Shown here piece after piece: positions 1 through 63,530 of a stretch of 63,530 nucleotides of DNA. The notes below the pieces were generated by a model. The model did no database searches, was not told the origin of the DNA, and worked only from the letters and a program-made list of their open reading frames with translations. The first letter of the stretch is position 1. Every line of letters starts with the position of its first letter. This DNA is from a virus (lineage: Duplodnaviria > Caudoviricetes). The position numbers and the translations under genes are program-made. Location of the stretch: positions 1 through 63,530 of IMG/VR virus record IMGVR_UViG_3300009705_000016; one strand, 5' to 3'.

Positions 1-2202
1 AAATCTTTGTAATTCAGTTCCTGTTGTCCAAGTAGGTGCACTTTGTGTACTTCCTGACCAAGTAGTGCTATCTGTTAAATCAAAATTAATTTCATGATAT
101 GTTTGGAATAGATTTTCATCTCCCATATCAACAGTTGCTTCTGCAGCGTACGCGTTACTTTGTTCACCCATTGTTGGTGTCATTTGGATTCTAAAGTATT
201 GTCCTTCTGAACCACTTCTTGTAATTCTAACCTTTATAGCACCTTGTACCGTCATAGCACCCCCCGCATATGGACTTCTATGGGCACCTGATGGACTAAC
301 ACCACCGAATGGGCCATTTCTTAATACTGTGGTGTCAAATTCTTTATATTGAGTTGTTAAGTAAGTGTCTTCACCAGGGTCTAAAGTAGCTTCATATTCT
401 GATAATAACGCTATCAAAATCCTCTCATACATCTCCGCGTATCCAACTACTTCTGAGAACGCTTCATGCCAATGGTCATAATCAATATGACTGTCAGAAT
501 GACCACTATCTACTGGTCCGGCCTCATCGTGACCAAAACCCATAGATGCTGCTACGTCTGGGTATTCATCAATAAATTGATTTACAGCTCTTTGTTGAGC
601 TTCTACAACAAGTGCTTGTACCACCGCATCATCAGAATCCTCTGGATTTCCTTGAATTACTGTTTGACCGAACACGTCCCTTTGGAAGGCTCTTGCACTT
701 TGTCCTTTATTAAAACTGACTGTCGCACCACTTGTCGTTTCAAAATCCAATGTTAAATAATGTGTCGCTCCACTTTCACCATAAGTTCCACTGTTATCTC
801 TAAAATAAGCTAAAACTATGGATGCTGAGCAAGTGGTGGAAGCTCCACTCTGAAACAAATAAACATCATGTGTATAGTCGAGATAACCACAAGGACTTAT
901 AAAAGTTGCTGGTCTTGTATCACCAGATTGAACAGACCGTTTTATTGTTGTTGAACAGTAATTATTTTCTAATTTGCTAGCATATGATTTATAATCAGTA
1001 ACTACATTAGAATCACCTATGTATGGAAATATATTAGTATCACCAACATGAGCTAACATACCAAACTTAAAGGCAGCAGGATGTTGAGTTATAATTTCTG
1101 AAGATACTGGGTCTCCTTTAGAATCTCTATCCGCTAAAGGATTATATGTTAACCAAGCATAGTCATTGGTGGTTGTACCTGTTGTAGTGTCATATACAAA
1201 AAATTTATTAAGATATCGATGATAATAATACGTACCTCTAAAAGCTGACCCTGCAATAGTTGTTCCAGTTAAATCTTTTTGCGATGCAGCTACGACTGGG
1301 TCTCCACCCACAACACCACTAGGTGAACAGTTCCACCCTTCTTGACAGTCACTTGCCCCACTAACCCCTAAATACCAATATCTTGTAGTGTCTGTAGTTC
1401 TTGCTGTATTAGGATTAATGTTTGGGTAATCCATAGTCCCTCCATTGTCTGAATTACCAGTAAAAAACCAATGTCCTACCCCATCTAATATATGTCCCCA
1501 ATTATATAACCCAGTGGTGTAATTTGATGGTACTGTTCCAACGTAGTAATTACCACCCGCAAAATGAGAATTAATAGTGTGAGCGGAGGTCATAGCGGAA
1601 AGTCTATAAGCGGGGTTACTTGTAGCTGATATGCTTATAGAAGATGCTGTACATTGGGCATCTGTAATTTTGAATTTTCTGGTTAAACTTTGTTCTCTAC
1701 CTATAGTTAACATATACTCTCCATTAGTTAGGTTTTTAAATGTCTGACTGGTTTGTGTGTCAGCTGTAGCAATTGTTTTTGTTCTAAATAAACTACCATC
1801 TCTATATAAAGAATAATTAAATGTAGATGCTGTATATTGACTAAATAAATTAAGAGTACCAGCTGAATATATTGTAATCTCACAAGATAGGTTTGGGTTT
1901 GTAACACACGAATATGAAGTTACTAAAGCAGAGAAACTAGGATTTGTATAAGCTGACAAATAAACTAATGTGATTCCTTCGTTAGAATTAGTATCAGTAA
2001 TTGTTGCTTGGTACACACCTTCTCCTAAATTATGTAAGTCCCACTGAGTAGAGGTGTACCCATTAGAATCATATCTACTGTCTCCAGACCAACTTACACT
2101 ATAGGGTCCGGTTCCACCACTTACATTTATAACATCTATACTACCAATAGATTGTCCTGATACTGTAGGTGCTACATTATATTCACTAAGAAATGCACTC
2201 AT
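1..2202 (-). CDS. Large virion/adhesin-like protein with SprB-like repeat, C-terminus runs off the window (not in ORF track)
   Basis: ATG at 2202 reads MSAFLSEYNVAPTVSGQSIGSIDVINVSGGTGPYSVSWSG...DLHNLGEGVYQATITD, a SprB-repeat-like pattern. The same frame is open at base 1 (both ends translated by hand, middle not checked codon by codon). Confidence 0.7.
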   Translation of the reverse strand, partial: MSAFLSEYNVAPTVSGQSIGSIDVINVSGGTGPYSVSWSGDSRYDSNGYTSTQWDLHNLGEGVYQATITDTNSNEGITLVYLSAYTNPSFSALVTSYSCVTNPNLSCEITIYSAGTLNLFSQYTASTFNYSLYRDGSLFRTKTIATADTQTSQTFKNLTNGEYMLTIGREQSLTRKFKITDAQCTASSISISATSNPAYRLSAMTSAHTINSHFAGGNYYVGTVPSNYTTGLYNWGHILDGVGHWFFTGNSDNGGTMDYPNINPNTARTTDTTRYWYLGVSGASDCQEGWNCSPSGVVGGDPVVAASQKDLTGTTIAGSAFRGTYYYHRYLNKFFVYDTTTGTTTNDYAWLTYNPLADRDSKGDPVSSEIITQHPAAFKFGMLAHVGDTNIFPYIGDSNVVTDYKSYASKLENNYCSTTIKRSVQSGDTRPATFISPCGYLDYTHDVYLFQSGASTTCSASIVLAYFRDNSGTYGESGATHYLTLDFETTSGATVSFNKGQSARAFQRDVFGQTVIQGNPEDSDDAVVQALVVEAQQRAVNQFIDEYPDVAASMGFGHDEAGPVDSGHSDSHIDYDHWHEAFSEVVGYAEMYERILIALLSEYEATLDPGEDTYLTTQYKEFDTTVLRNGPFGGVSPSGAHRSPYAGGAMTVQGAIKVRITRSGSEGQYFRIQMTPTMGEQSNAYAAEATVDMGDENLFQTYHEINFDLTDSTTWSGSTQSAPTWTTGTELQRF

Positions 2203-2214
2203 ATTTTGTATATT

Positions 2215-5200
2215 TTAATATCCACCACTTGTATTTAATCTATTAGTGTTTATATGGTTTATTCTATCTACATTGTAGGACCCATCCACCCTAAGGGGTG
2301 TTAAAGCGTCGTGTTCCACTATAGTGTGAATTGGACCCACCATAGGAATCTGATTATGTAAGTGATAAAAGCCAACATAGGTATCTCCGTTAGGAAGTAA
2401 ATATTCGTCGCCTCTTGTATATAAATTACTTTTATCCCCAATACAACTATCTGTAAAAACTTTAGGTTTACATGTCTTACCTATTTCGCCACAATACTCA
2501 TCAGCTTTTTCTTCACATTCATCACAATCAAACAAGGCCGTATCTGTAATAATATCAGTTGTACCGTAGAATGGGTTAACATTTTTATTAACTTTAAAAT
2601 CCTCACACACACAATAAAATTTACACTTAAAACCTTCATCCGCTTTTAACTGTGTTAAAGGTTCCGACCTAGTTGTTTTTAAAATCACAGGTTGTCCATC
2701 AAGAATAAGTTGGTCATCAACATTATCAATCTGTTCCATAATCTTTATTTGACTTTCTATTAGTTCGTATTTCTCATTTAGTGTTGGTGTAAAACATGGT
2801 ACGTATATCTTTTCTTGTGGGGTAATAACTATAAAATGTTCTTTATCTACACCTCTTATATTTGCAATTGTGTTTTTTATAACATAACTATGACTTATTT
2901 GTGGGAATTTATAATTACATGTTACTGAATCCTTCTGGTCATATCTAGGCAAATTAAAAACCACCACTCCTGATTTTATTTGTACCAAATCTTTTTGGTT
3001 AGGTATATAATAATCTGTTAGTTTGTTATCTTGTATCTGTCTAGTCCAGTTATTCGATGGTTTTTTACTTTGTATGTTTAACTCTAGTTTAGTACTTTCT
3101 GGTTTATTATCTATAAAACTTAAAGTGCTAAATGTTTCACTGTTTACTTTAGGTGGAGAAATAGGTTCATAGTCGTTATCTATCACATACAAAGTACCTA
3201 GTGTTGTTTGTTCTGTTTGAATCCCCCCTTCATTTATAAATTGTTGTGGTTTTGACACTTTTTGAGAATTCATGAATAATTTCTTTTGTAAGCTAGTAGT
3301 TTCACCTGTAGTTGGGCTATATTTTGTAACTCTGTAGAATGGTGAAGAAATTGGATTACCTGATAGGTCTAGGTAGTGACCTAAATTAGTTTCAACATAG
3401 GCGTTTCCACCGGTAACTTTGGATGTCGCTTGGAATTGTGTGTTATATTTTAACATAACCGTTTCACCACTATTTAAAGAAATTAGTCCAGTATCTAATG
3501 TAATTGGTACTCTGGCGTGAAATATAGTATTAGCTGAACTTCCTGACGCGTAACAATTACTAAACCCACTCATAGTATTTTGTACTATGTTTGTTTGACT
3601 TACTAGAAATTGATTAGCGGATGAATTAGTGACGGGACTTGCTCCTATAGATGTTGATGCCACATCACTAGTTACACCACTTATAGTTTGTTTTTCTAAA
3701 AATACCTCAAAACTAAAATCTAATAAACCTGTATTATTATTTAATCCGTTTTTTCCTGGAAAATAAACACCTTCCGTGTCTTCTTTTACAATTTCACCTT
3801 CTGTCAACCCTCTTTCTATTATAGAAGAATTTATTAATCTTTTAATCTCATATTCCGTTGCTGGATATGAGATTGATGAGGTTGCACCAGAAACATAATT
3901 AGTGGTGAGATATTCACACCATTTTGTGTCTTTATATTTAACATCCAAATACGCATTATATTGGAATTTATACGTACCCCCACTTAAACTTTTATATATC
4001 ATGTAGTTTCTAGGGTCTCCTGTTTGTATAATAACCGCACCAGCACCAGAAATTGAGGTTGTGGTACCAGTTTGTGCTGATAAACTTTGCCAAGAGTTGT
4101 ATGGTACCCAGCTTGGTGAACTTACACCTATAAAAGGTCTGTGTTCTATCCTATTAACATTACTGATTGGGATAGCTATTCCAGTTTGTGGTTGGGTAGT
4201 TGCTGTATAGCCAGCTCCTGAAAAATATATATCATAGGTGTTTTGACCTGTTATACCCCCAGATGTGTACCCTGTATATTGTGTACCCCCTGTAAATGAC
4301 TCTCTAAATGTGGAGTATGTTGTTCCAAAAAAATCATTTCTGAGATTATATATTGGTGAATAGTAATCTTCCTCACATGTCCAACATTTTTGTAAATTTA
4401 ATTCAATTTGTTTCTTTCTACAAGTATTCGCACAACTTTCACCCACTCCCGGTGTTACTATTATAGTCTCCAATTTTTCTGAAGCGTCGTTTGAGTACTT
4501 GCAGGCACACTGATTTTCATTATACACTATATTCTTTTCGGTGTACTCATTAACTTTTGTTCTTTTTGATGGACATACTGTTAGACTTTTTAATGTACCA
4601 CCTGGATAGTATAATATTTTTAAGTCATTAAAATAGTCATGGTTGGTTCGGGATACCCATTCACTAAGACCGTTATAGGTTTTTGGTTTTAACATACTTT
4701 TACCATCCACATTAACACTATAACTTTCTAAATTTGCAATTTGTATCTCTTTTAAACTTTGTTCAAAACTATTAAGATGTTCAGGACTATAAAAACTAAA
4801 GTCTATACACCTATCCAAATCACTAAAGAACTGATTATTTCTTAATTCATCAACCCAACTTAATGGCCATTTTTTTAGACCTCTCTGAAAGAATGGTGAC
4901 GAACTTTTTATCTCACTGTTATTTATTATCTTTCTAGATAGGTTATATGGTAATTCTTTTGTACTATCTTTTAGAAAGTTTCCTAAACTAAACTTATAAT
5001 TCTCTATATTTTTAACTATAAAAACTTCAGAAGATTTTAGATAATAGTCGGTATATTCTTGATTTAGGGAGGTGAAGTAATCAAAATAATTAAACTTGGT
5101 TTGTCCTAATTCTAAATCTTTTGTGGTCATGGTCACGTAACTCGTAGGTGCTTTTGTTAGTGTTTTAATTCTTCTTGGTTCTACTAGTATCACCTGGTCT

Positions 5201-5847
5201 GTAGGTCCTGTTTTATCTTTCTCATACCTTCTTTTTTCAGACCTACCTGGGTTTGGTGAATTTAGTTTAAAGAATATACTAGTAAGTGGACCTGTGGTAC
5301 TAAAAACTCTCATATCAATATCAAAACCTAGATTTACATAGTTTTGAAAATTATGTAGCTTATTAATTCCCGGTAATACCATTTCAATTTGATGTTTTTT
5401 CCCATTTTTAGGTGGGGAAAATCTTTGTAACGCACCTTCATTCCCGGTAGAGAAAATTTCTTTGGTTGATAGTAGTGACTTTATATGTTTGCCACCTACT
5501 TGTTGTAAGGATAATGTTCTATTATTTTCTCTAGTTAATCTTATAATAAAGTCTGACTCAAACGGTGTTTTATTAAACTTATCTTCACCAACCTTAAAAT
5601 CTTTAGATTCAAAATATAAAAAACCTTCTACTAGGTGTTTACCTTTGTATGCTAGATATAACTGTACAGGCATTGAGACATCGTAATCCATAGTAAAAGC
5701 TAGTGTTTTTTTGAAACTCCTCCTCACTAGTTTCCCAGTTGCGTAAACTTTTACCTGAAGAGTGTCTGCAACTTGTCTAAAATCTATATATTTACTAAAC
5801 TTTATTACTTTTTCAGCACCTTTTATATTTTTTTCTATATTATCCAT
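2215..5847 (-). CDS. Hypothetical virion structural protein (1210 aa)
   Basis: Long ORF coupled by a TAATG overlap to the upstream baseplate gene; Ser/Thr/Gly-rich middle with Cys clusters. Confidence 0.6.
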   Translation of the reverse strand: MDNIEKNIKGAEKVIKFSKYIDFRQVADTLQVKVYATGKLVRRSFKKTLAFTMDYDVSMPVQLYLAYKGKHLVEGFLYFESKDFKVGEDKFNKTPFESDFIIRLTRENNRTLSLQQVGGKHIKSLLSTKEIFSTGNEGALQRFSPPKNGKKHQIEMVLPGINKLHNFQNYVNLGFDIDMRVFSTTGPLTSIFFKLNSPNPGRSEKRRYEKDKTGPTDQVILVEPRRIKTLTKAPTSYVTMTTKDLELGQTKFNYFDYFTSLNQEYTDYYLKSSEVFIVKNIENYKFSLGNFLKDSTKELPYNLSRKIINNSEIKSSSPFFQRGLKKWPLSWVDELRNNQFFSDLDRCIDFSFYSPEHLNSFEQSLKEIQIANLESYSVNVDGKSMLKPKTYNGLSEWVSRTNHDYFNDLKILYYPGGTLKSLTVCPSKRTKVNEYTEKNIVYNENQCACKYSNDASEKLETIIVTPGVGESCANTCRKKQIELNLQKCWTCEEDYYSPIYNLRNDFFGTTYSTFRESFTGGTQYTGYTSGGITGQNTYDIYFSGAGYTATTQPQTGIAIPISNVNRIEHRPFIGVSSPSWVPYNSWQSLSAQTGTTTSISGAGAVIIQTGDPRNYMIYKSLSGGTYKFQYNAYLDVKYKDTKWCEYLTTNYVSGATSSISYPATEYEIKRLINSSIIERGLTEGEIVKEDTEGVYFPGKNGLNNNTGLLDFSFEVFLEKQTISGVTSDVASTSIGASPVTNSSANQFLVSQTNIVQNTMSGFSNCYASGSSANTIFHARVPITLDTGLISLNSGETVMLKYNTQFQATSKVTGGNAYVETNLGHYLDLSGNPISSPFYRVTKYSPTTGETTSLQKKLFMNSQKVSKPQQFINEGGIQTEQTTLGTLYVIDNDYEPISPPKVNSETFSTLSFIDNKPESTKLELNIQSKKPSNNWTRQIQDNKLTDYYIPNQKDLVQIKSGVVVFNLPRYDQKDSVTCNYKFPQISHSYVIKNTIANIRGVDKEHFIVITPQEKIYVPCFTPTLNEKYELIESQIKIMEQIDNVDDQLILDGQPVILKTTRSEPLTQLKADEGFKCKFYCVCEDFKVNKNVNPFYGTTDIITDTALFDCDECEEKADEYCGEIGKTCKPKVFTDSCIGDKSNLYTRGDEYLLPNGDTYVGFYHLHNQIPMVGPIHTIVEHDALTPLRVDGSYNVDRINHINTNRLNTSGGY

Positions 5848-8800
5848 TATATATTAGTTTCATACTGCTTTCCTAAATCAAACTTATACCCCCAAGGCTC
5901 TGTTTTGTTTTTACTAAGTGCTAAAGTTCTTTTTACCCTAAACATTATATTATTGTTCATTGTACTAAGTATATTATAAGCTCCATTTATTGTGGAGTCA
6001 TTACTCGCAAATCTTTCTGTACTTAAGTTTATGCTATTATTCACACCAGTATTAGATGTTGTTGCTAAAGTACCGTTGTGGTTTATAAATGAAGGCCATA
6101 CAGACTTACAGGACGCACTTAATGGTCTCATTTGTAATACCGCGGTATTTTCAGGTAAAGAACAACAAACACAAGGTTTACTAATAGTTGTAGAATCTAT
6201 CGGTCCTATTTTTGTTTGTGTACCTCCAGTATTTTGACACCCTGACGAACAAGTAGTTCCTGTATTTGGACTTGTTAGTCCTACCCATGGAAAGGTTTCA
6301 CCTTCAGAGTGTGCTCTACCTTCATGACTTCCCCCACCACCAAACCTATCATATTCACAAGTATCGTCATATGCTGTAGCTAATGGGTTAAAGTTACTAG
6401 CGGAAGGGTCTGTACATCCTGGGACATACCCTGTTTTTATTGGGTTATTAAATCCTGGTAATGGTCTTACGGGGTAATGTTTATACGTAAACTTATCTCT
6501 ATGAAAAATAGAATTTTCTAATTTTACACCACCTTGCCATAGTGTTGTTGCTGGTACAAGTTGTTCTATTATTCTAATCCAGTATGTACCCAAACTTTGT
6601 GCGTAATCAACCATCTTTGTATAAGTGTATTGATTGTTTACACCACAAACCTGAGCTAGATAATCTAAATATAGATTTTGTAATAGTGGGTAACCACCAG
6701 TTTTACCGTCATCTATTGTTTGTCTATTTCTTACATTTATAAATGTTTTCCAAAATATATGTGAAAAATCTTTAAAAGAATAATCCTTAGCGTTTAGTAA
6801 GGTGACAGTATCATCCACACCTCCTTTTTGTGGGTAAGGTAATGGTAGTGGACCACCACTAAAAGGACAACCACTTAAAACTGATTGTTGCCATACATCA
6901 TAAACCAAAGCTTGCCCAGTGTTTAAAAATATATCTACATTTTTAACATTTAATATAAGTTTCTCGTTATGACTATGATAAGCAGCGTTTCTAATATTTT
7001 CAAAAGAATAGATTCTGTCTATTTCCCCATCACCTTCAATTGTTGCCCATGATTTTTTATCATCAATGACTGGTGTTAAACCAAAGCCCATATGTTTCAT
7101 ATATGGGAAATTTCTAAACCTTTCAAGGTAAGGTGCACCTGGGTCGTTAGAGTTAACACCATATGGTAAATCACCAAAAAACCCACCCCAACTAAACTGA
7201 TTTAATTTTGTAGTTATGGAAGGGGTACACCCTGTTAGTTTTGAGTTTTCTAAATCTATTATTGTTTCTCCATGATGTTTTTCTGTCTCTTCAAACCACC
7301 CAGCCCCTCTTTGGAAGTAATAGTTCGAGGTTTCTCTTGGTCTGGTTGGGAACCCATCGTCATCTATCGGATAATCCTCTCTTATAAACCCATGGGACTC
7401 TGTAGTTGAGGATATGGTCGTTGCCATTGTTACCTGGTCTAGCATATACACATTATTAGTTGCTAGCCCACCTGAAATAGGTTGGAACTGGTTCAGAAAC
7501 CCCGTACCTACATCATAACAACCTAAAAGTTCTATAGCGTCTTTTAAATCTATTGCACGTATGGTACCACTTTTTACCCAATTGGCTCCATGTGAAAGTG
7601 GTACACATTGTGACGACTCAGAATCATATACTTGACCATCTGGACATCTTTCCTCAATTATACTGGTTAATTTAATAGAACTTTTGTTTGGTTCTTTTGG
7701 TGAATAAGGTCCTCTAGGTCCCTTAGGTCCTACTTGTTGGTTTGTAGAGGCATTTAATAAAGCTAGTAATGTGTTACATCTTGGGTCTTTTGGGCTACCC
7801 ATTTTAATCCTTGCGTCAGCTAATACAACATATTCATTAAACTCTGTTAAAGCTTCCGGAGCTCCAATAAATCTCAATAAGAATTCTATAGCTTTTCTAG
7901 TACCTTTAGATTTAAATAGATAAGCAGTATTCATTAAAATCCTTCTGTAAATCTCAACATTTAATTCAGCTGGTGTAACACCAATAGACTCACCTGGATA
8001 TTCTGGTTCGTGTCTATCTAAAACTGTATCCAAAAATTGTTCTTTAGTTATGGTAGATGGGGTTTTCCATCCTAACATTTTAGATAAATTTCTAAGTAAC
8101 TGATTAGGTACAGTGTTCTTTCCCTCGTAAGTAACATTATTCATATATGCAATCCCATCTATGAATTTTTTAACATCGTCAAAACTTCTACCATATATTT
8201 GTAATGTTTTTTCTACTTTACGACCACCACTATCAAAATCTTTTAAAGCTCCAGTAGTTAAAAACCTAGAAACTAAATTTGTTTTAACACCATCAAGTTC
8301 ATTACCAATATCTACTAATTTCTGTAAATAATCCGTATATTTTTGTGTACTTACATCTATATTCCATAAATCTTGTTTACTCCAAATTATTTCTTCTTTA
8401 AAACTATAATTTCGTCCATCTTCTGTCTGTCTTGGTAATGTTATTTCAGCTTTATATTGTGGGACACTTTGTTGGTTTAGTAAAAACCTTTCTACAGAAT
8501 CAAACTCACTGAATTGGTTTTGTGTTTCAAACTTATTTGGTTTTATGTAAAATGTAGTTGTGGATGTTGTGGCTGTTGTTCCAAAAGGTGCTCCTGACAC
8601 AACAATAGTTAAATCTGTTGTGCCTTCTTCTATCGGTGTGTAATCTATTATAGGGTATTGGGTGTTTCCACTACCACTGAAACTTAAACAGTATTTTTTA
8701 TATTCTAATGAAAAATTTCTTAGTGGTGATATTTTTCCCTTTTGTGCTTTAACGGATGTGGTTGTAATTTTATCTGTAGTTGGGTCTTCTACTAGGTAGT

Positions 8801-9350
8801 CCATCTCTAGTGAACCGTCTAATAAGATTTCCCCGTCAGTGGTAAATTCTATATTAAATGGGTTGGATACTTTATATTTAGATATTTTTAAAGTGGTTCT
8901 GTTATAAATAACATCATAAGATATGTTGTCCACAGTATCTCCTGTGGACCAATATACTTTATTTATACCATCACAATATAAAGCTCCTGGGAAAAAATTA
9001 ACTATCTGTTGAGCTGCGACCCTTAGTCTGTCTTTTAAAGACCCGTAGAGTACAAACTTACTTATATCACTATTATCATAATTAAACTCTATTAATAAAC
9101 TGTTATTTAAATTAGAATTTACTAAATGTGTATCTCCAGCACTTAATTGTTGTAGTGTTATGGGTCCTGAAAACCCACCTAAATTAAAATTTCTATTTTG
9201 TTTAGACTGAGCACTATCACTAATAGAAAAATTACCTAAAGTCATTTGTGCTGACCCTTGAGTGTATTGTGACCCAACTAAGTCGTCACTAAAAGTTCCC
9301 GCCCCACTTGGTGGTGCTGGTGGATAGTAAAATTTCTTTTTATTTGCCAT
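5847..9350 (-). CDS. Baseplate wedge protein, gp7/P2 gpI-like, with insertions
   Basis: YLFKSKGTRKAIEFLLRFIG motif typical of gp7/gpI-type wedge proteins; downstream of gp25/gp6; one GCTDPSASNFNPLA repeat. Confidence 0.55.
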   Translation of the reverse strand: MANKKKFYYPPAPPSGAGTFSDDLVGSQYTQGSAQMTLGNFSISDSAQSKQNRNFNLGGFSGPITLQQLSAGDTHLVNSNLNNSLLIEFNYDNSDISKFVLYGSLKDRLRVAAQQIVNFFPGALYCDGINKVYWSTGDTVDNISYDVIYNRTTLKISKYKVSNPFNIEFTTDGEILLDGSLEMDYLVEDPTTDKITTTSVKAQKGKISPLRNFSLEYKKYCLSFSGSGNTQYPIIDYTPIEEGTTDLTIVVSGAPFGTTATTSTTTFYIKPNKFETQNQFSEFDSVERFLLNQQSVPQYKAEITLPRQTEDGRNYSFKEEIIWSKQDLWNIDVSTQKYTDYLQKLVDIGNELDGVKTNLVSRFLTTGALKDFDSGGRKVEKTLQIYGRSFDDVKKFIDGIAYMNNVTYEGKNTVPNQLLRNLSKMLGWKTPSTITKEQFLDTVLDRHEPEYPGESIGVTPAELNVEIYRRILMNTAYLFKSKGTRKAIEFLLRFIGAPEALTEFNEYVVLADARIKMGSPKDPRCNTLLALLNASTNQQVGPKGPRGPYSPKEPNKSSIKLTSIIEERCPDGQVYDSESSQCVPLSHGANWVKSGTIRAIDLKDAIELLGCYDVGTGFLNQFQPISGGLATNNVYMLDQVTMATTISSTTESHGFIREDYPIDDDGFPTRPRETSNYYFQRGAGWFEETEKHHGETIIDLENSKLTGCTPSITTKLNQFSWGGFFGDLPYGVNSNDPGAPYLERFRNFPYMKHMGFGLTPVIDDKKSWATIEGDGEIDRIYSFENIRNAAYHSHNEKLILNVKNVDIFLNTGQALVYDVWQQSVLSGCPFSGGPLPLPYPQKGGVDDTVTLLNAKDYSFKDFSHIFWKTFINVRNRQTIDDGKTGGYPLLQNLYLDYLAQVCGVNNQYTYTKMVDYAQSLGTYWIRIIEQLVPATTLWQGGVKLENSIFHRDKFTYKHYPVRPLPGFNNPIKTGYVPGCTDPSASNFNPLATAYDDTCEYDRFGGGGSHEGRAHSEGETFPWVGLTSPNTGTTCSSGCQNTGGTQTKIGPIDSTTISKPCVCCSLPENTAVLQMRPLSASCKSVWPSFINHNGTLATTSNTGVNNSINLSTERFASNDSTINGAYNILSTMNNNIMFRVKRTLALSKNKTEPWGYKFDLGKQYETNI

Positions 9351-9352
9351 TA

Positions 9353-10294
9353 TTAACTAACTATTGTACCAAACTGTTTACTAAAATCTATTTGATTACC
9401 TCTATCTTGTCTAACCTCGAATAATTTTTCATCAAACTGGTCTCTAATCTCAAATAAATTATATTGTTTATAAATGTTATTAACACCAGATAAGTCATAC
9501 ATAGTATAAATCCCATCTTCTATAGATTTAGTTTGATTCCCATATAAACCTATAGCTAACGTATCAAAATCATGGTCTGCCATTTCTACCTCTAATACCA
9601 CTGGGTTAAAATATGTATTTGTAATTATAATTTTTTGACCTGCTTTTCCAATATCTGGTAATGCGTTAGGTTGATTAGTAGGTGCACTACTAGGTGATAA
9701 TGTTAAAAACACTAAATTAGAAGGTGAGTCTGTATATGAATATCTTGGTGATACTTTATTTGCGTTTGCCGCTGTATTCATTAATCTTTCACAATAAAAA
9801 CTGGATGTTACTACTCTAAAAAAGTTAGGTATTTTAGTTCCTGCTAAATTAGATGATAAATTATCTGAATTCATATACTCTACTCTATACCCAACTAACC
9901 CCATATTTACAAATCTATTTTTAAATTGTGCTGGAACTTTGGTCAAATCTATAACTATCCCTTTTATATTTGGTAGTGCCGCTAATGTCCCACAATCCAA
10001 TATTTCGGTTCTAATCTCTATTGGTCTAAGGTATACAGTGTAAAATCCCTTATTACTGAAAACTGTTGAGGGTAATGTTAGTTGGTATAACCCACCTAGG
10101 ATTGTAGTTCCTGCTACCGCTCCATTAGTAGCGGTTGCCCCGTTATGTACGTGATATGTTAAAACAGAAGACGGTAAAGTCCCTAACGTAAAAGTGCTAT
10201 TCGCATCTCTAGTTGCCTGATAATGATATATTATTTCAACATCGTTAGGTGATACGTCTGCTGGTCTTTTAATTCCATAATTTCCTAATGCCAT
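9353..10294 (-). CDS. Hypothetical structural protein (313 aa)
   Basis: Tightly packed ORF in the baseplate/fibre operon. Confidence 0.55.
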   Translation of the reverse strand: MALGNYGIKRPADVSPNDVEIIYHYQATRDANSTFTLGTLPSSVLTYHVHNGATATNGAVAGTTILGGLYQLTLPSTVFSNKGFYTVYLRPIEIRTEILDCGTLAALPNIKGIVIDLTKVPAQFKNRFVNMGLVGYRVEYMNSDNLSSNLAGTKIPNFFRVVTSSFYCERLMNTAANANKVSPRYSYTDSPSNLVFLTLSPSSAPTNQPNALPDIGKAGQKIIITNTYFNPVVLEVEMADHDFDTLAIGLYGNQTKSIEDGIYTMYDLSGVNNIYKQYNLFEIRDQFDEKLFEVRQDRGNQIDFSKQFGTIVS

Positions 10295-10298
10295 ATTA

Positions 10299-13200
10299 CT
10301 ATTCTTGTATTAAAATGTTATAATATCCGTAACCGTGAAGTTCTAATTCTCCAATTGTAGATACTTGTGCTAATCTTTGTGGTCTTTCAAACACAGAAAC
10401 TTTTCCTCTTTCAATAAATATATCTGAGTATGTTTCTGGTTTCTGAACTACGTTCATCAGAAACTCTTCTTTTGTTAATCTTGGTAGACAACCCATTCTT
10501 GGTTCTGGTGCGAAAAAGCATGGACATAATATTGGGTCTGGATTGGTACATGCTGGGTCATAATTTATTGCTCCTGGGGTATCACAACAACATGGGTCAT
10601 CATCTGGGGTACATCCATCTTTTTGAGATGCCCCAACTATGTCATTCATAAACCCTCCCGTCGCAGCGAGTGGTTGGGTGGTTACAGTTCCTATCGGGAT
10701 AGGATTGGCTATTAATGTAGTGTTATCAAAATCATAAACAAGTCCGCCGGTACCTGTACTTTGTACCGCGTACCAAAGAGCGTCCCATTTAAATAACCCA
10801 AATATCGCATTTACCCCAGTATCGTTAGCAGCAATTTCATACCATGCCGTTGCGTTACCTAAATCGTCACCCATTTGATTTCCTAAGAGTGCACCTAAAC
10901 TAAATTTACCAACTATACCATCACTTAGATTGGGTGGGTAATTATAAGTTATTGTTAAATTTCCTGTATTAACATCTATAATAACGTCTCCTGTAGATAC
11001 TGCTTGTGTGGTGTCCGCACCTGTTGGTTGGGGAGTCAGAATGGTTGGGAATGTTGGGTTTGGTAACATGAATAGTACTTGTGCAGACGCTGTTGGTGAG
11101 CTAATATCAATTTCTAAAACCGTATCACTAACAGAAATCAAAGTAGTGTCATCCTTAGCTACTAAGGCATTACCTATAGTTTTAAATGTGTTGGCACTTC
11201 CATCCCACTCTGTCCTTCCAAAAGTTTGACATACGTTTGTAATATCAATATCTCTAACATATGTTGGGTTTATCGTTCCCGCTGGTTCATTATTACCCCC
11301 AGGGTCTATAGTAAACGGGTCTATAGCTACTCTATATTCTCTAATAATTCCTATTGGTAATCCCACATTTTGACCTGCTGTTTCTAACATAACTTGACCA
11401 TACGTACCAGATGCTTGGTCTATATCAACTACTCTACAACTATATAACCATATTAAATTTTCCTCAGGAGAGGAACCTGGTATCAGAGCGTTTGCAATAT
11501 CCCAGGAACCAGTACCACTTTGGTGTCCTAAACCTAAAGACCATAAAGATTCAGTACCTGGTAATATATTTTCATCAAATTGGTCATCATGAAATAAGAA
11601 TGCTAGATTATTTGGAGCTGTGGTAGGTGGACCATAAGAATACACATTTCCTTGTCTATCGTTCATAAAAACTGCACAATCTTCTAAATATTCTGGTACA
11701 CAAATTTCATCACATTCTTCCATAGCTGAACCTGGCCCTGTACATGGATATGCTGTACCATTCAAACAAGGACCAAACACACCTGGGTCGGACCAAACAT
11801 ATGGTCCTGGAGCAAGGATTGATGTGTCAATATCTATACAACAATCTGTACCTGGTATGCAACCACCTGTCTGGACACCACTAGCATTAAATGTTGGTGG
11901 GTTATGTTGTATATTACAATATACCCCTTCACAAGCACAAAAACTTTCATAAGGTTGTCCCTGTTCTTCAGCAAGTGGGTCATAACCACAATTTGAGCAA
12001 GGATGGACTGGGGACCCTGGAATACAACCATTTGGTATGTTACTACTGAATGATGGTCCACCACCTTGTGTTGGACATAAATGTAACCCGTTGGGACATT
12101 CTGTTGTTGGTGTTAGGTCTACTAAATCGAAAACCCCGTCTACACAACAACCGTCATCCATACAACCTACTACTGGTGGGTCTATACAGTTATCTGGTAC
12201 ACAAGGGGCTGTTAATTGAGCCGCTGAGTATATAACCATTGGGTCATGACAAGATTCTCCATAATTTGTAGCTGTTTGGTCCATACAACCTTCATATTCA
12301 CAACATTGTGTACCATCTAAGATTGGATATAAACATCCATTAGCTCCTGGAGTATGATTGGTGGCCGTTGTATCAGTGCAACCAACATAATAACAATCGT
12401 TATTTGGTGATGGTGGTGATTCATTGGTAAAACAGGAACTAAATGCTGGGTTTGTTAATATCCCTCCTGTTGCTGGTATAACCGGGTTATCGTTACAATC
12501 TAAAGTGTGATTTGCTACACAACCAATAGGTCCTGGGTCACCATTAGGTAGGGGTGTCATATTATCACATGGGGTGGATATACCATCTTTACACCCAGGA
12601 TACATACAACAACTAGTGTCGGTTATTCCTCCAGATGTCCAACTTCCATTTGCCCATGTACCACAACCATCAGGATTTACTGGGTCGTAGTTTAGTGCTG
12701 ATGAGTCGGGACATCCAGGGTATATACAACATCCACTATCTAAATTTGGATTTACTCCGTATGTTGTGGGTATGTGGACATTATAACAATCCCAATAAGT
12801 ATTTATCGCATTTTGGTCTAAACAACCATATAAATTCGCAACACATGTAGTACAGTTTGTTTCTACAATGTTTGAAGGTTCGTTATTCATAGCCATCAAT
12901 GCTAATAGACCATGATTAATTGTATAACCGGCTATGTGAGTGGTCCAATAATCTCCTTCCATAAACGCACTTGGGCAAGTAATTGATGTGTTATCCCAAT
13001 CATTTTGATTTTCTACAATTTTTAAGATTTCTAAACAAGCATCAAGTTGTCCAGTACCATTAGTATTACTAACCACTAACCATTGTACACCTGGGCCAGT
13101 TTGAGAAAAATCTATATTAGGTAATGCAGTATAGAACTCACCTAAATCGCATAAACAAGGGTCAGTACCGGTGCCTGGGGTTACAGAATCTATTCCTGAT

Positions 13201-13535
13201 GGACCACAAGTATTATAACCAGTCCACCCACCAGGTCCAGGACATCCATTCCACTGAGGATTTAGAGTTCCATCATTTAAAAATTCATGTGGAAAATTCC
13301 AAAACATATTAGGTGACATCGTAAAACACCCCTGAGGTAGTGCTGGTATCCCAAACCACCACATAGCTACGGCACCTTCAGCTGGACAACAACTACCTAA
13401 ACTACAGATAGAATTGTCATTAATCTGATTATACCCAAGAATCATCCTAGCATTTATCGCTACAAAATTACCTGTTGCTACCCCACTAGGGTCTTCTGTT
13501 TCAAAACTTGCGTCATTCCATGATATAGTTGGCAT
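10299..13535 (-). CDS. Cys-rich repeat protein, putative fibre/adhesin
   Basis: Repeated GCxDxxAxNY-type units (GCLDQNAINTY, GCPDSSALNYDP, GCTDTTATNH, GCMDQTATNY, CCDTPGAINYDP). Confidence 0.55.
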   Translation of the reverse strand: MPTISWNDASFETEDPSGVATGNFVAINARMILGYNQINDNSICSLGSCCPAEGAVAMWWFGIPALPQGCFTMSPNMFWNFPHEFLNDGTLNPQWNGCPGPGGWTGYNTCGPSGIDSVTPGTGTDPCLCDLGEFYTALPNIDFSQTGPGVQWLVVSNTNGTGQLDACLEILKIVENQNDWDNTSITCPSAFMEGDYWTTHIAGYTINHGLLALMAMNNEPSNIVETNCTTCVANLYGCLDQNAINTYWDCYNVHIPTTYGVNPNLDSGCCIYPGCPDSSALNYDPVNPDGCGTWANGSWTSGGITDTSCCMYPGCKDGISTPCDNMTPLPNGDPGPIGCVANHTLDCNDNPVIPATGGILTNPAFSSCFTNESPPSPNNDCYYVGCTDTTATNHTPGANGCLYPILDGTQCCEYEGCMDQTATNYGESCHDPMVIYSAAQLTAPCVPDNCIDPPVVGCMDDGCCVDGVFDLVDLTPTTECPNGLHLCPTQGGGPSFSSNIPNGCIPGSPVHPCSNCGYDPLAEEQGQPYESFCACEGVYCNIQHNPPTFNASGVQTGGCIPGTDCCIDIDTSILAPGPYVWSDPGVFGPCLNGTAYPCTGPGSAMEECDEICVPEYLEDCAVFMNDRQGNVYSYGPPTTAPNNLAFLFHDDQFDENILPGTESLWSLGLGHQSGTGSWDIANALIPGSSPEENLIWLYSCRVVDIDQASGTYGQVMLETAGQNVGLPIGIIREYRVAIDPFTIDPGGNNEPAGTINPTYVRDIDITNVCQTFGRTEWDGSANTFKTIGNALVAKDDTTLISVSDTVLEIDISSPTASAQVLFMLPNPTFPTILTPQPTGADTTQAVSTGDVIIDVNTGNLTITYNYPPNLSDGIVGKFSLGALLGNQMGDDLGNATAWYEIAANDTGVNAIFGLFKWDALWYAVQSTGTGGLVYDFDNTTLIANPIPIGTVTTQPLAATGGFMNDIVGASQKDGCTPDDDPCCCDTPGAINYDPACTNPDPILCPCFFAPEPRMGCLPRLTKEEFLMNVVQKPETYSDIFIERGKVSVFERPQRLAQVSTIGELELHGYGYYNILIQE

Positions 13536-13555
13536 ATTATATTTTAATTTTAATT

Positions 13556-16500
13556 TTATTCATTACATGGTTCCCAACACGTTCGTGAAGTGAATCTAGA
13601 ATCTCCTGCTCCAGTTGGGACAGCCATATTAATTATCGGTGGAGTATCACATGCTGGTGCACTTAAATCTGTACACGGGTGATATGTTCCACTTCCATAA
13701 AGTGATGATTCACATATAGCTATTGTATTTGGGTCACCACAATCAACATCAAAAACACCATCTCCATCTGGGTCTAGAAGTCCCATAGTTGGGTCACATA
13801 TTGGGAATGGTTTATACCAATATTTATGTTTGGAATTAGCTTGTGAGTCGGAATAAGAAAATCCAATTACTACATCATAAGCATTGTATGAGTCCATAGA
13901 ACTGTATAACCTAAATGGCCATTCGGTCATATTCATTTGAGTCTCTATACCGTCACATGGACCACACCCACCACCACAACTTTGAGCAAGATTTGCGTTA
14001 CATTGAGTTTCATCATTTTCGCTGCATCCTAGTGATGGCATATTATTAGCGAACGCCCAATCTATACACGAACCATTATATAGTGTTCCATTATTTACAT
14101 GATTATTATTTATACAAGTACTATTCTCTAAAACTTGTGTACAGTTACCACCCATACAAACCCACGCGTCAGGTACATCACAACTATTATCACACCCAGA
14201 GATGTCTATATAAGTTTGGTCGGTCCAATATTTTAACCCACCATTAACCATATCAAATTCACTACAGTATAAACCAATAGGCCCATCAGTTACATTGTGA
14301 GGTCCTTCACAAAGTCCATGACCATCACATTCCCAACTTACACAATTATCTTCACAAAGTGTTTTATCATTAAAACCTCCAGCTGGACCATTTGAGAGTT
14401 GGGTACATCCATGCCCACCATATTGACCAGTACCTAAATCTACAATAGCTTCTTCTATTCCAAGTGTACATTTACAATACCATTGATAGGTTATGACACC
14501 ACAACCATTATTTACACAATCTTGGTCACTCGTGTATATTTGTATGGGGGTAACCGCACCAGCTGGTGGTGCATTACCTTGTATAACACCCTGACAAGCG
14601 TAACCTGTGTTACCATTCTGTGGAGCAGGTGGTACGTTAATACAATACCAATCATAAAAAACAATTACACCACCACAATTATTTTGACATGAAATTAAAT
14701 CAGGGTAAATTCCCACTGGTGTTGGTACACAATTAGTACCACCAGCACCATCTGGAACACAGCTATAGTTGGTTGTTGTTTGTACACAGATACCGGCTAG
14801 TTGAGCAGCTTGACATAGTGAAAGTGCACCGACACCCAGATAGTCAGCACCACTCCATCCGAATGCCGACGGTGAGACTGGCACACAATTACCATCAACA
14901 CAATTATAGTGAATTGGGTCCCCTGTTATTGGTACACATGGGTGAGATATACACGCATTTAATGCGTCTGCTCCGGTAGGTCCTGAAAATTGAGCGCTTG
15001 GGTAATATGGACTTGTAGGTGAGATTAGAACACATGTACCACCTATACAGTCATATTTGGGTGGTAACAAGTCGTCTAATGGACACGAACCATAGCAAAC
15101 TCTCCAAAAAGGAGATGAGGTATCTGTAGGGTCTGGTTCTATACCAGCTATAATAATACTAACAGCGAAGAAACAACAACCATTCCAGTAAACAAAATCT
15201 GTAGGTTCATAGTCCTCAGTTATATCCCATACCCCTCTATCGTTATAAACATCTTGGGTTGTGTAACTGGTACCGTCATAATAAACTTGTACCCCATTAC
15301 AAACATCACAAGCTCCTTGTATTGCGTATCCACATTCTCTTAATAAATAATCTTCTGGATTCAATCCATAACTCAAAGTTTCAAATATAGTTTCTCCAGA
15401 TACGTGGTCAAACATAGTAAAAGTTTGGCATGGAGAGACTCCACAATTAGTAATTGTATATGCTGTCCAACCTACATAAGGGTCAGGGTCAAAATTTATA
15501 ATCTCACCCATTAAGTTATCTACAAACGAACCGTCAGGTAATTGTGATTGACCCGCAACACTAACTGGATTCCCTAACATATAACCAGGTGGTAAACCGG
15601 CAGTTTGATGGAGGGGGTTATAGGACTGTAAGGAAGATAACATACTATCTGTAACTCCTTGTATTGTATACCCCACTATAGCAGCGGAGTTGTAATTGGA
15701 TGTCACGTAACCATTAATATCCAAACCACTATCTAACGGTCCCCAGTCAGAAGTTTCGTAGTCCATACTAACTGGTGTGGTAAATCCTGGTGGTGTAAAA
15801 GTATAAGTTTGTCCTGTGTTTACTATAGATGACAAAATATTTGCTCCTGTTTGATATGGTACTGTTGCCGTGTGTGATACAGAACTAACACCCCAAGGTG
15901 CGGACATTTGTATATTAATAATATAAGTTCCGGGATTTGTATATGTGTAGTTGGTGGTAGAAATAGGAGCTGTAACAGTGGTGGAAGCCCCTAACCCGTC
16001 TCCCCAATCAATAGTATATTGTATATCCTTTAGGAATTTAAAAAAGTTAAAATCTGTAGTATTTAAAATACTAGCGGTCATAGGGTCTAGTGGGTCACCA
16101 ACAACTACAAAATTAGAAAAAGTATCTTGTTGGTCCATAGTACCATCCCACATACTATAATGACCTATATCGTTATAATCTTGGTCTAAGAATATAACCA
16201 AATTAGATTCTTGGTCATTTCTACCGGTTCTATTACAACATTTACACAAATCTAATGGGTCACTCACACTATTAGGACCATGTCTATTAATGGAAAAAGC
16301 ACCACCATGTAAAATGTTACTAATATTACTATTATAATTGCCACAACCAAGACAATATTTATTTTGTTGTTCAACTGTCATTTCATACATAGGTTGACAT
16401 GGGTCTTCAATTAATCCACAACAACTTTCACCTCTTGCTGGGCAACACACATTTACTAGTCCACTATGACAATCCATACAAGCATTCATTATCATAACAT

Positions 16501-16651
16501 TATCAAACAATGCCTCACAAGGAGTACAATCTAGGGAAGGTGGACGTGTAGGTGGAGATATTGGTGGTCTAACAAGTGTAGGTTCTTCACAACGTGGAGA
16601 TGCCATACCAGGTATCTTACCTGTCCATATTTTATATTTATATATTTCCAT
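13556..16651 (-). CDS. PKD-domain and Cys-rich repeat protein, putative fibre/adhesin
   Basis: YTIDWGDG...YTYTNPGTYII PKD signature; repeated (Y/W)xC..GxC units (YDCIGGTCV, YNCVDGNCV, WECDGHGLC, WVCMGGNCT). Confidence 0.6.
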   Translation of the reverse strand: MEIYKYKIWTGKIPGMASPRCEEPTLVRPPISPPTRPPSLDCTPCEALFDNVMIMNACMDCHSGLVNVCCPARGESCCGLIEDPCQPMYEMTVEQQNKYCLGCGNYNSNISNILHGGAFSINRHGPNSVSDPLDLCKCCNRTGRNDQESNLVIFLDQDYNDIGHYSMWDGTMDQQDTFSNFVVVGDPLDPMTASILNTTDFNFFKFLKDIQYTIDWGDGLGASTTVTAPISTTNYTYTNPGTYIINIQMSAPWGVSSVSHTATVPYQTGANILSSIVNTGQTYTFTPPGFTTPVSMDYETSDWGPLDSGLDINGYVTSNYNSAAIVGYTIQGVTDSMLSSLQSYNPLHQTAGLPPGYMLGNPVSVAGQSQLPDGSFVDNLMGEIINFDPDPYVGWTAYTITNCGVSPCQTFTMFDHVSGETIFETLSYGLNPEDYLLRECGYAIQGACDVCNGVQVYYDGTSYTTQDVYNDRGVWDITEDYEPTDFVYWNGCCFFAVSIIIAGIEPDPTDTSSPFWRVCYGSCPLDDLLPPKYDCIGGTCVLISPTSPYYPSAQFSGPTGADALNACISHPCVPITGDPIHYNCVDGNCVPVSPSAFGWSGADYLGVGALSLCQAAQLAGICVQTTTNYSCVPDGAGGTNCVPTPVGIYPDLISCQNNCGGVIVFYDWYCINVPPAPQNGNTGYACQGVIQGNAPPAGAVTPIQIYTSDQDCVNNGCGVITYQWYCKCTLGIEEAIVDLGTGQYGGHGCTQLSNGPAGGFNDKTLCEDNCVSWECDGHGLCEGPHNVTDGPIGLYCSEFDMVNGGLKYWTDQTYIDISGCDNSCDVPDAWVCMGGNCTQVLENSTCINNNHVNNGTLYNGSCIDWAFANNMPSLGCSENDETQCNANLAQSCGGGCGPCDGIETQMNMTEWPFRLYSSMDSYNAYDVVIGFSYSDSQANSKHKYWYKPFPICDPTMGLLDPDGDGVFDVDCGDPNTIAICESSLYGSGTYHPCTDLSAPACDTPPIINMAVPTGAGDSRFTSRTCWEPCNE

Positions 16652-17592
16652 TATGGGTTTAGATATTCGTAAAAATTTATTGCTGTTATACCAGGAGCGT
16701 CACCCACTTGTGGCCCTATCCCATTAGTCGCAGCGTACAGACTTGTATCAAACTCATTAATTACATAAGTATATTTTATTGGGTTAAATATAATTTGGTA
16801 ATAGTAGTAATCGGGACTACTCAAATTAAATCCATTAGTTGGTTGTGGTTTATTAATAAACTTATGTGTTTTACCAGTTTCCGCGTTAAAGAACTTACAA
16901 GTCATATAAAAAACATTATATTTTACTAAATCTCTATTCTTTAACCATTGTATATAATAATTTTCAGATTTTTTACCTATCGCAGCAAATTCAAAAAGTG
17001 AACCTTCTAATTTTTCATAATAATAAGGACCTACTCCAAGTCCGCCTGAAGTCATGTCTACTATCTGAGCGTTTCTCCACGCAACAGAGTCATAATTTAT
17101 TGATGTGGGGTCATTATCAATTTCAGCTAACTCCCCCAATCCTGGTATTGGCAGGTCGGCAAAATTCATCCCATTGTTAGCTGGATTAACAATAGAAAAA
17201 TATAATCTTTGTTGTTGTAGGTTAGGTGTGTCATAAAAGTCAAACTTAAAAAAACTTTTTGTAAAATTAGATTTTCTTCTATTAACATCTAAATGTGTTA
17301 TACCTACTGTAGTGTAATCTGGTACATAGTCTGTAATAAGTCCTGTTGGTTGGGCTTGTGTCATAAACCCAATCTGATAATATATTCTATTGTTTGGGTT
17401 AATTAGATTGTCTGGTTTGTACCTAGTAGTCTCAAAATCCTGAATTATATTAACATTGTCCTGCATTTCTGACCTTTCATATAGAGCTACCAGTTGTTCT
17501 CTACCTAAAGATTCGTCAAAATCCGTAGCTATCGGTATAGTTACTTTTTTATCCCCATCATTTCTTTTTATTCTAATTCTATTCACAGTCAT
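16651..17592 (-). CDS. Hypothetical structural protein (313 aa)
   Basis: Overlaps both neighbours in the baseplate operon. Confidence 0.55.
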   Translation of the reverse strand: MTVNRIRIKRNDGDKKVTIPIATDFDESLGREQLVALYERSEMQDNVNIIQDFETTRYKPDNLINPNNRIYYQIGFMTQAQPTGLITDYVPDYTTVGITHLDVNRRKSNFTKSFFKFDFYDTPNLQQQRLYFSIVNPANNGMNFADLPIPGLGELAEIDNDPTSINYDSVAWRNAQIVDMTSGGLGVGPYYYEKLEGSLFEFAAIGKKSENYYIQWLKNRDLVKYNVFYMTCKFFNAETGKTHKFINKPQPTNGFNLSSPDYYYYQIIFNPIKYTYVINEFDTSLYAATNGIGPQVGDAPGITAINFYEYLNP

Positions 17593-19315
17593 CGTATCTA
17601 GGTAATGTTAATAAAGGAGGTCTTGTATAATCCTTATCTATTATTATAGGTTTAATATTAAATATTAAATTAATGTACGGATAATGAACACCATTTACAA
17701 ATGGGTAATCAACACCGTTTGTTTCCGATTCATAAAAACCAATAGGTAATATTTCTCTCCACCTAAACAGTCCTTCATACATTGAAAACGTAGAATATTC
17801 CATAACGTATTCAAAGTTTTTATGTACTGTAATAGCTTCAGACAGTGTTCTAATTGGTATTCTATGGTGTGGTTGGTAGTAATATCCTCCTGCTATCTCT
17901 TCAATCGCTCCATCGTTATTGTGGTAAAAAGAAAACCCGTTTGTCTCCTCATTATTAAAGGTTAGTTTATGACTTATATCTGATAATATTCTTTCAGTAA
18001 GTTCCCATTCGTTGTATTCCACAAAAGCCCCGGTAAATGTATCACCACTTTGTGGTAAATTCCAAGGAGTTGTTAAATTAGATTCTATATTATTATTAGG
18101 GTATGGGTCTTCTATACCATTAGGTATAAAATTCCAATCCCACCCAATACCTACTGGACAACCTTCTTTGGTTTTCCATAATCTAGGTTCGTTAACCACA
18201 AAAACACTCAAATATAAATCTATTAATGGTCTACCAAGATTATCTTGGTAATCACTAATATCCAAATCGTTATTAAAATTCCATAAAAAAGATGGGTAAT
18301 CATCTTTTATCACAACATGTTCAATGCCGTTAGGTGGTGACTTTTGAGCTGGAAAATTTTTCTGTGTTCTTGAGAATATCCCTGTTTCAAACCCAGTTTT
18401 ACCTAAATTATAATCAGTTGGTTTAGTTAGTATTTTGTGGGAGTGTGTGTAATAGTTGGATAGTGTTTCATCAACATTTTGTGGGTCTATCAATCTTTTA
18501 AATACCCCCATATCGTATTCATTAATAACTTGTGTTGCGTCTTGTAGTAATACATTAAAGATTTTTTTCTCACTATCTGCATGCCCATCACCAAATGAAA
18601 ACACAGGTAATTGTGTTGTGTTATTTAAACTTGCAATTTGATTTGTTGTACCTAAAGGTGTGACTGTTGCTCCTACTTCTAAAACTATATATTCGTTTTC
18701 CAATAAACCGTGTTCTACAGCACATATAAATTGTACCGCCTGTTTACCTTGTATTTTTACATTTTTACAATAGAATGGTATACCATCTCCAGATTCAAAA
18801 GATATCCCAAATGTATTATACGAAACAGTACTTCCACTTATTACTCTATATTCCATTGGGTAGTTATTCACACTACTTTTAATATATGATTCGTACATCA
18901 CCCAATTATCCTGATATGCATTCATCTCCGCGTAGGTGTGAGTGGACGTTAAAGCGGTAGAAGGGATAAAACTAAAAAATTGATTAGATGGATACCCGCA
19001 TGCTACAGTTTCAGCTGACGATGCTGGGATTGGGTCATAATATAAACTATTAGCTATAAATGTATCTAGCTCATAACTACACCCACTAATCATATTTTGT
19101 GTTAAAGGATTTAGTTTACCATATAATCTATAAATGGTGTTTTCTTCTCTTTCCCTAAAGTATTGGTCTTCTAGATTTAATACTAAATTTCTATTACCTT
19201 CTATTATAGCTCTATTAGCGGACTCAAATGTATATGGTAATAATAAATTTTTATCCTGTGCTCCAACATATCTTTGGGACCCCTTAACTATTCTAATTAT
19301 ATCATTATTTCTCAT
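17579..19315 (-). CDS. Hypothetical structural protein (578 aa)
   Basis: Long ORF abutting its neighbours in the baseplate operon. Confidence 0.55.
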   Translation of the reverse strand: MRNNDIIRIVKGSQRYVGAQDKNLLLPYTFESANRAIIEGNRNLVLNLEDQYFREREENTIYRLYGKLNPLTQNMISGCSYELDTFIANSLYYDPIPASSAETVACGYPSNQFFSFIPSTALTSTHTYAEMNAYQDNWVMYESYIKSSVNNYPMEYRVISGSTVSYNTFGISFESGDGIPFYCKNVKIQGKQAVQFICAVEHGLLENEYIVLEVGATVTPLGTTNQIASLNNTTQLPVFSFGDGHADSEKKIFNVLLQDATQVINEYDMGVFKRLIDPQNVDETLSNYYTHSHKILTKPTDYNLGKTGFETGIFSRTQKNFPAQKSPPNGIEHVVIKDDYPSFLWNFNNDLDISDYQDNLGRPLIDLYLSVFVVNEPRLWKTKEGCPVGIGWDWNFIPNGIEDPYPNNNIESNLTTPWNLPQSGDTFTGAFVEYNEWELTERILSDISHKLTFNNEETNGFSFYHNNDGAIEEIAGGYYYQPHHRIPIRTLSEAITVHKNFEYVMEYSTFSMYEGLFRWREILPIGFYESETNGVDYPFVNGVHYPYINLIFNIKPIIIDKDYTRPPLLTLPRYDDCE

Positions 19316-22300
19316 CTATAGGTAAATGTCATCATCATGTTTTAATGGGATATACTTCTTAGCGAACAAATCGTAGGAAGTAGACCCCGGAACTAATCCA
19401 AAATAAAAATGATACCCAGTCCCTAACGCTATTTCTCTTTCCATCTGGTCAGAAGATATTGGCGTGGTAGGAACCCCCCACGCTATCCTATTTTGGAAAT
19501 CTCCCTGTGCAATATCCCCCACATCGGTCATAAAATCACCAAATTCATATCTATCATCAGAACCGTAACCCCCACCAAATTGGTTAGTGGCTCCTTTATC
19601 CCACTTATAAAATGGCACTACTTGTGAGGTTTGGTCAAGGTATATATTTAAACAATCTCTTATGTCTTGTCCAGATTGGTTTGATGTGGTACCTGATGCT
19701 AGACCAACTGTTAGTTGTATTGAGTCAAAATTACCAACGTGTGGACACCCCACTGACCTATCTTCCCAATATTGTTGTCCCTCCGGTATCCAACCATTTA
19801 CCCAGTCTGGACTTCCATACGCACTATAACCGGGTGGGGAATTAAAAGTATCCATGGTCCAATAGGTACCACCACCTGGGTATGGTGTTGTTTCACCTGG
19901 TGGACTATAATCCCAACCTAAATTATAAGCAGTCCACCACATAGTCCCTGGTGATATACCTATATTTGCCCCTCCAGTTGTAACATCAGCACCAAATAGC
20001 ATCATACTCATATCATCAGGACTCTCATATTCTACACTACCAACCTCATTAAATTGTGAAAGTATGGAAGCCATTCCTCCATTCAACTCTCTTCTTTTTC
20101 CATCACCAGCAAACCAACCACCACTTTCATATCTCTGAAATGGTGTTCTTAAATTAATCATCTCAGCTATCCCGTCATTTGCATTTACTATTTCGTTTAT
20201 AGCGTCAAACATAAAATCTCCTGGGTCCGCAAAACTTGTAGTCCCTAAATCGTTTGCTATAGAACAACCTTCAGATGCTCCACCTGTCTCAACACAAATT
20301 TCTCCTATATTTTCAATTAATGGACCTAAATCCATTATAGTTGTAGGTGCTAATATATTACTCCTATTGGCTCCCGCAGCTGGTGTAACACTAACTAAAT
20401 CTCTAAGCATTGTTAATACACCCACTGGATTTAACAGTTGCCAAGCATTAAATGAATGTGCGTCATAAGCCGCCCCACCCCGAAAAGTACCAGTATTTGT
20501 AACTGGGTCATACTCATATGGTGTACACCTATAATAGAAATTTTGGGATTCTGGGTGGAAAGCTACCAAATCCTCACACATTTTAACTTTAAACCCTGCG
20601 TCTTCATCACTATCCGGTTTTACCTTTGCTTTAAACTGAAACGCGTATAAAAACCCGGTTACCCAATTATTACTCCAGAAATAATTCATAAGACCGTCAC
20701 ACATAGACCTAAAAAGATTTTCTCTCTTTCTCCAATCCGAGATGGCTACGGTTGGTCCTTTATCATCTCCAAACGCACCAACTAAAGCACTAAGTATATT
20801 ATCCCACTTTATGTTATAACACCCATCTTCTAAATGAAATGTCTCACTAGAAGGCCCATTACAATTAACATAATCATCTTCTTCCTCACCTTCATCATCA
20901 CAATTACCATAACAATCCGAAATACACCCACCACCACCTGCCGCTGTATAACAACCACATTTATCACATTCTGGATATTTAGTTACTCTTAAGTGAAGAC
21001 ACCCAAAAATACTACTACAATTAAAAGCAGCGTCAAAATCTACCTTACAACATATTTTGGCATTCAATGGGTCGTCACAACAACATTTACACTGACTAGT
21101 TACACCCCCACTAAAAGCCCAGTACCATGCTTTACATACTGCACAAACAATTGTGTTTATAACACCCGTAATAAACCCCCAAATAACACCAACTATATCA
21201 ACAACTGAGCATATTATAACCATAAGCCAATAAACAGTTATCCATATATACTGCATCATTCTAGTTATAAACTGATTCATTACTATAGCGAAGTTTACAT
21301 TTTTATTTGCTGTATTTATCGGGAACTTTACAGCCTGCCCACCACAATCATCTGATTCTGCAGGTGCTATTTCTTTTACCCCAATAAAAGCATCCTTAGC
21401 TCTAGCTTTCCAGTGATTATGAAATTGTGATACGGCATAAGCTCTTCCGTATCTAAACTCGTAAAACACATCTTTACAAGCGATAAGTTCACCCATATTA
21501 ATAGCAGCTTCTGTATACTTAAAATAATGTATACCAAAATAATACGTAGATGAAAGAACAACATCTCTAGTGAAGGGGAGTGTAACGGTACCCCCAGGAT
21601 TAAGGGGGTTGGGGTCGGGGATTGTAACGTTAAAGTCTTCTTCCCGATAATATTCTTTTATTTGTGGTATTAGGAATGCCCCTCTTCTTCTTTGACGAGC
21701 ACTTCCTGTTGTTTCTAATGGTTTTGCCCTAAACCTGTATTTTCCCTTTGTAGGTACCCCCACAGTTGGGTCTGGTGATAATTCTCTTTCACCGTATTCA
21801 TTTGTTACTACATAGTCTAAATTCATTGGGACATTAACTAGCCAAGCACCATTATCGTCTATAGTAAATCCACCATCAATATCAAATCTTTCTAAGACCG
21901 GTATTTCTTCTTCCACACCTGGAAGGAAATCAAAGTCATCTGGTCTTGCCTCTTTTTTCCAAAAAGGTGTAAATCTTACCGATTCTAATGTCCCAGGAGA
22001 AGCCACTAAGGAGCATAACTCACCCATATGTCTTCTAGGTTTACATTTTTTGTTTACAGAATTTTTTTCTGTATCGGAAGCCATAGAACCCATAAATACA
22101 GCAGTCGGTTTTATTTCTATCGCTCCCGCGTCTCTTAAATCAAAATCAGCTCTAGTGATTGCTGCTCCACAACCTGACTCGTCATCACCCCATAGAGGTC
22201 TTATATCTACAGATTTTGACATCATTACAATTTGTGGTAAGGAATCTAAATTAGAACCTGTTTTGAATGCTGCTCCGTTAAAATCACTTTCAGGAAATCC

Positions 22301-22861
22301 TTGTAATTTAAAATCTTCTGGAACCATAGAGAAACAACCAATGTCTGACAAATCTACATTCATAATCAAAGATTGTTCACCCAAAGGTGCTCCATAAATC
22401 ATAAAGTCACCAGAATCATTTGTTTTAGCGGTATATTTATAATACTTGTCATAAACATATTTAACGTCAGAAACTAAAAGAACGTCATCCACATTTGGGA
22501 AACTACCTGTTGGTAGGTGTCCCGTATAACTAGGGTCTGTTGGTAGTAGGTTGTACCTATATCCCTGTTCATTTCTAGAGTTTTGTGATTTATAAGGATA
22601 GATTTGTGTTACTGCTTCGTTTTCTTCGTCTTTTGAGTCTAACGGAATGAATATTGAAATTTTAGCATTGGGTAGTCCGAACCCCCCATTTATTATAACT
22701 CTACCACAAATAACACCAAATTCAGAACAGTCTTTTGGGTACACATCTGTTTGGTGTAAGTTTAAACTTAGAATTTCTAATAAGTCGAAATCCTGGGTTA
22801 AATCAAAAGTTACTTCTTTATCTACGCCTATTTCAGTTCGTATTCTTAATTTTTTTAACAT
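19316..22861 (-). CDS. Large baseplate-associated protein with N-terminal prealbumin/carboxypeptidase-regulatory-like fold and an internal hydrophobic segment
   Basis: GRVIINGGFGLPNAKISIF...TNDSGDFMIYGAPLG pattern; long apolar stretch YIWITVYWLMVIICSVVDIVGVIWGFITGVINTIVCAVC. Confidence 0.5.
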   Translation of the reverse strand: MLKKLRIRTEIGVDKEVTFDLTQDFDLLEILSLNLHQTDVYPKDCSEFGVICGRVIINGGFGLPNAKISIFIPLDSKDEENEAVTQIYPYKSQNSRNEQGYRYNLLPTDPSYTGHLPTGSFPNVDDVLLVSDVKYVYDKYYKYTAKTNDSGDFMIYGAPLGEQSLIMNVDLSDIGCFSMVPEDFKLQGFPESDFNGAAFKTGSNLDSLPQIVMMSKSVDIRPLWGDDESGCGAAITRADFDLRDAGAIEIKPTAVFMGSMASDTEKNSVNKKCKPRRHMGELCSLVASPGTLESVRFTPFWKKEARPDDFDFLPGVEEEIPVLERFDIDGGFTIDDNGAWLVNVPMNLDYVVTNEYGERELSPDPTVGVPTKGKYRFRAKPLETTGSARQRRRGAFLIPQIKEYYREEDFNVTIPDPNPLNPGGTVTLPFTRDVVLSSTYYFGIHYFKYTEAAINMGELIACKDVFYEFRYGRAYAVSQFHNHWKARAKDAFIGVKEIAPAESDDCGGQAVKFPINTANKNVNFAIVMNQFITRMMQYIWITVYWLMVIICSVVDIVGVIWGFITGVINTIVCAVCKAWYWAFSGGVTSQCKCCCDDPLNAKICCKVDFDAAFNCSSIFGCLHLRVTKYPECDKCGCYTAAGGGGCISDCYGNCDDEGEEEDDYVNCNGPSSETFHLEDGCYNIKWDNILSALVGAFGDDKGPTVAISDWRKRENLFRSMCDGLMNYFWSNNWVTGFLYAFQFKAKVKPDSDEDAGFKVKMCEDLVAFHPESQNFYYRCTPYEYDPVTNTGTFRGGAAYDAHSFNAWQLLNPVGVLTMLRDLVSVTPAAGANRSNILAPTTIMDLGPLIENIGEICVETGGASEGCSIANDLGTTSFADPGDFMFDAINEIVNANDGIAEMINLRTPFQRYESGGWFAGDGKRRELNGGMASILSQFNEVGSVEYESPDDMSMMLFGADVTTGGANIGISPGTMWWTAYNLGWDYSPPGETTPYPGGGTYWTMDTFNSPPGYSAYGSPDWVNGWIPEGQQYWEDRSVGCPHVGNFDSIQLTVGLASGTTSNQSGQDIRDCLNIYLDQTSQVVPFYKWDKGATNQFGGGYGSDDRYEFGDFMTDVGDIAQGDFQNRIAWGVPTTPISSDQMEREIALGTGYHFYFGLVPGSTSYDLFAKKYIPLKHDDDIYL

Positions 22862-22877
22862 CTAGTGTGTTTATATG

Positions 22878-22884
22878 ATAAATA
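22878..22884 (-). promoter_or_regulatory. TATTTAT element (putative late promoter)
   Basis: 16 nt upstream of ATG 22861. Confidence 0.55.
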
Positions 22885-22934
22885 CTTCTTATTGTAAAAT
22901 CAAAAATACACTCACAGTTAAATTATGTAAATAA

Positions 22935-24773
22935 TTAGGAGAAGTTTGGTCGGTCGATTTGTTTTACACGAACACGTATATCTACGTCAGCGTATTTAAT
23001 TTGTGGCATTTCATCTGGTAAAAAGAATAGTGTTTGGTCTATGACTTGTATTTGTTTGGTTGTTGGATTAGTTAATTGACTTATTTGTGAATTAGAGTAT
23101 GTGCCACCTACCTCATTATACACTCTAACATCTATAACATTTAACACCCCTGGTTGTTCAGAAATTTTACCATATAGTTGACTTAAACTAATAGTCTGTC
23201 CTAATTCATTAGAATCTATATCAAAAAAGTCTTTTACACTACTTATCACATTACTAACAACTTGTCCTTGATTGACATCGTTAGTTATAACCACATCAAT
23301 ATCCAAACTAATATCTATAACATTAGCAGATGTAACTTCTATATAGTCATTTAACATTCTATAGTTAGATAGGTATTCCGCTACATTATTTTTTAGTGTA
23401 GAACTTACGTTTGATGTTAGGGCACCGTCAGGTGAATAAGATAATAAACTAATTTTTACCTTATTTTCTATTTCTGTAACCCCTACTTTTGCTGCGGCTC
23501 CAAATTGAGCTGGCATAGTTCGTATTCTAGCTACATAATCATTTATTGTTACAGCTCTATTTTGTGCTGCAAAATTAAATGTAACGTAATTTCTAACTTC
23601 TTCAGTGGACATTTGGTCGTCACCACCAATAGCTGCTGTTACATTAGTAACTTGTAGACTATTAGAAACACTACTATTAATTGTAGATACGGGCCCAGAC
23701 ACTACAAAGTCTATAACACCTAAAGAATTTATAGCTCCCGCTCCTAGATTAGAAGATTTACCACCCCCTACCCTGTATTGTATGAAGAGTGTGGTATTAC
23801 CTTGGACCGTAGACCCTAATGAAATGTTATTCATAAATTTATTTAAGTTAACATTAACTCCGTATTTGGAAAACTCGTCCAACAATTTTTGTGACCTATT
23901 ATTACCACTACCAAATGTTAAAAAGAAGAACCCTTCTGGTGTAAATTCAGTAACCATTCTTTTTTCGGTTTGGATGTACCTCCCTACTTTCATTCCTGGG
24001 TCATCAGCTGGGGTGGATGGGTCTATTTCAAAAATTTCTGATTCTGCTAAAGAATCTACCTCATACCACTTATTATCTTTTGCTGTGATAAATTCTAACG
24101 ATGATGGTAATGTTGTATAACCTAAACCTTCTTTTTGTATGATAGAAGTTACACCTAATACATTTCTTTCTGGTAAAAATAACTTAAAAAATGGTTTACT
24201 ATCTATATCTCTAATTTCTTTTTTAAATATTTTTGTAACACCATTTACAACAACCTCTCTTTTAGTAATTGTATAATTTTGTATTATACCATTAGAATTT
24301 AAGTTAGGTATTTTAGTCCTATTAACCGCTCCCTCTACATTATATTGTGATGAAAAATCACAGTCATTTACTAATTCAAATACTTGTCCACCACCTCTTA
24401 TTTGTGCACCTCTCCTTAAAAATCCTAAATATCTTTCATCTTCTTTATCACCTCTTGCTGGTACAACAATAGAGAAATCACATAAAGTTAGTGATGGTCT
24501 ATTACCTGGTATTTTAAGACCATAAGTTCTAGCTATATTGAATATGGAACTTCTTTCTTGAGCATACCCTAGTACGGTTTCTTGTAGTGTCCTATCAATA
24601 TTAAAGTGTAGGTTATCCGCAACTGCAGCGTTTAAATCTAAAAATACTGAATATATAGACGCATCATTAGCATTTTTAATTAAATCTGGGTAATAGGTAT
24701 GGGTTAATCTTAATAATTCATTTCTTAATCCTAAGAAATCTCTTTCAGTGTATGCTATTTTTTTCTCTGCCAT
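22935..24773 (-). CDS. Baseplate wedge subunit, T4 gp6/baseplate J-like
   Basis: AQERSSIFNIARTYG, YRVGGG..SN and QNRAVTINDY motifs; adjacent to gp25-like gene. Confidence 0.85.
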   Translation of the reverse strand: MAEKKIAYTERDFLGLRNELLRLTHTYYPDLIKNANDASIYSVFLDLNAAVADNLHFNIDRTLQETVLGYAQERSSIFNIARTYGLKIPGNRPSLTLCDFSIVVPARGDKEDERYLGFLRRGAQIRGGGQVFELVNDCDFSSQYNVEGAVNRTKIPNLNSNGIIQNYTITKREVVVNGVTKIFKKEIRDIDSKPFFKLFLPERNVLGVTSIIQKEGLGYTTLPSSLEFITAKDNKWYEVDSLAESEIFEIDPSTPADDPGMKVGRYIQTEKRMVTEFTPEGFFFLTFGSGNNRSQKLLDEFSKYGVNVNLNKFMNNISLGSTVQGNTTLFIQYRVGGGKSSNLGAGAINSLGVIDFVVSGPVSTINSSVSNSLQVTNVTAAIGGDDQMSTEEVRNYVTFNFAAQNRAVTINDYVARIRTMPAQFGAAAKVGVTEIENKVKISLLSYSPDGALTSNVSSTLKNNVAEYLSNYRMLNDYIEVTSANVIDISLDIDVVITNDVNQGQVVSNVISSVKDFFDIDSNELGQTISLSQLYGKISEQPGVLNVIDVRVYNEVGGTYSNSQISQLTNPTTKQIQVIDQTLFFLPDEMPQIKYADVDIRVRVKQIDRPNFS

Positions 24774-24774
24774 A

Positions 24775-25281
24775 TTATAAATTTATAATAACAAAATCTC
24801 TTGTTCCAAAGATATCATCTTTTATGCTATAATCTATAAAAATTTTAGCAGTGTATTCTTCTGTCCCATCTCCAGCTACTCTATAAATTCTATCATCTAG
24901 ATTGGTATCTACTGTACTATTTTTAGAAGCTATAGATGGGTGGTTGGATGTGTTTATATTTTTTTCATTTTCTCTAGCTTCCTCTAGACTCTGTATTTTT
25001 ATTTCATTAACAACAATATTAGGGATGTATTTTTTTATTACGTCTCTTAGTTCGGAGTCTATAGCTTGGAAGGTTGTAGTGTCTAGTTGGTCAAACACAT
25101 ATTCATATAGTCTGGTCCCGAAATCTGGTAAAAAGTATCTTGACCCTTTTCTTGTGAGGACTAAATGTATTAAATCACTTTTAGTTTCCTCAGCTACAGT
25201 TGTAGTTGTTTTTAAAAAAAACCCACTATCACTATCGTTAAAAGGAAATGCTATCCCATATCTTTCTCTAGCTATTGTCAT
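24775..25281 (-). CDS. Baseplate wedge subunit, gp25-like
   Basis: LVLTRKGSRYFLPDFGTRLYEYVFDQ gp25/GPW motif. Confidence 0.85.
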   Translation of the reverse strand: MTIARERYGIAFPFNDSDSGFFLKTTTTVAEETKSDLIHLVLTRKGSRYFLPDFGTRLYEYVFDQLDTTTFQAIDSELRDVIKKYIPNIVVNEIKIQSLEEARENEKNINTSNHPSIASKNSTVDTNLDDRIYRVAGDGTEEYTAKIFIDYSIKDDIFGTRDFVIINL

Positions 25282-25286
25282 ATTAA

Positions 25287-25293
25287 ATAAATA
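25287..25293 (-). promoter_or_regulatory. TATTTAT element (putative late promoter)
   Basis: 5 nt upstream of ATG 25281. Confidence 0.55.
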
Positions 25294-25305
25294 CTTTGGT
25301 TTGGT

Positions 25306-25515
25306 TTATCTATCAACTTTCTGAAACATGCCTTCTAATACTTGTTCTATAGCACCCATTACAGCATATTGGTCACCTCCCCAACTATCTTTATGTCGTT
25401 CAATTAAACGTTCAACAACATGTCTTAAGTCCTTTTCTAAACTATTCCACTTATCGTCGTCACTTACTTGCCAATAAGATTCTTCTCTTAATATTTTTTT
25501 AATTAGATGTTTCAT
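25306..25515 (-). CDS. Small hypothetical protein with short IxKILREE leader
   Basis: MKHLIKKILREE N-terminus; has its own TATTTAT element. Confidence 0.6.
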   Translation of the reverse strand: MKHLIKKILREESYWQVSDDDKWNSLEKDLRHVVERLIERHKDSWGGDQYAVMGAIEQVLEGMFQKVDR

Positions 25516-25522
25516 TACTATT

Positions 25523-25529
25523 ATAAATA
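25523..25529 (-). promoter_or_regulatory. TATTTAT element (putative late promoter)
   Basis: 7 nt upstream of ATG 25515. Confidence 0.55.
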
Positions 25530-25547
25530 TAAACCCCTTCTAATTCT

Positions 25548-25626
25548 TCCATTCTTTCCAGTAGTCAAAGTCTTTTAGTTTCACTTGTTTCTCCATTCTT
25601 TCCAGTAATCAAAGTCTTTTAGTTTC
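25548..25626. repeat. 35-bp direct repeat, 2 copies, 1 mismatch
   Basis: tccattctttccagta(g/a)tcaaagtcttttagtttc at 25548-25582 and 25592-25626. Confidence 0.9.
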
Positions 25627-25826
25627 TCTAGTAAGTTTTTGGACACTAGGGACATTTTTTCTGTATAATTAGATAACGTGATATAATCCCTACAATGTTT
25701 CCTATTGTGTTCTATGATTTCCCTCTGTGTGGGTAACTCAGTTATACGTTCACGTTCCATCCCTTCATCCATTATTAAATCTTCCTCAACTAACTTATAC
25801 CTATCATGTTTATTTCTTAGTCTCAT
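25581..25826 (-). CDS. Hypothetical protein (81 aa)
   Basis: ORF directly downstream of RNR, ends KLKDFDYWKEWRNK. Confidence 0.55.
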   Translation of the reverse strand: MRLRNKHDRYKLVEEDLIMDEGMERERITELPTQREIIEHNRKHCRDYITLSNYTEKMSLVSKNLLEKLKDFDYWKEWRNK

Positions 25827-25844
25827 TTTCTTTTACGTTTGTAT

Positions 25845-27752
25845 TTAACTTGCTTCCACTTCTTTAATGTCAACACTCAACGATTTTAAATCTACATCAA
25901 TTTCACAACTACCACCAGAACAAGCTAATTCACCAGATAAATCAGTATTATCGTCTAATTCTATAACTTTAGTCAAATCAATATCTGTTAATGGTTTCAT
26001 CAATGCATCATATCGTTCCCTTGTAATATCCTCAAAAGGAGCTTGAGTGTATGTTCCACCGTCGTAAGGTAAGACAGCTAACCCATTGTAGTGGTCTCTA
26101 TTTTCCCACATCCATTCTCCAGCAGCATCCCATTCATTATCTTTCAAACTTATTGTCGCTGAAACATTGTGACTGTTAGACCCTTTTCTATGTCCGGAAC
26201 GTACCCATTCTGTAGCAACTTTCTTAACCCTTTCTAATAGGTCAAAAGGTGATTCGGTCCTTAATATTGAACCTGAAGGTGCTTTTTGTGGTATACTAAT
26301 CACAGCTGTATCATGAGGTCTAAAATAATCGTCCTCTAGTAATTCTGGGTGGTTAATATTTAGATAAACATAAATTGACTCATTTTTACCAACCCTAACC
26401 CTTCTAACATAATAATCATTATGCCATGCATGAATTCCAGAACTCGTACCTAATGTCAATGATGTTGTACCAGCTGGTTTAACTGTTGTTGTTCTAGCTG
26501 CTTGGTTAATACCTAGTAATTTAGAAACTCTAGTATTTTCTCTTTTAACTAAACTAGCAGCTTTTTTCATATCATAATCAAAAACTTTACCAGAACCAAT
26601 TCCCGTCATTGACACCCCAATTAAAGCATCTTTCTCTGTGGTCTCTTGCCAAACTTCTCTTAAATAATGAAATGATGTATATCCAGCTTGAAGTGTCCCT
26701 ATAAAAGCTGCAACTTTTACTCGTTCATTTAGGTCTTCTTGTGATTCGATATTTGAAACATTAACTTCACATAGGTTGCAAAACTGATATGGTCTTAACG
26801 CAATCTCACAGCATGGGTTAGTTCCCCAATCTTTATCGTTATTTAGGTATATTCCTGGTTCTCCGGCTCCTGATAACTCAACTCTTTTCCATAACCCCAT
26901 AAAAAATTCTTTGGTGATTTTGTGTCTCATTAAACATGCTGAGTTGTTTGCTCTACCTCTCTGTGGGTTTAATTCCCACCAATTACCAGCTTTACACCCA
27001 ATCATGGAGTCATCGTCTGCTGAAAATAAACTAATTAAAGCTGCTCTTCTAATACCACCAGCTAGTACAGCATCAGCTATATAACAGATAATGTCATGAA
27101 CTTCTAGTGTTGTTAATTGGTCTCCATTTTCTTTTTCTATTAATATACCTTCAATCTTAACTAAACATTCTTTCAATGGTTGAGGTCCTGGTGCTTTCCC
27201 TCCTGAGGTCACAAGTCGTGCTCCTTTAGCTCTAATATCTGTGAAATCAAATTCCACTCTAGAACCACCACCATTCATATACGATTTCATTAGAACCTTA
27301 ATTGCGTCCGCCCAACCTTCAATTGAGTCACCAATTAAGAATCTGCGTTTTCTTTTTGGGTATGGTTTACTTATTACTGGTAATTTTTCTACGTGGTGTT
27401 TTTGTACTGAGTACCCAACACCGGTCCCACCTAATAATAAGAACATTGTTTCACTAAACGAATCTATATGGTCTAATGGTAGGTATGCACAATTATAAAT
27501 CCTATTAGGGCTTATCTCAATTGGTTTTCCTCCAAATTGCATTGACCTCATTGATGGTAACACCTTCTTATTATGAACTAGTTTGTATTTTTCTTGTATT
27601 TCACCCTCTAGTTCTGGGTATTTTTTTATATGCATGGCTTTGTTTCGTATAACTAATTCATCCCACGTCTCTCTTCTATTTAGCTCTGGTACGTACTTTG
27701 CGTACTTCATATGGACAGTTATATCCGATAAAATTTTGTTTGAAATTTCCAT
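25845..27752 (-). CDS. nrdJ: Class II (adenosylcobalamin-dependent) monomeric-type ribonucleotide reductase
   Basis: LPSMRSMQFGG, YNCAY, GGIRRAA, TNPCCEI, VKPAGTTS and C-terminal ACSGGSCE; no small-subunit gene adjacent. Confidence 0.9.
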   Translation of the reverse strand: MEISNKILSDITVHMKYAKYVPELNRRETWDELVIRNKAMHIKKYPELEGEIQEKYKLVHNKKVLPSMRSMQFGGKPIEISPNRIYNCAYLPLDHIDSFSETMFLLLGGTGVGYSVQKHHVEKLPVISKPYPKRKRRFLIGDSIEGWADAIKVLMKSYMNGGGSRVEFDFTDIRAKGARLVTSGGKAPGPQPLKECLVKIEGILIEKENGDQLTTLEVHDIICYIADAVLAGGIRRAALISLFSADDDSMIGCKAGNWWELNPQRGRANNSACLMRHKITKEFFMGLWKRVELSGAGEPGIYLNNDKDWGTNPCCEIALRPYQFCNLCEVNVSNIESQEDLNERVKVAAFIGTLQAGYTSFHYLREVWQETTEKDALIGVSMTGIGSGKVFDYDMKKAASLVKRENTRVSKLLGINQAARTTTVKPAGTTSLTLGTSSGIHAWHNDYYVRRVRVGKNESIYVYLNINHPELLEDDYFRPHDTAVISIPQKAPSGSILRTESPFDLLERVKKVATEWVRSGHRKGSNSHNVSATISLKDNEWDAAGEWMWENRDHYNGLAVLPYDGGTYTQAPFEDITRERYDALMKPLTDIDLTKVIELDDNTDLSGELACSGGSCEIDVDLKSLSVDIKEVEAS

Positions 27753-27768
27753 ATTTTTTATTTTTATT

Positions 27769-29142
27769 TTATTTATTTAATACTTTTTCTCTTCTTTCCA
27801 GAGCATCCATTACTCTTTTTCGGTTTCTTTGTGTTTTGTCTTCTTCGAAACCTAAGAAGGTTTGTGTCGATTGGGTGTCTATTTCCAATGTGGCGTTGTT
27901 AAATGTACAGTTTTCAAATATGATACCGTCCTGACCCAACCTAGACTTTGTAATAGCGATAGTAGCTAACCCAAGTTCTTTTTGTTGTAGTGTTTTTGCT
28001 ACTGAAATTATGACATGTCCTACTTGAGCTTTTTTAATAGACCCACCCATTTGGTCTGTTGTTACCACTTCAGAGGAGATTGAGGACCTATTACCTTGTG
28101 CTGCGGTCCAACCAACTAAATTTAATTCATGACACATACCTTCGAATTTCCTCATAACCGAACCTTCACCTTTCCATTCGTCATTATAACTTCTGTCTGG
28201 TATAACACAATCTATATAGTCTAAAACCACAATATCTAAAGTAACACCTTCTGCTGTTATTTTTCTGATTTGGTTTTTAATTTGAGCGATAGTAAACTCG
28301 TCCGAAGCCAACTTCTTTAATATTAACTTACCACCATTTGTTTTCATCTCATCAGCTTTAGAAAGTACTTTTTCTTTATGTTCACTTAGTTTTTGAGGTT
28401 CTATTCCTGTCCAACAAGTAAAATGTTTTCTTTGTATAATTTTAGGGTTATCTTCAAAGAATATTTGTAGAACGTTATATCCCATATTAAAAGCTGTGTT
28501 AGCGAATCTTGTTAGTATGGTAGTTTTACCAACCCCAGTAGGTGCTAGGATAACACCCAACTCACCTTTTGCTAGACCACCATTTAATAAATTGTCGATG
28601 CCGTCTATCCCAGTAGGGATTGGGTGTCTATAATCTTCCTTTAAAACGTCTTCTAGGTTTTGAAATACTTCCATTGTTCCTTCGTCCCCTTCTCCAATAC
28701 TAATAGCTTCTCTTATATACTCTTCACATAAATCATAACTTTCAAAGTCACCTTTTTCTAATATAGTTTCTACCTTTCTAATAGCTTTTTTTAATTCTTG
28801 TTGTTTACAAAATTTTATTGTTTTTTCTTTTATAAACAAATGGTCCTCAAAAGAAGAATCTTTTATTTCTTTTAACATATCAATAACACATTTTTTAGCC
28901 ATTTCAGAAGAAATTTCTAATTGTGTTAATTGTTCTATACCTTCAAACGATGGAAGTGACTGGTACTTTTCATAATACTCCTTCATCATCTGCATAATCA
29001 ACTTAAAGTATTGGTTGTCAAAATACTTAGGTTGTATACTATCAACTATAGACTGTGCAAATAATTTATCAGTTATAATTAAATTTAATATTTTCAGTTG
29101 GAAGTTGTGTCCGAGGTACCCAAAATTTTCAGTGTTTGTCAT
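27769..29142 (-). CDS. Replicative SF4 helicase (DnaB/gp41-like)
   Basis: IPTG...LNGGL, Walker A APTGVGKT, Walker B VVLDYID, WTAAQGNR, TKSRLG. Confidence 0.9.
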   Translation of the reverse strand: MTNTENFGYLGHNFQLKILNLIITDKLFAQSIVDSIQPKYFDNQYFKLIMQMMKEYYEKYQSLPSFEGIEQLTQLEISSEMAKKCVIDMLKEIKDSSFEDHLFIKEKTIKFCKQQELKKAIRKVETILEKGDFESYDLCEEYIREAISIGEGDEGTMEVFQNLEDVLKEDYRHPIPTGIDGIDNLLNGGLAKGELGVILAPTGVGKTTILTRFANTAFNMGYNVLQIFFEDNPKIIQRKHFTCWTGIEPQKLSEHKEKVLSKADEMKTNGGKLILKKLASDEFTIAQIKNQIRKITAEGVTLDIVVLDYIDCVIPDRSYNDEWKGEGSVMRKFEGMCHELNLVGWTAAQGNRSSISSEVVTTDQMGGSIKKAQVGHVIISVAKTLQQKELGLATIAITKSRLGQDGIIFENCTFNNATLEIDTQSTQTFLGFEEDKTQRNRKRVMDALERREKVLNK

Positions 29143-29158
29143 ATGTTGTTGTTTAAAA

Positions 29159-29165
29159 ATAAATA
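29159..29165 (-). promoter_or_regulatory. TATTTAT element (putative late promoter)
   Basis: 16 nt upstream of helicase ATG 29142. Confidence 0.45.
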
Positions 29166-29178
29166 CTAAAATTACTAA

Positions 29179-29607
29179 TTAAAGTTGCTTATCTAGGTAA
29201 TAACAATAAGGTTCTCTTGATGACAAAACGTCAGTTAGTTCTCTTAAGATGTAAGAAATTTGTGGTCTTATATCTACAGAAAATTTTACTTTAGGGGGGT
29301 ATATGTCGGCAGGGAAAATTCTTTCCATTATTATAGTGTTACCTTTTTTAATAGCTATCGTAAAATTGTCTTTCACGTCCTGTAATTTTGACACATCCTC
29401 TTTAAAAAATTCGTCAATAATATCTACGGTTTTTAAAATTAATTTTTTGGATATTAAATCTTTTACGTCATAAACACAATCATAAAGCTCTATTGACTTC
29501 ACCGTTTCGGGATTGTGGTTTCTAACTGTAAAAAATCTTTGGCATATAATATTATCGTTTATCGATAATACGAATTCAAACTTTTCTTTTTCTTCAAATT
29601 GTTTCAT
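29179..29607 (-). CDS. Hypothetical protein (142 aa)
   Basis: ORF within the replication operon. Confidence 0.6.
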   Translation of the reverse strand: MKQFEEKEKFEFVLSINDNIICQRFFTVRNHNPETVKSIELYDCVYDVKDLISKKLILKTVDIIDEFFKEDVSKLQDVKDNFTIAIKKGNTIIMERIFPADIYPPKVKFSVDIRPQISYILRELTDVLSSREPYCYYLDKQL

Positions 29608-29608
29608 T

Positions 29609-30619
29609 TTATAAAATTTTTTTAAATTTATTTTTTTCTATTCTTGTTAACATTAAAAATGGCTTAGTAAAGTTTAAGAAAGATTCATCGGAATTTCCAA
29701 TAAAATTAAATAAACCATCTTCCATCATCATTCTTAATAAGTTTTTATAGGAACGACCTTCTGGGTCCATATTTTCACTTATTAATTCTTCAATCTCTTT
29801 TTGAGATTCTTTTGGTAGTAGGGTTTTACTAAGGTCTACCAAAAATTTATTTCTTTCAAAGAAATCCTTCCCTAACTCACCTTCTTTAGTGATTCCTTTT
29901 ATTATGTTATTAACTCTAAAATTACTTTCACCCTTAAGGTACTTGTCTCTACATTTATATAAAAAATATTCAAGAGTTATATTTTTTTCTAATATTTCGG
30001 GTACTGTATTTATAACTGTTTTTATCCCAACACCCTTTATACCACTTATATCATCAGAAGAATCACCACATACGATTTTAATAACCTTTATGTTTTCTAC
30101 TGGTATAAAATGTTTTTCAAATTTAATTTTATCACCCTTTTTAATAATATCTGGATGATTTAAAAATTTTAAATTAACACTGTCCGACACTAATTGGGTT
30201 AAGTCTCTGTCGTTGGTTAGTACTGTTACCTCTTCACTGTTATTATTTAAACAATAAAAAGCTATACAATCGTCAGCTTCATGACCCGCAAACTCACATT
30301 GTCTTATAAAAATTTCTTCTAGGTATTGTTTTGTTCTTACTTTTTGGGAATATAGTGATTCGGTTTGTTCATCACTTAATCTTTTATTTGCTCGATTAAT
30401 TTTATAGTTTTTATAAACTTTTCTTCTACTTTCATAGTTTTTTGGGCCATCCCAAGTAACTACAACTTTATTAAAACTATATTCTGTTATTAATTTTTTT
30501 ATAGTATTTAGAAAATAAAAAACAGCTCCAAGATTTGTGTTTCTGTCTTGGAAGTTTTTTAATCCGTGAAACCCTAACTGTAGTAGTGAGTTTCCATCAA
30601 CAAGAAGAGTTTTAGTCAA
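29609..30619 (-). CDS. 5'-3' exonuclease / flap endonuclease (PolI N-terminal or T4 RNase H-like)
   Basis: LLVDGNSL, EADDCIA, TNDRDLTQL, GDSSDDISGIKGVGIKT; TTG start. Confidence 0.9.
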   Translation of the reverse strand: MTKTLLVDGNSLLQLGFHGLKNFQDRNTNLGAVFYFLNTIKKLITEYSFNKVVVTWDGPKNYESRRKVYKNYKINRANKRLSDEQTESLYSQKVRTKQYLEEIFIRQCEFAGHEADDCIAFYCLNNNSEEVTVLTNDRDLTQLVSDSVNLKFLNHPDIIKKGDKIKFEKHFIPVENIKVIKIVCGDSSDDISGIKGVGIKTVINTVPEILEKNITLEYFLYKCRDKYLKGESNFRVNNIIKGITKEGELGKDFFERNKFLVDLSKTLLPKESQKEIEELISENMDPEGRSYKNLLRMMMEDGLFNFIGNSDESFLNFTKPFLMLTRIEKNKFKKIL

Positions 30620-30644
30620 TTTTTTTTACTTAAAGGGTTAAATA

Positions 30645-31079
30645 CTATTTTTCTATTTCTAAAAGTTCAATTTCAAAATTTAAATCTTCACCAGCTAATG
30701 GGTGATTCAAATCTAAAGTCACTTCTTTTTTACTAACCTCAACAATCGTAGCTGTTGCTGGTTTACCACCTTTTGTGTTACCTTGTATTCTTTCATCAAT
30801 AATAAATCTAAATTCTGGTGGGAAATCTTCTCTTGGTACCTTTATCTCGGCCTTCGGGTTAACTTCTCCATACGCCTTATCTATCGGTATATGTATAGAT
30901 TTTTTTTCACCTACTTCCATACTTCTAACAGTATTTTCAAAATCTCTTAGTACTTTACCATCACCTATATTAAAGTCTAATGGTTCTTCTCTAGCAACTG
31001 AATTGTCAAATTCTTTACCATCTTTAAGAGTACCTATGTAATGCACTTTAACTTTTTTCCCTACTTTTATATTAGTCAT
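30645..31079 (-). CDS. FKBP-type peptidyl-prolyl isomerase (SlyD/SlpA-like with insert-in-flap domain)
   Basis: VKVHYIGTLKDGKEFDNS, KAYGE, LDLNHPLAGEDLNFEIELL. Confidence 0.9.
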   Translation of the reverse strand: MTNIKVGKKVKVHYIGTLKDGKEFDNSVAREEPLDFNIGDGKVLRDFENTVRSMEVGEKKSIHIPIDKAYGEVNPKAEIKVPREDFPPEFRFIIDERIQGNTKGGKPATATIVEVSKKEVTLDLNHPLAGEDLNFEIELLEIEK

Positions 31080-32076
31080 TTTCTTTATCTATTTTTGTGT
31101 CGAATTCACCACCAACGCCTAATTGGTCAGACCAAAAGGTAGCGTGTTCTTGTTTATAATTTTCTATTGATTTTTTTTCTTCCGAAGCTTCTTTCCCTGC
31201 CAAAAATCCGTGTGGTGTTATTAAAATTTTACCATCTTCATAACCTAAACCATTAACATGATTTTTCATAATAGTTATCTTAGTTCTTGTTGCGAATTTA
31301 ACCTTTCTTTTTTCTTTAACCGCTGAAATATTTGTTGTACCAGCATTTTTTTGATTACCGAATCTAAAAACTAATGTGGAATTTAACCATAAAGCTTCAC
31401 CACCCTTTGCTTTAATCTTTGGTTGACCAAAAGGGTTATCGGGTAATTCTACCCAAGGTTGGTTTACCACTACTAGTGTGTTTGTGTGTTTTGAGTCCTC
31501 CCTTCTAGATTTTCCTATTCTTTGATTGATACCCATACCTATTTTATCAGCTAAGGTAGCTGCGTTGTGCATTTTACCACCCTTACCTTCAAAAGTCATC
31601 TTACACGGTATTGAACCAACTGAATCCCATAAAAATAACAAATCGTAATCTAAATCACCTTTTTCTTGAGCATCTAACAATTCATTAATATAATCCGTGA
31701 TTTGTTCTATGTATTGGAAGTCATTATTAAATAAGAAAAACCCTTCCCAATCTACCTCACCAGTACTTTCATCTACTACTTCTTCACAATCAAAACCCAG
31801 TAACTTTGCATAATTAAACCCCCATTTTTGTTCGGTTATTATTATTACTGGTAATACGCCTTTCTTTTGTGCATCTACAGCTGTTTTAATAAGTGCTGTG
31901 GTTTTACCGGTGTCTGAATGTCCTAAAAACATTTGTAAATGACCCATTGCTGGACCAGGTATTCCTGTTGCGTCAAGGAATGCTGGTCCTAGGTTAAAAA
32001 ATTTGTCTGATTTAAATTTAGCCTTCTTAGAGAATTTGCTCTTTATCTCTGAAAAACTTCTTTTCTTTAATGCCAT
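31072..32076 (-). CDS. RecA/UvsX-like recombinase
   Basis: Walker A GHSDTGKT, Walker B FLWDSVGS, VVVNQ, KAKGGEAL, MKNHV. Confidence 0.85.
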   Translation of the reverse strand: MALKKRSFSEIKSKFSKKAKFKSDKFFNLGPAFLDATGIPGPAMGHLQMFLGHSDTGKTTALIKTAVDAQKKGVLPVIIITEQKWGFNYAKLLGFDCEEVVDESTGEVDWEGFFLFNNDFQYIEQITDYINELLDAQEKGDLDYDLLFLWDSVGSIPCKMTFEGKGGKMHNAATLADKIGMGINQRIGKSRREDSKHTNTLVVVNQPWVELPDNPFGQPKIKAKGGEALWLNSTLVFRFGNQKNAGTTNISAVKEKRKVKFATRTKITIMKNHVNGLGYEDGKILITPHGFLAGKEASEEKKSIENYKQEHATFWSDQLGVGGEFDTKIDKEND

Positions 32077-32087
32077 TTGTTAAAAAT

Positions 32088-32957
32088 TTAAAATGGTAAG
32101 TCTTCGTCTACTTTCTCGTTTTCTTGTGGGTCTTTCGAAGTACTAGTTGAACTCATATCAACTGTACTATTTGTTTTAGAGTTCGGGTCATCGTAAGTAT
32201 ATTTTTTCAACTCACTATCCCAAACTGGGTCTAACCCTTTAGATATAGCTTCTAAGTACTCAACTGGTTTTTGTGAATACACATCTTTCCAAATTTTTTC
32301 GTTAGATGCCCACTCTTCAGATTCTGAAACATTCTCCGATAGTTTTCCTGGGTCTTCATACATTACTGATGATACTGTTGTGTATTCACCTCTTCCTCCT
32401 GGTAACGGTACTGCTTGTAAAATAAGAATTAAATCTCTCCCTTCATTGATATCCGTAATATCCCCTTTATTTCTCCAAATAGGTATAATTTTGTCAATTG
32501 GTCCATCACCTTTCCAATTATGTTTAAATCTCCAGAACTTAACACCATCCTCTTCCTTATCTCTATCAACAATTTTTACTATGTAAAATTTTTGTGAACG
32601 ATAATTTCTTGCTAATTCTTTTGATTGTTCATCACCAGCTAATCTTAAAGCTTCTTCTACTTCATTTAATGGACTTCTTTCACCTGTTGGTTTCCCTGTG
32701 GAGTCTTTACCTGGGTCATAAATTTTCATCCATCTACCTTGTACTTGTGTGTTGTGGAAAAATACTTCTTTAAATGGAGAACTACCGTCTGTTGTTGGTA
32801 GAATTCTAATTCTTTTTTCACCTTGTTTAACACCTTTAGGTAGTGCGATAGTGAAATATTGTTTTAATCTATCTTCATCCGACATTCTTGGTTTTGAAGA
32901 TGTTGTTTGTTTGTTTTTTTCGTATTGGGCTAATACAGCGTCTAGGCTTGAACTCAT
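32088..32957 (-). CDS. Single-stranded DNA-binding protein, T4 gp32-like
   Basis: RIRILP...PF, DITDINEGRDL and acidic tail DEDLPF; adjacent to recombinase. Confidence 0.8.
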   Translation of the reverse strand: MSSSLDAVLAQYEKNKQTTSSKPRMSDEDRLKQYFTIALPKGVKQGEKRIRILPTTDGSSPFKEVFFHNTQVQGRWMKIYDPGKDSTGKPTGERSPLNEVEEALRLAGDEQSKELARNYRSQKFYIVKIVDRDKEEDGVKFWRFKHNWKGDGPIDKIIPIWRNKGDITDINEGRDLILILQAVPLPGGRGEYTTVSSVMYEDPGKLSENVSESEEWASNEKIWKDVYSQKPVEYLEAISKGLDPVWDSELKKYTYDDPNSKTNSTVDMSSTSTSKDPQENEKVDEDLPF

Positions 32958-32995
32958 AATATTTTATTTTTATTTAATAGTTAATTTCTTGGATA

Positions 32996-33024
32996 ATAAT
33001 AACTAACTTATTTGGGGTTGTCAA
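32996..33024 (-). promoter_or_regulatory. sigma70-type promoter for the replication operon
   Basis: Minus strand TTGACA-N17-TATTAT, 38 nt upstream of the SSB ATG, just after a terminator. Confidence 0.7.
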
Positions 33025-33048
33025 TTATATTGGGATAAATAATTCCGT

Positions 33049-33077
33049 AAAAAAAGCCCTAACTAGGTTAGAGCTTT
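33049..33077 (-). terminator. Rho-independent terminator
   Basis: Minus strand aaagctctaac-cta-gttagggc followed by a T run, downstream of ORF 33104..33877. Confidence 0.75.
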
Positions 33078-33103
33078 AATTATAAATTATTTTTTATGGT
33101 TTA

Positions 33104-33877
33104 TCAAACGTTAAAACTTTTTTGAATTTCCGTGTCTGAGAAATTATCAACATCTTCTGGTGTTAAAATATATTCTTGTTTCCCTTGTTGCTCAAACTTT
33201 TCTTGACTATCGTCCCAAAAATCAGCAACTGATTTGTTAAACGGACCTGAATCCATTTTTCTGTTATTAATTTTTTCTCGTTCAGTTTGTGGTCTGAATT
33301 CTTCTATTTTTTGTTCTAGACTAGTGATTTGACCCATTAATTCGTCCATCCCTTCTAATTTATCTTCCATACCATCTAACATACCCATTAATGTGTCTAG
33401 TTTTTCATTAGTTTCTACTGATGAATTTTCTATAGATTCTTGTTTGTCCACCAAATCGGTAACTTCTACCTCGGTAGTATCTTCGTCCGCTACTGGTTCT
33501 GTTGTTTCTGCTGCTGGTGCTTCTGGTACTGGTGTTGTTGCTGGTGGCGGTGGTGGCGGTGGTGGTGCATCTGTAGCCCCAAGTTCCCCTTCTATATCGA
33601 CAGCAACTTCTTCGTCACCTACACCCATTTCAGCAAATGAACTTACATCGTCCATTGTCTCTTCATCTTCAATAGCTGCTTCTGGGTCTTCTTGTTCAGA
33701 CATTTCTAATTGTCTTGCTTTAAATTTTTCTAATCTAGGGGACCCTCCTTGTTTTGACATAAAACCAGAACCCCCACCTACAGTACCTAATGTTTGTTCC
33801 TCTAGGTTCATAGAATTGTACCCTATTTGGTTAAATCTTTTAACCTCTTCTTTTAGACTTTTCTCTAAGTTATCCAT
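33104..33877 (-). CDS. Acidic, poly-Pro, coiled-coil hypothetical protein (possibly head/scaffold-associated)
   Basis: PPPPPPPP tract, heptad-like LDTLMGMLDGMEDKLEGMDELMGQITSLEQKI, N-terminal LKEE/LEE sites. Confidence 0.55.
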   Translation of the reverse strand: MDNLEKSLKEEVKRFNQIGYNSMNLEEQTLGTVGGGSGFMSKQGGSPRLEKFKARQLEMSEQEDPEAAIEDEETMDDVSSFAEMGVGDEEVAVDIEGELGATDAPPPPPPPPATTPVPEAPAAETTEPVADEDTTEVEVTDLVDKQESIENSSVETNEKLDTLMGMLDGMEDKLEGMDELMGQITSLEQKIEEFRPQTEREKINNRKMDSGPFNKSVADFWDDSQEKFEQQGKQEYILTPEDVDNFSDTEIQKSFNV

Positions 33878-34112
33878 TTAATAATTGTTTTACCTCCCCA
33901 TTAGGTGATTCTACCTGAACCTTTCTATTGACTCTGGTTTCATTTTCTACTCTTTCTATTAATCCGTCTCTACTTCTTATAGTGTAACAAATACCAGTGT
34001 CTAAATCACACACTTCTTTAGATTCACCATCTATAGTGCTAGATTTTTCAACAATGTTTGTGTTTTTCCCTAAAAAATTATCTAATTTTCCTTTTAAATT
34101 TTCTGTTATCAT
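33870..34112 (-). CDS. Hypothetical protein (80 aa)
   Basis: ORF with CDLDTGIC motif; preceded by TATTTAT. Confidence 0.6.
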   Translation of the reverse strand: MITENLKGKLDNFLGKNTNIVEKSSTIDGESKEVCDLDTGICYTIRSRDGLIERVENETRVNRKVQVESPNGEVKQLLNG

Positions 34113-34127
34113 AGTATTATTTATTAT

Positions 34128-34134
34128 ATAAATA
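34128..34134 (-). promoter_or_regulatory. TATTTAT element (putative late promoter)
   Basis: 15 nt upstream of ATG 34112; second copy at 34144-34150. Confidence 0.55.
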
Positions 34135-34156
34135 TTAAGAAGAATAAATAAAATCT

Positions 34157-37100
34157 CTATACTGTCTTTTCTTCTTTAATATAGTCGGAACTAAAGTTAT
34201 TAGGATTCAAGAAAATCTCATCTTCACCCAACTTTTTATTAATTACATATTTTCTTATCTCATAATGTAAGTGTCTCGCTGATGAGTTTCCGGTAGTCCC
34301 CATTATTCCTACCCTAGTCCCTTTAGTAATGCCTGCACCTATCGCAAGATTAGATATTGTTTTCTCTTTTAGATGAGCTATCCTAAATTGGTATTTAGAA
34401 GTTGCTCCTTCTACCCAAGCGGTCACATCTGATTGTTTAATTAATACCTTATCAACCCACATATAATTACCATAACCACTACCAGGTGGTCCAGGACATG
34501 CATTACCAGTAATACTATCATCCTTAGCAGATTTACGAGGGAAACATCCAGTACCTTTTCCTGAAATAATACCAGAAACTGGTGATACAATAGAAATGTC
34601 TTCAGCGTCAAACTCTGCTTTAGGTAGGTAATCTATCCCTTTATGGTTATATGAAAACTTAAGTCCGGTTGTTGAATTGGTTTTTGTTCTTTTTGCCCAA
34701 AAAGCTTGGAAGGGTTTCGGGTTTAAAATTTTATTTAGGTCGAGCGGGTCTTGTATTGGGAAGTCTAACTCAGTAAAATCTTCTTCAGTATTAATCACAT
34801 TATTAGCAATCTCTTGTTCTGTTAGATTGTGGGCATCTAATGAAATGTCTTGTTTAGAAGGTGGTTCTACATCATCTATTACGTCAAAATGTTTTATTAA
34901 TTTAGTTTGTATAGTCGTAAGTAAATCAGTTACTTTAGGTAAACTAGTAATACCAACCCTAACTCCAGTAAATGTTGTTGTCATATCATTAGGAGATAAA
35001 CTATGACTAACATCCATGATAAGGTATGGACCACTAAACATAGGAACATATCTTAGTTGAAAATAGGTTGTTGGTTGAATTAATGCGTTACCCATACAGG
35101 TTACTGAACATTTATACGACCTAGATTTATATAAATTAAATAAATTTAAAGAGTTTGTTGAGACTTTGGACCCACTGGCCATTTTACCTAGGTCCTCTAG
35201 GATTCTAAAAGACTCACTTGTGTTTGGAAATTCAGATTGGGATAAAGCAATGCTTTCAAATATCTGTTGGTTTGGTATTCCAAAATCAACAGCGAAAGCC
35301 ATAATCTTATTACTTAATTGTCTTTCCTCTTCAGTCTTAGGTATCGGACCACATAATGGGTTTGGGTTTGTTCTGTTCAAAACAAACGAATCATTATTAT
35401 AACCATAGTTAAAACTTTTTATATCCAAGCTCTCAGATGGTTTACCCACATATTGACACAGGTATTTAGGTGAAGACTTTGTAGTGTCAACCTCTTTAAA
35501 AGCACCAAACATAGTATCTCCTTGTGCTTGTGTGTTGTTACCTTGCATGTTATAAAAATTAACATATGATGGTAATGCTATCCAATTAAAACCATTTGAT
35601 GCACATATACTACTCATAAATCCAGCGATAGTCTGTTTAACAGATGTACTTGGTTCGTCCGTAAATGGTGTGTCTAACCCTAAAAATGCATATATATCAA
35701 TAATAGCCTCACTTCCTATATCTCTATTACCGTTATCTAAGAACATAAACCTCTCCATAATGGTATTGTGAAAAGGTATATTAGTACCTGCTGTCCTACT
35801 TGTATTGACATCCACACCTTGTACTTTGGTGCCTGATATCCATTTATCGTTAAATGTTTTAAATACCTGGTACAATTCTAACTTTAAATTGTCTGCTATC
35901 ACTTTAGGTCTTTCATCATCGGTATCGCTACCTCCAGTGGGACTATCATCTAAAGCTTTTAATGGGTCCATTTTAGCGATAGATTTAAAAAATGTATTGG
36001 TGTATGCTTTGGTGGTATCTTCCATAGCCCGTAATTGATTCTTCAAAATTACGTCAAAATCACTCTTAGTCATTCCAACGTTACCACCTGGTGAATTCTT
36101 TTCTGTAAAAGTTAGATATAATTTAAGTATTGGGGCAAATTGTAACACCAATATATGTGATATGTCATAATTCTTAAAAAAATCAAAACATATTTGCACT
36201 TTTGATAGGAACCCTGTAAGTGGTAGTGGTGGTGTCGGTCTTGGGAAGACCCACTCAGAAATATCTAATGTAAAACCTGCTGTTGGACTTGGAACTGCAT
36301 TATCATACTTAGGTAATGGCATATAAGTTTTTAATGTACCCTTATCTAAAAGATAAAATATTAGTGATTTTGTTGTTGTTGTGTCTGACGTTAAAGAAGT
36401 TAGTGGTACTGTTATATCCCATCCATTCACAGACCCATGTTTGTAAATTACTGACTGATTTAAAAAGATTCTACATACACTTAAGAATTTTTTATATTGA
36501 CTTTTGGCTAATTCTTCTGTTGTTGGTTTGGGTGATTCCGATTCTACTTCAGATTTTTTAAGTAACATAAAATCTCTAAATATACTTTTAAACTCAGTGT
36601 ATTTTCCTTCTACAATACTAGCGTCTGGATTTTGTGGTTCTGAAAAATTTAAAAATTGTGTTTCAAACTCATCTAAAACTTGTTTTGGAAATACGGATAA
36701 TAACTCACTAAAAGTATCAGACCCACCAACTAAATTTAGGTTCCAAGCTTCTTGTTCCGGTTTTGTTATATTAATTCTTTTAAGGTAACTACATGCTGGT
36801 ACAAAACCATATATAGCTCCATAGGTACCGGGAACCCCTCCTTGTACGTCAAATGAACCGTAACCAGCTCCAGCCCACAAAAATCTAGCACTACCATCAA
36901 ACCCAGCAGTGTTTATGTTATCCCCCATAAAGCTTAAATCGGTATTTACCAAACCTCCCGCAGATGGGTAAAGAATATAGTACGGTTCTACGTTTGGGTC
37001 TAAATCTTTTACCCCCACATTCCCTATTGTAGCTGAATCAGCGAAAGTTGTATAAAAATCATAGGATAAACCACCTTGTGTAAAAGATAGATTTTCTTCT

Positions 37101-40100
37101 TTTTGCATCTCTAGTTGGAATGAACTTAAAAAATTACTCTGTACGTCAGCTACTGGAATCCAACTACCTACAGGACTTAGTATGTTTTTACCTGTAATAA
37201 TATTATGGGTTACGTCTATAAGTCGTGGCCAAAACCCTAAAGTTACATTTGTGGTGTTTAAACCTGGTAATATATTACCGTCATTTGTAAAATCATAAAA
37301 TCCGAATCCATTTGCTTGACCTGGGTCTACATACCATTTGTCACACGCGATATTACCATCTGCTCCAGTATCTACACCATCTATAGCACCTAAACCACCG
37401 AACACACTATCTTCTTCTGGTGTAGTTCCATTGTTTTTATAGTTCCACCAAAGTGAACCTATTTTTAAAATAAAAGAATATGGTAGTTCGTGATAACCGG
37501 CTAATTGTTTAATTAATTGTGCGACATACCCACCATATTGATTTTTTGAATCAAAATCTTTTATTACTTTTTCTAAAGTACTACTTACCGGTAATGAATT
37601 TAAAAATAAATAAGCTGCTTCCGTGTACGGAGTTGGTGACGGTGTGGTTTCCTTCAGGTTTGCCTTATGTATTGCATTTGCAAACCAAGGTGTGTTTAAC
37701 ATAGACACACATTGTTTTAAGCCTGAAGTATTGTTTATACCTTCTGTTAGAGGTTGTAACAGTATATCTTGTTCAGTAGTGTCATAATACTCTAACCAGT
37801 CGCTGACCCCCACAAATGTCTTTATAACGTCCAGTTGGTCTGGTTTTGTAATTATACCAAAATTACCATACTTATCTGATTCCCAATTTAGATTTGAAAA
37901 AAATAATTTGTGGTTTTCTGTGCCATACACATTTGTTTGTGCAGGCATATCTAATTCATCTATAATGAAGAAGTCTGTCCCTGAAGCTAGATTACCACCA
38001 TCAGCTAATTTAGAAAATAAACTAGGTGTTGTAAAATTAAAAGGAAAAAAATCAAAGAACCCATCTTTTGTTTTTTTACTTTCCATGTAAAGCTTTTTAT
38101 AATCTATATAATTTCCATTATTTGTATATTGTTCTTTCACACTAGACGTGGGATACAGTCCAAAATTAGTATCTTTTATATTGCTCACATTAACTCTGTT
38201 ATTTAAATAAGGTGTGTTTATGTAAGCATTTTCATATAATTTGTATCTATCCGGTGATAATTTCTCTAATTCCTTTAATAAAGAATCGTAATCAAACGTA
38301 TTACCTTGGAAAAATTCTCCTAAGTCTATATCCTCTTTAATAGATGTTTCTAAATTCTTACTATCATTATCTCCAGCTTCCATCATGACGGCACCTAGTT
38401 GAGCGGGTTTACCTAATTGGTAACCTGTGACTCCTACGTAATTTGAAAAATCTTCCGCTCTGTCTAGTATCTCCCACAGTATAGAAGTTTTTTGTTTTAT
38501 CGTATAAGCTTCGTTGGTGAATGGAAATTCTCTTACTGATATAGGGGCTAACTCTATAAACTTAACCTCATTACTCATTGGTTCTTGTACTAAATTCTTT
38601 CTCGTAAGGACGGATTTGGTATATTCCTCTATGAACTCTACTTCTGGCCAGGTTTTTTTACTGTATGCCTTTGTAGTGGATAGACTACCCGCTGCTCCTG
38701 GATATTTCAATACCAATTTATTTGATTCATCATCAAATTCATAGTATTGGGGCCAAGGAAATACAGTATGTTCCCCTTTTACGGCATCTTTATACATTTT
38801 CTTATCAGTTATAACTGCTTTAACTCTATCAGGGTTGTCTCTCTGTTCAAACGCTAATTCATGCACTCTATCGAGTATTCTTAAATAAGTGTCAACACCA
38901 GCTATTACAACAGCGGTTAAGTTTCTGATGGTTGGGTCTATTGTTAGACTCTCTTTAAATACCCTATTAATTTTCTTAGTTACCTCTTCTTGGATTATGT
39001 TGTGATTTTTTTCAAATTCCTCTAGAACTCTCGTAAACACCCCACCGAAACTTTTAGTTGTTTTATCCAAAACGTAGTACCCTTCTTCAGGTACATCATT
39101 TATATTCTTTGCGTTGGTACTTCTAGCTCTTTGGTTTTCTAATTTAAAATCTCTTATTAGGTTAACCGAAGCGGGACCTTTATCTAAACCAAATGTTTTA
39201 TTTTCACCTAATACTTTTTGATACCCTTCTAGAATATATCTTAGTTTACTTTCAGCCTTTTGAATGTATTCTGTAGTTGTTTCATTTAACCTAATAGCTG
39301 TAGCTATCACTCTTTTACCATCACCACTTGCTGAACCTACACTAACATCTAGTGGTATGTCATTATTTCTATCTACCGACCAATTTTCAACCCAACCATT
39401 AGTCCCAAAAATAGCATTATAAAAACTTTTAAGTTTTGCTTGGTATATGGTTTGGTCATTTGTAAATTGTAAGTCTACTTTTTTAAAATTATTCTTTAAA
39501 TTATCGGTAAACGATTCAACCCTACCAATTAATTCATATATAGTTAAATGTGGAAAATTTGGTTCTATGTATTTTAATTCTTTATAGATTTTATATACGT
39601 CATCCAATATTTTTCTACCCAGTCCGTTCGCTTGTGGGTCCTCATTACTAGAAACTTGTCTAGTTGCTGGGTACAAATATGGAGCTAACATAGCTTGTTG
39701 TAGGTTTATGTCGTTTAATAAAGCTATATGATTACCAATAAAGTTAGCTGTTATATTATAATCACCAGAAGAGGAATCAAAACTGGCTTGAAAATTAATT
39801 AACGCTAGTTGGTATTTTACTGCCTGACCATAGTACCCTTTGATTGTTAAATCGAATTGTGGGTATGGTAAATGGAAGAAAGCTGTGTATGGGGTGTTGG
39901 TTTCTGCTTGTTCAAATAATGTTTTACCTCTAATATCAACAAAAGTTATATCTACTTGTGGGACAAAGGAAGAACTTATTTTTATCTCTATATTTTTAAT
40001 CCCAAATCCTTGGAAGTCGTTTTTATTATCTATAGTTTTAGAAAAAAAGGTTTGTCCGTCTTCGGTGGTATCTTCGTGTCTTTGGATTTTATTCACGGAT

Positions 40101-40414
40101 GGGTCGGTAAACCCTTCTGTCCAGTCACTATCTAAAGAACTTTTACCAACTGGTTTTAAAAAATTAATCTCACCGTCAAATAAATCTATTTTAACCCCAG
40201 TGTCAGAAGCTCCTTGACCTACTATTAACTTAGACCTAGGTATTACTCTTGCTACTAAATTTACATAAATTACTAAATCTTCGTGCCTAACTAACCTATC
40301 TTCTATACTTTGTCCGTTAGCACTCGTTATTTTATTTGGGTCTATTAAAACTAGATTGTCACAAACTTGTTCAACATATACTTTCTCACTAGAGTTAATA
40401 ATATCATCTGCCAT
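34157..40414 (-). CDS. Giant baseplate hub-like protein with C-terminal M23 peptidase (tail-associated lysin)
   Basis: HKGID, YGNY, IAHL and MGTTGNSSARHLHYEIR M23 motifs; follows the LysM/gp53-like gene. Confidence 0.7.
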   Translation of the reverse strand: MADDIINSSEKVYVEQVCDNLVLIDPNKITSANGQSIEDRLVRHEDLVIYVNLVARVIPRSKLIVGQGASDTGVKIDLFDGEINFLKPVGKSSLDSDWTEGFTDPSVNKIQRHEDTTEDGQTFFSKTIDNKNDFQGFGIKNIEIKISSSFVPQVDITFVDIRGKTLFEQAETNTPYTAFFHLPYPQFDLTIKGYYGQAVKYQLALINFQASFDSSSGDYNITANFIGNHIALLNDINLQQAMLAPYLYPATRQVSSNEDPQANGLGRKILDDVYKIYKELKYIEPNFPHLTIYELIGRVESFTDNLKNNFKKVDLQFTNDQTIYQAKLKSFYNAIFGTNGWVENWSVDRNNDIPLDVSVGSASGDGKRVIATAIRLNETTTEYIQKAESKLRYILEGYQKVLGENKTFGLDKGPASVNLIRDFKLENQRARSTNAKNINDVPEEGYYVLDKTTKSFGGVFTRVLEEFEKNHNIIQEEVTKKINRVFKESLTIDPTIRNLTAVVIAGVDTYLRILDRVHELAFEQRDNPDRVKAVITDKKMYKDAVKGEHTVFPWPQYYEFDDESNKLVLKYPGAAGSLSTTKAYSKKTWPEVEFIEEYTKSVLTRKNLVQEPMSNEVKFIELAPISVREFPFTNEAYTIKQKTSILWEILDRAEDFSNYVGVTGYQLGKPAQLGAVMMEAGDNDSKNLETSIKEDIDLGEFFQGNTFDYDSLLKELEKLSPDRYKLYENAYINTPYLNNRVNVSNIKDTNFGLYPTSSVKEQYTNNGNYIDYKKLYMESKKTKDGFFDFFPFNFTTPSLFSKLADGGNLASGTDFFIIDELDMPAQTNVYGTENHKLFFSNLNWESDKYGNFGIITKPDQLDVIKTFVGVSDWLEYYDTTEQDILLQPLTEGINNTSGLKQCVSMLNTPWFANAIHKANLKETTPSPTPYTEAAYLFLNSLPVSSTLEKVIKDFDSKNQYGGYVAQLIKQLAGYHELPYSFILKIGSLWWNYKNNGTTPEEDSVFGGLGAIDGVDTGADGNIACDKWYVDPGQANGFGFYDFTNDGNILPGLNTTNVTLGFWPRLIDVTHNIITGKNILSPVGSWIPVADVQSNFLSSFQLEMQKEENLSFTQGGLSYDFYTTFADSATIGNVGVKDLDPNVEPYYILYPSAGGLVNTDLSFMGDNINTAGFDGSARFLWAGAGYGSFDVQGGVPGTYGAIYGFVPACSYLKRINITKPEQEAWNLNLVGGSDTFSELLSVFPKQVLDEFETQFLNFSEPQNPDASIVEGKYTEFKSIFRDFMLLKKSEVESESPKPTTEELAKSQYKKFLSVCRIFLNQSVIYKHGSVNGWDITVPLTSLTSDTTTTKSLIFYLLDKGTLKTYMPLPKYDNAVPSPTAGFTLDISEWVFPRPTPPLPLTGFLSKVQICFDFFKNYDISHILVLQFAPILKLYLTFTEKNSPGGNVGMTKSDFDVILKNQLRAMEDTTKAYTNTFFKSIAKMDPLKALDDSPTGGSDTDDERPKVIADNLKLELYQVFKTFNDKWISGTKVQGVDVNTSRTAGTNIPFHNTIMERFMFLDNGNRDIGSEAIIDIYAFLGLDTPFTDEPSTSVKQTIAGFMSSICASNGFNWIALPSYVNFYNMQGNNTQAQGDTMFGAFKEVDTTKSSPKYLCQYVGKPSESLDIKSFNYGYNNDSFVLNRTNPNPLCGPIPKTEEERQLSNKIMAFAVDFGIPNQQIFESIALSQSEFPNTSESFRILEDLGKMASGSKVSTNSLNLFNLYKSRSYKCSVTCMGNALIQPTTYFQLRYVPMFSGPYLIMDVSHSLSPNDMTTTFTGVRVGITSLPKVTDLLTTIQTKLIKHFDVIDDVEPPSKQDISLDAHNLTEQEIANNVINTEEDFTELDFPIQDPLDLNKILNPKPFQAFWAKRTKTNSTTGLKFSYNHKGIDYLPKAEFDAEDISIVSPVSGIISGKGTGCFPRKSAKDDSITGNACPGPPGSGYGNYMWVDKVLIKQSDVTAWVEGATSKYQFRIAHLKEKTISNLAIGAGITKGTRVGIMGTTGNSSARHLHYEIRKYVINKKLGEDEIFLNPNNFSSDYIKEEKTV

Positions 40415-40721
40415 AATATAAGAAATGTTTATCTAATTCACTTTTGTAGTCTTGTAAACTAACTGTTAATGGAAAAGGAATTCTAATTATTCTACCATCA
40501 TTAATATTCCATTCCTGTCCTCCATATTCGGGGTTTGCTTGTAAAATTAACCACCCAAAATACGGGGTTTCATAAACTTGCTGTGACATTTTATCTAACC
40601 TACTCCTACCAACTTTATATACTAAATATTTATCGGAACTCTTTTTAGGTATTTCTATCAAAGGTACAGTTTTTGTTATACCATTAATCTTAAAATTTTT
40701 ATATCTATTATAATACGACAT
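40404..40721 (-). CDS. LysM-like baseplate protein (gp53/tail X-like)
   Basis: RLDKMSQQVYETPYFGWLILQANP...IIRIP pattern; synteny. Confidence 0.7.
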   Translation of the reverse strand: MSYYNRYKNFKINGITKTVPLIEIPKKSSDKYLVYKVGRSRLDKMSQQVYETPYFGWLILQANPEYGGQEWNINDGRIIRIPFPLTVSLQDYKSELDKHFLYYGR

Positions 40722-40722
40722 A

Positions 40723-41814
40723 TTATGTTATACTTATATTTTTTGTTATTTTTAAATTATAACTACTGTTATTAGTGCCCATTACAGTAGAATCAAAAAA
40801 CCTCCTTACTAATGATAACTCACTATTAGTTTGTGTAAAGTTAACTTCAAAATTATCTTTAGCTTTAGGTATACCTTTAAGTTGTTTTAGTTTGTCTGGC
40901 AACTCTACCTTATCAAAATATTTTTTATATTTCTTTGTGTCATAATTTAATAATGTTATGGCAAACTTTAATAAATTTATTTTATATGGGTCTACAATCT
41001 CCTGTTTTAAACCATCACTATATTTTGTTCTAGTTTTAGTTAAATTAGTTATTAATTCGTTAGTTCTGTAAGATATTAGTTCTTTTGCGTATTCATATCT
41101 ATGGTGTGAATCCATATACCTTATAATCTTATCACTCATTAATTTATCAATAAAAAATAAGTATTCATTAGGGTATGTTAAACTGTCAGTATATTCATGA
41201 CCTACAGAACCAAAGGCGTTAGAACAAAATATTTCTAGTGTTTTTGATGTTGCGGAAACGTCTGATAGTAGGTTGGTGGTACTTGTACCTGTGGTTAAGT
41301 TAAAGTTAACTAGTCCGTTATTAGAACTTCCACTTAAGTAACCCCCCACACCTGATGATATCAGGTTTAACTTGTCTACAGAATTTGTTAATTTTAATTG
41401 TCTTTCTTTTAGTTCTATTAAAAATTGTAGTAACAACCCTCTTAAGTCTTTCCAAGAACTCTTAGCGTGTTTTAATAACACTTTCTTCACATACTCCTCA
41501 TCATCTACATTAGCACCAAAAGGGATTTCTTGTTGTATTCCTGTAGTCTGTGCCGTTATAGAGTTATGAAGTTCTCTATATTTACCTTCAAGTCTTTTTA
41601 AAGCGTCAACTGGAAACCCAACCAAATCCATACTTGTGTCCATAATATTACCCCATTCATATTTTACATGTCTAAAACTTTCTTCCAACACTCCATGCCC
41701 TTTTTGTGTATATAACCCTATAAACCCAGAATTAATAAATTCACTATAGTTTTTAGCGTCCGTTAAAAACGTATTATAGATAGTTTTATATTTAGTTTCT
41801 CCCGTTAATACCAT
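40723..41814 (-). CDS. Hypothetical protein (363 aa)
   Basis: Translationally coupled ORF in the baseplate operon. Confidence 0.55.
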   Translation of the reverse strand: MVLTGETKYKTIYNTFLTDAKNYSEFINSGFIGLYTQKGHGVLEESFRHVKYEWGNIMDTSMDLVGFPVDALKRLEGKYRELHNSITAQTTGIQQEIPFGANVDDEEYVKKVLLKHAKSSWKDLRGLLLQFLIELKERQLKLTNSVDKLNLISSGVGGYLSGSSNNGLVNFNLTTGTSTTNLLSDVSATSKTLEIFCSNAFGSVGHEYTDSLTYPNEYLFFIDKLMSDKIIRYMDSHHRYEYAKELISYRTNELITNLTKTRTKYSDGLKQEIVDPYKINLLKFAITLLNYDTKKYKKYFDKVELPDKLKQLKGIPKAKDNFEVNFTQTNSELSLVRRFFDSTVMGTNNSSYNLKITKNISIT

Positions 41815-44800
41815 TATTCATCTAAATGTGATTCTTTTTTATTTGTCTCTCCAGTTTCACCATCAGAAGCGTCTGTACCACCCTCAGGTTTCTTAAAGAA
41901 GTTTCCGAAGTTGTTGGCTATTTCGTCTAGTGATTTCATAGATGAGAAATCGGATACACTTTGTTTTTGTGCTCTTTCATCGTAAAGTTCTGTGTTTGCA
42001 AAATAACTAAAAGATAGAGCGTTTTGTAATTTACTAACTGGTCCAGCAAGGCCTTGCCCTCCAATAAATTTAAAGTTAGTTTGTACACTAACTATCATAG
42101 GTTGTACTCCAATACCTTCTGGGTTTAAATCTAATAGGTTTTCATCGTATGAATAACTTATGGAGTCAAAAATCACTTTAGAGTGGTAAAAATCCCCTAT
42201 TCTAAGTACACATACAGGTGGGGGACCAAAAGCGGTGTTATCAGCATCAACTATTGTAGTACCTTGTTCTGTTACGGTAGGGATGGTTTTCCCTGGTCGA
42301 ACACATTGTAGTAAGAAAGTCAACCTAGAATTAAGTCCCTCAGGGGTCATAGAATGGAATCCAGGATGAAAGAATTTTAAATTGTCTCTCATTGATTGGT
42401 ATAGGAATGGATATTGTTCTTTTAAGAAGGTGAAATAGTTTGATTCCCCTAATAGTTTTCTAATTATACTAGTTACAGTAGCTCTTTTGTCTGTATACCC
42501 TATACGAAATCCTGAATTTACAGTACCTTGATTTACGTTCTTCACATCTAAGTGACTTTTTTCAGCGTCCTCATTTTGATTATTTTCAATATCTTGAGCT
42601 TCTTTTTCTGTTTGTGTTCCACCTATATCTTTTTCACTAGATAAATGATTTAATGTGGTATTATTTGGGTCAGCATTAACATCGTCTGTAACATCTGGTG
42701 AACCACCAGCTAAAGCTATTTGTATTTGACTAAGAAATTCAAAACTTAAGTTTGGGTACTGTTCTGCTAGTTGGTATATGTCGTACTTTTTACACCCAGT
42801 AAAAAAAGCGTCTAGGACCGCATCAGCTTCAACATCTGGGATTCCTTTTAATTGTGTATCAATTATCGCATTAAGTATTGCTGGATGGTCAACTACTATT
42901 TTCCAAGAAAGAGTACCTAACCTTTCTGTGTAATTATAAGTGTATATCGGTTCTGGTCTACCTAAGAAATTTGTACTACTCCAACTTGCTGAGTTTGTAT
43001 CACCAACTGATATATCATAAGGTGGGAACCACATTATTCTTCCACCGTTTGGTCCTTTTTCAGAAGCGGGTAGTTTGGTATGTTCACTTGTACCTCTCCA
43101 TGATAAATTTTCAATAGCAAACATATACTTTTTAACTTTAGTCCCATCAGGCATCGTAGTTGACTTACCACCATCAAGATTAGTCGGTGCTATATTTAAA
43201 TTGAATGTGGAGTCTAATATAGAATCCGTGTTTTTCCATTGGTTACCCTTTGACCTAACTAAATTCTTATAACTAGTATAAGGCCTATCTTTTGTCCAAG
43301 CTCTACAATATTCGACACAATTCCAAACAACTTCTCCTGGTGAAAAATCTACCACTCTAGAACCTTTTGATATGTTTTTATAACCGTCGTTAAAAACTTT
43401 GGCTACCTGGTCTATAGCGTTACCAGCGTGTTTCCATTTTGCCCCACCATAAGATGGTGCTGAATCTATTAATTTTTGTGTATAATCTAATAACCCCCCT
43501 TTCTTTTTAGGTTTTAAATCCGACCTTGTGGAAAAGAACATCATAGATGAGTCTAATGATTGTACTGAGTTTCTACCAAACCACGTAAACCCACCCTCAA
43601 TAGTACCGCCATCTATCATAGCACTACCTAATGAACCAAGTTGGTAGTATCTCCATAAAGCTCTACCATCTACATTATCCCATTCTTTATAAACTTCAGA
43701 AGGTCCATAAACTAAAGCTCTCATTTGTCTACCAAAAACATCTTTAGGGGTAGCATCTATTGGTGACTGTATTAATCCAGGTTCTGTGTTCTTACTACCA
43801 ACGTAATAGTTTGAAAGGGGTGCTTCTAGGGAAGAATCTACCTCTACTCTAGTATAATCGGGCCTATATCTATTATAATTAAGATTATTAAATAAGACCG
43901 ATTGTTGGTCTTTACCCATATGTTCTACAAACTTGTCAGAAGGAGCTGGTACACTCATAGGGGTATTAGGTAATGGGTTAGAATTTGTTATTCCGTTCCA
44001 TATACCATTTAATATCTGGGTTGCTTGCCCTATCATCGTAGTTTGTGAGATATTATTTGCTCCTTGTCCAACGATACTATTAATATCTAATGGTGTTACA
44101 GGCATAAAGTAAAATCCTGGTATTGATGAGTCTGTCGAATAAACACCCTCCAACCTAGAAAGGTAATCTGATTTAGGGGGTATTAACGCACCTGGAGAAG
44201 TAGTTACATTTAAACTAGCGTCACCACCTTCACTAATATTAAAATCAAATTTAGCTAAATTAAAACCTAAATTATCTTTTAGGTAGGGAAAAGAGGATTT
44301 TATTAAAGTTGAGTCATCTAGAACCATACCGTTTAGGGTTACTAATTGTCCGTTATTACTATTAACGGATTTCATTATCTCTATAGCTGTATAATTGGAG
44401 TAGGAGAACGTATCAAATGATAGCCCAGGTATAAATCCTTGTGGTTGGAGTGTATTTGGACTAATATATTCTAATTGTGCTTCTTTAACTAAATTAACTA
44501 CGTCTACGGTTAGTGGGTTACCGTAACCACCTTGTGGTCCATACTTATTTATTAAAAATTGTGTTTTTTTTAAAGGTATACCATTCATGTTTGTAACCTC
44601 TTCAGGAAGTGGAGAGTCTTTTACCGATTTCCAGGTTTGTTTGTCCACAATCACACTACCTGGTTCTTGGTCCCCGTTTGGTGGTATAGGGTTTCCTCTA
44701 TTTAAGTAAGACCCATCAAGGTTTCTTGCAAGTAAACTTTCTCTAAGAATTTGTGTACTCTTAATTGAGATGTCAAAATCTCCTTGACCCCATGGCCATG

Positions 44801-44828
44801 TTACTCCTGTATTTTTACCTACTGACAT
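41814..44828 (-). CDS. Baseplate/tail-tube initiator-like protein (gp48/gp54-type domains, putative)
   Basis: WFPPYDISVGD...FLGRPEPIYTYNYTER and PPVCVLRIGDFY segments; lies between tape measure and gp53-like genes. Confidence 0.5.
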   Translation of the reverse strand: MSVGKNTGVTWPWGQGDFDISIKSTQILRESLLARNLDGSYLNRGNPIPPNGDQEPGSVIVDKQTWKSVKDSPLPEEVTNMNGIPLKKTQFLINKYGPQGGYGNPLTVDVVNLVKEAQLEYISPNTLQPQGFIPGLSFDTFSYSNYTAIEIMKSVNSNNGQLVTLNGMVLDDSTLIKSSFPYLKDNLGFNLAKFDFNISEGGDASLNVTTSPGALIPPKSDYLSRLEGVYSTDSSIPGFYFMPVTPLDINSIVGQGANNISQTTMIGQATQILNGIWNGITNSNPLPNTPMSVPAPSDKFVEHMGKDQQSVLFNNLNYNRYRPDYTRVEVDSSLEAPLSNYYVGSKNTEPGLIQSPIDATPKDVFGRQMRALVYGPSEVYKEWDNVDGRALWRYYQLGSLGSAMIDGGTIEGGFTWFGRNSVQSLDSSMMFFSTRSDLKPKKKGGLLDYTQKLIDSAPSYGGAKWKHAGNAIDQVAKVFNDGYKNISKGSRVVDFSPGEVVWNCVEYCRAWTKDRPYTSYKNLVRSKGNQWKNTDSILDSTFNLNIAPTNLDGGKSTTMPDGTKVKKYMFAIENLSWRGTSEHTKLPASEKGPNGGRIMWFPPYDISVGDTNSASWSSTNFLGRPEPIYTYNYTERLGTLSWKIVVDHPAILNAIIDTQLKGIPDVEADAVLDAFFTGCKKYDIYQLAEQYPNLSFEFLSQIQIALAGGSPDVTDDVNADPNNTTLNHLSSEKDIGGTQTEKEAQDIENNQNEDAEKSHLDVKNVNQGTVNSGFRIGYTDKRATVTSIIRKLLGESNYFTFLKEQYPFLYQSMRDNLKFFHPGFHSMTPEGLNSRLTFLLQCVRPGKTIPTVTEQGTTIVDADNTAFGPPPVCVLRIGDFYHSKVIFDSISYSYDENLLDLNPEGIGVQPMIVSVQTNFKFIGGQGLAGPVSKLQNALSFSYFANTELYDERAQKQSVSDFSSMKSLDEIANNFGNFFKKPEGGTDASDGETGETNKKESHLDE

Positions 44829-44846
44829 ATTTTAATCTCTTTTATT

Positions 44847-44853
44847 ATAAATA
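44847..44853 (-). promoter_or_regulatory. TATTTAT element (putative late promoter)
   Basis: 18 nt upstream of ATG 44828. Confidence 0.55.
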
Positions 44854-44877
44854 GGTTATCTAACCATTTTCTAACCA

Positions 44878-47040
44878 TTATGGTGTTGTAGAGTTTTTAT
44901 TACTCTTACTCACACCTAAAGCTATCTCATCAAATAAAGGAGGTAATACCTCTCTAACTTGACTAGGTGTCAATCTTAGTGTGTTACCATCATATTTTAT
45001 TTCTAAGGGCCCAAAAGTAATATTTGTAGCATTTCCACCTACGACCGGAGGTGTAGGTGGACTATTCATATACTGATTTATTAAAGTTTGTCCTTCTGGT
45101 GTGTTCTTCAAATATTCTTCTATCATCTCTGGACCTGGAAATAACCCACCACCTTGTGAGGCATATGGGTCGGATTCACCTTTTTTACTACCAGTGAAGG
45201 CCTTATTTATCGCAGGAGTTAATGGGGAACCCTTTAAAGCTTCTGAGTTAAAGAGGTCTGGTATTCCCTGCCCAAACGTACCCATCAAATCTGTAATTCC
45301 AGGTGGTGTTGTTGTACCTGAAGGCATAAAAGTACCCATACCTTCACCTGTTAAAAAAGCACCTAATCCTGAATTTGCAAGTTCACTAGCAAAATCTTGT
45401 GCTGTTGTACCTAATAGTCCACCCGCTGCAGCTTGTGTTAATATATTTTGTATTATAGCTGTATTTGCTGCCATACCTTCTTGTACAGATAACTGAGCCT
45501 TATTAACCTCTTCCAAATTTAACGAATCTTTATTAGATTGTTTTCGTAATTGTTCTAATAAAGCTCCTTTATCTTTTTGTATTGCGTCCCCTAATTGGTC
45601 GAAACTCAGTTCATCTTTCCCCAATGTAACACTAAATGTACCGTCTGGGTTAATGTCCGCCATGGACGCAATCAACTTTTTATCTTGTTCGTTTAATTCT
45701 GGGATTCCACCTAGTTTTCCAATAGCCTGGGTTTTTTTAGCTGCTCTAACTGCCGTCTCCGCTAAGTTAGTATAATCCTGACCTGTAGCTTCCGCTAAAG
45801 ATTTTAACCTCATCCTTTCTCCTGGTGAGATGCCAAATTCTCCGGTTTCTTTATTGAACATCACAGCACTCTCTGCTGTTTTTATAATTGATGCTTGTAG
45901 AGCTTCAACATCGTTTTGAGCCATGTACATTAGTTGGAATGGGTCTAGTAGTTCACTAGCTGCTCCACCAATCATTTGTAACTGAGCTGCCATTTCTATC
46001 GCACCTTCCGGTGTAAATGCTTTATCTGCCGCTGCTAATGCATTTTCAAAATTATACCCTAACACCTGAGCTTCTGCAACCATTGAATGTAAACCATTAA
46101 CACCATTTGAAAAACCGTATGTGTTTATTTTATCCATATTGGCCTCTACTGTTGGTAGGAATTTGGCAATTACCGCTCCATACCTCCCGGCTGTTGCTAT
46201 CGCATCTTTTGTACTTTCTATAGCTTCTTTAGACCCCTTCCCAATTTTATCAAATTCTGCTATCATATTCGCCATATCCATATCGTATATTTCTTCTAAC
46301 TTAGTAGCATTTATTAATGATTCTTTAGGTAATATAAAAGCTCTTCCGGTGGCAAGTGCGGTTTCTTTTAACATCTTCATCGCGTCATTAGCTGTTAAAG
46401 CCCAACCCGTAAATTCTGATGATGCATCTGTAACGGTTGTAATTATATCACTCATAAACGCCTCATCCATACCCATCACGTTTATGATGTCTTTACGCAT
46501 GCCGTCTGTTAGAGATATAATATCCATATAAACCCCCATCTTATCAGCTGCTTCTAATTTACCACCATTAATTACATCAGTCATTTTGGACAACATGTCC
46601 ATAGATTCATTCATTGTTAAATCCGCTTGACTTCTAGCTTTTGAAAGTTCTCTGAGCATCTTGGCCATCTCGTTGTCACCACTATAACCTCGTCCCCTGG
46701 TACTACTACTATCAGTACCAGTTCTTCGCATGTAATCCTCAACAGCTTTGTCAAAACTTGCTTGGGTTACTTTGACATCTTTATTGTCTGAGTCTTTAAG
46801 TATTACGTCAGCATATGATGGTAGTGGGTTTTTGATTCCTTCTTGTTTTGCTAGGTATAAGGATATCTGGTTACCTTTTGGTCCTAATTTTTTAATAGAC
46901 TTAACCCTAGCAGCATAGTTAGGTTCGTCTACCGTGTTAAAAATACCCAAAGGCACTCCCAATTCTGGGTGTGAAGCTAAATAAGGTTTACCGTGTGATA
47001 AAAACCTTTCAATATGAAATTGTTTGCGTGTGTTAAACAT
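44878..47040 (-). CDS. Tape measure protein (putative)
   Basis: Ala/Met-rich helical 720-aa ORF directly after the tube and chaperone genes. Confidence 0.65.
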   Translation of the reverse strand: MFNTRKQFHIERFLSHGKPYLASHPELGVPLGIFNTVDEPNYAARVKSIKKLGPKGNQISLYLAKQEGIKNPLPSYADVILKDSDNKDVKVTQASFDKAVEDYMRRTGTDSSSTRGRGYSGDNEMAKMLRELSKARSQADLTMNESMDMLSKMTDVINGGKLEAADKMGVYMDIISLTDGMRKDIINVMGMDEAFMSDIITTVTDASSEFTGWALTANDAMKMLKETALATGRAFILPKESLINATKLEEIYDMDMANMIAEFDKIGKGSKEAIESTKDAIATAGRYGAVIAKFLPTVEANMDKINTYGFSNGVNGLHSMVAEAQVLGYNFENALAAADKAFTPEGAIEMAAQLQMIGGAASELLDPFQLMYMAQNDVEALQASIIKTAESAVMFNKETGEFGISPGERMRLKSLAEATGQDYTNLAETAVRAAKKTQAIGKLGGIPELNEQDKKLIASMADINPDGTFSVTLGKDELSFDQLGDAIQKDKGALLEQLRKQSNKDSLNLEEVNKAQLSVQEGMAANTAIIQNILTQAAAGGLLGTTAQDFASELANSGLGAFLTGEGMGTFMPSGTTTPPGITDLMGTFGQGIPDLFNSEALKGSPLTPAINKAFTGSKKGESDPYASQGGGLFPGPEMIEEYLKNTPEGQTLINQYMNSPPTPPVVGGNATNITFGPLEIKYDGNTLRLTPSQVREVLPPLFDEIALGVSKSNKNSTTP

Positions 47041-47055
47041 ATAGTTCTTTTAACT

Positions 47056-47062
47056 ATAAATA
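47056..47062 (-). promoter_or_regulatory. TATTTAT element (putative late promoter)
   Basis: 15 nt upstream of ATG 47040. Confidence 0.55.
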
Positions 47063-47063
47063 T

Positions 47064-47264
47064 TTACCTTTTGGCTTTATTTCGTTGTTGTTCTATTGCT
47101 TGATTTTTCTTACCTATTTCTTCTACAAATTTATCTAAATAAAACCGTCTTTCAAATATTGGCATATTTAAAATATCCTGTCTAGTAAAATTAAAGTTTT
47201 TTGTTAGATAATAAATCTCTTCCAACAGCGCATACCTATAGCCCGAAGAAAGGACGAAAAAAAT
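47064..47264 (-). CDS. Overlapping +1-frame ORF with no ATG at its 5' end; tail chaperone extension (gpT/gp51-like), not in ORF track
   Basis: Reads IFFVLSSGYRYALLEEIYYLTKNFNFTRQDILNMPIFERRFYLDKFVEEIGKKNQAIEQQRNKAKR*; fills the gap between chaperone and tape measure genes. Confidence 0.75.
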   Translation of the reverse strand: MFFVLSSGYRYALLEEIYYLTKNFNFTRQDILNMPIFERRFYLDKFVEEIGKKNQAIEQQRNKAKR

Positions 47265-47994
47265 TCAAACCAAAATTAATCTGGTATGTTATTTTGTCAC
47301 CTGAAGGTGCTGTAGCCACTTTATTGATGTCTAGTCCTGGTTCTACGGACTTTAAAAACTTTTTAATTTGCTGTGAATCTTTTAGGGGTAATGTGTGGAT
47401 TGCTACTGAAATGGTCATCGCGTCTCTTTCACCGTCCAATTCAATAATACATTTTTCTAATCTTTTTGTAGCCATAGGTTTTACCTTCATACCTTCATAA
47501 CTTTTTTCTAACTCCGTTAACTGTGCCTCATCTTTAGGGGTTATTAGTTTTAATTTACAACTTTTACCGGATACGGGAAGTTTAAAATCAAATAAACCAT
47601 TTTTATCTGGTTCTATACCAACTTCTTTAGTTTTTAAAATAGATAAATCTTCCGTATGTTCGAATTCCTGGTTGGTTTTTGGGTCTGTTAATTTAAATTT
47701 ATACTCTGGACCAAAAGCGGTATTTCTTAAGAATACAAAAATAGCTTGTTTATCACATTCAGCTAAATCCATCACTTCAACATCTTTATCCAATATTTTT
47801 GCTTTCAATAAAGTATCCATTAATTCACCAGACTGAGAAAGGCTAGGTGATGTTAAAATATTTTCATCAGATGCCGTTAGGTAAGCTACTTTTAAATTTT
47901 TTTTCTTATTTGTGTAAAAAATACCTTTAGAAGGTAGTTCTACAATATCGTATGAGATATTTGGTGATATTTCTGATGTTTGTAAGTTTTCCAT
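47236..47994 (-). CDS. Tail assembly chaperone / T4 gp26-like hub assembly protein
   Basis: IVELPSKG, YLTASDENIL, FKLPVSGK and C-terminal FGLNFFRP; between tube and tape measure genes. Confidence 0.7.
   Translation of the reverse strand: MENLQTSEISPNISYDIVELPSKGIFYTNKKKNLKVAYLTASDENILTSPSLSQSGELMDTLLKAKILDKDVEVMDLAECDKQAIFVFLRNTAFGPEYKFKLTDPKTNQEFEHTEDLSILKTKEVGIEPDKNGLFDFKLPVSGKSCKLKLITPKDEAQLTELEKSYEGMKVKPMATKRLEKCIIELDGERDAMTISVAIHTLPLKDSQQIKKFLKSVEPGLDINKVATAPSGDKITYQINFGLNFFRPFFGL
47253..47263 (-). other. Putative +1 ribosomal frameshift site T TTT TTT CGT C
   Basis: T7 run then CGT C near the chaperone 3' end, exactly where the +1 frame opens (TGA at 47265-47267 closes that frame upstream). 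Confidence 0.6.
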
Positions 47995-48049
47995 TTTTTA
48001 TTTAATAATATTTTATTACTAATAATATAAAAATTTACTTATGAAGTGA

Positions 48050-48056
48050 ATAAATA
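48050..48056 (-). promoter_or_regulatory. TATTTAT element (putative late promoter)
   Basis: 55 nt upstream of ATG 47994; overlaps a weaker TTCACT-N17-TATTAT. Confidence 0.35.
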
Positions 48057-48078
48057 TATACAATAACTATTATAAAAT

Positions 48079-48103
48079 AAAAAACTCACATAACTGTGAG
48101 TTT
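48079..48103 (-). terminator. Rho-independent terminator after the tail tube gene
   Basis: Minus strand aaactcaca-gtta-tgtgagtttttt. Confidence 0.8.
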
Positions 48104-48127
48104 CTTAATATTATATTTAAAATTAAA

Positions 48128-48616
48128 TTAGTAAACTAATATACATCTATCTGGTCTTAGTGTTGCTGCTATATTTGCCATACCCTCATCACTATAAGAT
48201 AGGTCATTGAAGTTTACGTCTGTTAAGAAACATCCTTGTAGTACCCACTTTTCTACCACTACCCCTGTTGGGTCTAACATTTCTAAATCTATATTCTTTT
48301 TATATCCAGCAGCGTAACCCATTCTACCTGTTACTGATTCTGCGTGTAATCTAACCCATTCCATCAATGCTTGTGAAGCTGAAGGACCAATCGGGTCTCT
48401 AAACGTTACATTGATTGTACCCCAAGTAAATCTACCAGCTACATACGTTGATGTATTTAGGAATGGTATTTCTACTGAACCTATTGTAACTTGTGGTCTT
48501 GATGTACTTTCTACGTACCACTCATTAATCCCTAAAGAAGAGTCAAATCTCATTATAAACCTATTCTTTTTCTTTGGTTCATACGGTACGGGCATTTTCA
48601 TTAATAAATCGGCCAT
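48128..48616 (-). CDS. Tail tube protein (T4 gp19-like)
   Basis: YEPKKKNRF, YVAGRFTWGTINVTFRD, GYAAGYKK, LDPTGVVVEKWVLQGCF. Confidence 0.9.
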   Translation of the reverse strand: MADLLMKMPVPYEPKKKNRFIMRFDSSLGINEWYVESTSRPQVTIGSVEIPFLNTSTYVAGRFTWGTINVTFRDPIGPSASQALMEWVRLHAESVTGRMGYAAGYKKNIDLEMLDPTGVVVEKWVLQGCFLTDVNFNDLSYSDEGMANIAATLRPDRCILVY

Positions 48617-48651
48617 GTTTTTTTAATTTTTAATTTTTTATTTCTTTATAT

Positions 48652-48658
48652 ATAAATA
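48652..48658 (-). promoter_or_regulatory. TATTTAT element (putative late promoter)
   Basis: 35 nt upstream of tube ATG 48616. Confidence 0.55.
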
Positions 48659-48679
48659 TACGTTTGCAGCAAAATAGTA

Positions 48680-49543
48680 TTAACTATCAATCTTAGATAC
48701 TATAATCTTATTTTTTTCTCCTTGTGATGTGTCATAAATAAAAAATTCCACACCAGGATATTCTATAGATAATTCTTTTTTGATAAAATCCATAACAGAT
48801 TCTATATTTTTTCTATCATCATCACTAAACCCAATACTTAATCTATCGTATTCTCCATCTGTTAATTTTTTAACTCCATTCACAACCTTTTCTACATAAT
48901 CTCTTAATGCTATTTTTTTACCTTCTTCTGGTCTATCAGCAGCAGCAGAATCCAAACCAAACTTATCTTTAAACTCTGAAGATGTAACTGGCGAATAATC
49001 ATTTTGTGATAAATAAAAATCTATTTTTTCTTCCATGTTCATGTCTTGGGTTGAGGGGTATACATTTTCTATACTGTTTAACATTTGTTTGACTTCGGAT
49101 GGGTTAAAGGTCATACCAATTACAGTTCGGACACCTTCTTTTATTGCGTGAGGTGGTGTACCCCTTGCGGTAATAATGGAGAATGGGTGTGCGTTTATTA
49201 AAGATTCTTTAAGTTTTTCGAAACTAGGTGCAAACTTTTTATCTTCTATTGCTTTTTTAACATCTGAAATAAATGTTTGTGGTTCTTCAAAATCCATAAA
49301 AGAATGGTCCGTTAATCTATATTCACTATCATTTCTTACGTCCGCAAAATCTTCTGTACTTACATTTGTGGGTACCCAATCTAAACCATCTTTTTTTTCC
49401 ATCTTAATTTCGGTAGGCATAAAAAGTATATTATCATCCCAATCAAAAGCATAACCACGTATTTTATCTGTGGTCATTACCTCACCTATTTCTTTAATTA
49501 ATTTGGTTAATTGTATTTCTGTTAGAATTAAACTTCTTTTCAT
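48680..49543 (-). CDS. HAD-superfamily phosphatase/nucleotidase-like protein with N-terminal LTExQL leader
   Basis: Motif I YAFDWDDNIL, motif II IITARG, motif IV IGFSDDD. Confidence 0.65.
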   Translation of the reverse strand: MKRSLILTEIQLTKLIKEIGEVMTTDKIRGYAFDWDDNILFMPTEIKMEKKDGLDWVPTNVSTEDFADVRNDSEYRLTDHSFMDFEEPQTFISDVKKAIEDKKFAPSFEKLKESLINAHPFSIITARGTPPHAIKEGVRTVIGMTFNPSEVKQMLNSIENVYPSTQDMNMEEKIDFYLSQNDYSPVTSSEFKDKFGLDSAAADRPEEGKKIALRDYVEKVVNGVKKLTDGEYDRLSIGFSDDDRKNIESVMDFIKKELSIEYPGVEFFIYDTSQGEKNKIIVSKIDS

Positions 49544-49548
49544 ATACT

Positions 49549-49555
49549 ATAAATA
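49549..49555 (-). promoter_or_regulatory. TATTTAT element (putative late promoter)
   Basis: 5 nt upstream of ATG 49543; TATTTATAGTATATGAA is identical at 63243-63259. Confidence 0.6.
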
Positions 49556-49569
49556 TTAAGTTGTTAAAT

Positions 49570-49598
49570 AAAAAAACCCCACATTTCTGTAGGGTTTT
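49570..49598 (-). terminator. Rho-independent terminator
   Basis: Minus strand aaaaccctaca-gaaa-tgtgggg followed by a T run; GNRA loop. Confidence 0.8.
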
Positions 49599-49620
49599 AT
49601 TATATAGTAATATTACGTTA

Positions 49621-49812
49621 TTACCAGTGTCTCATTTTAATAGATTCTTCATATTCAACAAAACCTACAATTTTGTCTAATTTCTCGTTTATCTCAGCAA
49701 ATTGTTCGTCATAATTTTTAGAACTAGCACCAATAACCTCTTCTTCTTCTTTAATTATTGTTTTTTTAATTATGTTAATTAATTCACGTTCTGTTAGTCT
49801 TATTTTTTTCAT
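49621..49812 (-). CDS. Small protein with KIxLTExEL leader (63 aa)
   Basis: MKKIRLTERELINIIKKTIIKEEE. Confidence 0.7.
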   Translation of the reverse strand: MKKIRLTERELINIIKKTIIKEEEEVIGASSKNYDEQFAEINEKLDKIVGFVEYEESIKMRHW

Positions 49813-49824
49813 AATAATTTTATA

Positions 49825-50748
49825 TTAACAAGGTAATGGTGTACCATCTGGTGGACATTCAGCAAACCAATTTGCAAATTTGAGCCATGTCCTTCTCCAC
49901 CATCCTTTTCCACCATCTTTTATTATCGGTGGTATAACTAACCTACCTGAAGATTCATACTGACTAACCATCATTTGTACCGCACCAATAATTTCCTGCA
50001 ATTCTGGAATCATTCCATGTAGTCCACCAAGTGATTGTCCGTCTTTACCTACAGATTCTGGTGTAAGGGTTTGCATAAAAGATGATGCTGAATTTAAAGA
50101 ACCCATTAATGGTACAAGTTGGCTCATCATTCTTGCGTCTTCTCCGGATGCTTTACCTTCATCTCTTCCATCTGTTTCCATTTGTTCATTACCTGCGGCC
50201 ATTGGGTCATTAGAACCACCACCTTGAGATTGTCCACCCATCCAACCATCTATATCCATATCTGGTAAGAATACTGTACCTTTTGTTAAATCAGGCATCT
50301 CCCATCGTCTTTCGTTTATAACCCTTCCAATAACTCTAGATAAATCTCTTTCAGATAGTCTAGTTTTTCTTGGGTTAACTCTTTCAAAATCAACATCTAA
50401 CATTCCATAGTCTACCTTTTTATAACCATTACTAGATACTTTTACTGCTCGTCTTGGTGCTTGTTCAGCAAGAACCCCTCTAAACGTTCCTTTACCGAAT
50501 CTAGTTTTATTTTTATACTCAAATTCATAAATTGGTATTCCTGATGGAGATTTACCAACTCGTCTTATATTTTTCTTTAGTCTTGAGTCTGAATCAAACC
50601 ATCCATGTATTGTATCAAGTACTTTGCCAATTGCGAGTAAATCAAGCACCCAAGATTTCCATCTCCACTCAAGTAATAATTGTGATTCAGAAATTGTACG
50701 AACTATTCTCGTTAAGTCTGATTCTTTTAATCTAATTGTTTTTGCCAT
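49825..50748 (-). CDS. Two-leader polyprotein-like protein with peptidase S74 (intramolecular chaperone) domain
   Basis: Leader at aa 1-27; SDSRLKKNI...GIPIYEFEY...FRGVLAEQ...VDYGML at aa 53-121; second leader RKTRLSERDLSRVIGRVINE at aa 127-146. Confidence 0.7.
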   Translation of the reverse strand: MAKTIRLKESDLTRIVRTISESQLLLEWRWKSWVLDLLAIGKVLDTIHGWFDSDSRLKKNIRRVGKSPSGIPIYEFEYKNKTRFGKGTFRGVLAEQAPRRAVKVSSNGYKKVDYGMLDVDFERVNPRKTRLSERDLSRVIGRVINERRWEMPDLTKGTVFLPDMDIDGWMGGQSQGGGSNDPMAAGNEQMETDGRDEGKASGEDARMMSQLVPLMGSLNSASSFMQTLTPESVGKDGQSLGGLHGMIPELQEIIGAVQMMVSQYESSGRLVIPPIIKDGGKGWWRRTWLKFANWFAECPPDGTPLPC

Positions 50749-50783
50749 TTTTAAAATTTTTTTATTTTATTGTTTGTTATTTT

Positions 50784-50790
50784 ATAAATA
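50784..50790 (-). promoter_or_regulatory. TATTTAT element (putative late promoter)
   Basis: 35 nt upstream of ATG 50748. Confidence 0.55.
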
Positions 50791-50840
50791 TAAAGTGCTT
50801 AATAAAAAGTAACCTATACTATATTATTCCTAAATTCTAT

Positions 50841-51074
50841 TTAATACCTGTCCCTGTCCCAAGGCCATCTAAAATCACAGCACCCCATACCAAATATACA
50901 ACAAAGCCACTTTAATTGTTGTGGGTCCGTATTTGGTGGAACAGTTACACCCATCCTATCACTTAAATCTGTAAGGTGTTCAGTTGCTTTATTACCTTCT
51001 CCTCTATCTTGTTCACTAACGACTCTACGTATAAGTCTAGTTAGGTCTTTTTCTGTTAATTTAATTTTTCTCAT
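50841..51074 (-). CDS. Small leader-bearing protein with CCx5CC peptide (77 aa)
   Basis: MRKIKLTEKDLTRLIRRVVSEQ...KWLCCIFGMGCCDFRWPW. Confidence 0.7.
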   Translation of the reverse strand: MRKIKLTEKDLTRLIRRVVSEQDRGEGNKATEHLTDLSDRMGVTVPPNTDPQQLKWLCCIFGMGCCDFRWPWDRDRY

Positions 51075-52309
51075 ATTACACTTGGATTATATTTATTTCC
51101 TGCTTTATTTACTCTATTGAACCATTTTTTCATATCTTTTATGTCAGATTCAGTAATAGGGTTTGTAGTTTTTAATGTTCTTCTCTCAGTTGTTATATTC
51201 CCTTGAGTAGGTGGTGTTGAGTTACATGGTACTTCTGGACAAGACTTAGGACAACGTTTCCCAGGGGTAACACTATATGGTTTTTTACCTACACATTTAC
51301 AACACCTTTTCTTTTTAGGTGATGTTGTAGATGTACTACTAGAATCATCCTCTCCCATTTCTTGCTCTCTTTTTCTTCTACCACCATCTTTATCAATTCC
51401 AGCTTGTTTTACTTGTCTGATAAAATCTTTAAAACTTTTTGGTTTAGGGTGGTTTTCAAATACATCAGGATTTGCTACCATGAAGTCTTGAAATGCTTCT
51501 TCATTTTCTTCTGGTGGTCTAACCATCCACCAATCTCTACCACGACCATATTTAAACAATCCCCAAGCTGTTGTTAGTATTGAAAGCCATAAAACTTCAT
51601 TTATAGGTTGTCTACCACTTTGTTCTTCAAACATACCCCTGATTGTGTCTATTGGTGAACCCTCACAACATTTCATTCTCAATGCACAACAGAAAAAACC
51701 ACCTAGTATCCACTTACCTTGAGGTGTACCACTTGGTTTTGGAGGCATTGTACCCGACCTAAGATGTTTTGCACATAAACTTTCATTTCCACCTGCAGAT
51801 TTACAAGCTTTCATATTTTCCGGTGTGTCAAATTTACCTTTTTGTTTACCTCTCCCGGTATCTCTCTCCCTTAAGTCTTGTCTACCTCTCTTTTTCTCAC
51901 CTAAGGCTCTATCACGCAAACTAACAAACTCTCTATGACTTTTTGGTTTTGGTCCACCTTCAAATACATCAGGATTTGCTACCATGAAATCTTGAAATGC
52001 TTCTTCGGTTTCGTTTGGTGGTATAGTCATCCACCATCCCTCATCCTTTCCGTATTTGTAAATATCCCAAGCTAACAGAAGTGCCTTAATCCACCATTCC
52101 GTTAATAATTGTTTATTTTCATTTAGTTGTCTACCTTTTGGCTTTTGGACTCGTTTTATTCTATTAGCCACTGGATTAATCTTACTAATTAATCTTTGTA
52201 ATTGTTGTTCACTTACAACCATTTTTTGTTTTTTATTTTTAGTATAGGTTTTCCTATTACTTTTAGGTAACCCTATTTCCTCTGATAAAATTTGTTTTTT
52301 AAATTTCAT
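51071..52309 (-). CDS. Modular polyprotein-like protein with duplicated Trp-rich cassette and Cys modules (412 aa)
   Basis: GRQ...E linkers; two W-rich peptide + EEAFQDFMVANPDVFE modules; CCx5CC and CCxC...C...C...C modules. Confidence 0.7.
   Translation of the reverse strand: MKFKKQILSEEIGLPKSNRKTYTKNKKQKMVVSEQQLQRLISKINPVANRIKRVQKPKGRQLNENKQLLTEWWIKALLLAWDIYKYGKDEGWWMTIPPNETEEAFQDFMVANPDVFEGGPKPKSHREFVSLRDRALGEKKRGRQDLRERDTGRGKQKGKFDTPENMKACKSAGGNESLCAKHLRSGTMPPKPSGTPQGKWILGGFFCCALRMKCCEGSPIDTIRGMFEEQSGRQPINEVLWLSILTTAWGLFKYGRGRDWWMVRPPEENEEAFQDFMVANPDVFENHPKPKSFKDFIRQVKQAGIDKDGGRRKREQEMGEDDSSSTSTTSPKKKRCCKCVGKKPYSVTPGKRCPKSCPEVPCNSTPPTQGNITTERRTLKTTNPITESDIKDMKKWFNRVNKAGNKYNPSVI
51455..52006. 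repeat. 48-bp in-frame direct repeat, 2 copies 504 bp apart, 1 mismatch
   Basis: ttcaaatacatcaggatttgctaccatgaa(g/a)tcttgaaatgcttcttc at 51455-51502 and 51959-52006. Confidence 0.9.
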
Positions 52310-52318
52310 ATCTGTCTA

Positions 52319-55300
52319 TTATATATCTTCAAATGAAGCTCCTGTAGGAGTTATTAGGAATTCAATAAATATGAATTCAAGTGCTCTTGTTGGTTTAATG
52401 TAAATCTTACCGTTCATCTCATTTCTATCGATTTCTTCTGGGTCGTCTGATAACACAACTCTAAAGTCTGTTAAACCTCTATCTCTTCTTATAGAGTCTA
52501 ATATAGGGTTAACTAGGTCTAAGAATTGTTGTCTTACCACATCATCATTTTGTTCAAATAATAATCTAACCGCAACTGCTGAAATCAGTTTTCTAGTTTG
52601 TAATAATAATCTTCTTACATTTATTCTATCTAACGCTGATTCTTTAACTTGTAACGTCTTATTACCAAAGATAATCGGGCCTACATCACTAAATGTAGCG
52701 ATTGGATTAAGTCTACCAACATATAATGTATCTCTATCGTCTAGAGTTAGTTTTGTTCTAGCTTTAATTGCGTTAACAATACCTCTAGTATATCCAGCCG
52801 ATGCGAACCATGGGAAAGCTATATTATCTGTTAATGCTAAATTTCTAGTAACCTCACCTGTTGGTGGGATATACAATTGTTTGTTCGTATTGTTATCTCT
52901 AACTAGAACCCATGGGTAATAAGTTGCTGTATAGTTAGAATCTATAAAACTGTCTTCCATATTATTAACAGCTTCTGTTGGACTTATTTTGTTACTAGCG
53001 TCTGTAGTTGAGTTGATAAATAGGTTATAATCTGGTGTTGTTGTAATATAAAGTGAATCAGCTCTCTCAGTTTCTACCATGTCTATAGCGTCGTTTACTA
53101 AAGCTAAATTATTTACATAATCCACACCTGGAGTCGCAAACACATTAATGTCTACAGCTTCTGGATTTTCAAATTTATGTATTGCTTGTCTATAAGCGTC
53201 ATAATCAGTATTAGATTCTGTTGTAGAAATCCTTTTAAAAGAACCTAGACCAGTAGCGTCTGTATAAGTTGAGTCGGCACATGCTCCGTATTTGTAACCT
53301 GTCATCCCCAGTCTATACCCATCTAGATTTGTTCTAGTTTTTCTATACTCATCCCATCCGTCAAAACCACCATAAGGTACTAACGTGAATTTTCTAGATT
53401 GTATCTTATAATAAGGGTCTGTTGTTTTAGTTGGTTCTGATTGGAACGAAGCGTCACCCACCATAAACATAGACTTACCACTTAATGTACTAGCTGTTTC
53501 TGTTAAATAAGAACCAGAACCTGCTATAACTACAGTAGCTCCAGAATCCATGTGGAATCCTTGTGTTAAGTTTGGCCAATCACTACCTGTTGTACTAGTA
53601 CAAACAGATGTTGGTGTTTTAAACCCTTTATACTCAAAGAAATCATAATCAATTGCTGCTCCATCACCTGTTGAGTATCCTAGGTAGTTTTTTCTAATAT
53701 TATCACCAGCTGAAATTGAAGAGTTGCTCATACCTCCCGTAGAATTATAGTATGGGTCAAATATTGTTTCACCTGGGGTGAAATATTTAGTTTTCCATTT
53801 TGGGTAAGGGTTTACCGTACTACTACAAGATTCTCTAAATTTATAACCCTCAAATCCTGCTGGTAAAGCGTCCTTTAAGTCACCATCGACAACCGCATCT
53901 GCTAATTCTAACATTGTATATGTAGATTTTAACTCATATTCACCATCTGAAGTACCAATTTTTCTAGCTATAAAGTTTGGTGCTGTCGGGTCTAGTGTAC
54001 ATCTTGTGTATTTTTCAAAAACTATAGGGTTAGCATCTGTATCGTAGAAATCTCTAATAACCACATCAAACTCAACTCTTTCAAAAGAAATGTTTGTTAA
54101 TGATATTTTATATTCTCTATTACCTGATGAACCGTCTGATATAGATATAAATCTAAATAATCTAGAAACTTCATTACCTCGTAATTCCGAAACAACATAT
54201 GGTGTTCTAGGTGTTTGCCATTCATTCATGTACCAACCTAAAGATGTTCTATTAGTATTATTCCATCTTGCCGCTGGAAGATAACATACACAACAATTTA
54301 TTCCTCTAATTTTTTGTCTTCTATATAAATATTTTAATAAGTTAGGGTAAATTTCTTCTACAAAAATAGGAATTTCATTACTATCTCTATCAAATACTTT
54401 TCTTCCCAACACTCTTGATAAATAATTTTTCTTACTACTATCTAAAGATGTTGTAAATTTAGATACAACACCATCGTCAGTTTTTGCTGAAATTCCGAAG
54501 TCAGCAAATGGGTCTCTTAATATGTCTTCATAAGTCCCGTCACAATTAAAGTTTACGTCACCTTGTTTGTAACCGTCTCCTGTACTTGCACTAATTTTAT
54601 ATACTGGTCCACCAGTTGTTAATGTACTTTCACCTCTGGACCTTAAAGTTGCGATTGTCATATTGTGGTATTCCGTATCCGCACTTACACAGTCGTACGT
54701 TGAGTAACAACCACTTAATGTCATAGCTAAATAAGTTACCGCTGAACAACTTCCAGTATAGAATGTCGTAAAGGCTGAAACAGAGTTACCGGTAAAGAAC
54801 CAACTATTAGCTGGGTCTGCACTTATACTGTTATTCACTACCATACCCGCTGTTACAGCCGCTGAACCACCGTACACCAGACTATTGATAAACTTGACAT
54901 TATCACCTGTCCCACCTGGTATTAAACCAGTATTGGAGAATCCACTTATAGTTACCTGTACGGCCGTATAAGATGGTGAACTACCACCAATAGATGTTCC
55001 TGCACAACTTTGTAATTGATAGTCGGTTACCCCTCCTGAATATTGTACCGCGTTAAATGTTTCTACAGCTGCAGATAATGTACTACCTGTACCATTTGAC
55101 CCCACAAAAGGGTAAACAGTAGGTTTATATGCTGATAAACCCAACATACCAGCCCCCACATCACTACCCCAAACTTGACCTCCCGAATAAGAGAAGTAAT
55201 TATTCACACTAAAACCACCAGGTACATTGTTACCAGCGTTAGTATCTGCACCAAAGAACGACCATTCACCCCATGAGGTTGCCGATGTTGATGCTGTATA

Positions 55301-56431
55301 ACTATTTAAGTTAGTAACGTAAGTTGAACTTCCTTCACTTATTAAGTTTGGTAAAATAGCGTAAACCGTAGTTGATGTCTTATTGTCTGATGAACCGGAT
55401 ACACCTGTTAAAGTGGCTCCTTCTACATATGTTGTAGCTGTAACCGCTGAAGACGCGAACATACTAAATGAACCACCTGAATAACAACTATTTCTACAAT
55501 CAGTACCACCAGTTCCATAATCAAATAAACTATTATACCAACCATCGTTTGTGTCACCTGAAAAATCTGCGGATTGTATAGCGTTAGGGTATGTTGCTCC
55601 TGCTCCAGCTTCTCCTGGTCCTAAATCGGACTCAACACCTAATCTATTATAAACATCGACTGGTAAACCTGTCATACCTGTAATAGATGCGAATTGTATA
55701 GCTGTACATCCTGTAGGTATAAAACCATAGTGGTAATATTCAGTAGCTCCTGTTTCGTTGAATGAACTTTGGTTATTATTTAATACGTTATTGGTAAAGT
55801 GGGCTATATCCTGAACTAAGGTCCCTACAGAATCTCCTTCACCGTCATACATTGTTTCACCCGTTATCTTATTTGTTGTTCTAAATGGACCATTTTCTCC
55901 CCCAACTAATCCTGTTCCTACTGTAGCACCACTTAAAGCATCTGCAAATGCAGCGGTAACGTGATTTAACGTACTATAAATGTTAGATGCGTTTATTGTA
56001 CCACCTGTAAGTGGAACGTAAACAATGTCTGACCACCCTGTTGAGGTCATAGCTGTTGAATTAGTAGCCACATGTAATGGGTCCAACTCACCAATAGTTA
56101 ATAATTGCCATGATGGACCAGCATCATAACCAGATAAACCCAATACCCTTGTTATGAATAACTGATTTGATTGTGATAGATAAGACCGTGCTATAAATGA
56201 AGTCTCATATTTAGGAATTTGTGAGTCCGTATACTTTTCTGGGTCGGTATCCCCAAATCGATTTCTAAAGGAGTCGAAAGAATCTATAAATATAGGTTCA
56301 AACGCTGGTCCCTTTTTAGTTTCACCAACAACCCCTAAAGTTGTCACTCCCACACTCTGCGCTACGAAGGTTAAATCTTTCTCCGCGGTATAAACACCGG
56401 GAGATACGAATACTTTTGAATTTTCTGCCAT
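52319..56431 (-). CDS. Tail sheath protein (gp18-like) with a large insertion
   Basis: FVSPGVYTAEKD, GETKKGPAFEP, YYPWV, PWFASAGYTRG, GNKTLQ...ALDRINVRRLL, IKPTRALEFI. Confidence 0.93.
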   Translation of the reverse strand: MAENSKVFVSPGVYTAEKDLTFVAQSVGVTTLGVVGETKKGPAFEPIFIDSFDSFRNRFGDTDPEKYTDSQIPKYETSFIARSYLSQSNQLFITRVLGLSGYDAGPSWQLLTIGELDPLHVATNSTAMTSTGWSDIVYVPLTGGTINASNIYSTLNHVTAAFADALSGATVGTGLVGGENGPFRTTNKITGETMYDGEGDSVGTLVQDIAHFTNNVLNNNQSSFNETGATEYYHYGFIPTGCTAIQFASITGMTGLPVDVYNRLGVESDLGPGEAGAGATYPNAIQSADFSGDTNDGWYNSLFDYGTGGTDCRNSCYSGGSFSMFASSAVTATTYVEGATLTGVSGSSDNKTSTTVYAILPNLISEGSSTYVTNLNSYTASTSATSWGEWSFFGADTNAGNNVPGGFSVNNYFSYSGGQVWGSDVGAGMLGLSAYKPTVYPFVGSNGTGSTLSAAVETFNAVQYSGGVTDYQLQSCAGTSIGGSSPSYTAVQVTISGFSNTGLIPGGTGDNVKFINSLVYGGSAAVTAGMVVNNSISADPANSWFFTGNSVSAFTTFYTGSCSAVTYLAMTLSGCYSTYDCVSADTEYHNMTIATLRSRGESTLTTGGPVYKISASTGDGYKQGDVNFNCDGTYEDILRDPFADFGISAKTDDGVVSKFTTSLDSSKKNYLSRVLGRKVFDRDSNEIPIFVEEIYPNLLKYLYRRQKIRGINCCVCYLPAARWNNTNRTSLGWYMNEWQTPRTPYVVSELRGNEVSRLFRFISISDGSSGNREYKISLTNISFERVEFDVVIRDFYDTDANPIVFEKYTRCTLDPTAPNFIARKIGTSDGEYELKSTYTMLELADAVVDGDLKDALPAGFEGYKFRESCSSTVNPYPKWKTKYFTPGETIFDPYYNSTGGMSNSSISAGDNIRKNYLGYSTGDGAAIDYDFFEYKGFKTPTSVCTSTTGSDWPNLTQGFHMDSGATVVIAGSGSYLTETASTLSGKSMFMVGDASFQSEPTKTTDPYYKIQSRKFTLVPYGGFDGWDEYRKTRTNLDGYRLGMTGYKYGACADSTYTDATGLGSFKRISTTESNTDYDAYRQAIHKFENPEAVDINVFATPGVDYVNNLALVNDAIDMVETERADSLYITTTPDYNLFINSTTDASNKISPTEAVNNMEDSFIDSNYTATYYPWVLVRDNNTNKQLYIPPTGEVTRNLALTDNIAFPWFASAGYTRGIVNAIKARTKLTLDDRDTLYVGRLNPIATFSDVGPIIFGNKTLQVKESALDRINVRRLLLQTRKLISAVAVRLLFEQNDDVVRQQFLDLVNPILDSIRRDRGLTDFRVVLSDDPEEIDRNEMNGKIYIKPTRALEFIFIEFLITPTGASFEDI

Positions 56432-56474
56432 TTTAAACTATTTTAGTAATTTTAGTAATTTTATATTTTATTAA

Positions 56475-56481
56475 ATAAATA
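56475..56481 (-). promoter_or_regulatory. TATTTAT element (putative late promoter)
   Basis: 43 nt upstream of sheath ATG 56431. Confidence 0.55.
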
Positions 56482-56569
56482 TTGATTTCAATTCCAAAAG
56501 TTTCTTTAATAAACAATATAATTATATAGAGTAGGAATAAATTCTCCCTTTTTTCTACCTTTAATTAAT

Positions 56570-56716
56570 ATGAAAATAAAAAACCTTAAAATAAGACCCG
56601 AGTATCACAAACTATTAAAACAGTATTGTAAGGAACATGGTTTGGTGATGTCTCGATTTTTAGAAAAACTTATAAAAGATAAATGTGTTAAAAAACCTGA
56701 TATATATGCGGAATAA
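56570..56716 (+). CDS. Small ribbon-helix-helix-like DNA-binding protein (48 aa, not in ORF track)
   Basis: MKIKNLKIRPEYHKLLKQYCKEHGLVMSRFLEKLIKDKCVKKPDIYAE*; beta-alpha-alpha pattern; fills the intergenic gap. Confidence 0.7.
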   Translation: MKIKNLKIRPEYHKLLKQYCKEHGLVMSRFLEKLIKDKCVKKPDIYAE

Positions 56717-56718
56717 AT

Positions 56719-57813
56719 TTATGAATAAATAAGTTCTTCCAACACCATTTGAGCTGTCCCACCAGCACTTTTAACTATAGTAATCAGTAAAACATCACCG
56801 ATATTTACCTCCACCTTACCTTGTGTTGTAGTACCATTAATAGTGTAGACAACACTGGCCACATTATCTGACCTAACTAAAGTAATGGTAGCTTTATAAG
56901 AATATGTGATTGTTTTTGTGGTTTCTAAGGCTGTAAAATCTAATTTTCTTCTATACTTGTTTTTATTATAGATATTCATTTCTTTTTGGTCGACAATAGA
57001 GGGGCTACCTTTTCCTGCATTCTTTGTGTTTGTTTCTGCATCAAAAAATAATATTGACCTACTAATCGCGGGTTTAACTTCAAACTCATCCTCGTCTATT
57101 AAAAACCCTTGTAATTGGAACTGGTAGTTTTGTTGGTAATATCTTCTTTCTTCTGTATCTATAACACTCTCATCCCCTAAACTGTTTAAAATAATAGGTA
57201 TGTAGTGTCCTTTTACAAAAGTGTAAGCCTGTCTGGAACTAAATTTTTGCATTACTATTTTATTAAACCTATTAAGTTCTCTCATCCTATTACATATTAT
57301 TTTAACATCGTATATAATATCTACCGGTATTGGTTGTGGTATTGTATATATGTCCATCCCTTTTCTATTACCATCCCATGTAGGGACTTTTGCAAAATGA
57401 AATTGTTTTCTATCGGGAATGGTATATAATAAAGATGGATTGGTACCGTATTGTACATCTGGTTTTCTTACTACAACAATGAAAGGTAGTTCTACGTTTT
57501 TATCCTCTGTCGAGAAACTCCAAGTTTGTGAAAATTCACCCCATCTTTGTAATGTTAAAATTCTATCTATAACAGGTATTCTTTTACCAGAAGCAGTAGT
57601 ATCTAACTCTTTCTCAACAAAATCTAACATACCTCTATCCATATCAGCGTGTAAAACTGATTTTGGTAGGAATGTTCCATCCTCCGTTATAAGTTCACTC
57701 AACTCCCGTCTTCTATTCGGTGTTGTCAAACCATTATACCCAGAATCATATTGTGGTTGAGGTGGTCTGGGACTAATATTAATATTTGTTTTAACTTTTT
57801 TAGGTATACTCAT
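56719..57813 (-). CDS. Tail terminator/sheath stabiliser-like protein (gp15-like, putative)
   Basis: LPFIVVVR and IPQPIPVDIIYDVKI segments; lies between neck gene and sheath. Confidence 0.55.
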   Translation of the reverse strand: MSIPKKVKTNINISPRPPQPQYDSGYNGLTTPNRRRELSELITEDGTFLPKSVLHADMDRGMLDFVEKELDTTASGKRIPVIDRILTLQRWGEFSQTWSFSTEDKNVELPFIVVVRKPDVQYGTNPSLLYTIPDRKQFHFAKVPTWDGNRKGMDIYTIPQPIPVDIIYDVKIICNRMRELNRFNKIVMQKFSSRQAYTFVKGHYIPIILNSLGDESVIDTEERRYYQQNYQFQLQGFLIDEDEFEVKPAISRSILFFDAETNTKNAGKGSPSIVDQKEMNIYNKNKYRRKLDFTALETTKTITYSYKATITLVRSDNVASVVYTINGTTTQGKVEVNIGDVLLITIVKSAGGTAQMVLEELIYS

Positions 57814-58331
57814 TATATTCCGTTAAATTCATTAGGACTTACATAAGAACAAATTATAGTTCTAAAGAAAGGTTTATAACCCCCTATCGTATGTGCATTA
57901 TCTGAAACCACTCTACCGTCATTTGTAACAACATAGTATCTCATCCTATCTTCTGTTTCTGCATAACCAATATAATCCCCATAAGACACATCAATATTTA
58001 ACTCATCTAAATGTTTCATATAAACACTAACCGTCATATTTCCAGGTTCCATTTGATTTACTAGACCACTAGAGTAAGTTTTATTTTGTGGTGATGTAAT
58101 ATTAACATACCCATTAAACTCTACAGGGGCTTTATATCTAATTTCTTCAGGTCCAGCTTCACCATAGACATCATCAACATCTGTCTTTTTTTTATCCACT
58201 CTAAATAAAACTAAAGTAAAATGCATGTCACCATGCAACCATTCCATTCCCATATCCTGTTCTAACTTAAAATCCTGGGAGCCAAAGAAACGTGATATCC
58301 TAGTAATTGGTATTTTTTTCTGTTCTGCCAT
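57813..58331 (-). CDS. Neck/head-closure protein (gp14-like, putative)
   Basis: DDVYGEA...Y..PVE and GDYIGY patterns; synteny upstream of gp15-like and sheath genes. Confidence 0.55.
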   Translation of the reverse strand: MAEQKKIPITRISRFFGSQDFKLEQDMGMEWLHGDMHFTLVLFRVDKKKTDVDDVYGEAGPEEIRYKAPVEFNGYVNITSPQNKTYSSGLVNQMEPGNMTVSVYMKHLDELNIDVSYGDYIGYAETEDRMRYYVVTNDGRVVSDNAHTIGGYKPFFRTIICSYVSPNEFNGI

Positions 58332-58337
58332 ATAATA

Positions 58338-58344
58338 ATAAATA
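58338..58344 (-). promoter_or_regulatory. TATTTAT element (putative late promoter)
   Basis: 6 nt upstream of ATG 58331. Confidence 0.55.
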
Positions 58345-58349
58345 GTTTG

Positions 58350-58378
58350 TTGTCTATGTTATGGTTTTATATTATATT
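58350..58378 (+). promoter_or_regulatory. Possible sigma70-type promoter for the SNF2 gene
   Basis: TTGTCT-N17-TATATT ending 10 nt before ATG 58389. Confidence 0.35.
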
Positions 58379-58388
58379 TTAATAACAT

Positions 58389-60128
58389 ATGGAATTAAAT
58401 TTACCTGAAATAGAAGCAAAAAAAATTCTTTTAGAATATAATGGTGCAAATAACTATATATTACAATTAAAATCCACATATAAATTATACAAATCTAAAA
58501 CTTTAACTAGGTCTCAATCTGAATACATTATAAATAATCACGATAAGGTCCCTAAAATTGCTAGGAAATGGGTTGAGATTGATGATTATTTTGCTGAAGG
58601 TTTAATGGCTGATAATTTATTAAGTGAGAAACCTAAGTCTGTGTGGGTAGAAAAGATACTCTCGGAAACCGTAAAAGCTTTCCATATGTGGGGTAAAATA
58701 TTAGAAGACCAGAAACTTTATAGTTTTTGGGCACCTAAAAATCAAATAATACCGAACACCGAAAGAAAAGTAACGGTGGATTACTCACCATATTCTCACA
58801 GAAAACCTTACGACCATCAAAAAATAGCTGTAGAAAAATTATTAGGAAACGATAAATACATTCTAGCTGATGATATGGGTGTGGGTAAAACTACTAGTGC
58901 AACTATAGCAGCTCTTGAAAGTGGTTCCAAAAAAATTCTAATTATATGCCCAGCTACTCTTAAGTTGAACTGGAAAAGAGAGGTAGAGAATTATACGGAC
59001 GATAAAATTTCTATAATAACAAGTAAGAAGTGGGAAAGTGGAAAATTTATAATTATTAATTATGACATTCTTAAAAATTTCCATAGTTTAGATAAAAAAG
59101 ATGAGATTACCACTATTTTAGATGAGAATTTTGATTTGGTGATAATAGATGAAGCTCATTACATTTCTAATACAAAAGCCCAAAGAACTAAATTAGCTAA
59201 CGATATTGTGAAAAAAGTAGGTAAGGTTTGGTTACTTACGGGTACACCAATGACATCCAGACCTATAAATTATTATAACCTTTTGCGGTTAGTTGAGTCT
59301 AGAGTCGCTAAAAACTGGGTGAGTTATGTTAGACGATATTGTGAGGGTTATCAAATAAATAAAGGTGGTAGAAAAATATGGTTAACTAATGGTGCTTCTA
59401 ATCTTGACGAATTAAGAGATAGGTCCAAACAAAAGGTATTAAGAAGGTTAAAAGAAGAAATTTTAGATTTACCCGATAAAATTATAACACCTATATTCTT
59501 AGAGATTGATTCACTTGAATATAGAAAAGAGGTTGGGGAGTATCTAGACTGGGCAAATGAAAACCCAAATCAAAGTTTAACTATACAATTAAATAAGTTA
59601 ATGAAAGTTAGACAAATTATAGCAAATGAAAAATTAAAAAACACTTTTGAACTAATAGACCAATGTTTAGACCAAGATAAAAAAGTAATAGTTTTTACAA
59701 ATTTTACAGAACCGTTAATGGGGATTTGGTCTAAGTATAAAAAAATGGCTGTACCTTTATATGGGCAAATGAATCAAGAACAAAGACAGGAAAGTGTAGA
59801 TTCATTTCAAAATGACCCAAAAATAAAAATATTTGTTTCCAATATAAAAGCTGGTGGTATTGGTATAACATTAACTGCTGCTGAAGTTGTAATTTTTAAT
59901 GATTTATCTTTTGTTCCTTCTGATATGTCACAGGCAGAAGATAGAGCTTTTAGAATTGGTCAAAAGAAAAACGTATCTTGCATATATCCCATTTTTGACA
60001 ATACTGTGGAGAAAATAATCTATAATATGGTACAAAAGAAAAAAAGAGTAATAGATGCTGTTCTGGGTGACCACATTGAGGATGAAGATTTAATGCTAAG
60101 TCTTTTAGAAGAAATGCAATCACTGTAG
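58389..60128 (+). CDS. SNF2-family (SMARCAL1/HARP-like) SF2 helicase
   Basis: ILADDMGVGKT, IIDEAH, LLTGTP, AGGIGITLT, QAEDRAFRIGQ. Confidence 0.92.
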   Translation: MELNLPEIEAKKILLEYNGANNYILQLKSTYKLYKSKTLTRSQSEYIINNHDKVPKIARKWVEIDDYFAEGLMADNLLSEKPKSVWVEKILSETVKAFHMWGKILEDQKLYSFWAPKNQIIPNTERKVTVDYSPYSHRKPYDHQKIAVEKLLGNDKYILADDMGVGKTTSATIAALESGSKKILIICPATLKLNWKREVENYTDDKISIITSKKWESGKFIIINYDILKNFHSLDKKDEITTILDENFDLVIIDEAHYISNTKAQRTKLANDIVKKVGKVWLLTGTPMTSRPINYYNLLRLVESRVAKNWVSYVRRYCEGYQINKGGRKIWLTNGASNLDELRDRSKQKVLRRLKEEILDLPDKIITPIFLEIDSLEYRKEVGEYLDWANENPNQSLTIQLNKLMKVRQIIANEKLKNTFELIDQCLDQDKKVIVFTNFTEPLMGIWSKYKKMAVPLYGQMNQEQRQESVDSFQNDPKIKIFVSNIKAGGIGITLTAAEVVIFNDLSFVPSDMSQAEDRAFRIGQKKNVSCIYPIFDNTVEKIIYNMVQKKKRVIDAVLGDHIEDEDLMLSLLEEMQSL

Positions 60129-60129
60129 G

Positions 60130-60136
60130 TATTTAT
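60130..60136 (+). promoter_or_regulatory. TATTTAT element (putative late promoter), + strand copy
   Basis: 17 nt upstream of ATG 60154; orientation flips with the gene strand. Confidence 0.6.
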
Positions 60137-60153
60137 TAAAAAACTATACATTA

Positions 60154-61800
60154 ATGAGTCTTACTAAAAACAATATGAGTTTGTTGCCTTTGTTGAGTGA
60201 TGTTATTTCAAGAACAATCAAAGAACAGGAGGAAATCCCATCAGACACTTTGATAAATATGCAGAGTAATGTTGGTCCTGATTTCAAAGGAACGTTGACT
60301 TACTGTAGTTTTTTAGAATACTGGAAAAACAGATATGATGAAAAATATAACGCAAACAAAGGGTCTAGTTACTCCCAACCAGTAAAGGACGCTTTTGAAA
60401 AACATAAAACTTCAAAAATAACATTAAGAATTCTTAATACGGTGTCTTATTTAGAAAGTTTGGGTAACGTAAAAGCTGATAACGGTAGATGTTATGGTCT
60501 ATTTCAATACTGTAGAGAATATTTTTCTGATTATGGTATAAACAGTAAGTCCGACGCACAAAACGCTGACATAGCTACTAGACAATTTGTAAAACACGCT
60601 ACAATACTAGGTAATACATTATCTGGTAATCTTGGTTTGGATGTTTTCTCTGCAGAAAATCAATGGTTGTTATACTTGAGTTGGCAACAAGGTAGAGCTG
60701 GTACTGTAAAAATATATAAAGGTTGTGATGATGTGGAAACTTTTACGGGGGATGAATTATATGATACTACTCCAGAAATAATAGGCCCTACAACTGCTGA
60801 TGATATAATGTTAGGTAAAGCTGTACTTAAAAAGGGAGACTCTAGTCAGTTAGTTACGATGATACAAAGAATGTTATTATACGATTATGAAATAGACTTG
60901 GGTGAGGATGGTGTAGATGGGATTTTCTTAGTTGATACTCATAACGCTGTTTTGGAGTTTCAAAAAAAGTTTGATTTGAAACCAGATGGTGTTATTGGTC
61001 CTTGTACTTTTGATACTCTATCAGAAGGAAGTGTAAGATATTGTTGTAAGAGTGATGCGTGTAAAAAAGATGAATGTAAGGATTCTAACTGGTGTACATG
61101 GCAAAGTACTTTTAAAAGAAAAAAGACAACTAAAGATAAGACTGATAAAGAATCTGAAGTAGATGTAGAGAATGTAACCCCTAGTAAAGGATTACCTGGT
61201 AATTTTGCTGAAATACCTGGTGGTCAGGGTAATTTTAGAAGTGAACAACCTTCCCTTAGAGAGTTTGCTAAACTATTTGAAGAATACCCTGATATTGAGC
61301 GTGTTGTTAGAATGAACGGTAATAAAGATAGTGGTGGACTTAGTATGGAAAGTGAAAAAAAATATGTAGAATCTACAGGTAGAGAGTATATTTGGTTTAA
61401 CGCTCATAATCCATGGAGTGCTAAAAATTCGTACACCCTAGAAGATACACCTGGTTATACTGGAGCTGTAAAATTAGGTTTAGACGAACTTAATCAAGGT
61501 AATACTTTCATACATTGTACCCATGGTGCTGATAGAACTGGTTTTATTGTAGCTGCATATATAAAAGAAAGGTTGGGTTGGGATAATGAAAGATTGTGGG
61601 AGTACACAGTTGGGTTTAATAGTTGGGATGGTGGATATGTAGGTTGTTGTACTAACGCACACAGGTCAGGTAAGTTGATTTGTAATGGTACTGCCTTTGC
61701 TTATTACTTAGCTTCATTTTACCCTATACCAGAGTGGTGTGCAGCTAAAGAAGAAAGAATGAGTTGTAAGATTTGTAAAAATTTGGAAGGTAATGGATGA
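60154..61800 (+). CDS. Lytic transglycosylase-like + peptidoglycan-binding + Cys-based (tyrosine/dual-specificity) phosphatase fusion
   Basis: YLES...YGLFQY...LYLSWQQG; LKKGDSSQLVTMIQRML...GVDGIF...AVLEFQKKFDLKPDGVIGPCT; NFRSEQP...IHCTHGADRTG (CX5R). Confidence 0.75.
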   Translation: MSLTKNNMSLLPLLSDVISRTIKEQEEIPSDTLINMQSNVGPDFKGTLTYCSFLEYWKNRYDEKYNANKGSSYSQPVKDAFEKHKTSKITLRILNTVSYLESLGNVKADNGRCYGLFQYCREYFSDYGINSKSDAQNADIATRQFVKHATILGNTLSGNLGLDVFSAENQWLLYLSWQQGRAGTVKIYKGCDDVETFTGDELYDTTPEIIGPTTADDIMLGKAVLKKGDSSQLVTMIQRMLLYDYEIDLGEDGVDGIFLVDTHNAVLEFQKKFDLKPDGVIGPCTFDTLSEGSVRYCCKSDACKKDECKDSNWCTWQSTFKRKKTTKDKTDKESEVDVENVTPSKGLPGNFAEIPGGQGNFRSEQPSLREFAKLFEEYPDIERVVRMNGNKDSGGLSMESEKKYVESTGREYIWFNAHNPWSAKNSYTLEDTPGYTGAVKLGLDELNQGNTFIHCTHGADRTGFIVAAYIKERLGWDNERLWEYTVGFNSWDGGYVGCCTNAHRSGKLICNGTAFAYYLASFYPIPEWCAAKEERMSCKICKNLEGNG

Positions 61801-62263
61801 TTTTGAGAGACTTATGGACGATTTAGACCCTACGCAGGGTGGACCTCTCATAACATTGAGTAGTCCTGAGAGACACGATGTGGCACGTTTTATAGAACAG
61901 CTTAGGGTGTGGGGTAAGTATAATACAGTAGTAACGGATTTAAGTCCGTTTTTAACTGACTCTAAGACAGTTATAGAAGGAGAACTAGCTCATGAGATAT
62001 TATTGTACGCTAAAGAAACTGGGGAATTTCCTGTTAACATGTCAGAGTTTATGGAAAACCAACCAGAACCATTACAATATATTTGGGAAAATTCTCAAAA
62101 AATGAGAGATTTAATGACTAGAGCTACTTTAAAGTTTTTAGAATCTCAAAACTTACCAATGGATGATAAAACTATTAATGATGCTTTTAAAATGTTAGCT
62201 CAAAAAATTTATAGAAGTATTTTAACTGGCCCTTATTTAGAAAGAATTCAATCAAAAAGATAA
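61793..62263 (+). CDS. Hypothetical protein (156 aa)
   Basis: Overlaps the stop of the upstream gene. Confidence 0.6.
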   Translation: MDDFERLMDDLDPTQGGPLITLSSPERHDVARFIEQLRVWGKYNTVVTDLSPFLTDSKTVIEGELAHEILLYAKETGEFPVNMSEFMENQPEPLQYIWENSQKMRDLMTRATLKFLESQNLPMDDKTINDAFKMLAQKIYRSILTGPYLERIQSKR

Positions 62264-63247
62264 AGCTGGAAAACTATTTTTAGATATCTCTGGAAAATTA
62301 GATACTACATTATTTTTTAACCAAGTACCCCAATCACCATAAACCTGATTATTCCAACTCCAGAAATTTTTATAATCAATAGGACCACTAACTGGTTTTG
62401 CCTCACCTTCTGTAAAAGGTTTATTTTCTCTCATGGATTGGTATAGTTTATCTGTGTTTTTATAAAGGACCATCATTAGTGGTAAATTTAGCCCATCCAT
62501 TTCCATTTTCGACAATAAAGTACCAGTACCTAAAGATAAAGGTATTAAGTATGATAGGTTTGATGGTTTTATATTAAACTGTCTTAACTTTTGTTTTACT
62601 TTTGGTGATTGTGTTTCTAATTGTTTTGTTAGATTTTTCTTAACAATGTTTATGTATTTTTTAGACTGTATTTTACTTATGTTAGTTATTTTTGAATCGT
62701 CATCATATTTGGTTTTTACACTCATTTCTGGTGTTTGGTCTACTGGTTGTGTTTGGTCTACTGGTTGTGTTTGAGTTTCGCTATCTGATTGTGTTTGAGT
62801 TTCGCTATCTGATTGTGGTCTAACTTCTGGCCTCATAATAACTGGTCTTTCAGTAGTACTTGTAGATTGTGGTCTGGGTGTCGTTGGCCTAGTTGTTGTT
62901 GGTCTGGTTGGTCTTGGAGCTCTTTCCCCTGGACATGTTGAAGCTTGAATACATGATTCTTGTTCTTGGTAAAAGGGGAACCTAAAACGTGTAACAGTCT
63001 CAATGTCTCTAGCGTCAAGTTTCTTACACCCAGGATGTTGTACTGGGTCTATACACGACCAATACCCTATTCTTGGTCTTTCTTCATCTATTGGTCTTTC
63101 TTCTTCATCTCTTGGCCTTTCTTCGTCTCTTGGGCTTTCTTCGTCTCTTGGGCTTTCTTCGTCTCTTGGACTTTCTTCTTCATCATTAGACCTGTCTTCT
63201 GTAGCCTCTTTTAATATAACTTTATATATAATATCTATTAATTTCAT
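62252..63247 (-). CDS. Leader-bearing low-complexity repeat protein (331 aa)
   Basis: MKLIDIIYKVILKE leader; DEESPR, QSDSETQT and QPVDQT repeats; one 4-Cys module. Confidence 0.65.
   Translation of the reverse strand: MKLIDIIYKVILKEATEDRSNDEEESPRDEESPRDEESPRDEERPRDEEERPIDEERPRIGYWSCIDPVQHPGCKKLDARDIETVTRFRFPFYQEQESCIQASTCPGERAPRPTRPTTTRPTTPRPQSTSTTERPVIMRPEVRPQSDSETQTQSDSETQTQPVDQTQPVDQTPEMSVKTKYDDDSKITNISKIQSKKYINIVKKNLTKQLETQSPKVKQKLRQFNIKPSNLSYLIPLSLGTGTLLSKMEMDGLNLPLMMVLYKNTDKLYQSMRENKPFTEGEAKPVSGPIDYKNFWSWNNQVYGDWGTWLKNNVVSNFPEISKNSFPALSF
62731..62817. repeat. Two adjacent in-frame tandem duplications (18-bp and 24-bp units)
   Basis: ttggtctactggttgtgt x2, then ttgagtttcgctatctgattgtg(t) x2. 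Confidence 0.85.
63071..63185. repeat. Imperfect 18-bp tandem repeat (about 6 units) encoding DEE(S/R)PR
   Basis: tcttcgtctcttgggctt and variants. Confidence 0.85.
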
Positions 63248-63252
63248 ATACT

Positions 63253-63259
63253 ATAAATA
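63253..63259 (-). promoter_or_regulatory. TATTTAT element (putative late promoter)
   Basis: 5 nt upstream of ATG 63247. Confidence 0.6.
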
Positions 63260-63275
63260 CCTCTATTGGTGCCAT

Positions 63276-63306
63276 AAAAAAACCCCGACCGTCGTCAGGG
63301 TTTTTT
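63276..63306 (-). terminator. Rho-independent terminator (possibly bidirectional)
   Basis: Minus strand aaaaaaccctgac-gacg-gtcggggttttttt. Confidence 0.8.
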
Positions 63307-63409
63307 GCAACACATAAGTAATTTAAAATCCGTAATTAGTTTCTATCTTTTGGTTGCGGGAAAAAACTTTCACTAATTGCAACCGTTTAAAACTACTTAT
63401 CCTTGTTTT

Positions 63410-63529
63410 TTAGAATCTATATGACAAACCAAGATTGAAAGTACCCTCTCTTTCTTCGTTCTCATCTTCTTTTAATCCCATACTATAGTTTGGTTCAACA
63501 TTAAGACCTTTCCACACATTGAAAGAATA
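63410..63529 (-). CDS. 3' end of an outer-membrane beta-barrel-like protein (partial, not in ORF track)
   Basis: YSFNVWKGLNVEPNYSMGLKEDENEEREGTFNLGLSYRF*; alternating hydrophobic strands and terminal YxF beta-signal. Confidence 0.65.
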   Translation of the reverse strand, partial: YSFNVWKGLNVEPNYSMGLKEDENEEREGTFNLGLSYRF

Positions 63530-63530
63530 C

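Follow-up and report, generated by a model that had tools for sequence, protein, structure and literature searches.

What does an S74/ICA-type domain do when only 52 residues, 27 of them a leader, lie ahead of its Ser, and there is no long fibre or tailspike client? The question is raised by a 307-aa open reading frame in a 63,530-nt stretch of viral DNA (Caudoviricetes; IMG/VR record IMGVR_UViG_3300009705_000016), hereafter the window. The first-pass annotation, made from the letters alone, had described a leader, an LxE site, a 25-aa Trp-rich peptide, an S74 domain, a second leader and a second payload. We confirmed this order, and both sequence and coordinates were exact on rechecking the ORF at 49825-50748 (-). 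No competing frame was found, as overlapping ORFs on either strand reach at most 67 aa. The features of the protein are as follows.

49825..50748 (-): ORF of 307 aa, a leader-tagged polyprotein with a boxed peptide; stop codon at 49825-49827; 61 homologues
50668..50748 (-): leader 1, aa 1-27, ending L25-L26-E27 (50668-50676), a T4-type head-protease-like site
50593..50667 (-): peptide 1, WRWKSWVLDLLAIGKVLDTIHGWFD, aa 28-52 (WRWKSW...HGWFD), with 4 Trp and net charge 0
50386..50592 (-): S74/ICA-type domain, aa 53-121, 69 aa (Pfam, PHROGs, phmmer, AF2, matches to predicted viral ICA models)
50590-50592 and 50575-50577 (-): putative catalytic Ser53 and Lys58, respectively; the motif SDSRLKKNI begins at S53
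50311..50370 (-): leader 2, aa 127-146, ending I144-N145-E146; leader HMM i-E 8.9e-9 and 3.1e-4
49828..50310 (-): candidate C-terminal product, aa 147-307, 161 aa, a Gly-rich linker plus helices at 202-227, 247-267 and 280-295
50173-50208 (-): conserved DPMAAGNEQMET, aa 181-192, within the C-terminal product
49858..49911 (-): second Trp-rich helix, GKGWWRRTWLKFANWFAE, aa 280-297 (sequence and 22-sequence alignment)
49828..49857 (-): Cys-Pro tail CPPDGTPLPC, aa 298-307 (sequence and alignment)

Our answer, which we hold with even confidence, is that this is a late gene of an uncultured giant marine T4-like phage and that its product is a leader-tagged cargo polyprotein, whose parts would be released in two steps and act on the host envelope. 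The sections below set out the evidence for this reading together with the alternatives to it.

Leader-tagged genes between sheath and tube

The 307-aa gene had been presented as a lone oddity. It turned out to be one of five consecutive leader-tagged genes between the tail sheath and tail tube genes, which together carry six leader copies, with none elsewhere in the window. The surrounding features are listed here.

52319..56431 (-): tail sheath, 1370 aa, upstream border of the cassette
51071..52309 (-): p412, leader at aa 30-51, two [LI]xE plus Trp-rich helices, Cys-rich stretches
50841..51074 (-): p77, leader plus CC..CC Trp-rich tail
50783..50791 (-): promoter-like motif ATATTTATA, 35-43 nt upstream of the ATG of the 307-aa gene
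49621..49812 (-): p63, leader plus acidic helix
49573..49598 (-): terminator-like hairpin after the 63-aa gene
48680..49543 (-): p287, leader plus enzyme-like domain with FDWDDN
48128..48616 (-): tail tube, downstream border of the cassette

The motif ATATTTATA also precedes the tube, p287 and 720-aa genes, and its 10 copies in the window compare with 4.25 +/- 2.04 expected (0 of 100 shuffles reached 10). Upstream of the cassette genes, the T4 late-promoter TATAAATA gave only weak one-mismatch matches, and sigma-70-like sites were rarer than in shuffles (15 vs 21.3).

An HMM built from the six leader copies found just those same six within the window, with the next best match at E 0.55. An independent HMM, built from 67 leaders of other viral contigs, recovered four of the five genes at E<=1e-3, including both copies in the 307-aa protein; p287 was weak (E 0.025) and p412 was not found. 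The Glu-terminated ends are well kept in the homologues: an [LIVMF]xE lies 16-30 aa upstream of the S74 Ser in all 22, and the leader-2 helix ends in [LIV]xE in 21 of them. The T4 gp21 site has L or I at P3.

The search of viral contigs used a DNA pattern that fixes AT-rich codons and therefore under-samples, so its counts refer to the matches listed. Among these, 81 of 85 pattern matches lay within 12 aa of the first Met, on at least 63 distinct proteins that are mostly small, unrelated and scattered over ~300 kb genomes, and they end in [IVL]xE. Judged by sequence, unrelated proteins of giant phages widely share this leader as a tag at their N-terminus. Six of the 63 tagged proteins among the matches listed contain PG_binding_1 or LysM above cut-off, with a seventh just under, and no export signal was seen by eye on these listed proteins. 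In a lineage with a different N-terminal leader, the internal leader 2 stays of the first type; leader 2 may have a structural role as a helix and not serve as an address tag.

In all five leader-bearing genomes with a completeness of 96-100% (281-326 kb), Peptidase_S77 (PF03420, the T4 gp21 family) was present at 78-84 bits. The 307-aa protein family is absent from those five genomes, which gave only leader-length matches and one fibre S74, and the leader HMM had no match at E<=1 among the genes flanking their protease. No head protease, scaffold or capsid gene was found on the fragment analyzed here (~20% of the genome), so the link between leader and protease rests on other genomes. A search for the gp21-family protease in the record and four related fragments or short-tailed contigs gave 0/5, a result that is uninformative alone given 0/14 in the controls.

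In all contigs whose flanks are long enough, the five-gene cassette is bordered by sheath and tube, and this position counts against the head-cargo view because a tail role fits it equally well. The 307-aa protein could then be a tail component, its S74-trimerised helices forming a plug or tape-measure-like accessory in the tube or baseplate and its leaders serving as assembly or chaperone tags. Trimeric helical proteins do fill tail tubes, and S74 is classically a tail-fibre module. We nevertheless consider this reading unlikely. The scattered, mostly small and unrelated proteins that bear the leader are hard to fit into a tail lumen, their leaders end in the Glu motif of a head protease, and the complete genomes tested encode that protease. 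In a second lineage, moreover, the gene is found close to terminase and a tail-fibre-like gene and not between sheath and tube.

The S74/ICA-type domain

The S74 match exceeds chance: marginal in Pfam, it is firmly supported by PHROGs, by phmmer and by predicted viral folds. The Pfam gathering cut-off for PF13884 (Peptidase_S74) is 22 bits; the whole 307-aa protein falls below it (20.7 bits, E 5e-4), whereas aa 27-125 scanned alone lie marginally above it (23.6 bits, E 6.5e-5). The orthologue P0020 scores 26.8 bits as a single domain, and 19 of the 30 members of the S74 subfamily match PF13884. PHROG 6121 (E 1.5e-11) and PHROG 4287 (E 7.4e-8) match over aa 48-119, and phmmer against 1.84 billion representatives returned 1557 proteins at E<=1e-3, 299 of them at E<=1e-10, nearly all through aa 40-125.

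Ser53, Asp54, Arg56, Leu57 and Lys58 are unchanged in 22/22 homologues (alignment A1), as are the Ser and Lys in 30/30 short members of the S74 subfamily. PMC3742443 gives an S578/K583 dyad for MYRF and endosialidases, with the same Ser-x4-Lys spacing as Ser53/Lys58. The description of the domain as self-cleaving is a prediction from this motif. S74 is mentioned solely on tail fibres in PMC3909814, and PMC13381572 mentions neither S74 nor self-cleavage. Among 80 viral loci, only the six members of this family had a true S74 Ser no more than 60 aa from an intact start.

An AF2 model of the full-length monomer had a mean pLDDT of 56.8, too low for a fold search, and a model of aa 27-125 placed the S74 domain above 90. 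Searching BFVD with the latter gave 17 matches at E<=1e-3, mostly named ICA or endosialidase chaperone (TMq 0.55-0.73), and predicted viral ICA models matched it at E 4e-9 to 8.5e-4. No clear match emerged among solved ICA structures. Foldseek against the PDB gave no match at E<=1e-3; VIA-align scores for the MyRF ICA structure 7dc3_A (Z 2.8, rmsd 2.1 over 52 aa) and for 3gud_B (Z 2.2) were tied with unrelated folds; and querying the PDB by sequence, either with the domain or with a profile of 30 sequences, turned up chance matches at E>0.5 and no ICA structure.

According to PMC3742443, trimerisation of the MYRF ICA domain requires a C-terminal helical zipper. The 69-aa domain appears to lack one: the model of aa 27-125 contains no helix longer than 4 residues, and the whole S74 subfamily stops directly after the beta part. 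Leader 2 is the next helix after S74, and it might act as a zipper substitute. A trimer prediction for three copies of aa 26-125 gave no answer (score 0.00) and speaks neither for nor against a trimer.

So small a domain, 69 aa with no C-terminal zipper apparent, could also mean that S74 only folds or trimerises, that the chain stays uncut or retains its leader, and that the whole trimer with its N-terminal hydrophobic helices is the working unit. The Cys-rich tails of some relatives could equally serve oligomerisation. Several features make us give this reading only a small share of our confidence. Ser53, Arg56 and Lys58 are invariant while the adjoining residues vary, and most subfamily members end with S74, the arrangement of self-removing ICA domains. 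Behind the second Trp helix, a single alignment position is occupied by a stop in 7/22 sequences, a Cys-rich tail in 10/22, a second S74 in 4/22 and a Hint domain in 1/22 (Vint, 47.7 bits, cut-off 27). The alternation of stop, S74 and Hint at one position points to removal of what follows the helix, and we count it in favor of a cut polyprotein with self-removal as a design rule.

Peptide 1 and its exchange between relatives

A helix is predicted at aa 32-51 (pLDDT ~72). The peptide had been called amphipathic, but the copy in the window, of net charge 0, is not measurably so: its helical hydrophobic moment is 0.17, with z = -0.2 against 500 shuffles. The term does suit several homologues, whose cationic peptides have a net charge of +3 to +6 and amphipathicity z values as high as 4.0.

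The pattern of a variable peptide between constant flanks, proposed in the first-pass annotation as something to look for, was found. Mean pairwise identity over 22 sequences is 0.77 in the S74 domain and 0.34 in the peptide, and in three pairs of near-identical proteins the peptide is essentially the sole difference. The nearest relative, P0001, is identical to the window protein at 300/307 positions, and all 7 changes fall at aa 37-48, inside the peptide. Its peptide is the same as that of P0003, yet the proteins share ~71-75% identity overall. P0022 and P0024 are identical at 250/285 positions, leaders included, with unrelated peptides; P0019 and P0021 are near-identical proteins, again with unrelated peptides. 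The comparison favors the view that the peptide is a discrete, exchangeable module that may be released. Swaps between otherwise identical genes mark it as a specificity determinant, one that could be followed in marine viromes. The protein as a whole evolves fast, with 40-55% identity across contigs on which the tube is 97.5-98.8% and the sheath 82% identical.

As a separate observation, a listing of sequencing runs contained 4 DNA runs with half or more of the window's sampled words, one of which may be its source; the shares in RNA runs were small and carry no weight.

A Trp-rich, hydrophobic, variable and swappable peptide resembles what toxin/immunity modules often contain, and the 131-aa neighbour of the gene in the second lineage is similar to GTA_holin_3TM (24.2 bits, narrowly below the cut-off of 24.8). 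A holin-, disruptin- or bacteriocin-like lysis or toxin peptide, used unpackaged in the infected cell, is nonetheless an explanation we regard as improbable. There is no export signal and no conserved immunity-like partner; p63 is found in only some contigs; the gene has structural genes around it and is preceded by a motif that the tube gene also has; and its leader family is common to peptidoglycan-binding proteins that require delivery from outside.

The alignment of 22 sequences has 41 invariant columns, Glu146 among them, at identities down to 34%, the ORF is intact in all relatives and its neighbours are conserved. A degenerate fibre remnant was one of the findings that the first-pass annotation said would overturn it. 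That the S74 stretch is a decayed tail-fibre remnant and the rest chance is almost certainly wrong despite the whole-protein Pfam score below cut-off: these conserved columns, the position of S74 as the best-conserved region and the intact ORFs contradict it, and we rejected it because of the invariance of Ser53 and Lys58 and the conserved flanks around a variable peptide.

Proposed release and comparison with known systems

What was observed, and what the head-cargo reading builds on, is how the protein is laid out and conserved, how peptides are swapped between relatives, how widely the leader occurs, and that complete leader-bearing genomes encode the head protease. The two cleavages, trimerisation, packaging and membrane action we infer, in the following sequence. 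The S74/ICA-type domain would fold, probably as a trimer, and its Ser53-Lys58 dyad would cut ahead of Ser53, which would define the C-terminus of peptide 1 at Asp52. Each fragment would keep its own leader helix, and the leaders would act like T4 capsid-targeting sequences, directing the fragments into the prohead. A T4-type head protease would then cleave after Glu27 and Glu146 and liberate aa 28-52 as a hydrophobic, Trp-rich peptide of 25 aa, along with a helical protein of 161 aa that ends in the second Trp helix. Both products would be carried by the virion to the host, where they would act on the envelope during infection, most likely by membrane insertion during DNA entry. The peptide would be the variable, exchangeable part and S74 a self-removing cap that keeps it soluble and oligomeric until assembly.

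For envelope action we count the PG_binding_1 and LysM domains on leader-tagged proteins together with the hydrophobic pre-Ser segments and ejection-type gene position of the S74 relatives described below. Against the proposal we count the apparent lack of a zipper in the domain, the lack of a clear match to a solved ICA structure, the neutral, not measurably amphipathic peptide of the window and the finding that none of the relatives' pre-Ser segments reaches transmembrane-level hydrophobicity.

A broader picture can be drawn, which we offer tentatively and would expect to fail more readily than to hold. Giant marine T4-like phages would carry in their particles hypervariable, recombination-swapped Trp-rich peptides of 25-30 residues as S74-templated membrane trimers, cut from tagged polyproteins by the head protease, by S74 and, in some relatives, by Hint. 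The trimers would lodge in the host inner membrane as a channel or pilot for DNA entry, their fast turnover would reflect an arms race with injection blocks of host or prophage, and the S74 ends of short-tailed ejection proteins would do the same job. The passage of DNA from contractile-tailed phages across the inner membrane is still poorly understood, and a particle-borne, trimer-templated membrane peptide would, if true, be a concrete and synthesisable candidate. An S74/ICA domain that caps a very short hydrophobic client and removes itself, and that alternates with Hint or a stop codon at a second site, would widen the uses of the domain beyond fibres and MYRF, and would suggest a possible job for the unexplained S74 ends of many short-tailed phage virion proteins.

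Those proteins are the nearest relatives of the domain. The closest S74 subfamily, with 41-57% identity over aa 53-124, is made up of short-tailed phage virion proteins. These nearest S74 relatives, 200-400 aa long, are not tailspikes, and the client of the domain in the window is a short peptide. PHROG 6121 is annotated as 'virion structural protein' and PHROG 4287 as 'DNA ejection protein'; an example is a 326-aa structural protein in Brucella phage Tb-type genomes. The genes lie where internal or ejection proteins are found, between tail-tube genes and large internal virion proteins. The 20 residues that precede the Ser are rich in Gly and Ala. In 131 of 157 S74 relatives this segment exceeds the rest of the protein in hydrophobicity (KD 0.19 vs -0.57), and in 0/157 does it reach classical transmembrane hydrophobicity (KD>=1.6). 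The literature we searched yielded no description of the role of S74 in these proteins. They differ from the window protein in their Gln/Ala/Gly-rich body of 200-330 aa, in lacking a leader and in their C-terminal S74, where the window protein has a body reduced to one helix ahead of the domain; the PHROG match corresponds to profile positions 315-388 of 392, with the N-terminal body unmatched. The gene position, next to the sheath and tube of a contractile tail, is also unlike the short-tailed arrangement. With such proteins as nearest relatives, and with their hydrophobic pre-Ser segment, the short peptide looks like a pared-down version of an arrangement that already exists.

Endosialidase and MYRF ICA domains share with the window protein the SDxRxK start, the Ser-x4-Lys dyad, the Pfam match and a site directly behind the part to be released, and MYRF, as PMC3742443 reports, has an ICA domain that works outside tail fibres. 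The domain here differs in its 69-aa length, the apparent absence of a zipper and its mid-chain position ahead of a second cargo. Its client is a 25-aa helix, compared with a long triple beta-helix in endosialidase and a DNA-binding domain in MYRF.

The leader finds its parallel in T4, where IPI, IPII, IPIII and Alt likewise carry a short N-terminal tag, ending in a Glu motif, on unrelated proteins. The T4 capsid-targeting sequence is ~10 aa long; the leader here has ~22-27 aa and its own consensus. Unlike in T4, it recurs inside the protein, and the cargo is a polyprotein with a putative additional autoprotease cut. According to PMC5694885, T4 loads internal proteins through this sequence, and the prohead protease gp21, which cleaves after Glu, removes it; the tag-bearing phages here encode a gp21-family protease in 5/5 complete genomes. 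The same paper (PMC5694885) describes the giant phages SPN3US and phiKZ, in which many head-packaged, ejected proteins are trimmed after Glu by a gp21-related protease; as described there, they differ in their A/S/G-x-E motif, in propeptides that are not one shared tag and in not involving an autoprotease. Overall, the locus is a new arrangement built from known parts.

The S74 domain and its exchangeable peptide

The open reading frame at 49825-50748 (-) encodes the 307-aa S74-peptide protein, with sequence and layout exactly as the first-pass annotation described: leader 1, peptide 1 (Trp-rich, aa 28-52), an S74 domain with the putative catalytic pair Ser53/Lys58, leader 2 and a C-terminal product carrying peptide 2 (a second Trp-rich helix, aa 280-297). 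Judging from sequence, we put the chance that this is a tagged cargo polyprotein at about even. In the mechanism we propose, the S74 domain would cut before Ser53, each resulting fragment would be loaded by its own leader, the head protease would trim after Glu27 and Glu146, and the virion would carry the 25-aa peptide and a 161-aa helical product, both acting on the envelope of the host.

The Pfam S74 family (PF13884) scored 20.7 bits on the full protein, short of the cut-off of 22, and 23.6 bits on aa 27-125 alone; the single-domain orthologue P0020 reached 26.8 bits. PHROGs 6121 and 4287 matched aa 48-119 (E 1.5e-11 and 7.4e-8). An exhaustive phmmer search of 1.84 billion representatives returned 1557 proteins at E<=1e-3, of which only 8 passed E<=1e-30; almost all align through aa 40-125, usually at the C-terminal end of the matched protein, and S74 is the last element in most relatives. 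From a 30-sequence alignment, AF2 modelled the domain at pLDDT >90 as a small unit of predominantly beta structure. Among predicted viral structures this model had 17 matches at E<=1e-3, most named ICA (intramolecular chaperone) or endosialidase chaperone. Foldseek found no match for it among solved structures, and PDB sequence searches with the domain were empty; VIA-align against solved structures gave the MyRF ICA 7dc3_A (Z 2.8, rmsd 2.1, 52 aa) and 3gud_B (Z 2.2), with equal-scoring unrelated rows alongside. Ser53 and Lys58 are invariant in 22/22 homologues and in 30/30 short subfamily members.

A word-seeded search yielded 61 proteins; the full architecture is present in about two dozen. 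Homologues with a variable peptide between constant flanks, anticipated by the first-pass annotation, were found among the 22 that we aligned.

Mean pairwise identity by region (22-sequence alignment)
S74 domain: 0.77
DPMAxGNEEMET motif: 0.75
Leader 1: 0.51
Leader 2: 0.45
Peptide 1: 0.34
Peptide 2: 0.26

The T4 prohead protease gp21 prefers Leu or Ile at P3 of its site. An [LIVMF]xE motif lies 16-30 residues upstream of the S74 Ser in 22/22 sequences, and leader 2 terminates in [LIV]xE in 21/22, the exception being TNE in P0004. The window protein and its homologue P0001 are identical at 300/307 positions, with all seven differences at aa 37-48, and P0001 shares its peptide with P0003, though P0003 is otherwise about 71-75% identical. 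P0022 and P0024 (250/285 identical) have identical leaders, about 96% identity from S74 on, and 30-aa peptides of unrelated types; P0019 and P0021 repeat the pattern. These three protein pairs show peptide 1 behaving as a cassette. The peptides, of 16-30 aa, fall into three or more types, among them KWVLRPWVKQVITIGKAIGNIISAWGWCCG-like, KWDWAKLKRDLKNIASWVGIFNGIF-like and RRRKWFVKAIIDIITTIGAA-like ones; most are Trp-rich, and the start is often basic.

Of the earlier idea, the architecture and the comparative pattern were borne out, and the amphipathic character of the peptide was not: the window copy of peptide 1 is neutral (net charge 0), and its hydrophobic moment does not exceed that of shuffled versions (z -0.2), which speaks against a simple amphipathic lytic peptide. 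Its Trp residues cluster at either end, with Asp and Lys mid-peptide; we speculate that such a helix would be better suited to spanning the membrane as an oligomer than to acting at its surface.

Chain ends and origin of the S74 subfamily

Behind the C-terminal Trp-rich helix, the 22 sequences have four kinds of ending at one alignment position.

Endings behind peptide 2
Stop within a few residues: 7/22
Short Cys-rich tail, window protein included: 10/22
Second S74 domain: 4/22 (P0005, P0006, P0008, P0014)
Vint-type Hint domain from Cys305: 1/22 (P0007; 47.7 bits, cut-off 27)

That S74 and Hint, which are unrelated autoprocessing domains, share this place with a plain stop is most simply read as three ways of ending the mature chain there, which would argue for self-removal and against a rival in which S74 only trimerises and the chain stays whole. 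The Cys tails, which could serve oligomerisation, keep that rival alive.

The closest S74 relatives (41-57% identical) sit at the end of 200-400-aa proteins on 20-70-kb viral contigs. In Brucella phage Tb-type genomes the S74 protein follows two tail-tube-like structural genes and precedes a peptidoglycan hydrolase; on two marine contigs the proteins after it measure 442-532 aa and 2100-2200 aa. In T7-like genomes, internal or ejection proteins occupy this position. In 131 of 157 S74-terminated proteins, the 20-residue segment ahead of the Ser exceeds the rest of the protein in hydrophobicity (mean KD 0.19 vs -0.57); the segment is Gly/Ala-rich (16.6% and 14.8%), with classical transmembrane hydrophobicity in 0/157. 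Given this hydrophobic segment, the giant-phage peptide looks like a minimal form of the same end, with a leader added.

Leader tags, the five-gene cassette and the head protease

In the window, a motif scan and HMM located the leader six times, always (-), at 49525-52216. The copies lie in five consecutive genes between sheath and tube: p412, p77, the S74-peptide gene (two copies), p63 and p287, the others being named by length in aa.

Features of the cassette and its borders
52319-56431 (-): tail sheath, a contractile tail gene
51071-52309 (-): p412, with an internal duplication giving two Trp-rich helix copies
50841-51074 (-): p77, a leader, then a Trp-containing tail that has two Cys pairs (LKWLCCIFGMGCCDFRWPW)
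48680-49543 (-): p287, leader-tagged and well-folding (Atlas model pTM 0.82)
48128-48616: tail tube, a contractile tail gene

Every related contig with enough flank keeps the order sheath, p412-like, (p77-like), S74-peptide family, (p63-like), p287-like, tube. Identity to the window on these contigs is 97.5-98.8% for the tube, 82% for the sheath and 40-55% for the S74-peptide protein, so the cassette evolves quickly inside a tail module that is itself conserved. The rival reading of a tail-lumen component would fit this location equally well. At least 124 stretches on viral contigs match the leader DNA pattern. Among the matches listed (80 loci with flanks), 81/85 are no more than 12 aa from the first Met; the tagged proteins number 63 distinct ones, 75-426 aa long, and the leader consensus is MKKIIRLTESDLTRIVKRVIxE. 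An HMM of 67 leaders from viral contigs recognises p77, p63 and both leaders of the S74-peptide protein. In other lineages the same payload follows an MKKxLLTERFQELAGIK... leader, there common to a neighbouring gene, or the further alternatives MNKNYLKQLIKEEIQQLNE and MKKSDLKNLIKEEIKRI...LTE. Differing leaders in front of one payload would be expected of a portable address tag.

The p412 helices each follow [LI]xE (WWIKALLLAW... after LLTE, VLWLSILTTAW... after PINE) and precede a conserved PPxExEEAFQDFMVANPDVFE block; Cys-rich stretches (FFCCALRMKCCEG and KKRCCKCVGKK...CPKSCPEVPC) also occur. A p412 relative is fused to the S74-peptide gene in P0063, and another has its own terminal S74 in P0025. 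Some related contigs have p77 and others lack it. p287 had no Pfam match; it has an FDWDDN motif reminiscent of HAD phosphatases, its Atlas neighbours are viral, with DUF2608 only as a 0.90-score lead, and it is 82-99.7% identical in relatives, far above its neighbours' conservation.

In T4, internal proteins are loaded via a capsid-targeting sequence (CTS) and gp21 cuts after Glu, according to the text of PMC5694885. A Peptidase_S77 gene (gp21 family, 78-84 bits) is present in 5/5 leader-bearing records of 281-326 kb that are 96-100% complete; the S74-peptide family is absent from all five, and there are no head genes within the window. Downstream of the protease gene, these genomes (L287-L291) carry a conserved gene of 69-71 aa and then one of 309-343 aa that is acidic, coiled-coil-like and probably the scaffold; the leader HMM matched neither.

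Among the 63 tagged proteins listed, 55 matched no Pfam family (threshold E<=1e-3), six have PG_binding_1 or LysM above cut-off and one more just below, and the remaining match is DUF6576, above cut-off, with an extra Annexin row below it. Seven small ones (L165, L172, L189, L193, L207, L235, L242) are hardly more than a PG_binding_1 or LysM module. Tagged peptidoglycan binders without an export signal would fit a particle-borne route to the periplasm. An intracellular lysis or toxin peptide, which a Trp-rich helix could suit, is a further and less likely reading.

The phage and known systems

The window, an entire 63.5-kb virus record with 34% G+C, is ~20% of a genome by CheckV estimate, which puts the full phage genome at roughly 300 kb. 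It also encodes baseplate J and gp25 and the T4-type replication genes gp32, UvsX-like RecA and DnaB-like helicase. The best cultured matches of the sheath are cyanophages (31-34% identity over part of the length), and this comparison gave no close cultured relative. Sheath families match only the last ~300 of its 1370 residues; ~1000 residues are Ser/Thr/Gly-rich, without a family. A 2085-aa protein at 34157-40414 (-), with a C-terminal M23 peptidase match of 27.5 bits (just below the 28.7 cut-off), may be a tail or hub protein that cuts the cell wall. A 548-aa protein without a leader at 60154-61800 (+) has a peptidoglycan-binding domain (34.8 bits) and weak dual-specificity/tyrosine phosphatase matches.

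The motif ATATTTATA has 10 window copies against 4.25 +/- 2.04 expected (10 reached in 0/100 shuffles), including 50783-50791, 49548-49556, 48651-48659, 47055-47063 and 25522-25530 (-). Several lie directly upstream of late structural genes, making it a candidate late promoter element, unlike T4's TATAAATA.

Terminator-like hairpins
49573-49598 (-): after p63
48078-48107 (-): after the tube gene

The motif at 50783-50791 and the first hairpin suggest that the S74-peptide gene and p63 form a two-gene unit.

In a second lineage (L093 9556-9951 (+); also L097 and L098), the gene immediately before that for the S74-peptide protein has a resemblance to GTA_holin_3TM, scoring 24.2 bits against a cut-off of 24.8, and is followed by a pyridine-nucleotide-disulphide oxidoreductase gene. 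L093 421-3291 (+) encodes a 956-aa phage protein with a cytidylyltransferase-like start, a SET domain (35.1 bits) and DUF6267 (324.6 bits). On L094, which has a family member, a 1110-aa protein (5484-8816 (+)) ends in a type IX secretion sorting domain (Por_Secre_tail, 46.8 bits), a hint that the host belongs to the Bacteroidota. Several ORFs there begin with a leader of yet another, third kind, MxLKE[LV]Kx[LM]I...xE.

The Ser53/Lys58 spacing of five is that of the MYRF dyad S578/K583, and MYRF needs a C-terminal zipper, as described in the text of PMC3742443. The S74 domain here is a minimal form without that zipper. A full-text literature search found no paper on S74 with a short peptide, S74 on ejection proteins or the present leader family. 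The S74-peptide gene is a new combination of parts that are each known, with a CTS-like tag, a putative S74 autoprotease and a probable virion cargo.

Follow-up and report, generated by a model that had tools for sequence, protein, structure and literature searches.

The motif [LI]-x-E is the cleavage motif of gp21, the prohead protease of bacteriophage T4. Section 2.5 of PMC9026906 gives the motif as L/I-X-E and the gp23 propeptide as 65 residues, and its sections 2.5 and 2.6 describe N-terminal propeptides of 7 to 19 residues, the loss of propeptides from both ends of Alt, and the cutting of core proteins to several fragments. Section 2.6 also reports that T4 IPIII is no longer processed when Asp replaces that Glu. 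The internal proteins of T4 are diverse and, in the passages of PMC3012670 cited here, have the targeting sequence alone in common. In the phages phiKZ, 201phi2-1, and SPN3US, head proteins are processed by a relative of gp21 that cleaves at several positions following Glu, long propeptides end up in pieces, and paralogue families occur, as outlined in section 3.2 of PMC9026906 and in parts of PMC10052503. Here, we describe a gene with candidate sites of the T4 type in which one chain may carry several cargo modules.

The window, which is the whole stretch of 63,530 nucleotides that was analysed, is a fragment about 20% complete and contains neither head genes nor a T4-type protease. A 412-aa gene starts 9 nt past the tail sheath gene on the same strand, and its frame is open at the coordinates given by the first-pass annotation (Table 1). 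The protein has no Pfam match (E up to 5) and no PHROG family, and tblastn against 50,697 deposited phage genomes gave no matches. Four further genes lie between it and the tail tube. The start of the first, a 77-aa gene, overlaps the stop of the 412-aa gene, and this small gene separates the latter from the 307-aa gene with an S74-like domain, which had earlier been called adjacent. The 307-aa protein carries an N-terminal [LI]-x-E leader and a Trp-rich helix; the leader motif recurs near residue 131, and the protein has 9 [LI]-x-E in all where 2.6 would be expected. With 20.7 bits (E, 5e-4), it fell short of the gathering score of 22 that Pfam sets for Peptidase_S74, a self-cleaving chaperone domain. 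Domain-level matches in PHROGs were stronger (E, 1.5e-11), and the S-x4-K spacing at residues 53 to 58 fits the S74 catalytic pair. The 77-aa and 63-aa proteins have no match in Pfam (E up to 5) or PHROGs. The model of the 287-aa protein gave no Foldseek matches at E <= 0.001, and its reading as a HAD fold required a wide VIA search.

Table 1. Features of the sheath-to-tube interval, in order of transcription
Feature	Coordinates	Strand	Basis or remark
Tail sheath, 1370 aa, upstream flank	52319..56431	(-)	Pfam/PHROG
412-aa modular basic protein	51071..52309	(-)	open frame; pI 9.7, net charge +31, 12 Cys, 11 Trp
Conserved N-head, residues 1-47	52169..52309	(-)	alignment, profile, DNA homology
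Basic linker, residues 48-71, with L-N-E(64) and L-T-E(71)	52097..52168	(-)	AF2 pLDDT <50 at 49-64
Trp-rich helical-hairpin module copy 1, residues 72-138	51896..52096	(-)	repeat, codon comparison, AF2
48-nt block in copy 1	51959..52006	(-)	partner of 51455..51502
Linker, residues 139-148, terminal L-R-E	51866..51895	(-)	
Cys module B, residues 149-228, 6 Cys including hydrophobic CC...CC stretch	51626..51865	(-)	
Linker, residues 229-238, terminal I-N-E	51596..51625	(-)	
Trp-rich helical-hairpin module copy 2, residues 239-320, terminal M-G-E	51350..51595	(-)	repeat, codon comparison
48-nt block in copy 2	51455..51502	(-)	47/48 identical to 51959..52006
Cys module C, residues 321-375, S-P-K-K-like basic start, 6 Cys	51185..51349	(-)	AF2 pLDDT 80-92
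Conserved C-tail, residues 376-412, I-T-E(387) then helix	51074..51184	(-)	invariant alignment columns
77-aa gene, N-terminus up to L-T-E(8), CC...CC motif	50841..51074	(-)	
307-aa gene with S74-like domain at residues 53-119	49825..50748	(-)	Pfam sub-threshold, PHROG
63-aa gene, same type of N-terminal motif	49621..49812	(-)	
287-aa HAD-fold phosphatase-like protein, flexible 24-residue leader with motif	48680..49543	(-)	
Tail tube, downstream flank	48128..48616	(-)	Pfam/PHROG

The 412-aa protein is laid out as a conserved head of 47 aa (N-head), four small modules, and a conserved tail of 37 aa (C-tail). The N-head consists of a basic leader up to I-L-S-E(10) (residues 7 to 10), a second site at V-S-E(34), and a helix from Q-L-Q-R-L-I. 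A Trp-rich helical hairpin, present twice, and two Cys-rich units make up the modules; Cys module B shows weak similarity to the 77-aa protein next door (E, 0.001). Much of this had been anticipated by the first-pass annotation: the Trp-rich stretches fall exactly at residues 72 to 93 (52031-52096) and 239 to 261 (51527-51595), each hairpin contains the near-invariant follower of 16 residues encoded by one of the two 48-nt blocks, both Cys modules are present (with 6 Cys each, as counted here), and the recurring linkers comprise three of the form G-R-Q...[LI]-x-E together with an M-G-E site and a P-I-T-E site. In a repeat search, the two hairpins registered as a direct repeat of 116 nt with 82% identity and a spacing of 504 nt. 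When the copies were compared with each other, however, the same codon was mostly kept at conserved residues outside the 48-nt blocks too, which makes the near-identity of the blocks less striking.

Predicted structures support a modular protein and not a single globular unit. A single globular fold, which the first-pass annotation had set against its own proposal, did not appear: the AF2 model has a pTM of 0.26 and a mean pLDDT of 58.7, with confident islands between low-confidence segments (49-64, 91-98, 152-159, 191-267, 309-330, and 366-381), and the ESM Atlas model has a pTM of 0.20, no usable feature match, and all structural rows below TM 0.31. A fold search with the full 412-aa model returned only generic helical-hairpin matches at residues 60 to 119 (best Z, 5.5; rmsd, 3.6; 59 aligned). 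In AF2, copy 1 of the hairpin has helices at 63 to 89 and 98 to 116, and the follower helices of copy 2 reach a pLDDT of 83 to 87. The earlier description of a diverged core with a near-identical follower holds, but the two are not separate parts, since the model makes each pair one helical-hairpin domain of about 65 to 80 aa that has been duplicated. The suggestion that the Trp-rich helices are amphipathic and membrane active fared poorly, as hydrophobic moments were modest (0.26 to 0.31). Trp helices were also considered as transmembrane segments and rejected, the Kyte-Doolittle mean peaking at 0.87 over 19-residue windows.

The N-head defines, by its profile, an undescribed family that is without a Pfam or PHROG match. 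The profile finds 92 cluster representatives, and an alignment of 19 heads has just six invariant columns (M1, E10, K26, Q28, E34, and Q36). One profile match is a 3076-aa protein with 12 short matching stretches. The gene lies directly after the sheath and before the tube in 33 tabulated related intervals. In a clade with 49 to 58% sheath identity, the N-head stands alone as a 45- to 46-aa ORF coupled to the 287-aa gene, and in a further case (L096) it forms the C-terminal end of a 782-aa ORF; thus, it is not simply an N-terminal signal. Fused forms of 688 to 782 aa have no Pfam or PHROG match except one sub-threshold kinase-like row.

Comparison with relatives shows the middle of the gene to behave as a cassette, its modules exchanged among phages whose flanks are about 80% identical in DNA. 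In 8 of 8 relatives with 70 to 87% DNA identity in the sheath, homology runs through the N-head and ends at 52176-52193; it resumes at 51181-51328, in the C-tail region, in 5 of the 8, and every relative regains it upstream of the 287-aa gene. The number and kind of modules vary among close relatives, the shuffling that the first-pass annotation had suggested looking for, and module sets and order differ among the 30 homologues. Diverged homologues of the whole hairpin unit are present in other family members, Cys module C occurs in most of the close family, and Cys module B is found in 13 distinct contexts, among them a second protein family whose termini differ. That second family, which shares only module B, accounts for 3 of the 30 homologues; the remaining 27 have a pI of 8.8 to 10.4 and a net charge of +11 to +54. 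Exchange of modules against so similar a DNA backbone points to diversifying pressure as at host-interaction loci.

The cleavage motif is enriched in the family. All 30 homologues together contain 159 [LI]-x-E against 48.1 expected (3.3-fold), a count reached by 0 of 300 shuffles, and 18 non-redundant members contain 95 against 31.2. An excess is also found when the count is confined to the variable middles (15 members, 3902 aa; 41 against 15.2, 2.7-fold; 0 of 1000 shuffles) or to the 412-aa protein (7 against 3.0; p 0.02). Among control motifs in the close family, Ex[LI] was at 1.16-fold, [AGS]xE at 0.73-fold, and [KR]xE at 0.35-fold. In the same calculation, the multiply cut substrates of T4 gave 2.78-fold (gp22), 2.73-fold (gp21), 2.45-fold (gp68), and 1.99-fold (gp23), and the T4 sheath, tube, and portal gave 0.76- to 1.40-fold. 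Position is conserved as well. The motif stands at residues 8 to 10 and 31 to 33 in every one of 24 distinct N-heads, and all 26 distinct leaders of 287-aa homologues have it 10 to 13 residues ahead of the HAD motif. Each of the five sheath-to-tube genes begins with a peptide of 8 to 10 residues with terminal L-x-E, so that the motif ends within the first 12 residues in 5 of 5, compared with 5 of 37 other ORFs in the window. T4 IPII, IPIII, Alt, gp67, gp68, and gp24 each begin with a 6- to 10-residue peptide ending in [LI]-x-E. Moreover, the junctions carry the T4-type motif; the first-pass annotation had supposed that the prohead protease cuts the protein.

Alternatively, the protein might never be cut, the N-head being a small element that serves structure or assembly, in the tail region or in DNA condensation, and to which variable domains are simply fused, and [LI]-x-E being helix N-caps or linker residues. 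We regard this as somewhat unlikely. It agrees with the position of the gene between sheath and tube in the tabulated intervals and with the N-head as a standalone or C-terminal element. P2 is N, T, S, or D, an N-cap residue, at 28 of 41 middle sites; sites E34, E238, and E387 lie at helix starts predicted by AF2. Many sites follow the pattern hydrophobic, N-cap, E-x-(D/E/Q), hydrophobic with which capped helices ordinarily begin, and part of the motif signal may therefore be structural. In 28 further members of the wider family, enrichment was just 1.59-fold (132 against 82.8) and that of the reversed control Ex[LI] was 1.41-fold; a strict subset of 11 gave 1.24-fold, reached by 31 of 500 shuffles. 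Capping nevertheless leaves the two invariant Glu of the N-head unexplained. The enrichment in the close family is specific to Glu (1.46-fold for [LI]xD and 0.51-fold for the Gln version) and to L or I at P3, and its level is like that of the multiply cut head proteins of T4. Finally, the motif also precedes non-helical Cys modules, standing 6 to 8 residues before the first Cys of module D in 10 of 11 distinct contexts.

We tentatively favor cleavage and put at a little under an even chance the reading that the product of the 412-aa gene is, in a T4-related marine phage, a carrier polyprotein targeted to the capsid and cut into small proteins. A T4-type protease is encoded by a relative, G012, that has a 64% identical sheath and the same synteny of sheath, N-head, 287-aa gene, and tube. 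G012 encodes a Peptidase_S77 (E, 6e-27), 32% identical to T4 gp21, and a Gp23 capsid protein (E, 2e-64) in which I-N-E(60)|A aligns by BLASTP with L-T-E(65)|A of T4 gp23. Its head module lies about 50 kb from the N-head locus, and the leader motif occurs on 4 of its genes, one of which adjoins the capsid gene. Peptidase_S77 had no matches in the other 12 of 13 related records, of which one is 214 kb and 71% complete and 11 are fragments 5 to 29% complete.

How the carrier polyprotein would work can be outlined in steps. The protein would be made late and together with the sheath, whose gene lies 9 nt away on the shared strand; the T4 late-promoter motif was not above chance (17 against 14.9 expected). 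The N-head, and probably the C-tail, would direct the protein to the prohead core in the manner of the targeting sequences on Alt and the internal proteins of T4, and the T4-type protease would then cut after the Glu of [LI]-x-E at module junctions. Basic domains of 5 to 9 kDa, rich in Cys or Trp, would be freed and remain with the packaged DNA, along with which they could pass into the host. The middle of the gene serves as a cassette, for which exchange between relatives was observed, and the four downstream genes with similar short N-terminal leaders may be single-cargo versions. We infer both the cleavage and the effector role of the modules. The basic character of the homologues fits DNA-associated internal proteins, and of the possible roles, DNA binding best suits the basic and S-P-K-K-like parts. 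Several observations run against the carrier polyprotein. The gene sits in the tail module and not in the head module, and in sequence the N-head is unlike the targeting sequence of T4. To these may be added the weaker enrichment in the wider family, the N-cap residues at P2, several junctions in which P3 is T, F, or M instead of L or I, and a noisy breakpoint test in which 22% of all-against-all BLASTP alignment ends lay within 3 residues of a motif compared with 14% of random positions.

Perhaps the protein enters the particle otherwise, as an ejection or internal protein that occupies, for example, the tail lumen with the tape measure, with any processing done by other means such as an S74-type self-cleaving domain of the 307-aa neighbour. 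In favour of this, the gene lies in a tail-gene operon, and PHROGs annotated "virion structural protein" (E, 1.5e-11) and "DNA ejection protein" (E, 7.4e-08) have a C-terminal domain to which the S74-like domain is matched. The 412-aa protein, however, lacks an S74 domain of its own, and the leader motif is also found beside the capsid gene of G012, and we consider this route improbable. Lastly, a multi-core RiPP precursor, the analogy drawn by the first-pass annotation, would account for two diverged Trp-rich "cores" each with an identical 16-residue recognition follower, but it is very improbable, as the context is a phage structural operon, the unit occurs just twice, core and follower are modelled as a single helical-hairpin domain with diverged homologues, the units are folded domains of 40 to 80 aa, and scans of 37 window proteins (10 + 27) against Pfam and PHROGs found no modifying enzyme, dedicated or leader protease, or exporter.

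Should the carrier polyprotein be real, T4-like phages would have their first natural example of several different cargo proteins delivered from one protease-processed chain, and exact new N-termini are predicted that could be checked in existing viral metaproteomes. We speculate further, and think it unlikely though worth stating, that a 45-aa portable "handle" loads the capsid throughout a clade of uncultured T4-related phages and that the polyprotein of the marine branch frees Cys-rich, Trp-rich, and basic mini-domains via the prohead protease, to be injected with the DNA as fast-evolving early effectors (anti-defence, DNA-coating, or envelope-active). A conserved, transferable handle in a large group of uncultured aquatic phages would help to find injected effectors from sequence alone, and the locus would be a single-gene counterpart to the hyperplastic loci for internal proteins in T-even phages. 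Even if uncut, the protein is the product of an undescribed gene with a hypervariable middle and a fixed position after the sheath.

Several known systems resemble the locus in part. Multi-core RiPP precursors (e.g., of the cyanobactin type) also have repeated units and one conserved flank, but the absence of maturation genes nearby, the size of the folded domains, the mere two repeats, and the structural operon set this gene apart. The inner-body and ejection proteins of phiKZ-like giants share a protease related to T4 gp21 and multiple sites after Glu, which here are predicted. Their motif, however, is S/A-x-E, which is depleted in the present family (0.46- to 0.73-fold), their proteins are large with one mature part, and neither PHROGs nor tblastn against deposited phage genomes revealed similarity of the 412-aa protein to them. 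Also comparable are the T4 core proteins gp22, gp67, and gp68, in which the N-terminus also ends in the motif and [LI]-x-E is in 2.5- to 2.8-fold excess, compared with 2.7- to 3.3-fold here (close family; 1.59-fold in the wider family). Helical, and in gp67 with an acidic tail, those proteins belong to the head module and are discarded, whereas the present family consists of basic mosaic proteins with much Cys and Trp, encoded in the tail module.

A further parallel is with T4 IPI, IPII, IPIII, and Alt. The N-termini, compared by eye, share only a format (Met, few residues, hydrophobic-x-Glu), and the family differs in its locus between sheath and tube, in a 47-aa head with two sites that can be standalone or C-terminal, and in having several putative cargo modules per chain where T4 has one per gene. 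In common are a short N-terminal leader with terminal L/I-x-E, a small, basic, and very diverse cargo behind a conserved leader, and a T4-type protease, encoded here by a relative. The conserved C-tail, in turn, parallels the C-terminal propeptide that Alt loses, as described in section 2.6 of PMC9026906.

The 412-aa protein represents a family not described before, which is strongly basic (27 of 30 homologues have a pI of 8.8-10.4), occupies a fixed position after the tail sheath gene and exchanges its middle modules among relatives. It has no family in Pfam or PHROG and no tblastn match among 50,697 phage records. Full-text literature searches, directed at T4 internal proteins and protease-cut head proteins because the family is nameless, gave no description of such a protein. 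In a large protein collection, 30 homologues are similar to it in length and a further 12 are shorter, the latter mostly appearing cut at contig ends. An N-head of 47 aa is common to 27 of the 30, and members of the close family also end in a C-tail ~36 aa long. Between the two lie at least five module types: a Trp hairpin; Cys module B, found also in a second protein family with other termini; Cys module C, nearly universal in the close family; the four-Cys module D; and a Lys-rich helical module. The first-pass annotation had proposed looking for module shuffling, and the middle modules indeed vary in number and order among homologues. In a comparison of the window DNA with eight relatives, a conserved backbone is interrupted by two variable cassettes. 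DNA homology of 70-87% spans the sheath and the first ~40 codons, ends at 52176-52193 in all eight, and resumes in five, at either the C module or the C-tail. Across the 77-, 307- and 63-aa genes homology fails a second time (the 307-aa gene being kept in only one relative), and it resumes ahead of the 287-aa gene in all eight.

An N-head profile matched 92 cluster representatives among 1.84 billion proteins. In a more distant clade (sheaths 49-58% identical), the sheath gene is followed by the N-head alone, an ORF of 45-46 aa that overlaps, at its stop, the start of the homologue of the 287-aa, HAD-fold gene; the overlap suggests coupled translation. In a further clade, a 782-aa ORF at the same position has the N-head as its C-terminal end, a build common to four cluster representatives. 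Other small proteins of these phages, including P0016, P0021 and P0023, share a second recurring motif at the N terminus, E-x-x-R-I-(R/K) then (L/M)-(H/M)-G, and some proteins with it carry the leader helix at the C terminus.

Coordinates of features in the window and in related phage records (G and L handles)
Feature	Record	Position	Strand	Remark
Tail sheath gene	window	52319-56431	-	1370 aa
412-aa gene	window	51071-52309	-	start 9 nt past sheath gene
48-nt blocks	window	51455-51502; 51959-52006		47/48 positions match
307-aa gene	window	49825-50748	-	S74-like self-cleaving chaperone domain, residues 53-119, near N terminus
Terminator-like hairpin	window	49573-49598	-	3' of 63-aa gene
287-aa gene	window	48680-49543	-	confident HAD fold
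Terminator-like hairpin	window	48078-48107	-	3' of tube gene
Octamer TATAAATA	window	44846, 47055, 48651, 49548, 50783; also 25522, 34127, 63252	+
2085-aa gene	window	34157-40414	-	peptidase/endolysin-like at residues 2003-2066
Other leader-type ORFs	window	25306-25515; 33104-33877; 33870-34112	-	short N-terminal peptide ending in [LI]-x-E
Stand-alone N-head ORF	L037	3820-3957		same place in L036, L038, L039, L053, L054, L059, L060, L066, L076, L083
782-aa ORF	L096	5822-8170		unknown family; hydrophobic stretches; between sheath and HAD-fold gene
Second N-terminal motif	L080; L096	10852-11043; 5822
Leader-bearing G012 proteins, 169 and 127 aa	L089; G012	6710-7219; 89617-90000	+; -	beside capsid gene, near record's end

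Module boundaries coincide, as judged by eye, with [LIVM]-x-E cuts in every family member. The motif of the T4 gp21 prohead protease, [LI]xE, occurs 159 times in the 30 homologues against 48.1 expected from shuffles (3.3-fold; reached by 0 of 300), 95 times against 31.2 in 18 non-redundant members, and 41 times against 15.2 in the variable middles of 15 members (2.7-fold; 0 of 1,000 shuffles). Control motifs gave 1.46-fold ([LI]xD), 0.51-fold ([LI]xQ), 1.16-fold (Ex[LI]) and 0.73-fold ([AGS]xE). The 412-aa protein by itself has 7 against 3.0 expected (p 0.02) and its 307-aa neighbour 9 against 2.6, and for module D, 10 of the 11 distinct contexts have the motif 6-8 residues ahead of the first Cys. 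In 28 further members found with the N-head profile, enrichment beyond the head was weaker (132 versus 82.8, 1.59-fold; reversed control, 1.41-fold; strict 11-member subset, 1.24-fold), and thus the strong signal resides in the Cys- and Lys-module branch. From these patterns we infer, at a little short of an even chance, that the conserved ends of the family may direct it into proheads and that it would be cleaved to yield small proteins. The main rival, which we consider less likely, is an uncut modular protein in which the motifs are helix caps; many of the sites are what we take to be textbook helix starts, with a hydrophobic staple and a capping box. Against cleavage count P2 residues of N, T, S or D at 28 of 41 middle sites, P3 residues of T, F or M at some junctions, and a weak outcome when breakpoints were compared blind with motif positions. 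Location of the gene within the tail module also weakens the main reading.

Models of the 412-aa protein do not show a single globular unit. From an alignment of 25 rows, AF2 gave a mean pLDDT of 58.7 and a pTM of 0.26, with confident islands (residues 31-40, 121-140, 160-190, 270-300 and 331-360) separated by low-confidence linkers, and the ESM Atlas model concurs (pTM 0.20). A wide structure search returned generic helical hairpins only, over residues 60-119 (best Z 5.5). All the elements that the first-pass annotation named in this ORF are where it placed them: its Trp-rich units make up a direct repeat of 116 nt (82% identical, 504 nt apart), and its near-invariant follower corresponds to the paired 48-nt blocks within that repeat. 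Its division into separate core and follower does not hold, as both are one duplicated domain with diverged whole-unit versions in other family members, and Trp-rich copy 1 is modeled as a helical hairpin. The Trp helices, likened there to membrane-active peptides, are not membrane spanning (maximum hydropathy, 0.87; hydrophobic moment, 0.26-0.31). The analogy to multi-core peptide (RiPP) precursors is rejected.

In the window, an entire IMG/VR record of 63.5 kb estimated as ~20% complete, Pfam and PHROG scans identify genes for tail, baseplate and replication functions of a phage distantly related to T4, among them sheath, gp19-type tube, gp27-like hub, wedge proteins, UvsX, a gp32-like SSB and a DnaB-type helicase. 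Its sheath is at most ~31% identical to those of deposited phages and is unusually long (1068-1144 aa in relatives), the surplus lying in the poorly conserved first half. The stop of the 412-aa gene overlaps the start of the 77-aa gene, followed by the 307-, 63- and 287-aa genes and then tube. Hairpins after the 63-aa and tube genes suggest two transcription units, sheath/412/77/307/63 and 287/tube. The octamer, read as TATTTATA on the gene strand, occupies short gaps directly upstream of minus-strand genes with regular placement, its total in the window being no higher than chance (17 versus 14.9 expected), and could serve as a late promoter specific to the lineage or as a translation-start element. 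The 2085-aa protein, whose sole match is C-terminal, could be a lysin associated with the tail.

Five consecutive genes, from the 412-aa through the 287-aa gene, begin with the start Met, basic residues and I/L-x-L-(T/S/K)-E, and the helix that follows has the first turn x-(D/E/Q)-L-x-x-(L/I)-(I/V). The N-head alignment has only six invariant columns, E10 and E34 among them. An [LI]xE ends within the first 12 residues of 10 of 42 non-overlapping window ORFs, 5 of 5 in the cassette and 5 of 37 elsewhere, which is a description rather than a test since the five cassette genes are paralogous. In three ORFs elsewhere (see table) the leader sequence differs from that of the cassette. All 26 distinct leaders of 287-aa homologues retain an [LI]xE, placed 10-13 residues ahead of the HAD motif, across clades of only ~30% shared identity. 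The 287-aa AF2 model (pLDDT 83.7, pTM 0.82), with residues 1-24 a detached low-confidence extension, best matches the 3'-phosphatase domain of T4 polynucleotide kinase-phosphatase (5uj0_B; Z 10.0, rmsd 3.0, 132 aligned), then Pnkp1 (Z 9.3) and T4 PNK (Z 8.9), which exceed generic HAD hydrolases by about 1.5-2 Z units; Foldseek gave nothing at E <= 0.001. On this model the protein is a candidate nucleic-acid 3'-phosphatase whose leader could be removable. The S74-like gene, described earlier as adjacent to the 412-aa gene, stands two genes away. S74-type domains are usually C-terminal. In the 307-aa protein the domain comes after a Trp-rich helix and before a second leader-motif copy, a Gly/Met/acidic stretch and a Trp/Cys-rich end; a peptide of ~52 residues would be liberated by self-cleavage.

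Peptidase_S77 was not found in the window, a fragment, nor in 12 of 13 related records, of which 11 are fragments (5-29% complete) and one is 214 kb (71% complete). G012, a 94-kb record with the same synteny, a sheath 64% identical and a 289-aa family member, encodes a Peptidase_S77 (E 6e-27; 32% identical to T4 gp21) and a Gp23 capsid protein (E 2e-64). Four G012 genes bear the leader, one adjoining the capsid gene; the 169-aa leader protein of G012 has an internal second leader and then a small Cys-rich end. The [LI]xE count is 1.44-fold in the G012 scaffold (p 0.06) and 2.2-fold in a protein of 246 aa encoded between portal and protease.

In T4 the cleavage motif is L/I-X-E, targeting propeptides are 10-19 residues, Alt is cut at both ends, and gp22 and gp67 are fragmented (PMC9026906). 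The T4 gp23 propeptide has 65 residues (PMC9026906), and BLASTP aligns I-N-E(60)/A of the G012 capsid opposite L-T-E(65)/A of gp23. The identical [LI]xE count gave 2.78-fold for gp22, 2.73-fold for gp21, 2.45-fold for gp68 and 1.99-fold for gp23, the known multiply cut substrates, and 0.76- to 1.40-fold for T4 sheath, tube and portal. IPII, IPIII and Alt are at about 1-fold overall, and each begins with a 6- to 10-residue peptide ending in [LI]xE. We conclude that the [LI]xE pattern of the family matches that of T4 prohead protease substrates in both kind and strength.
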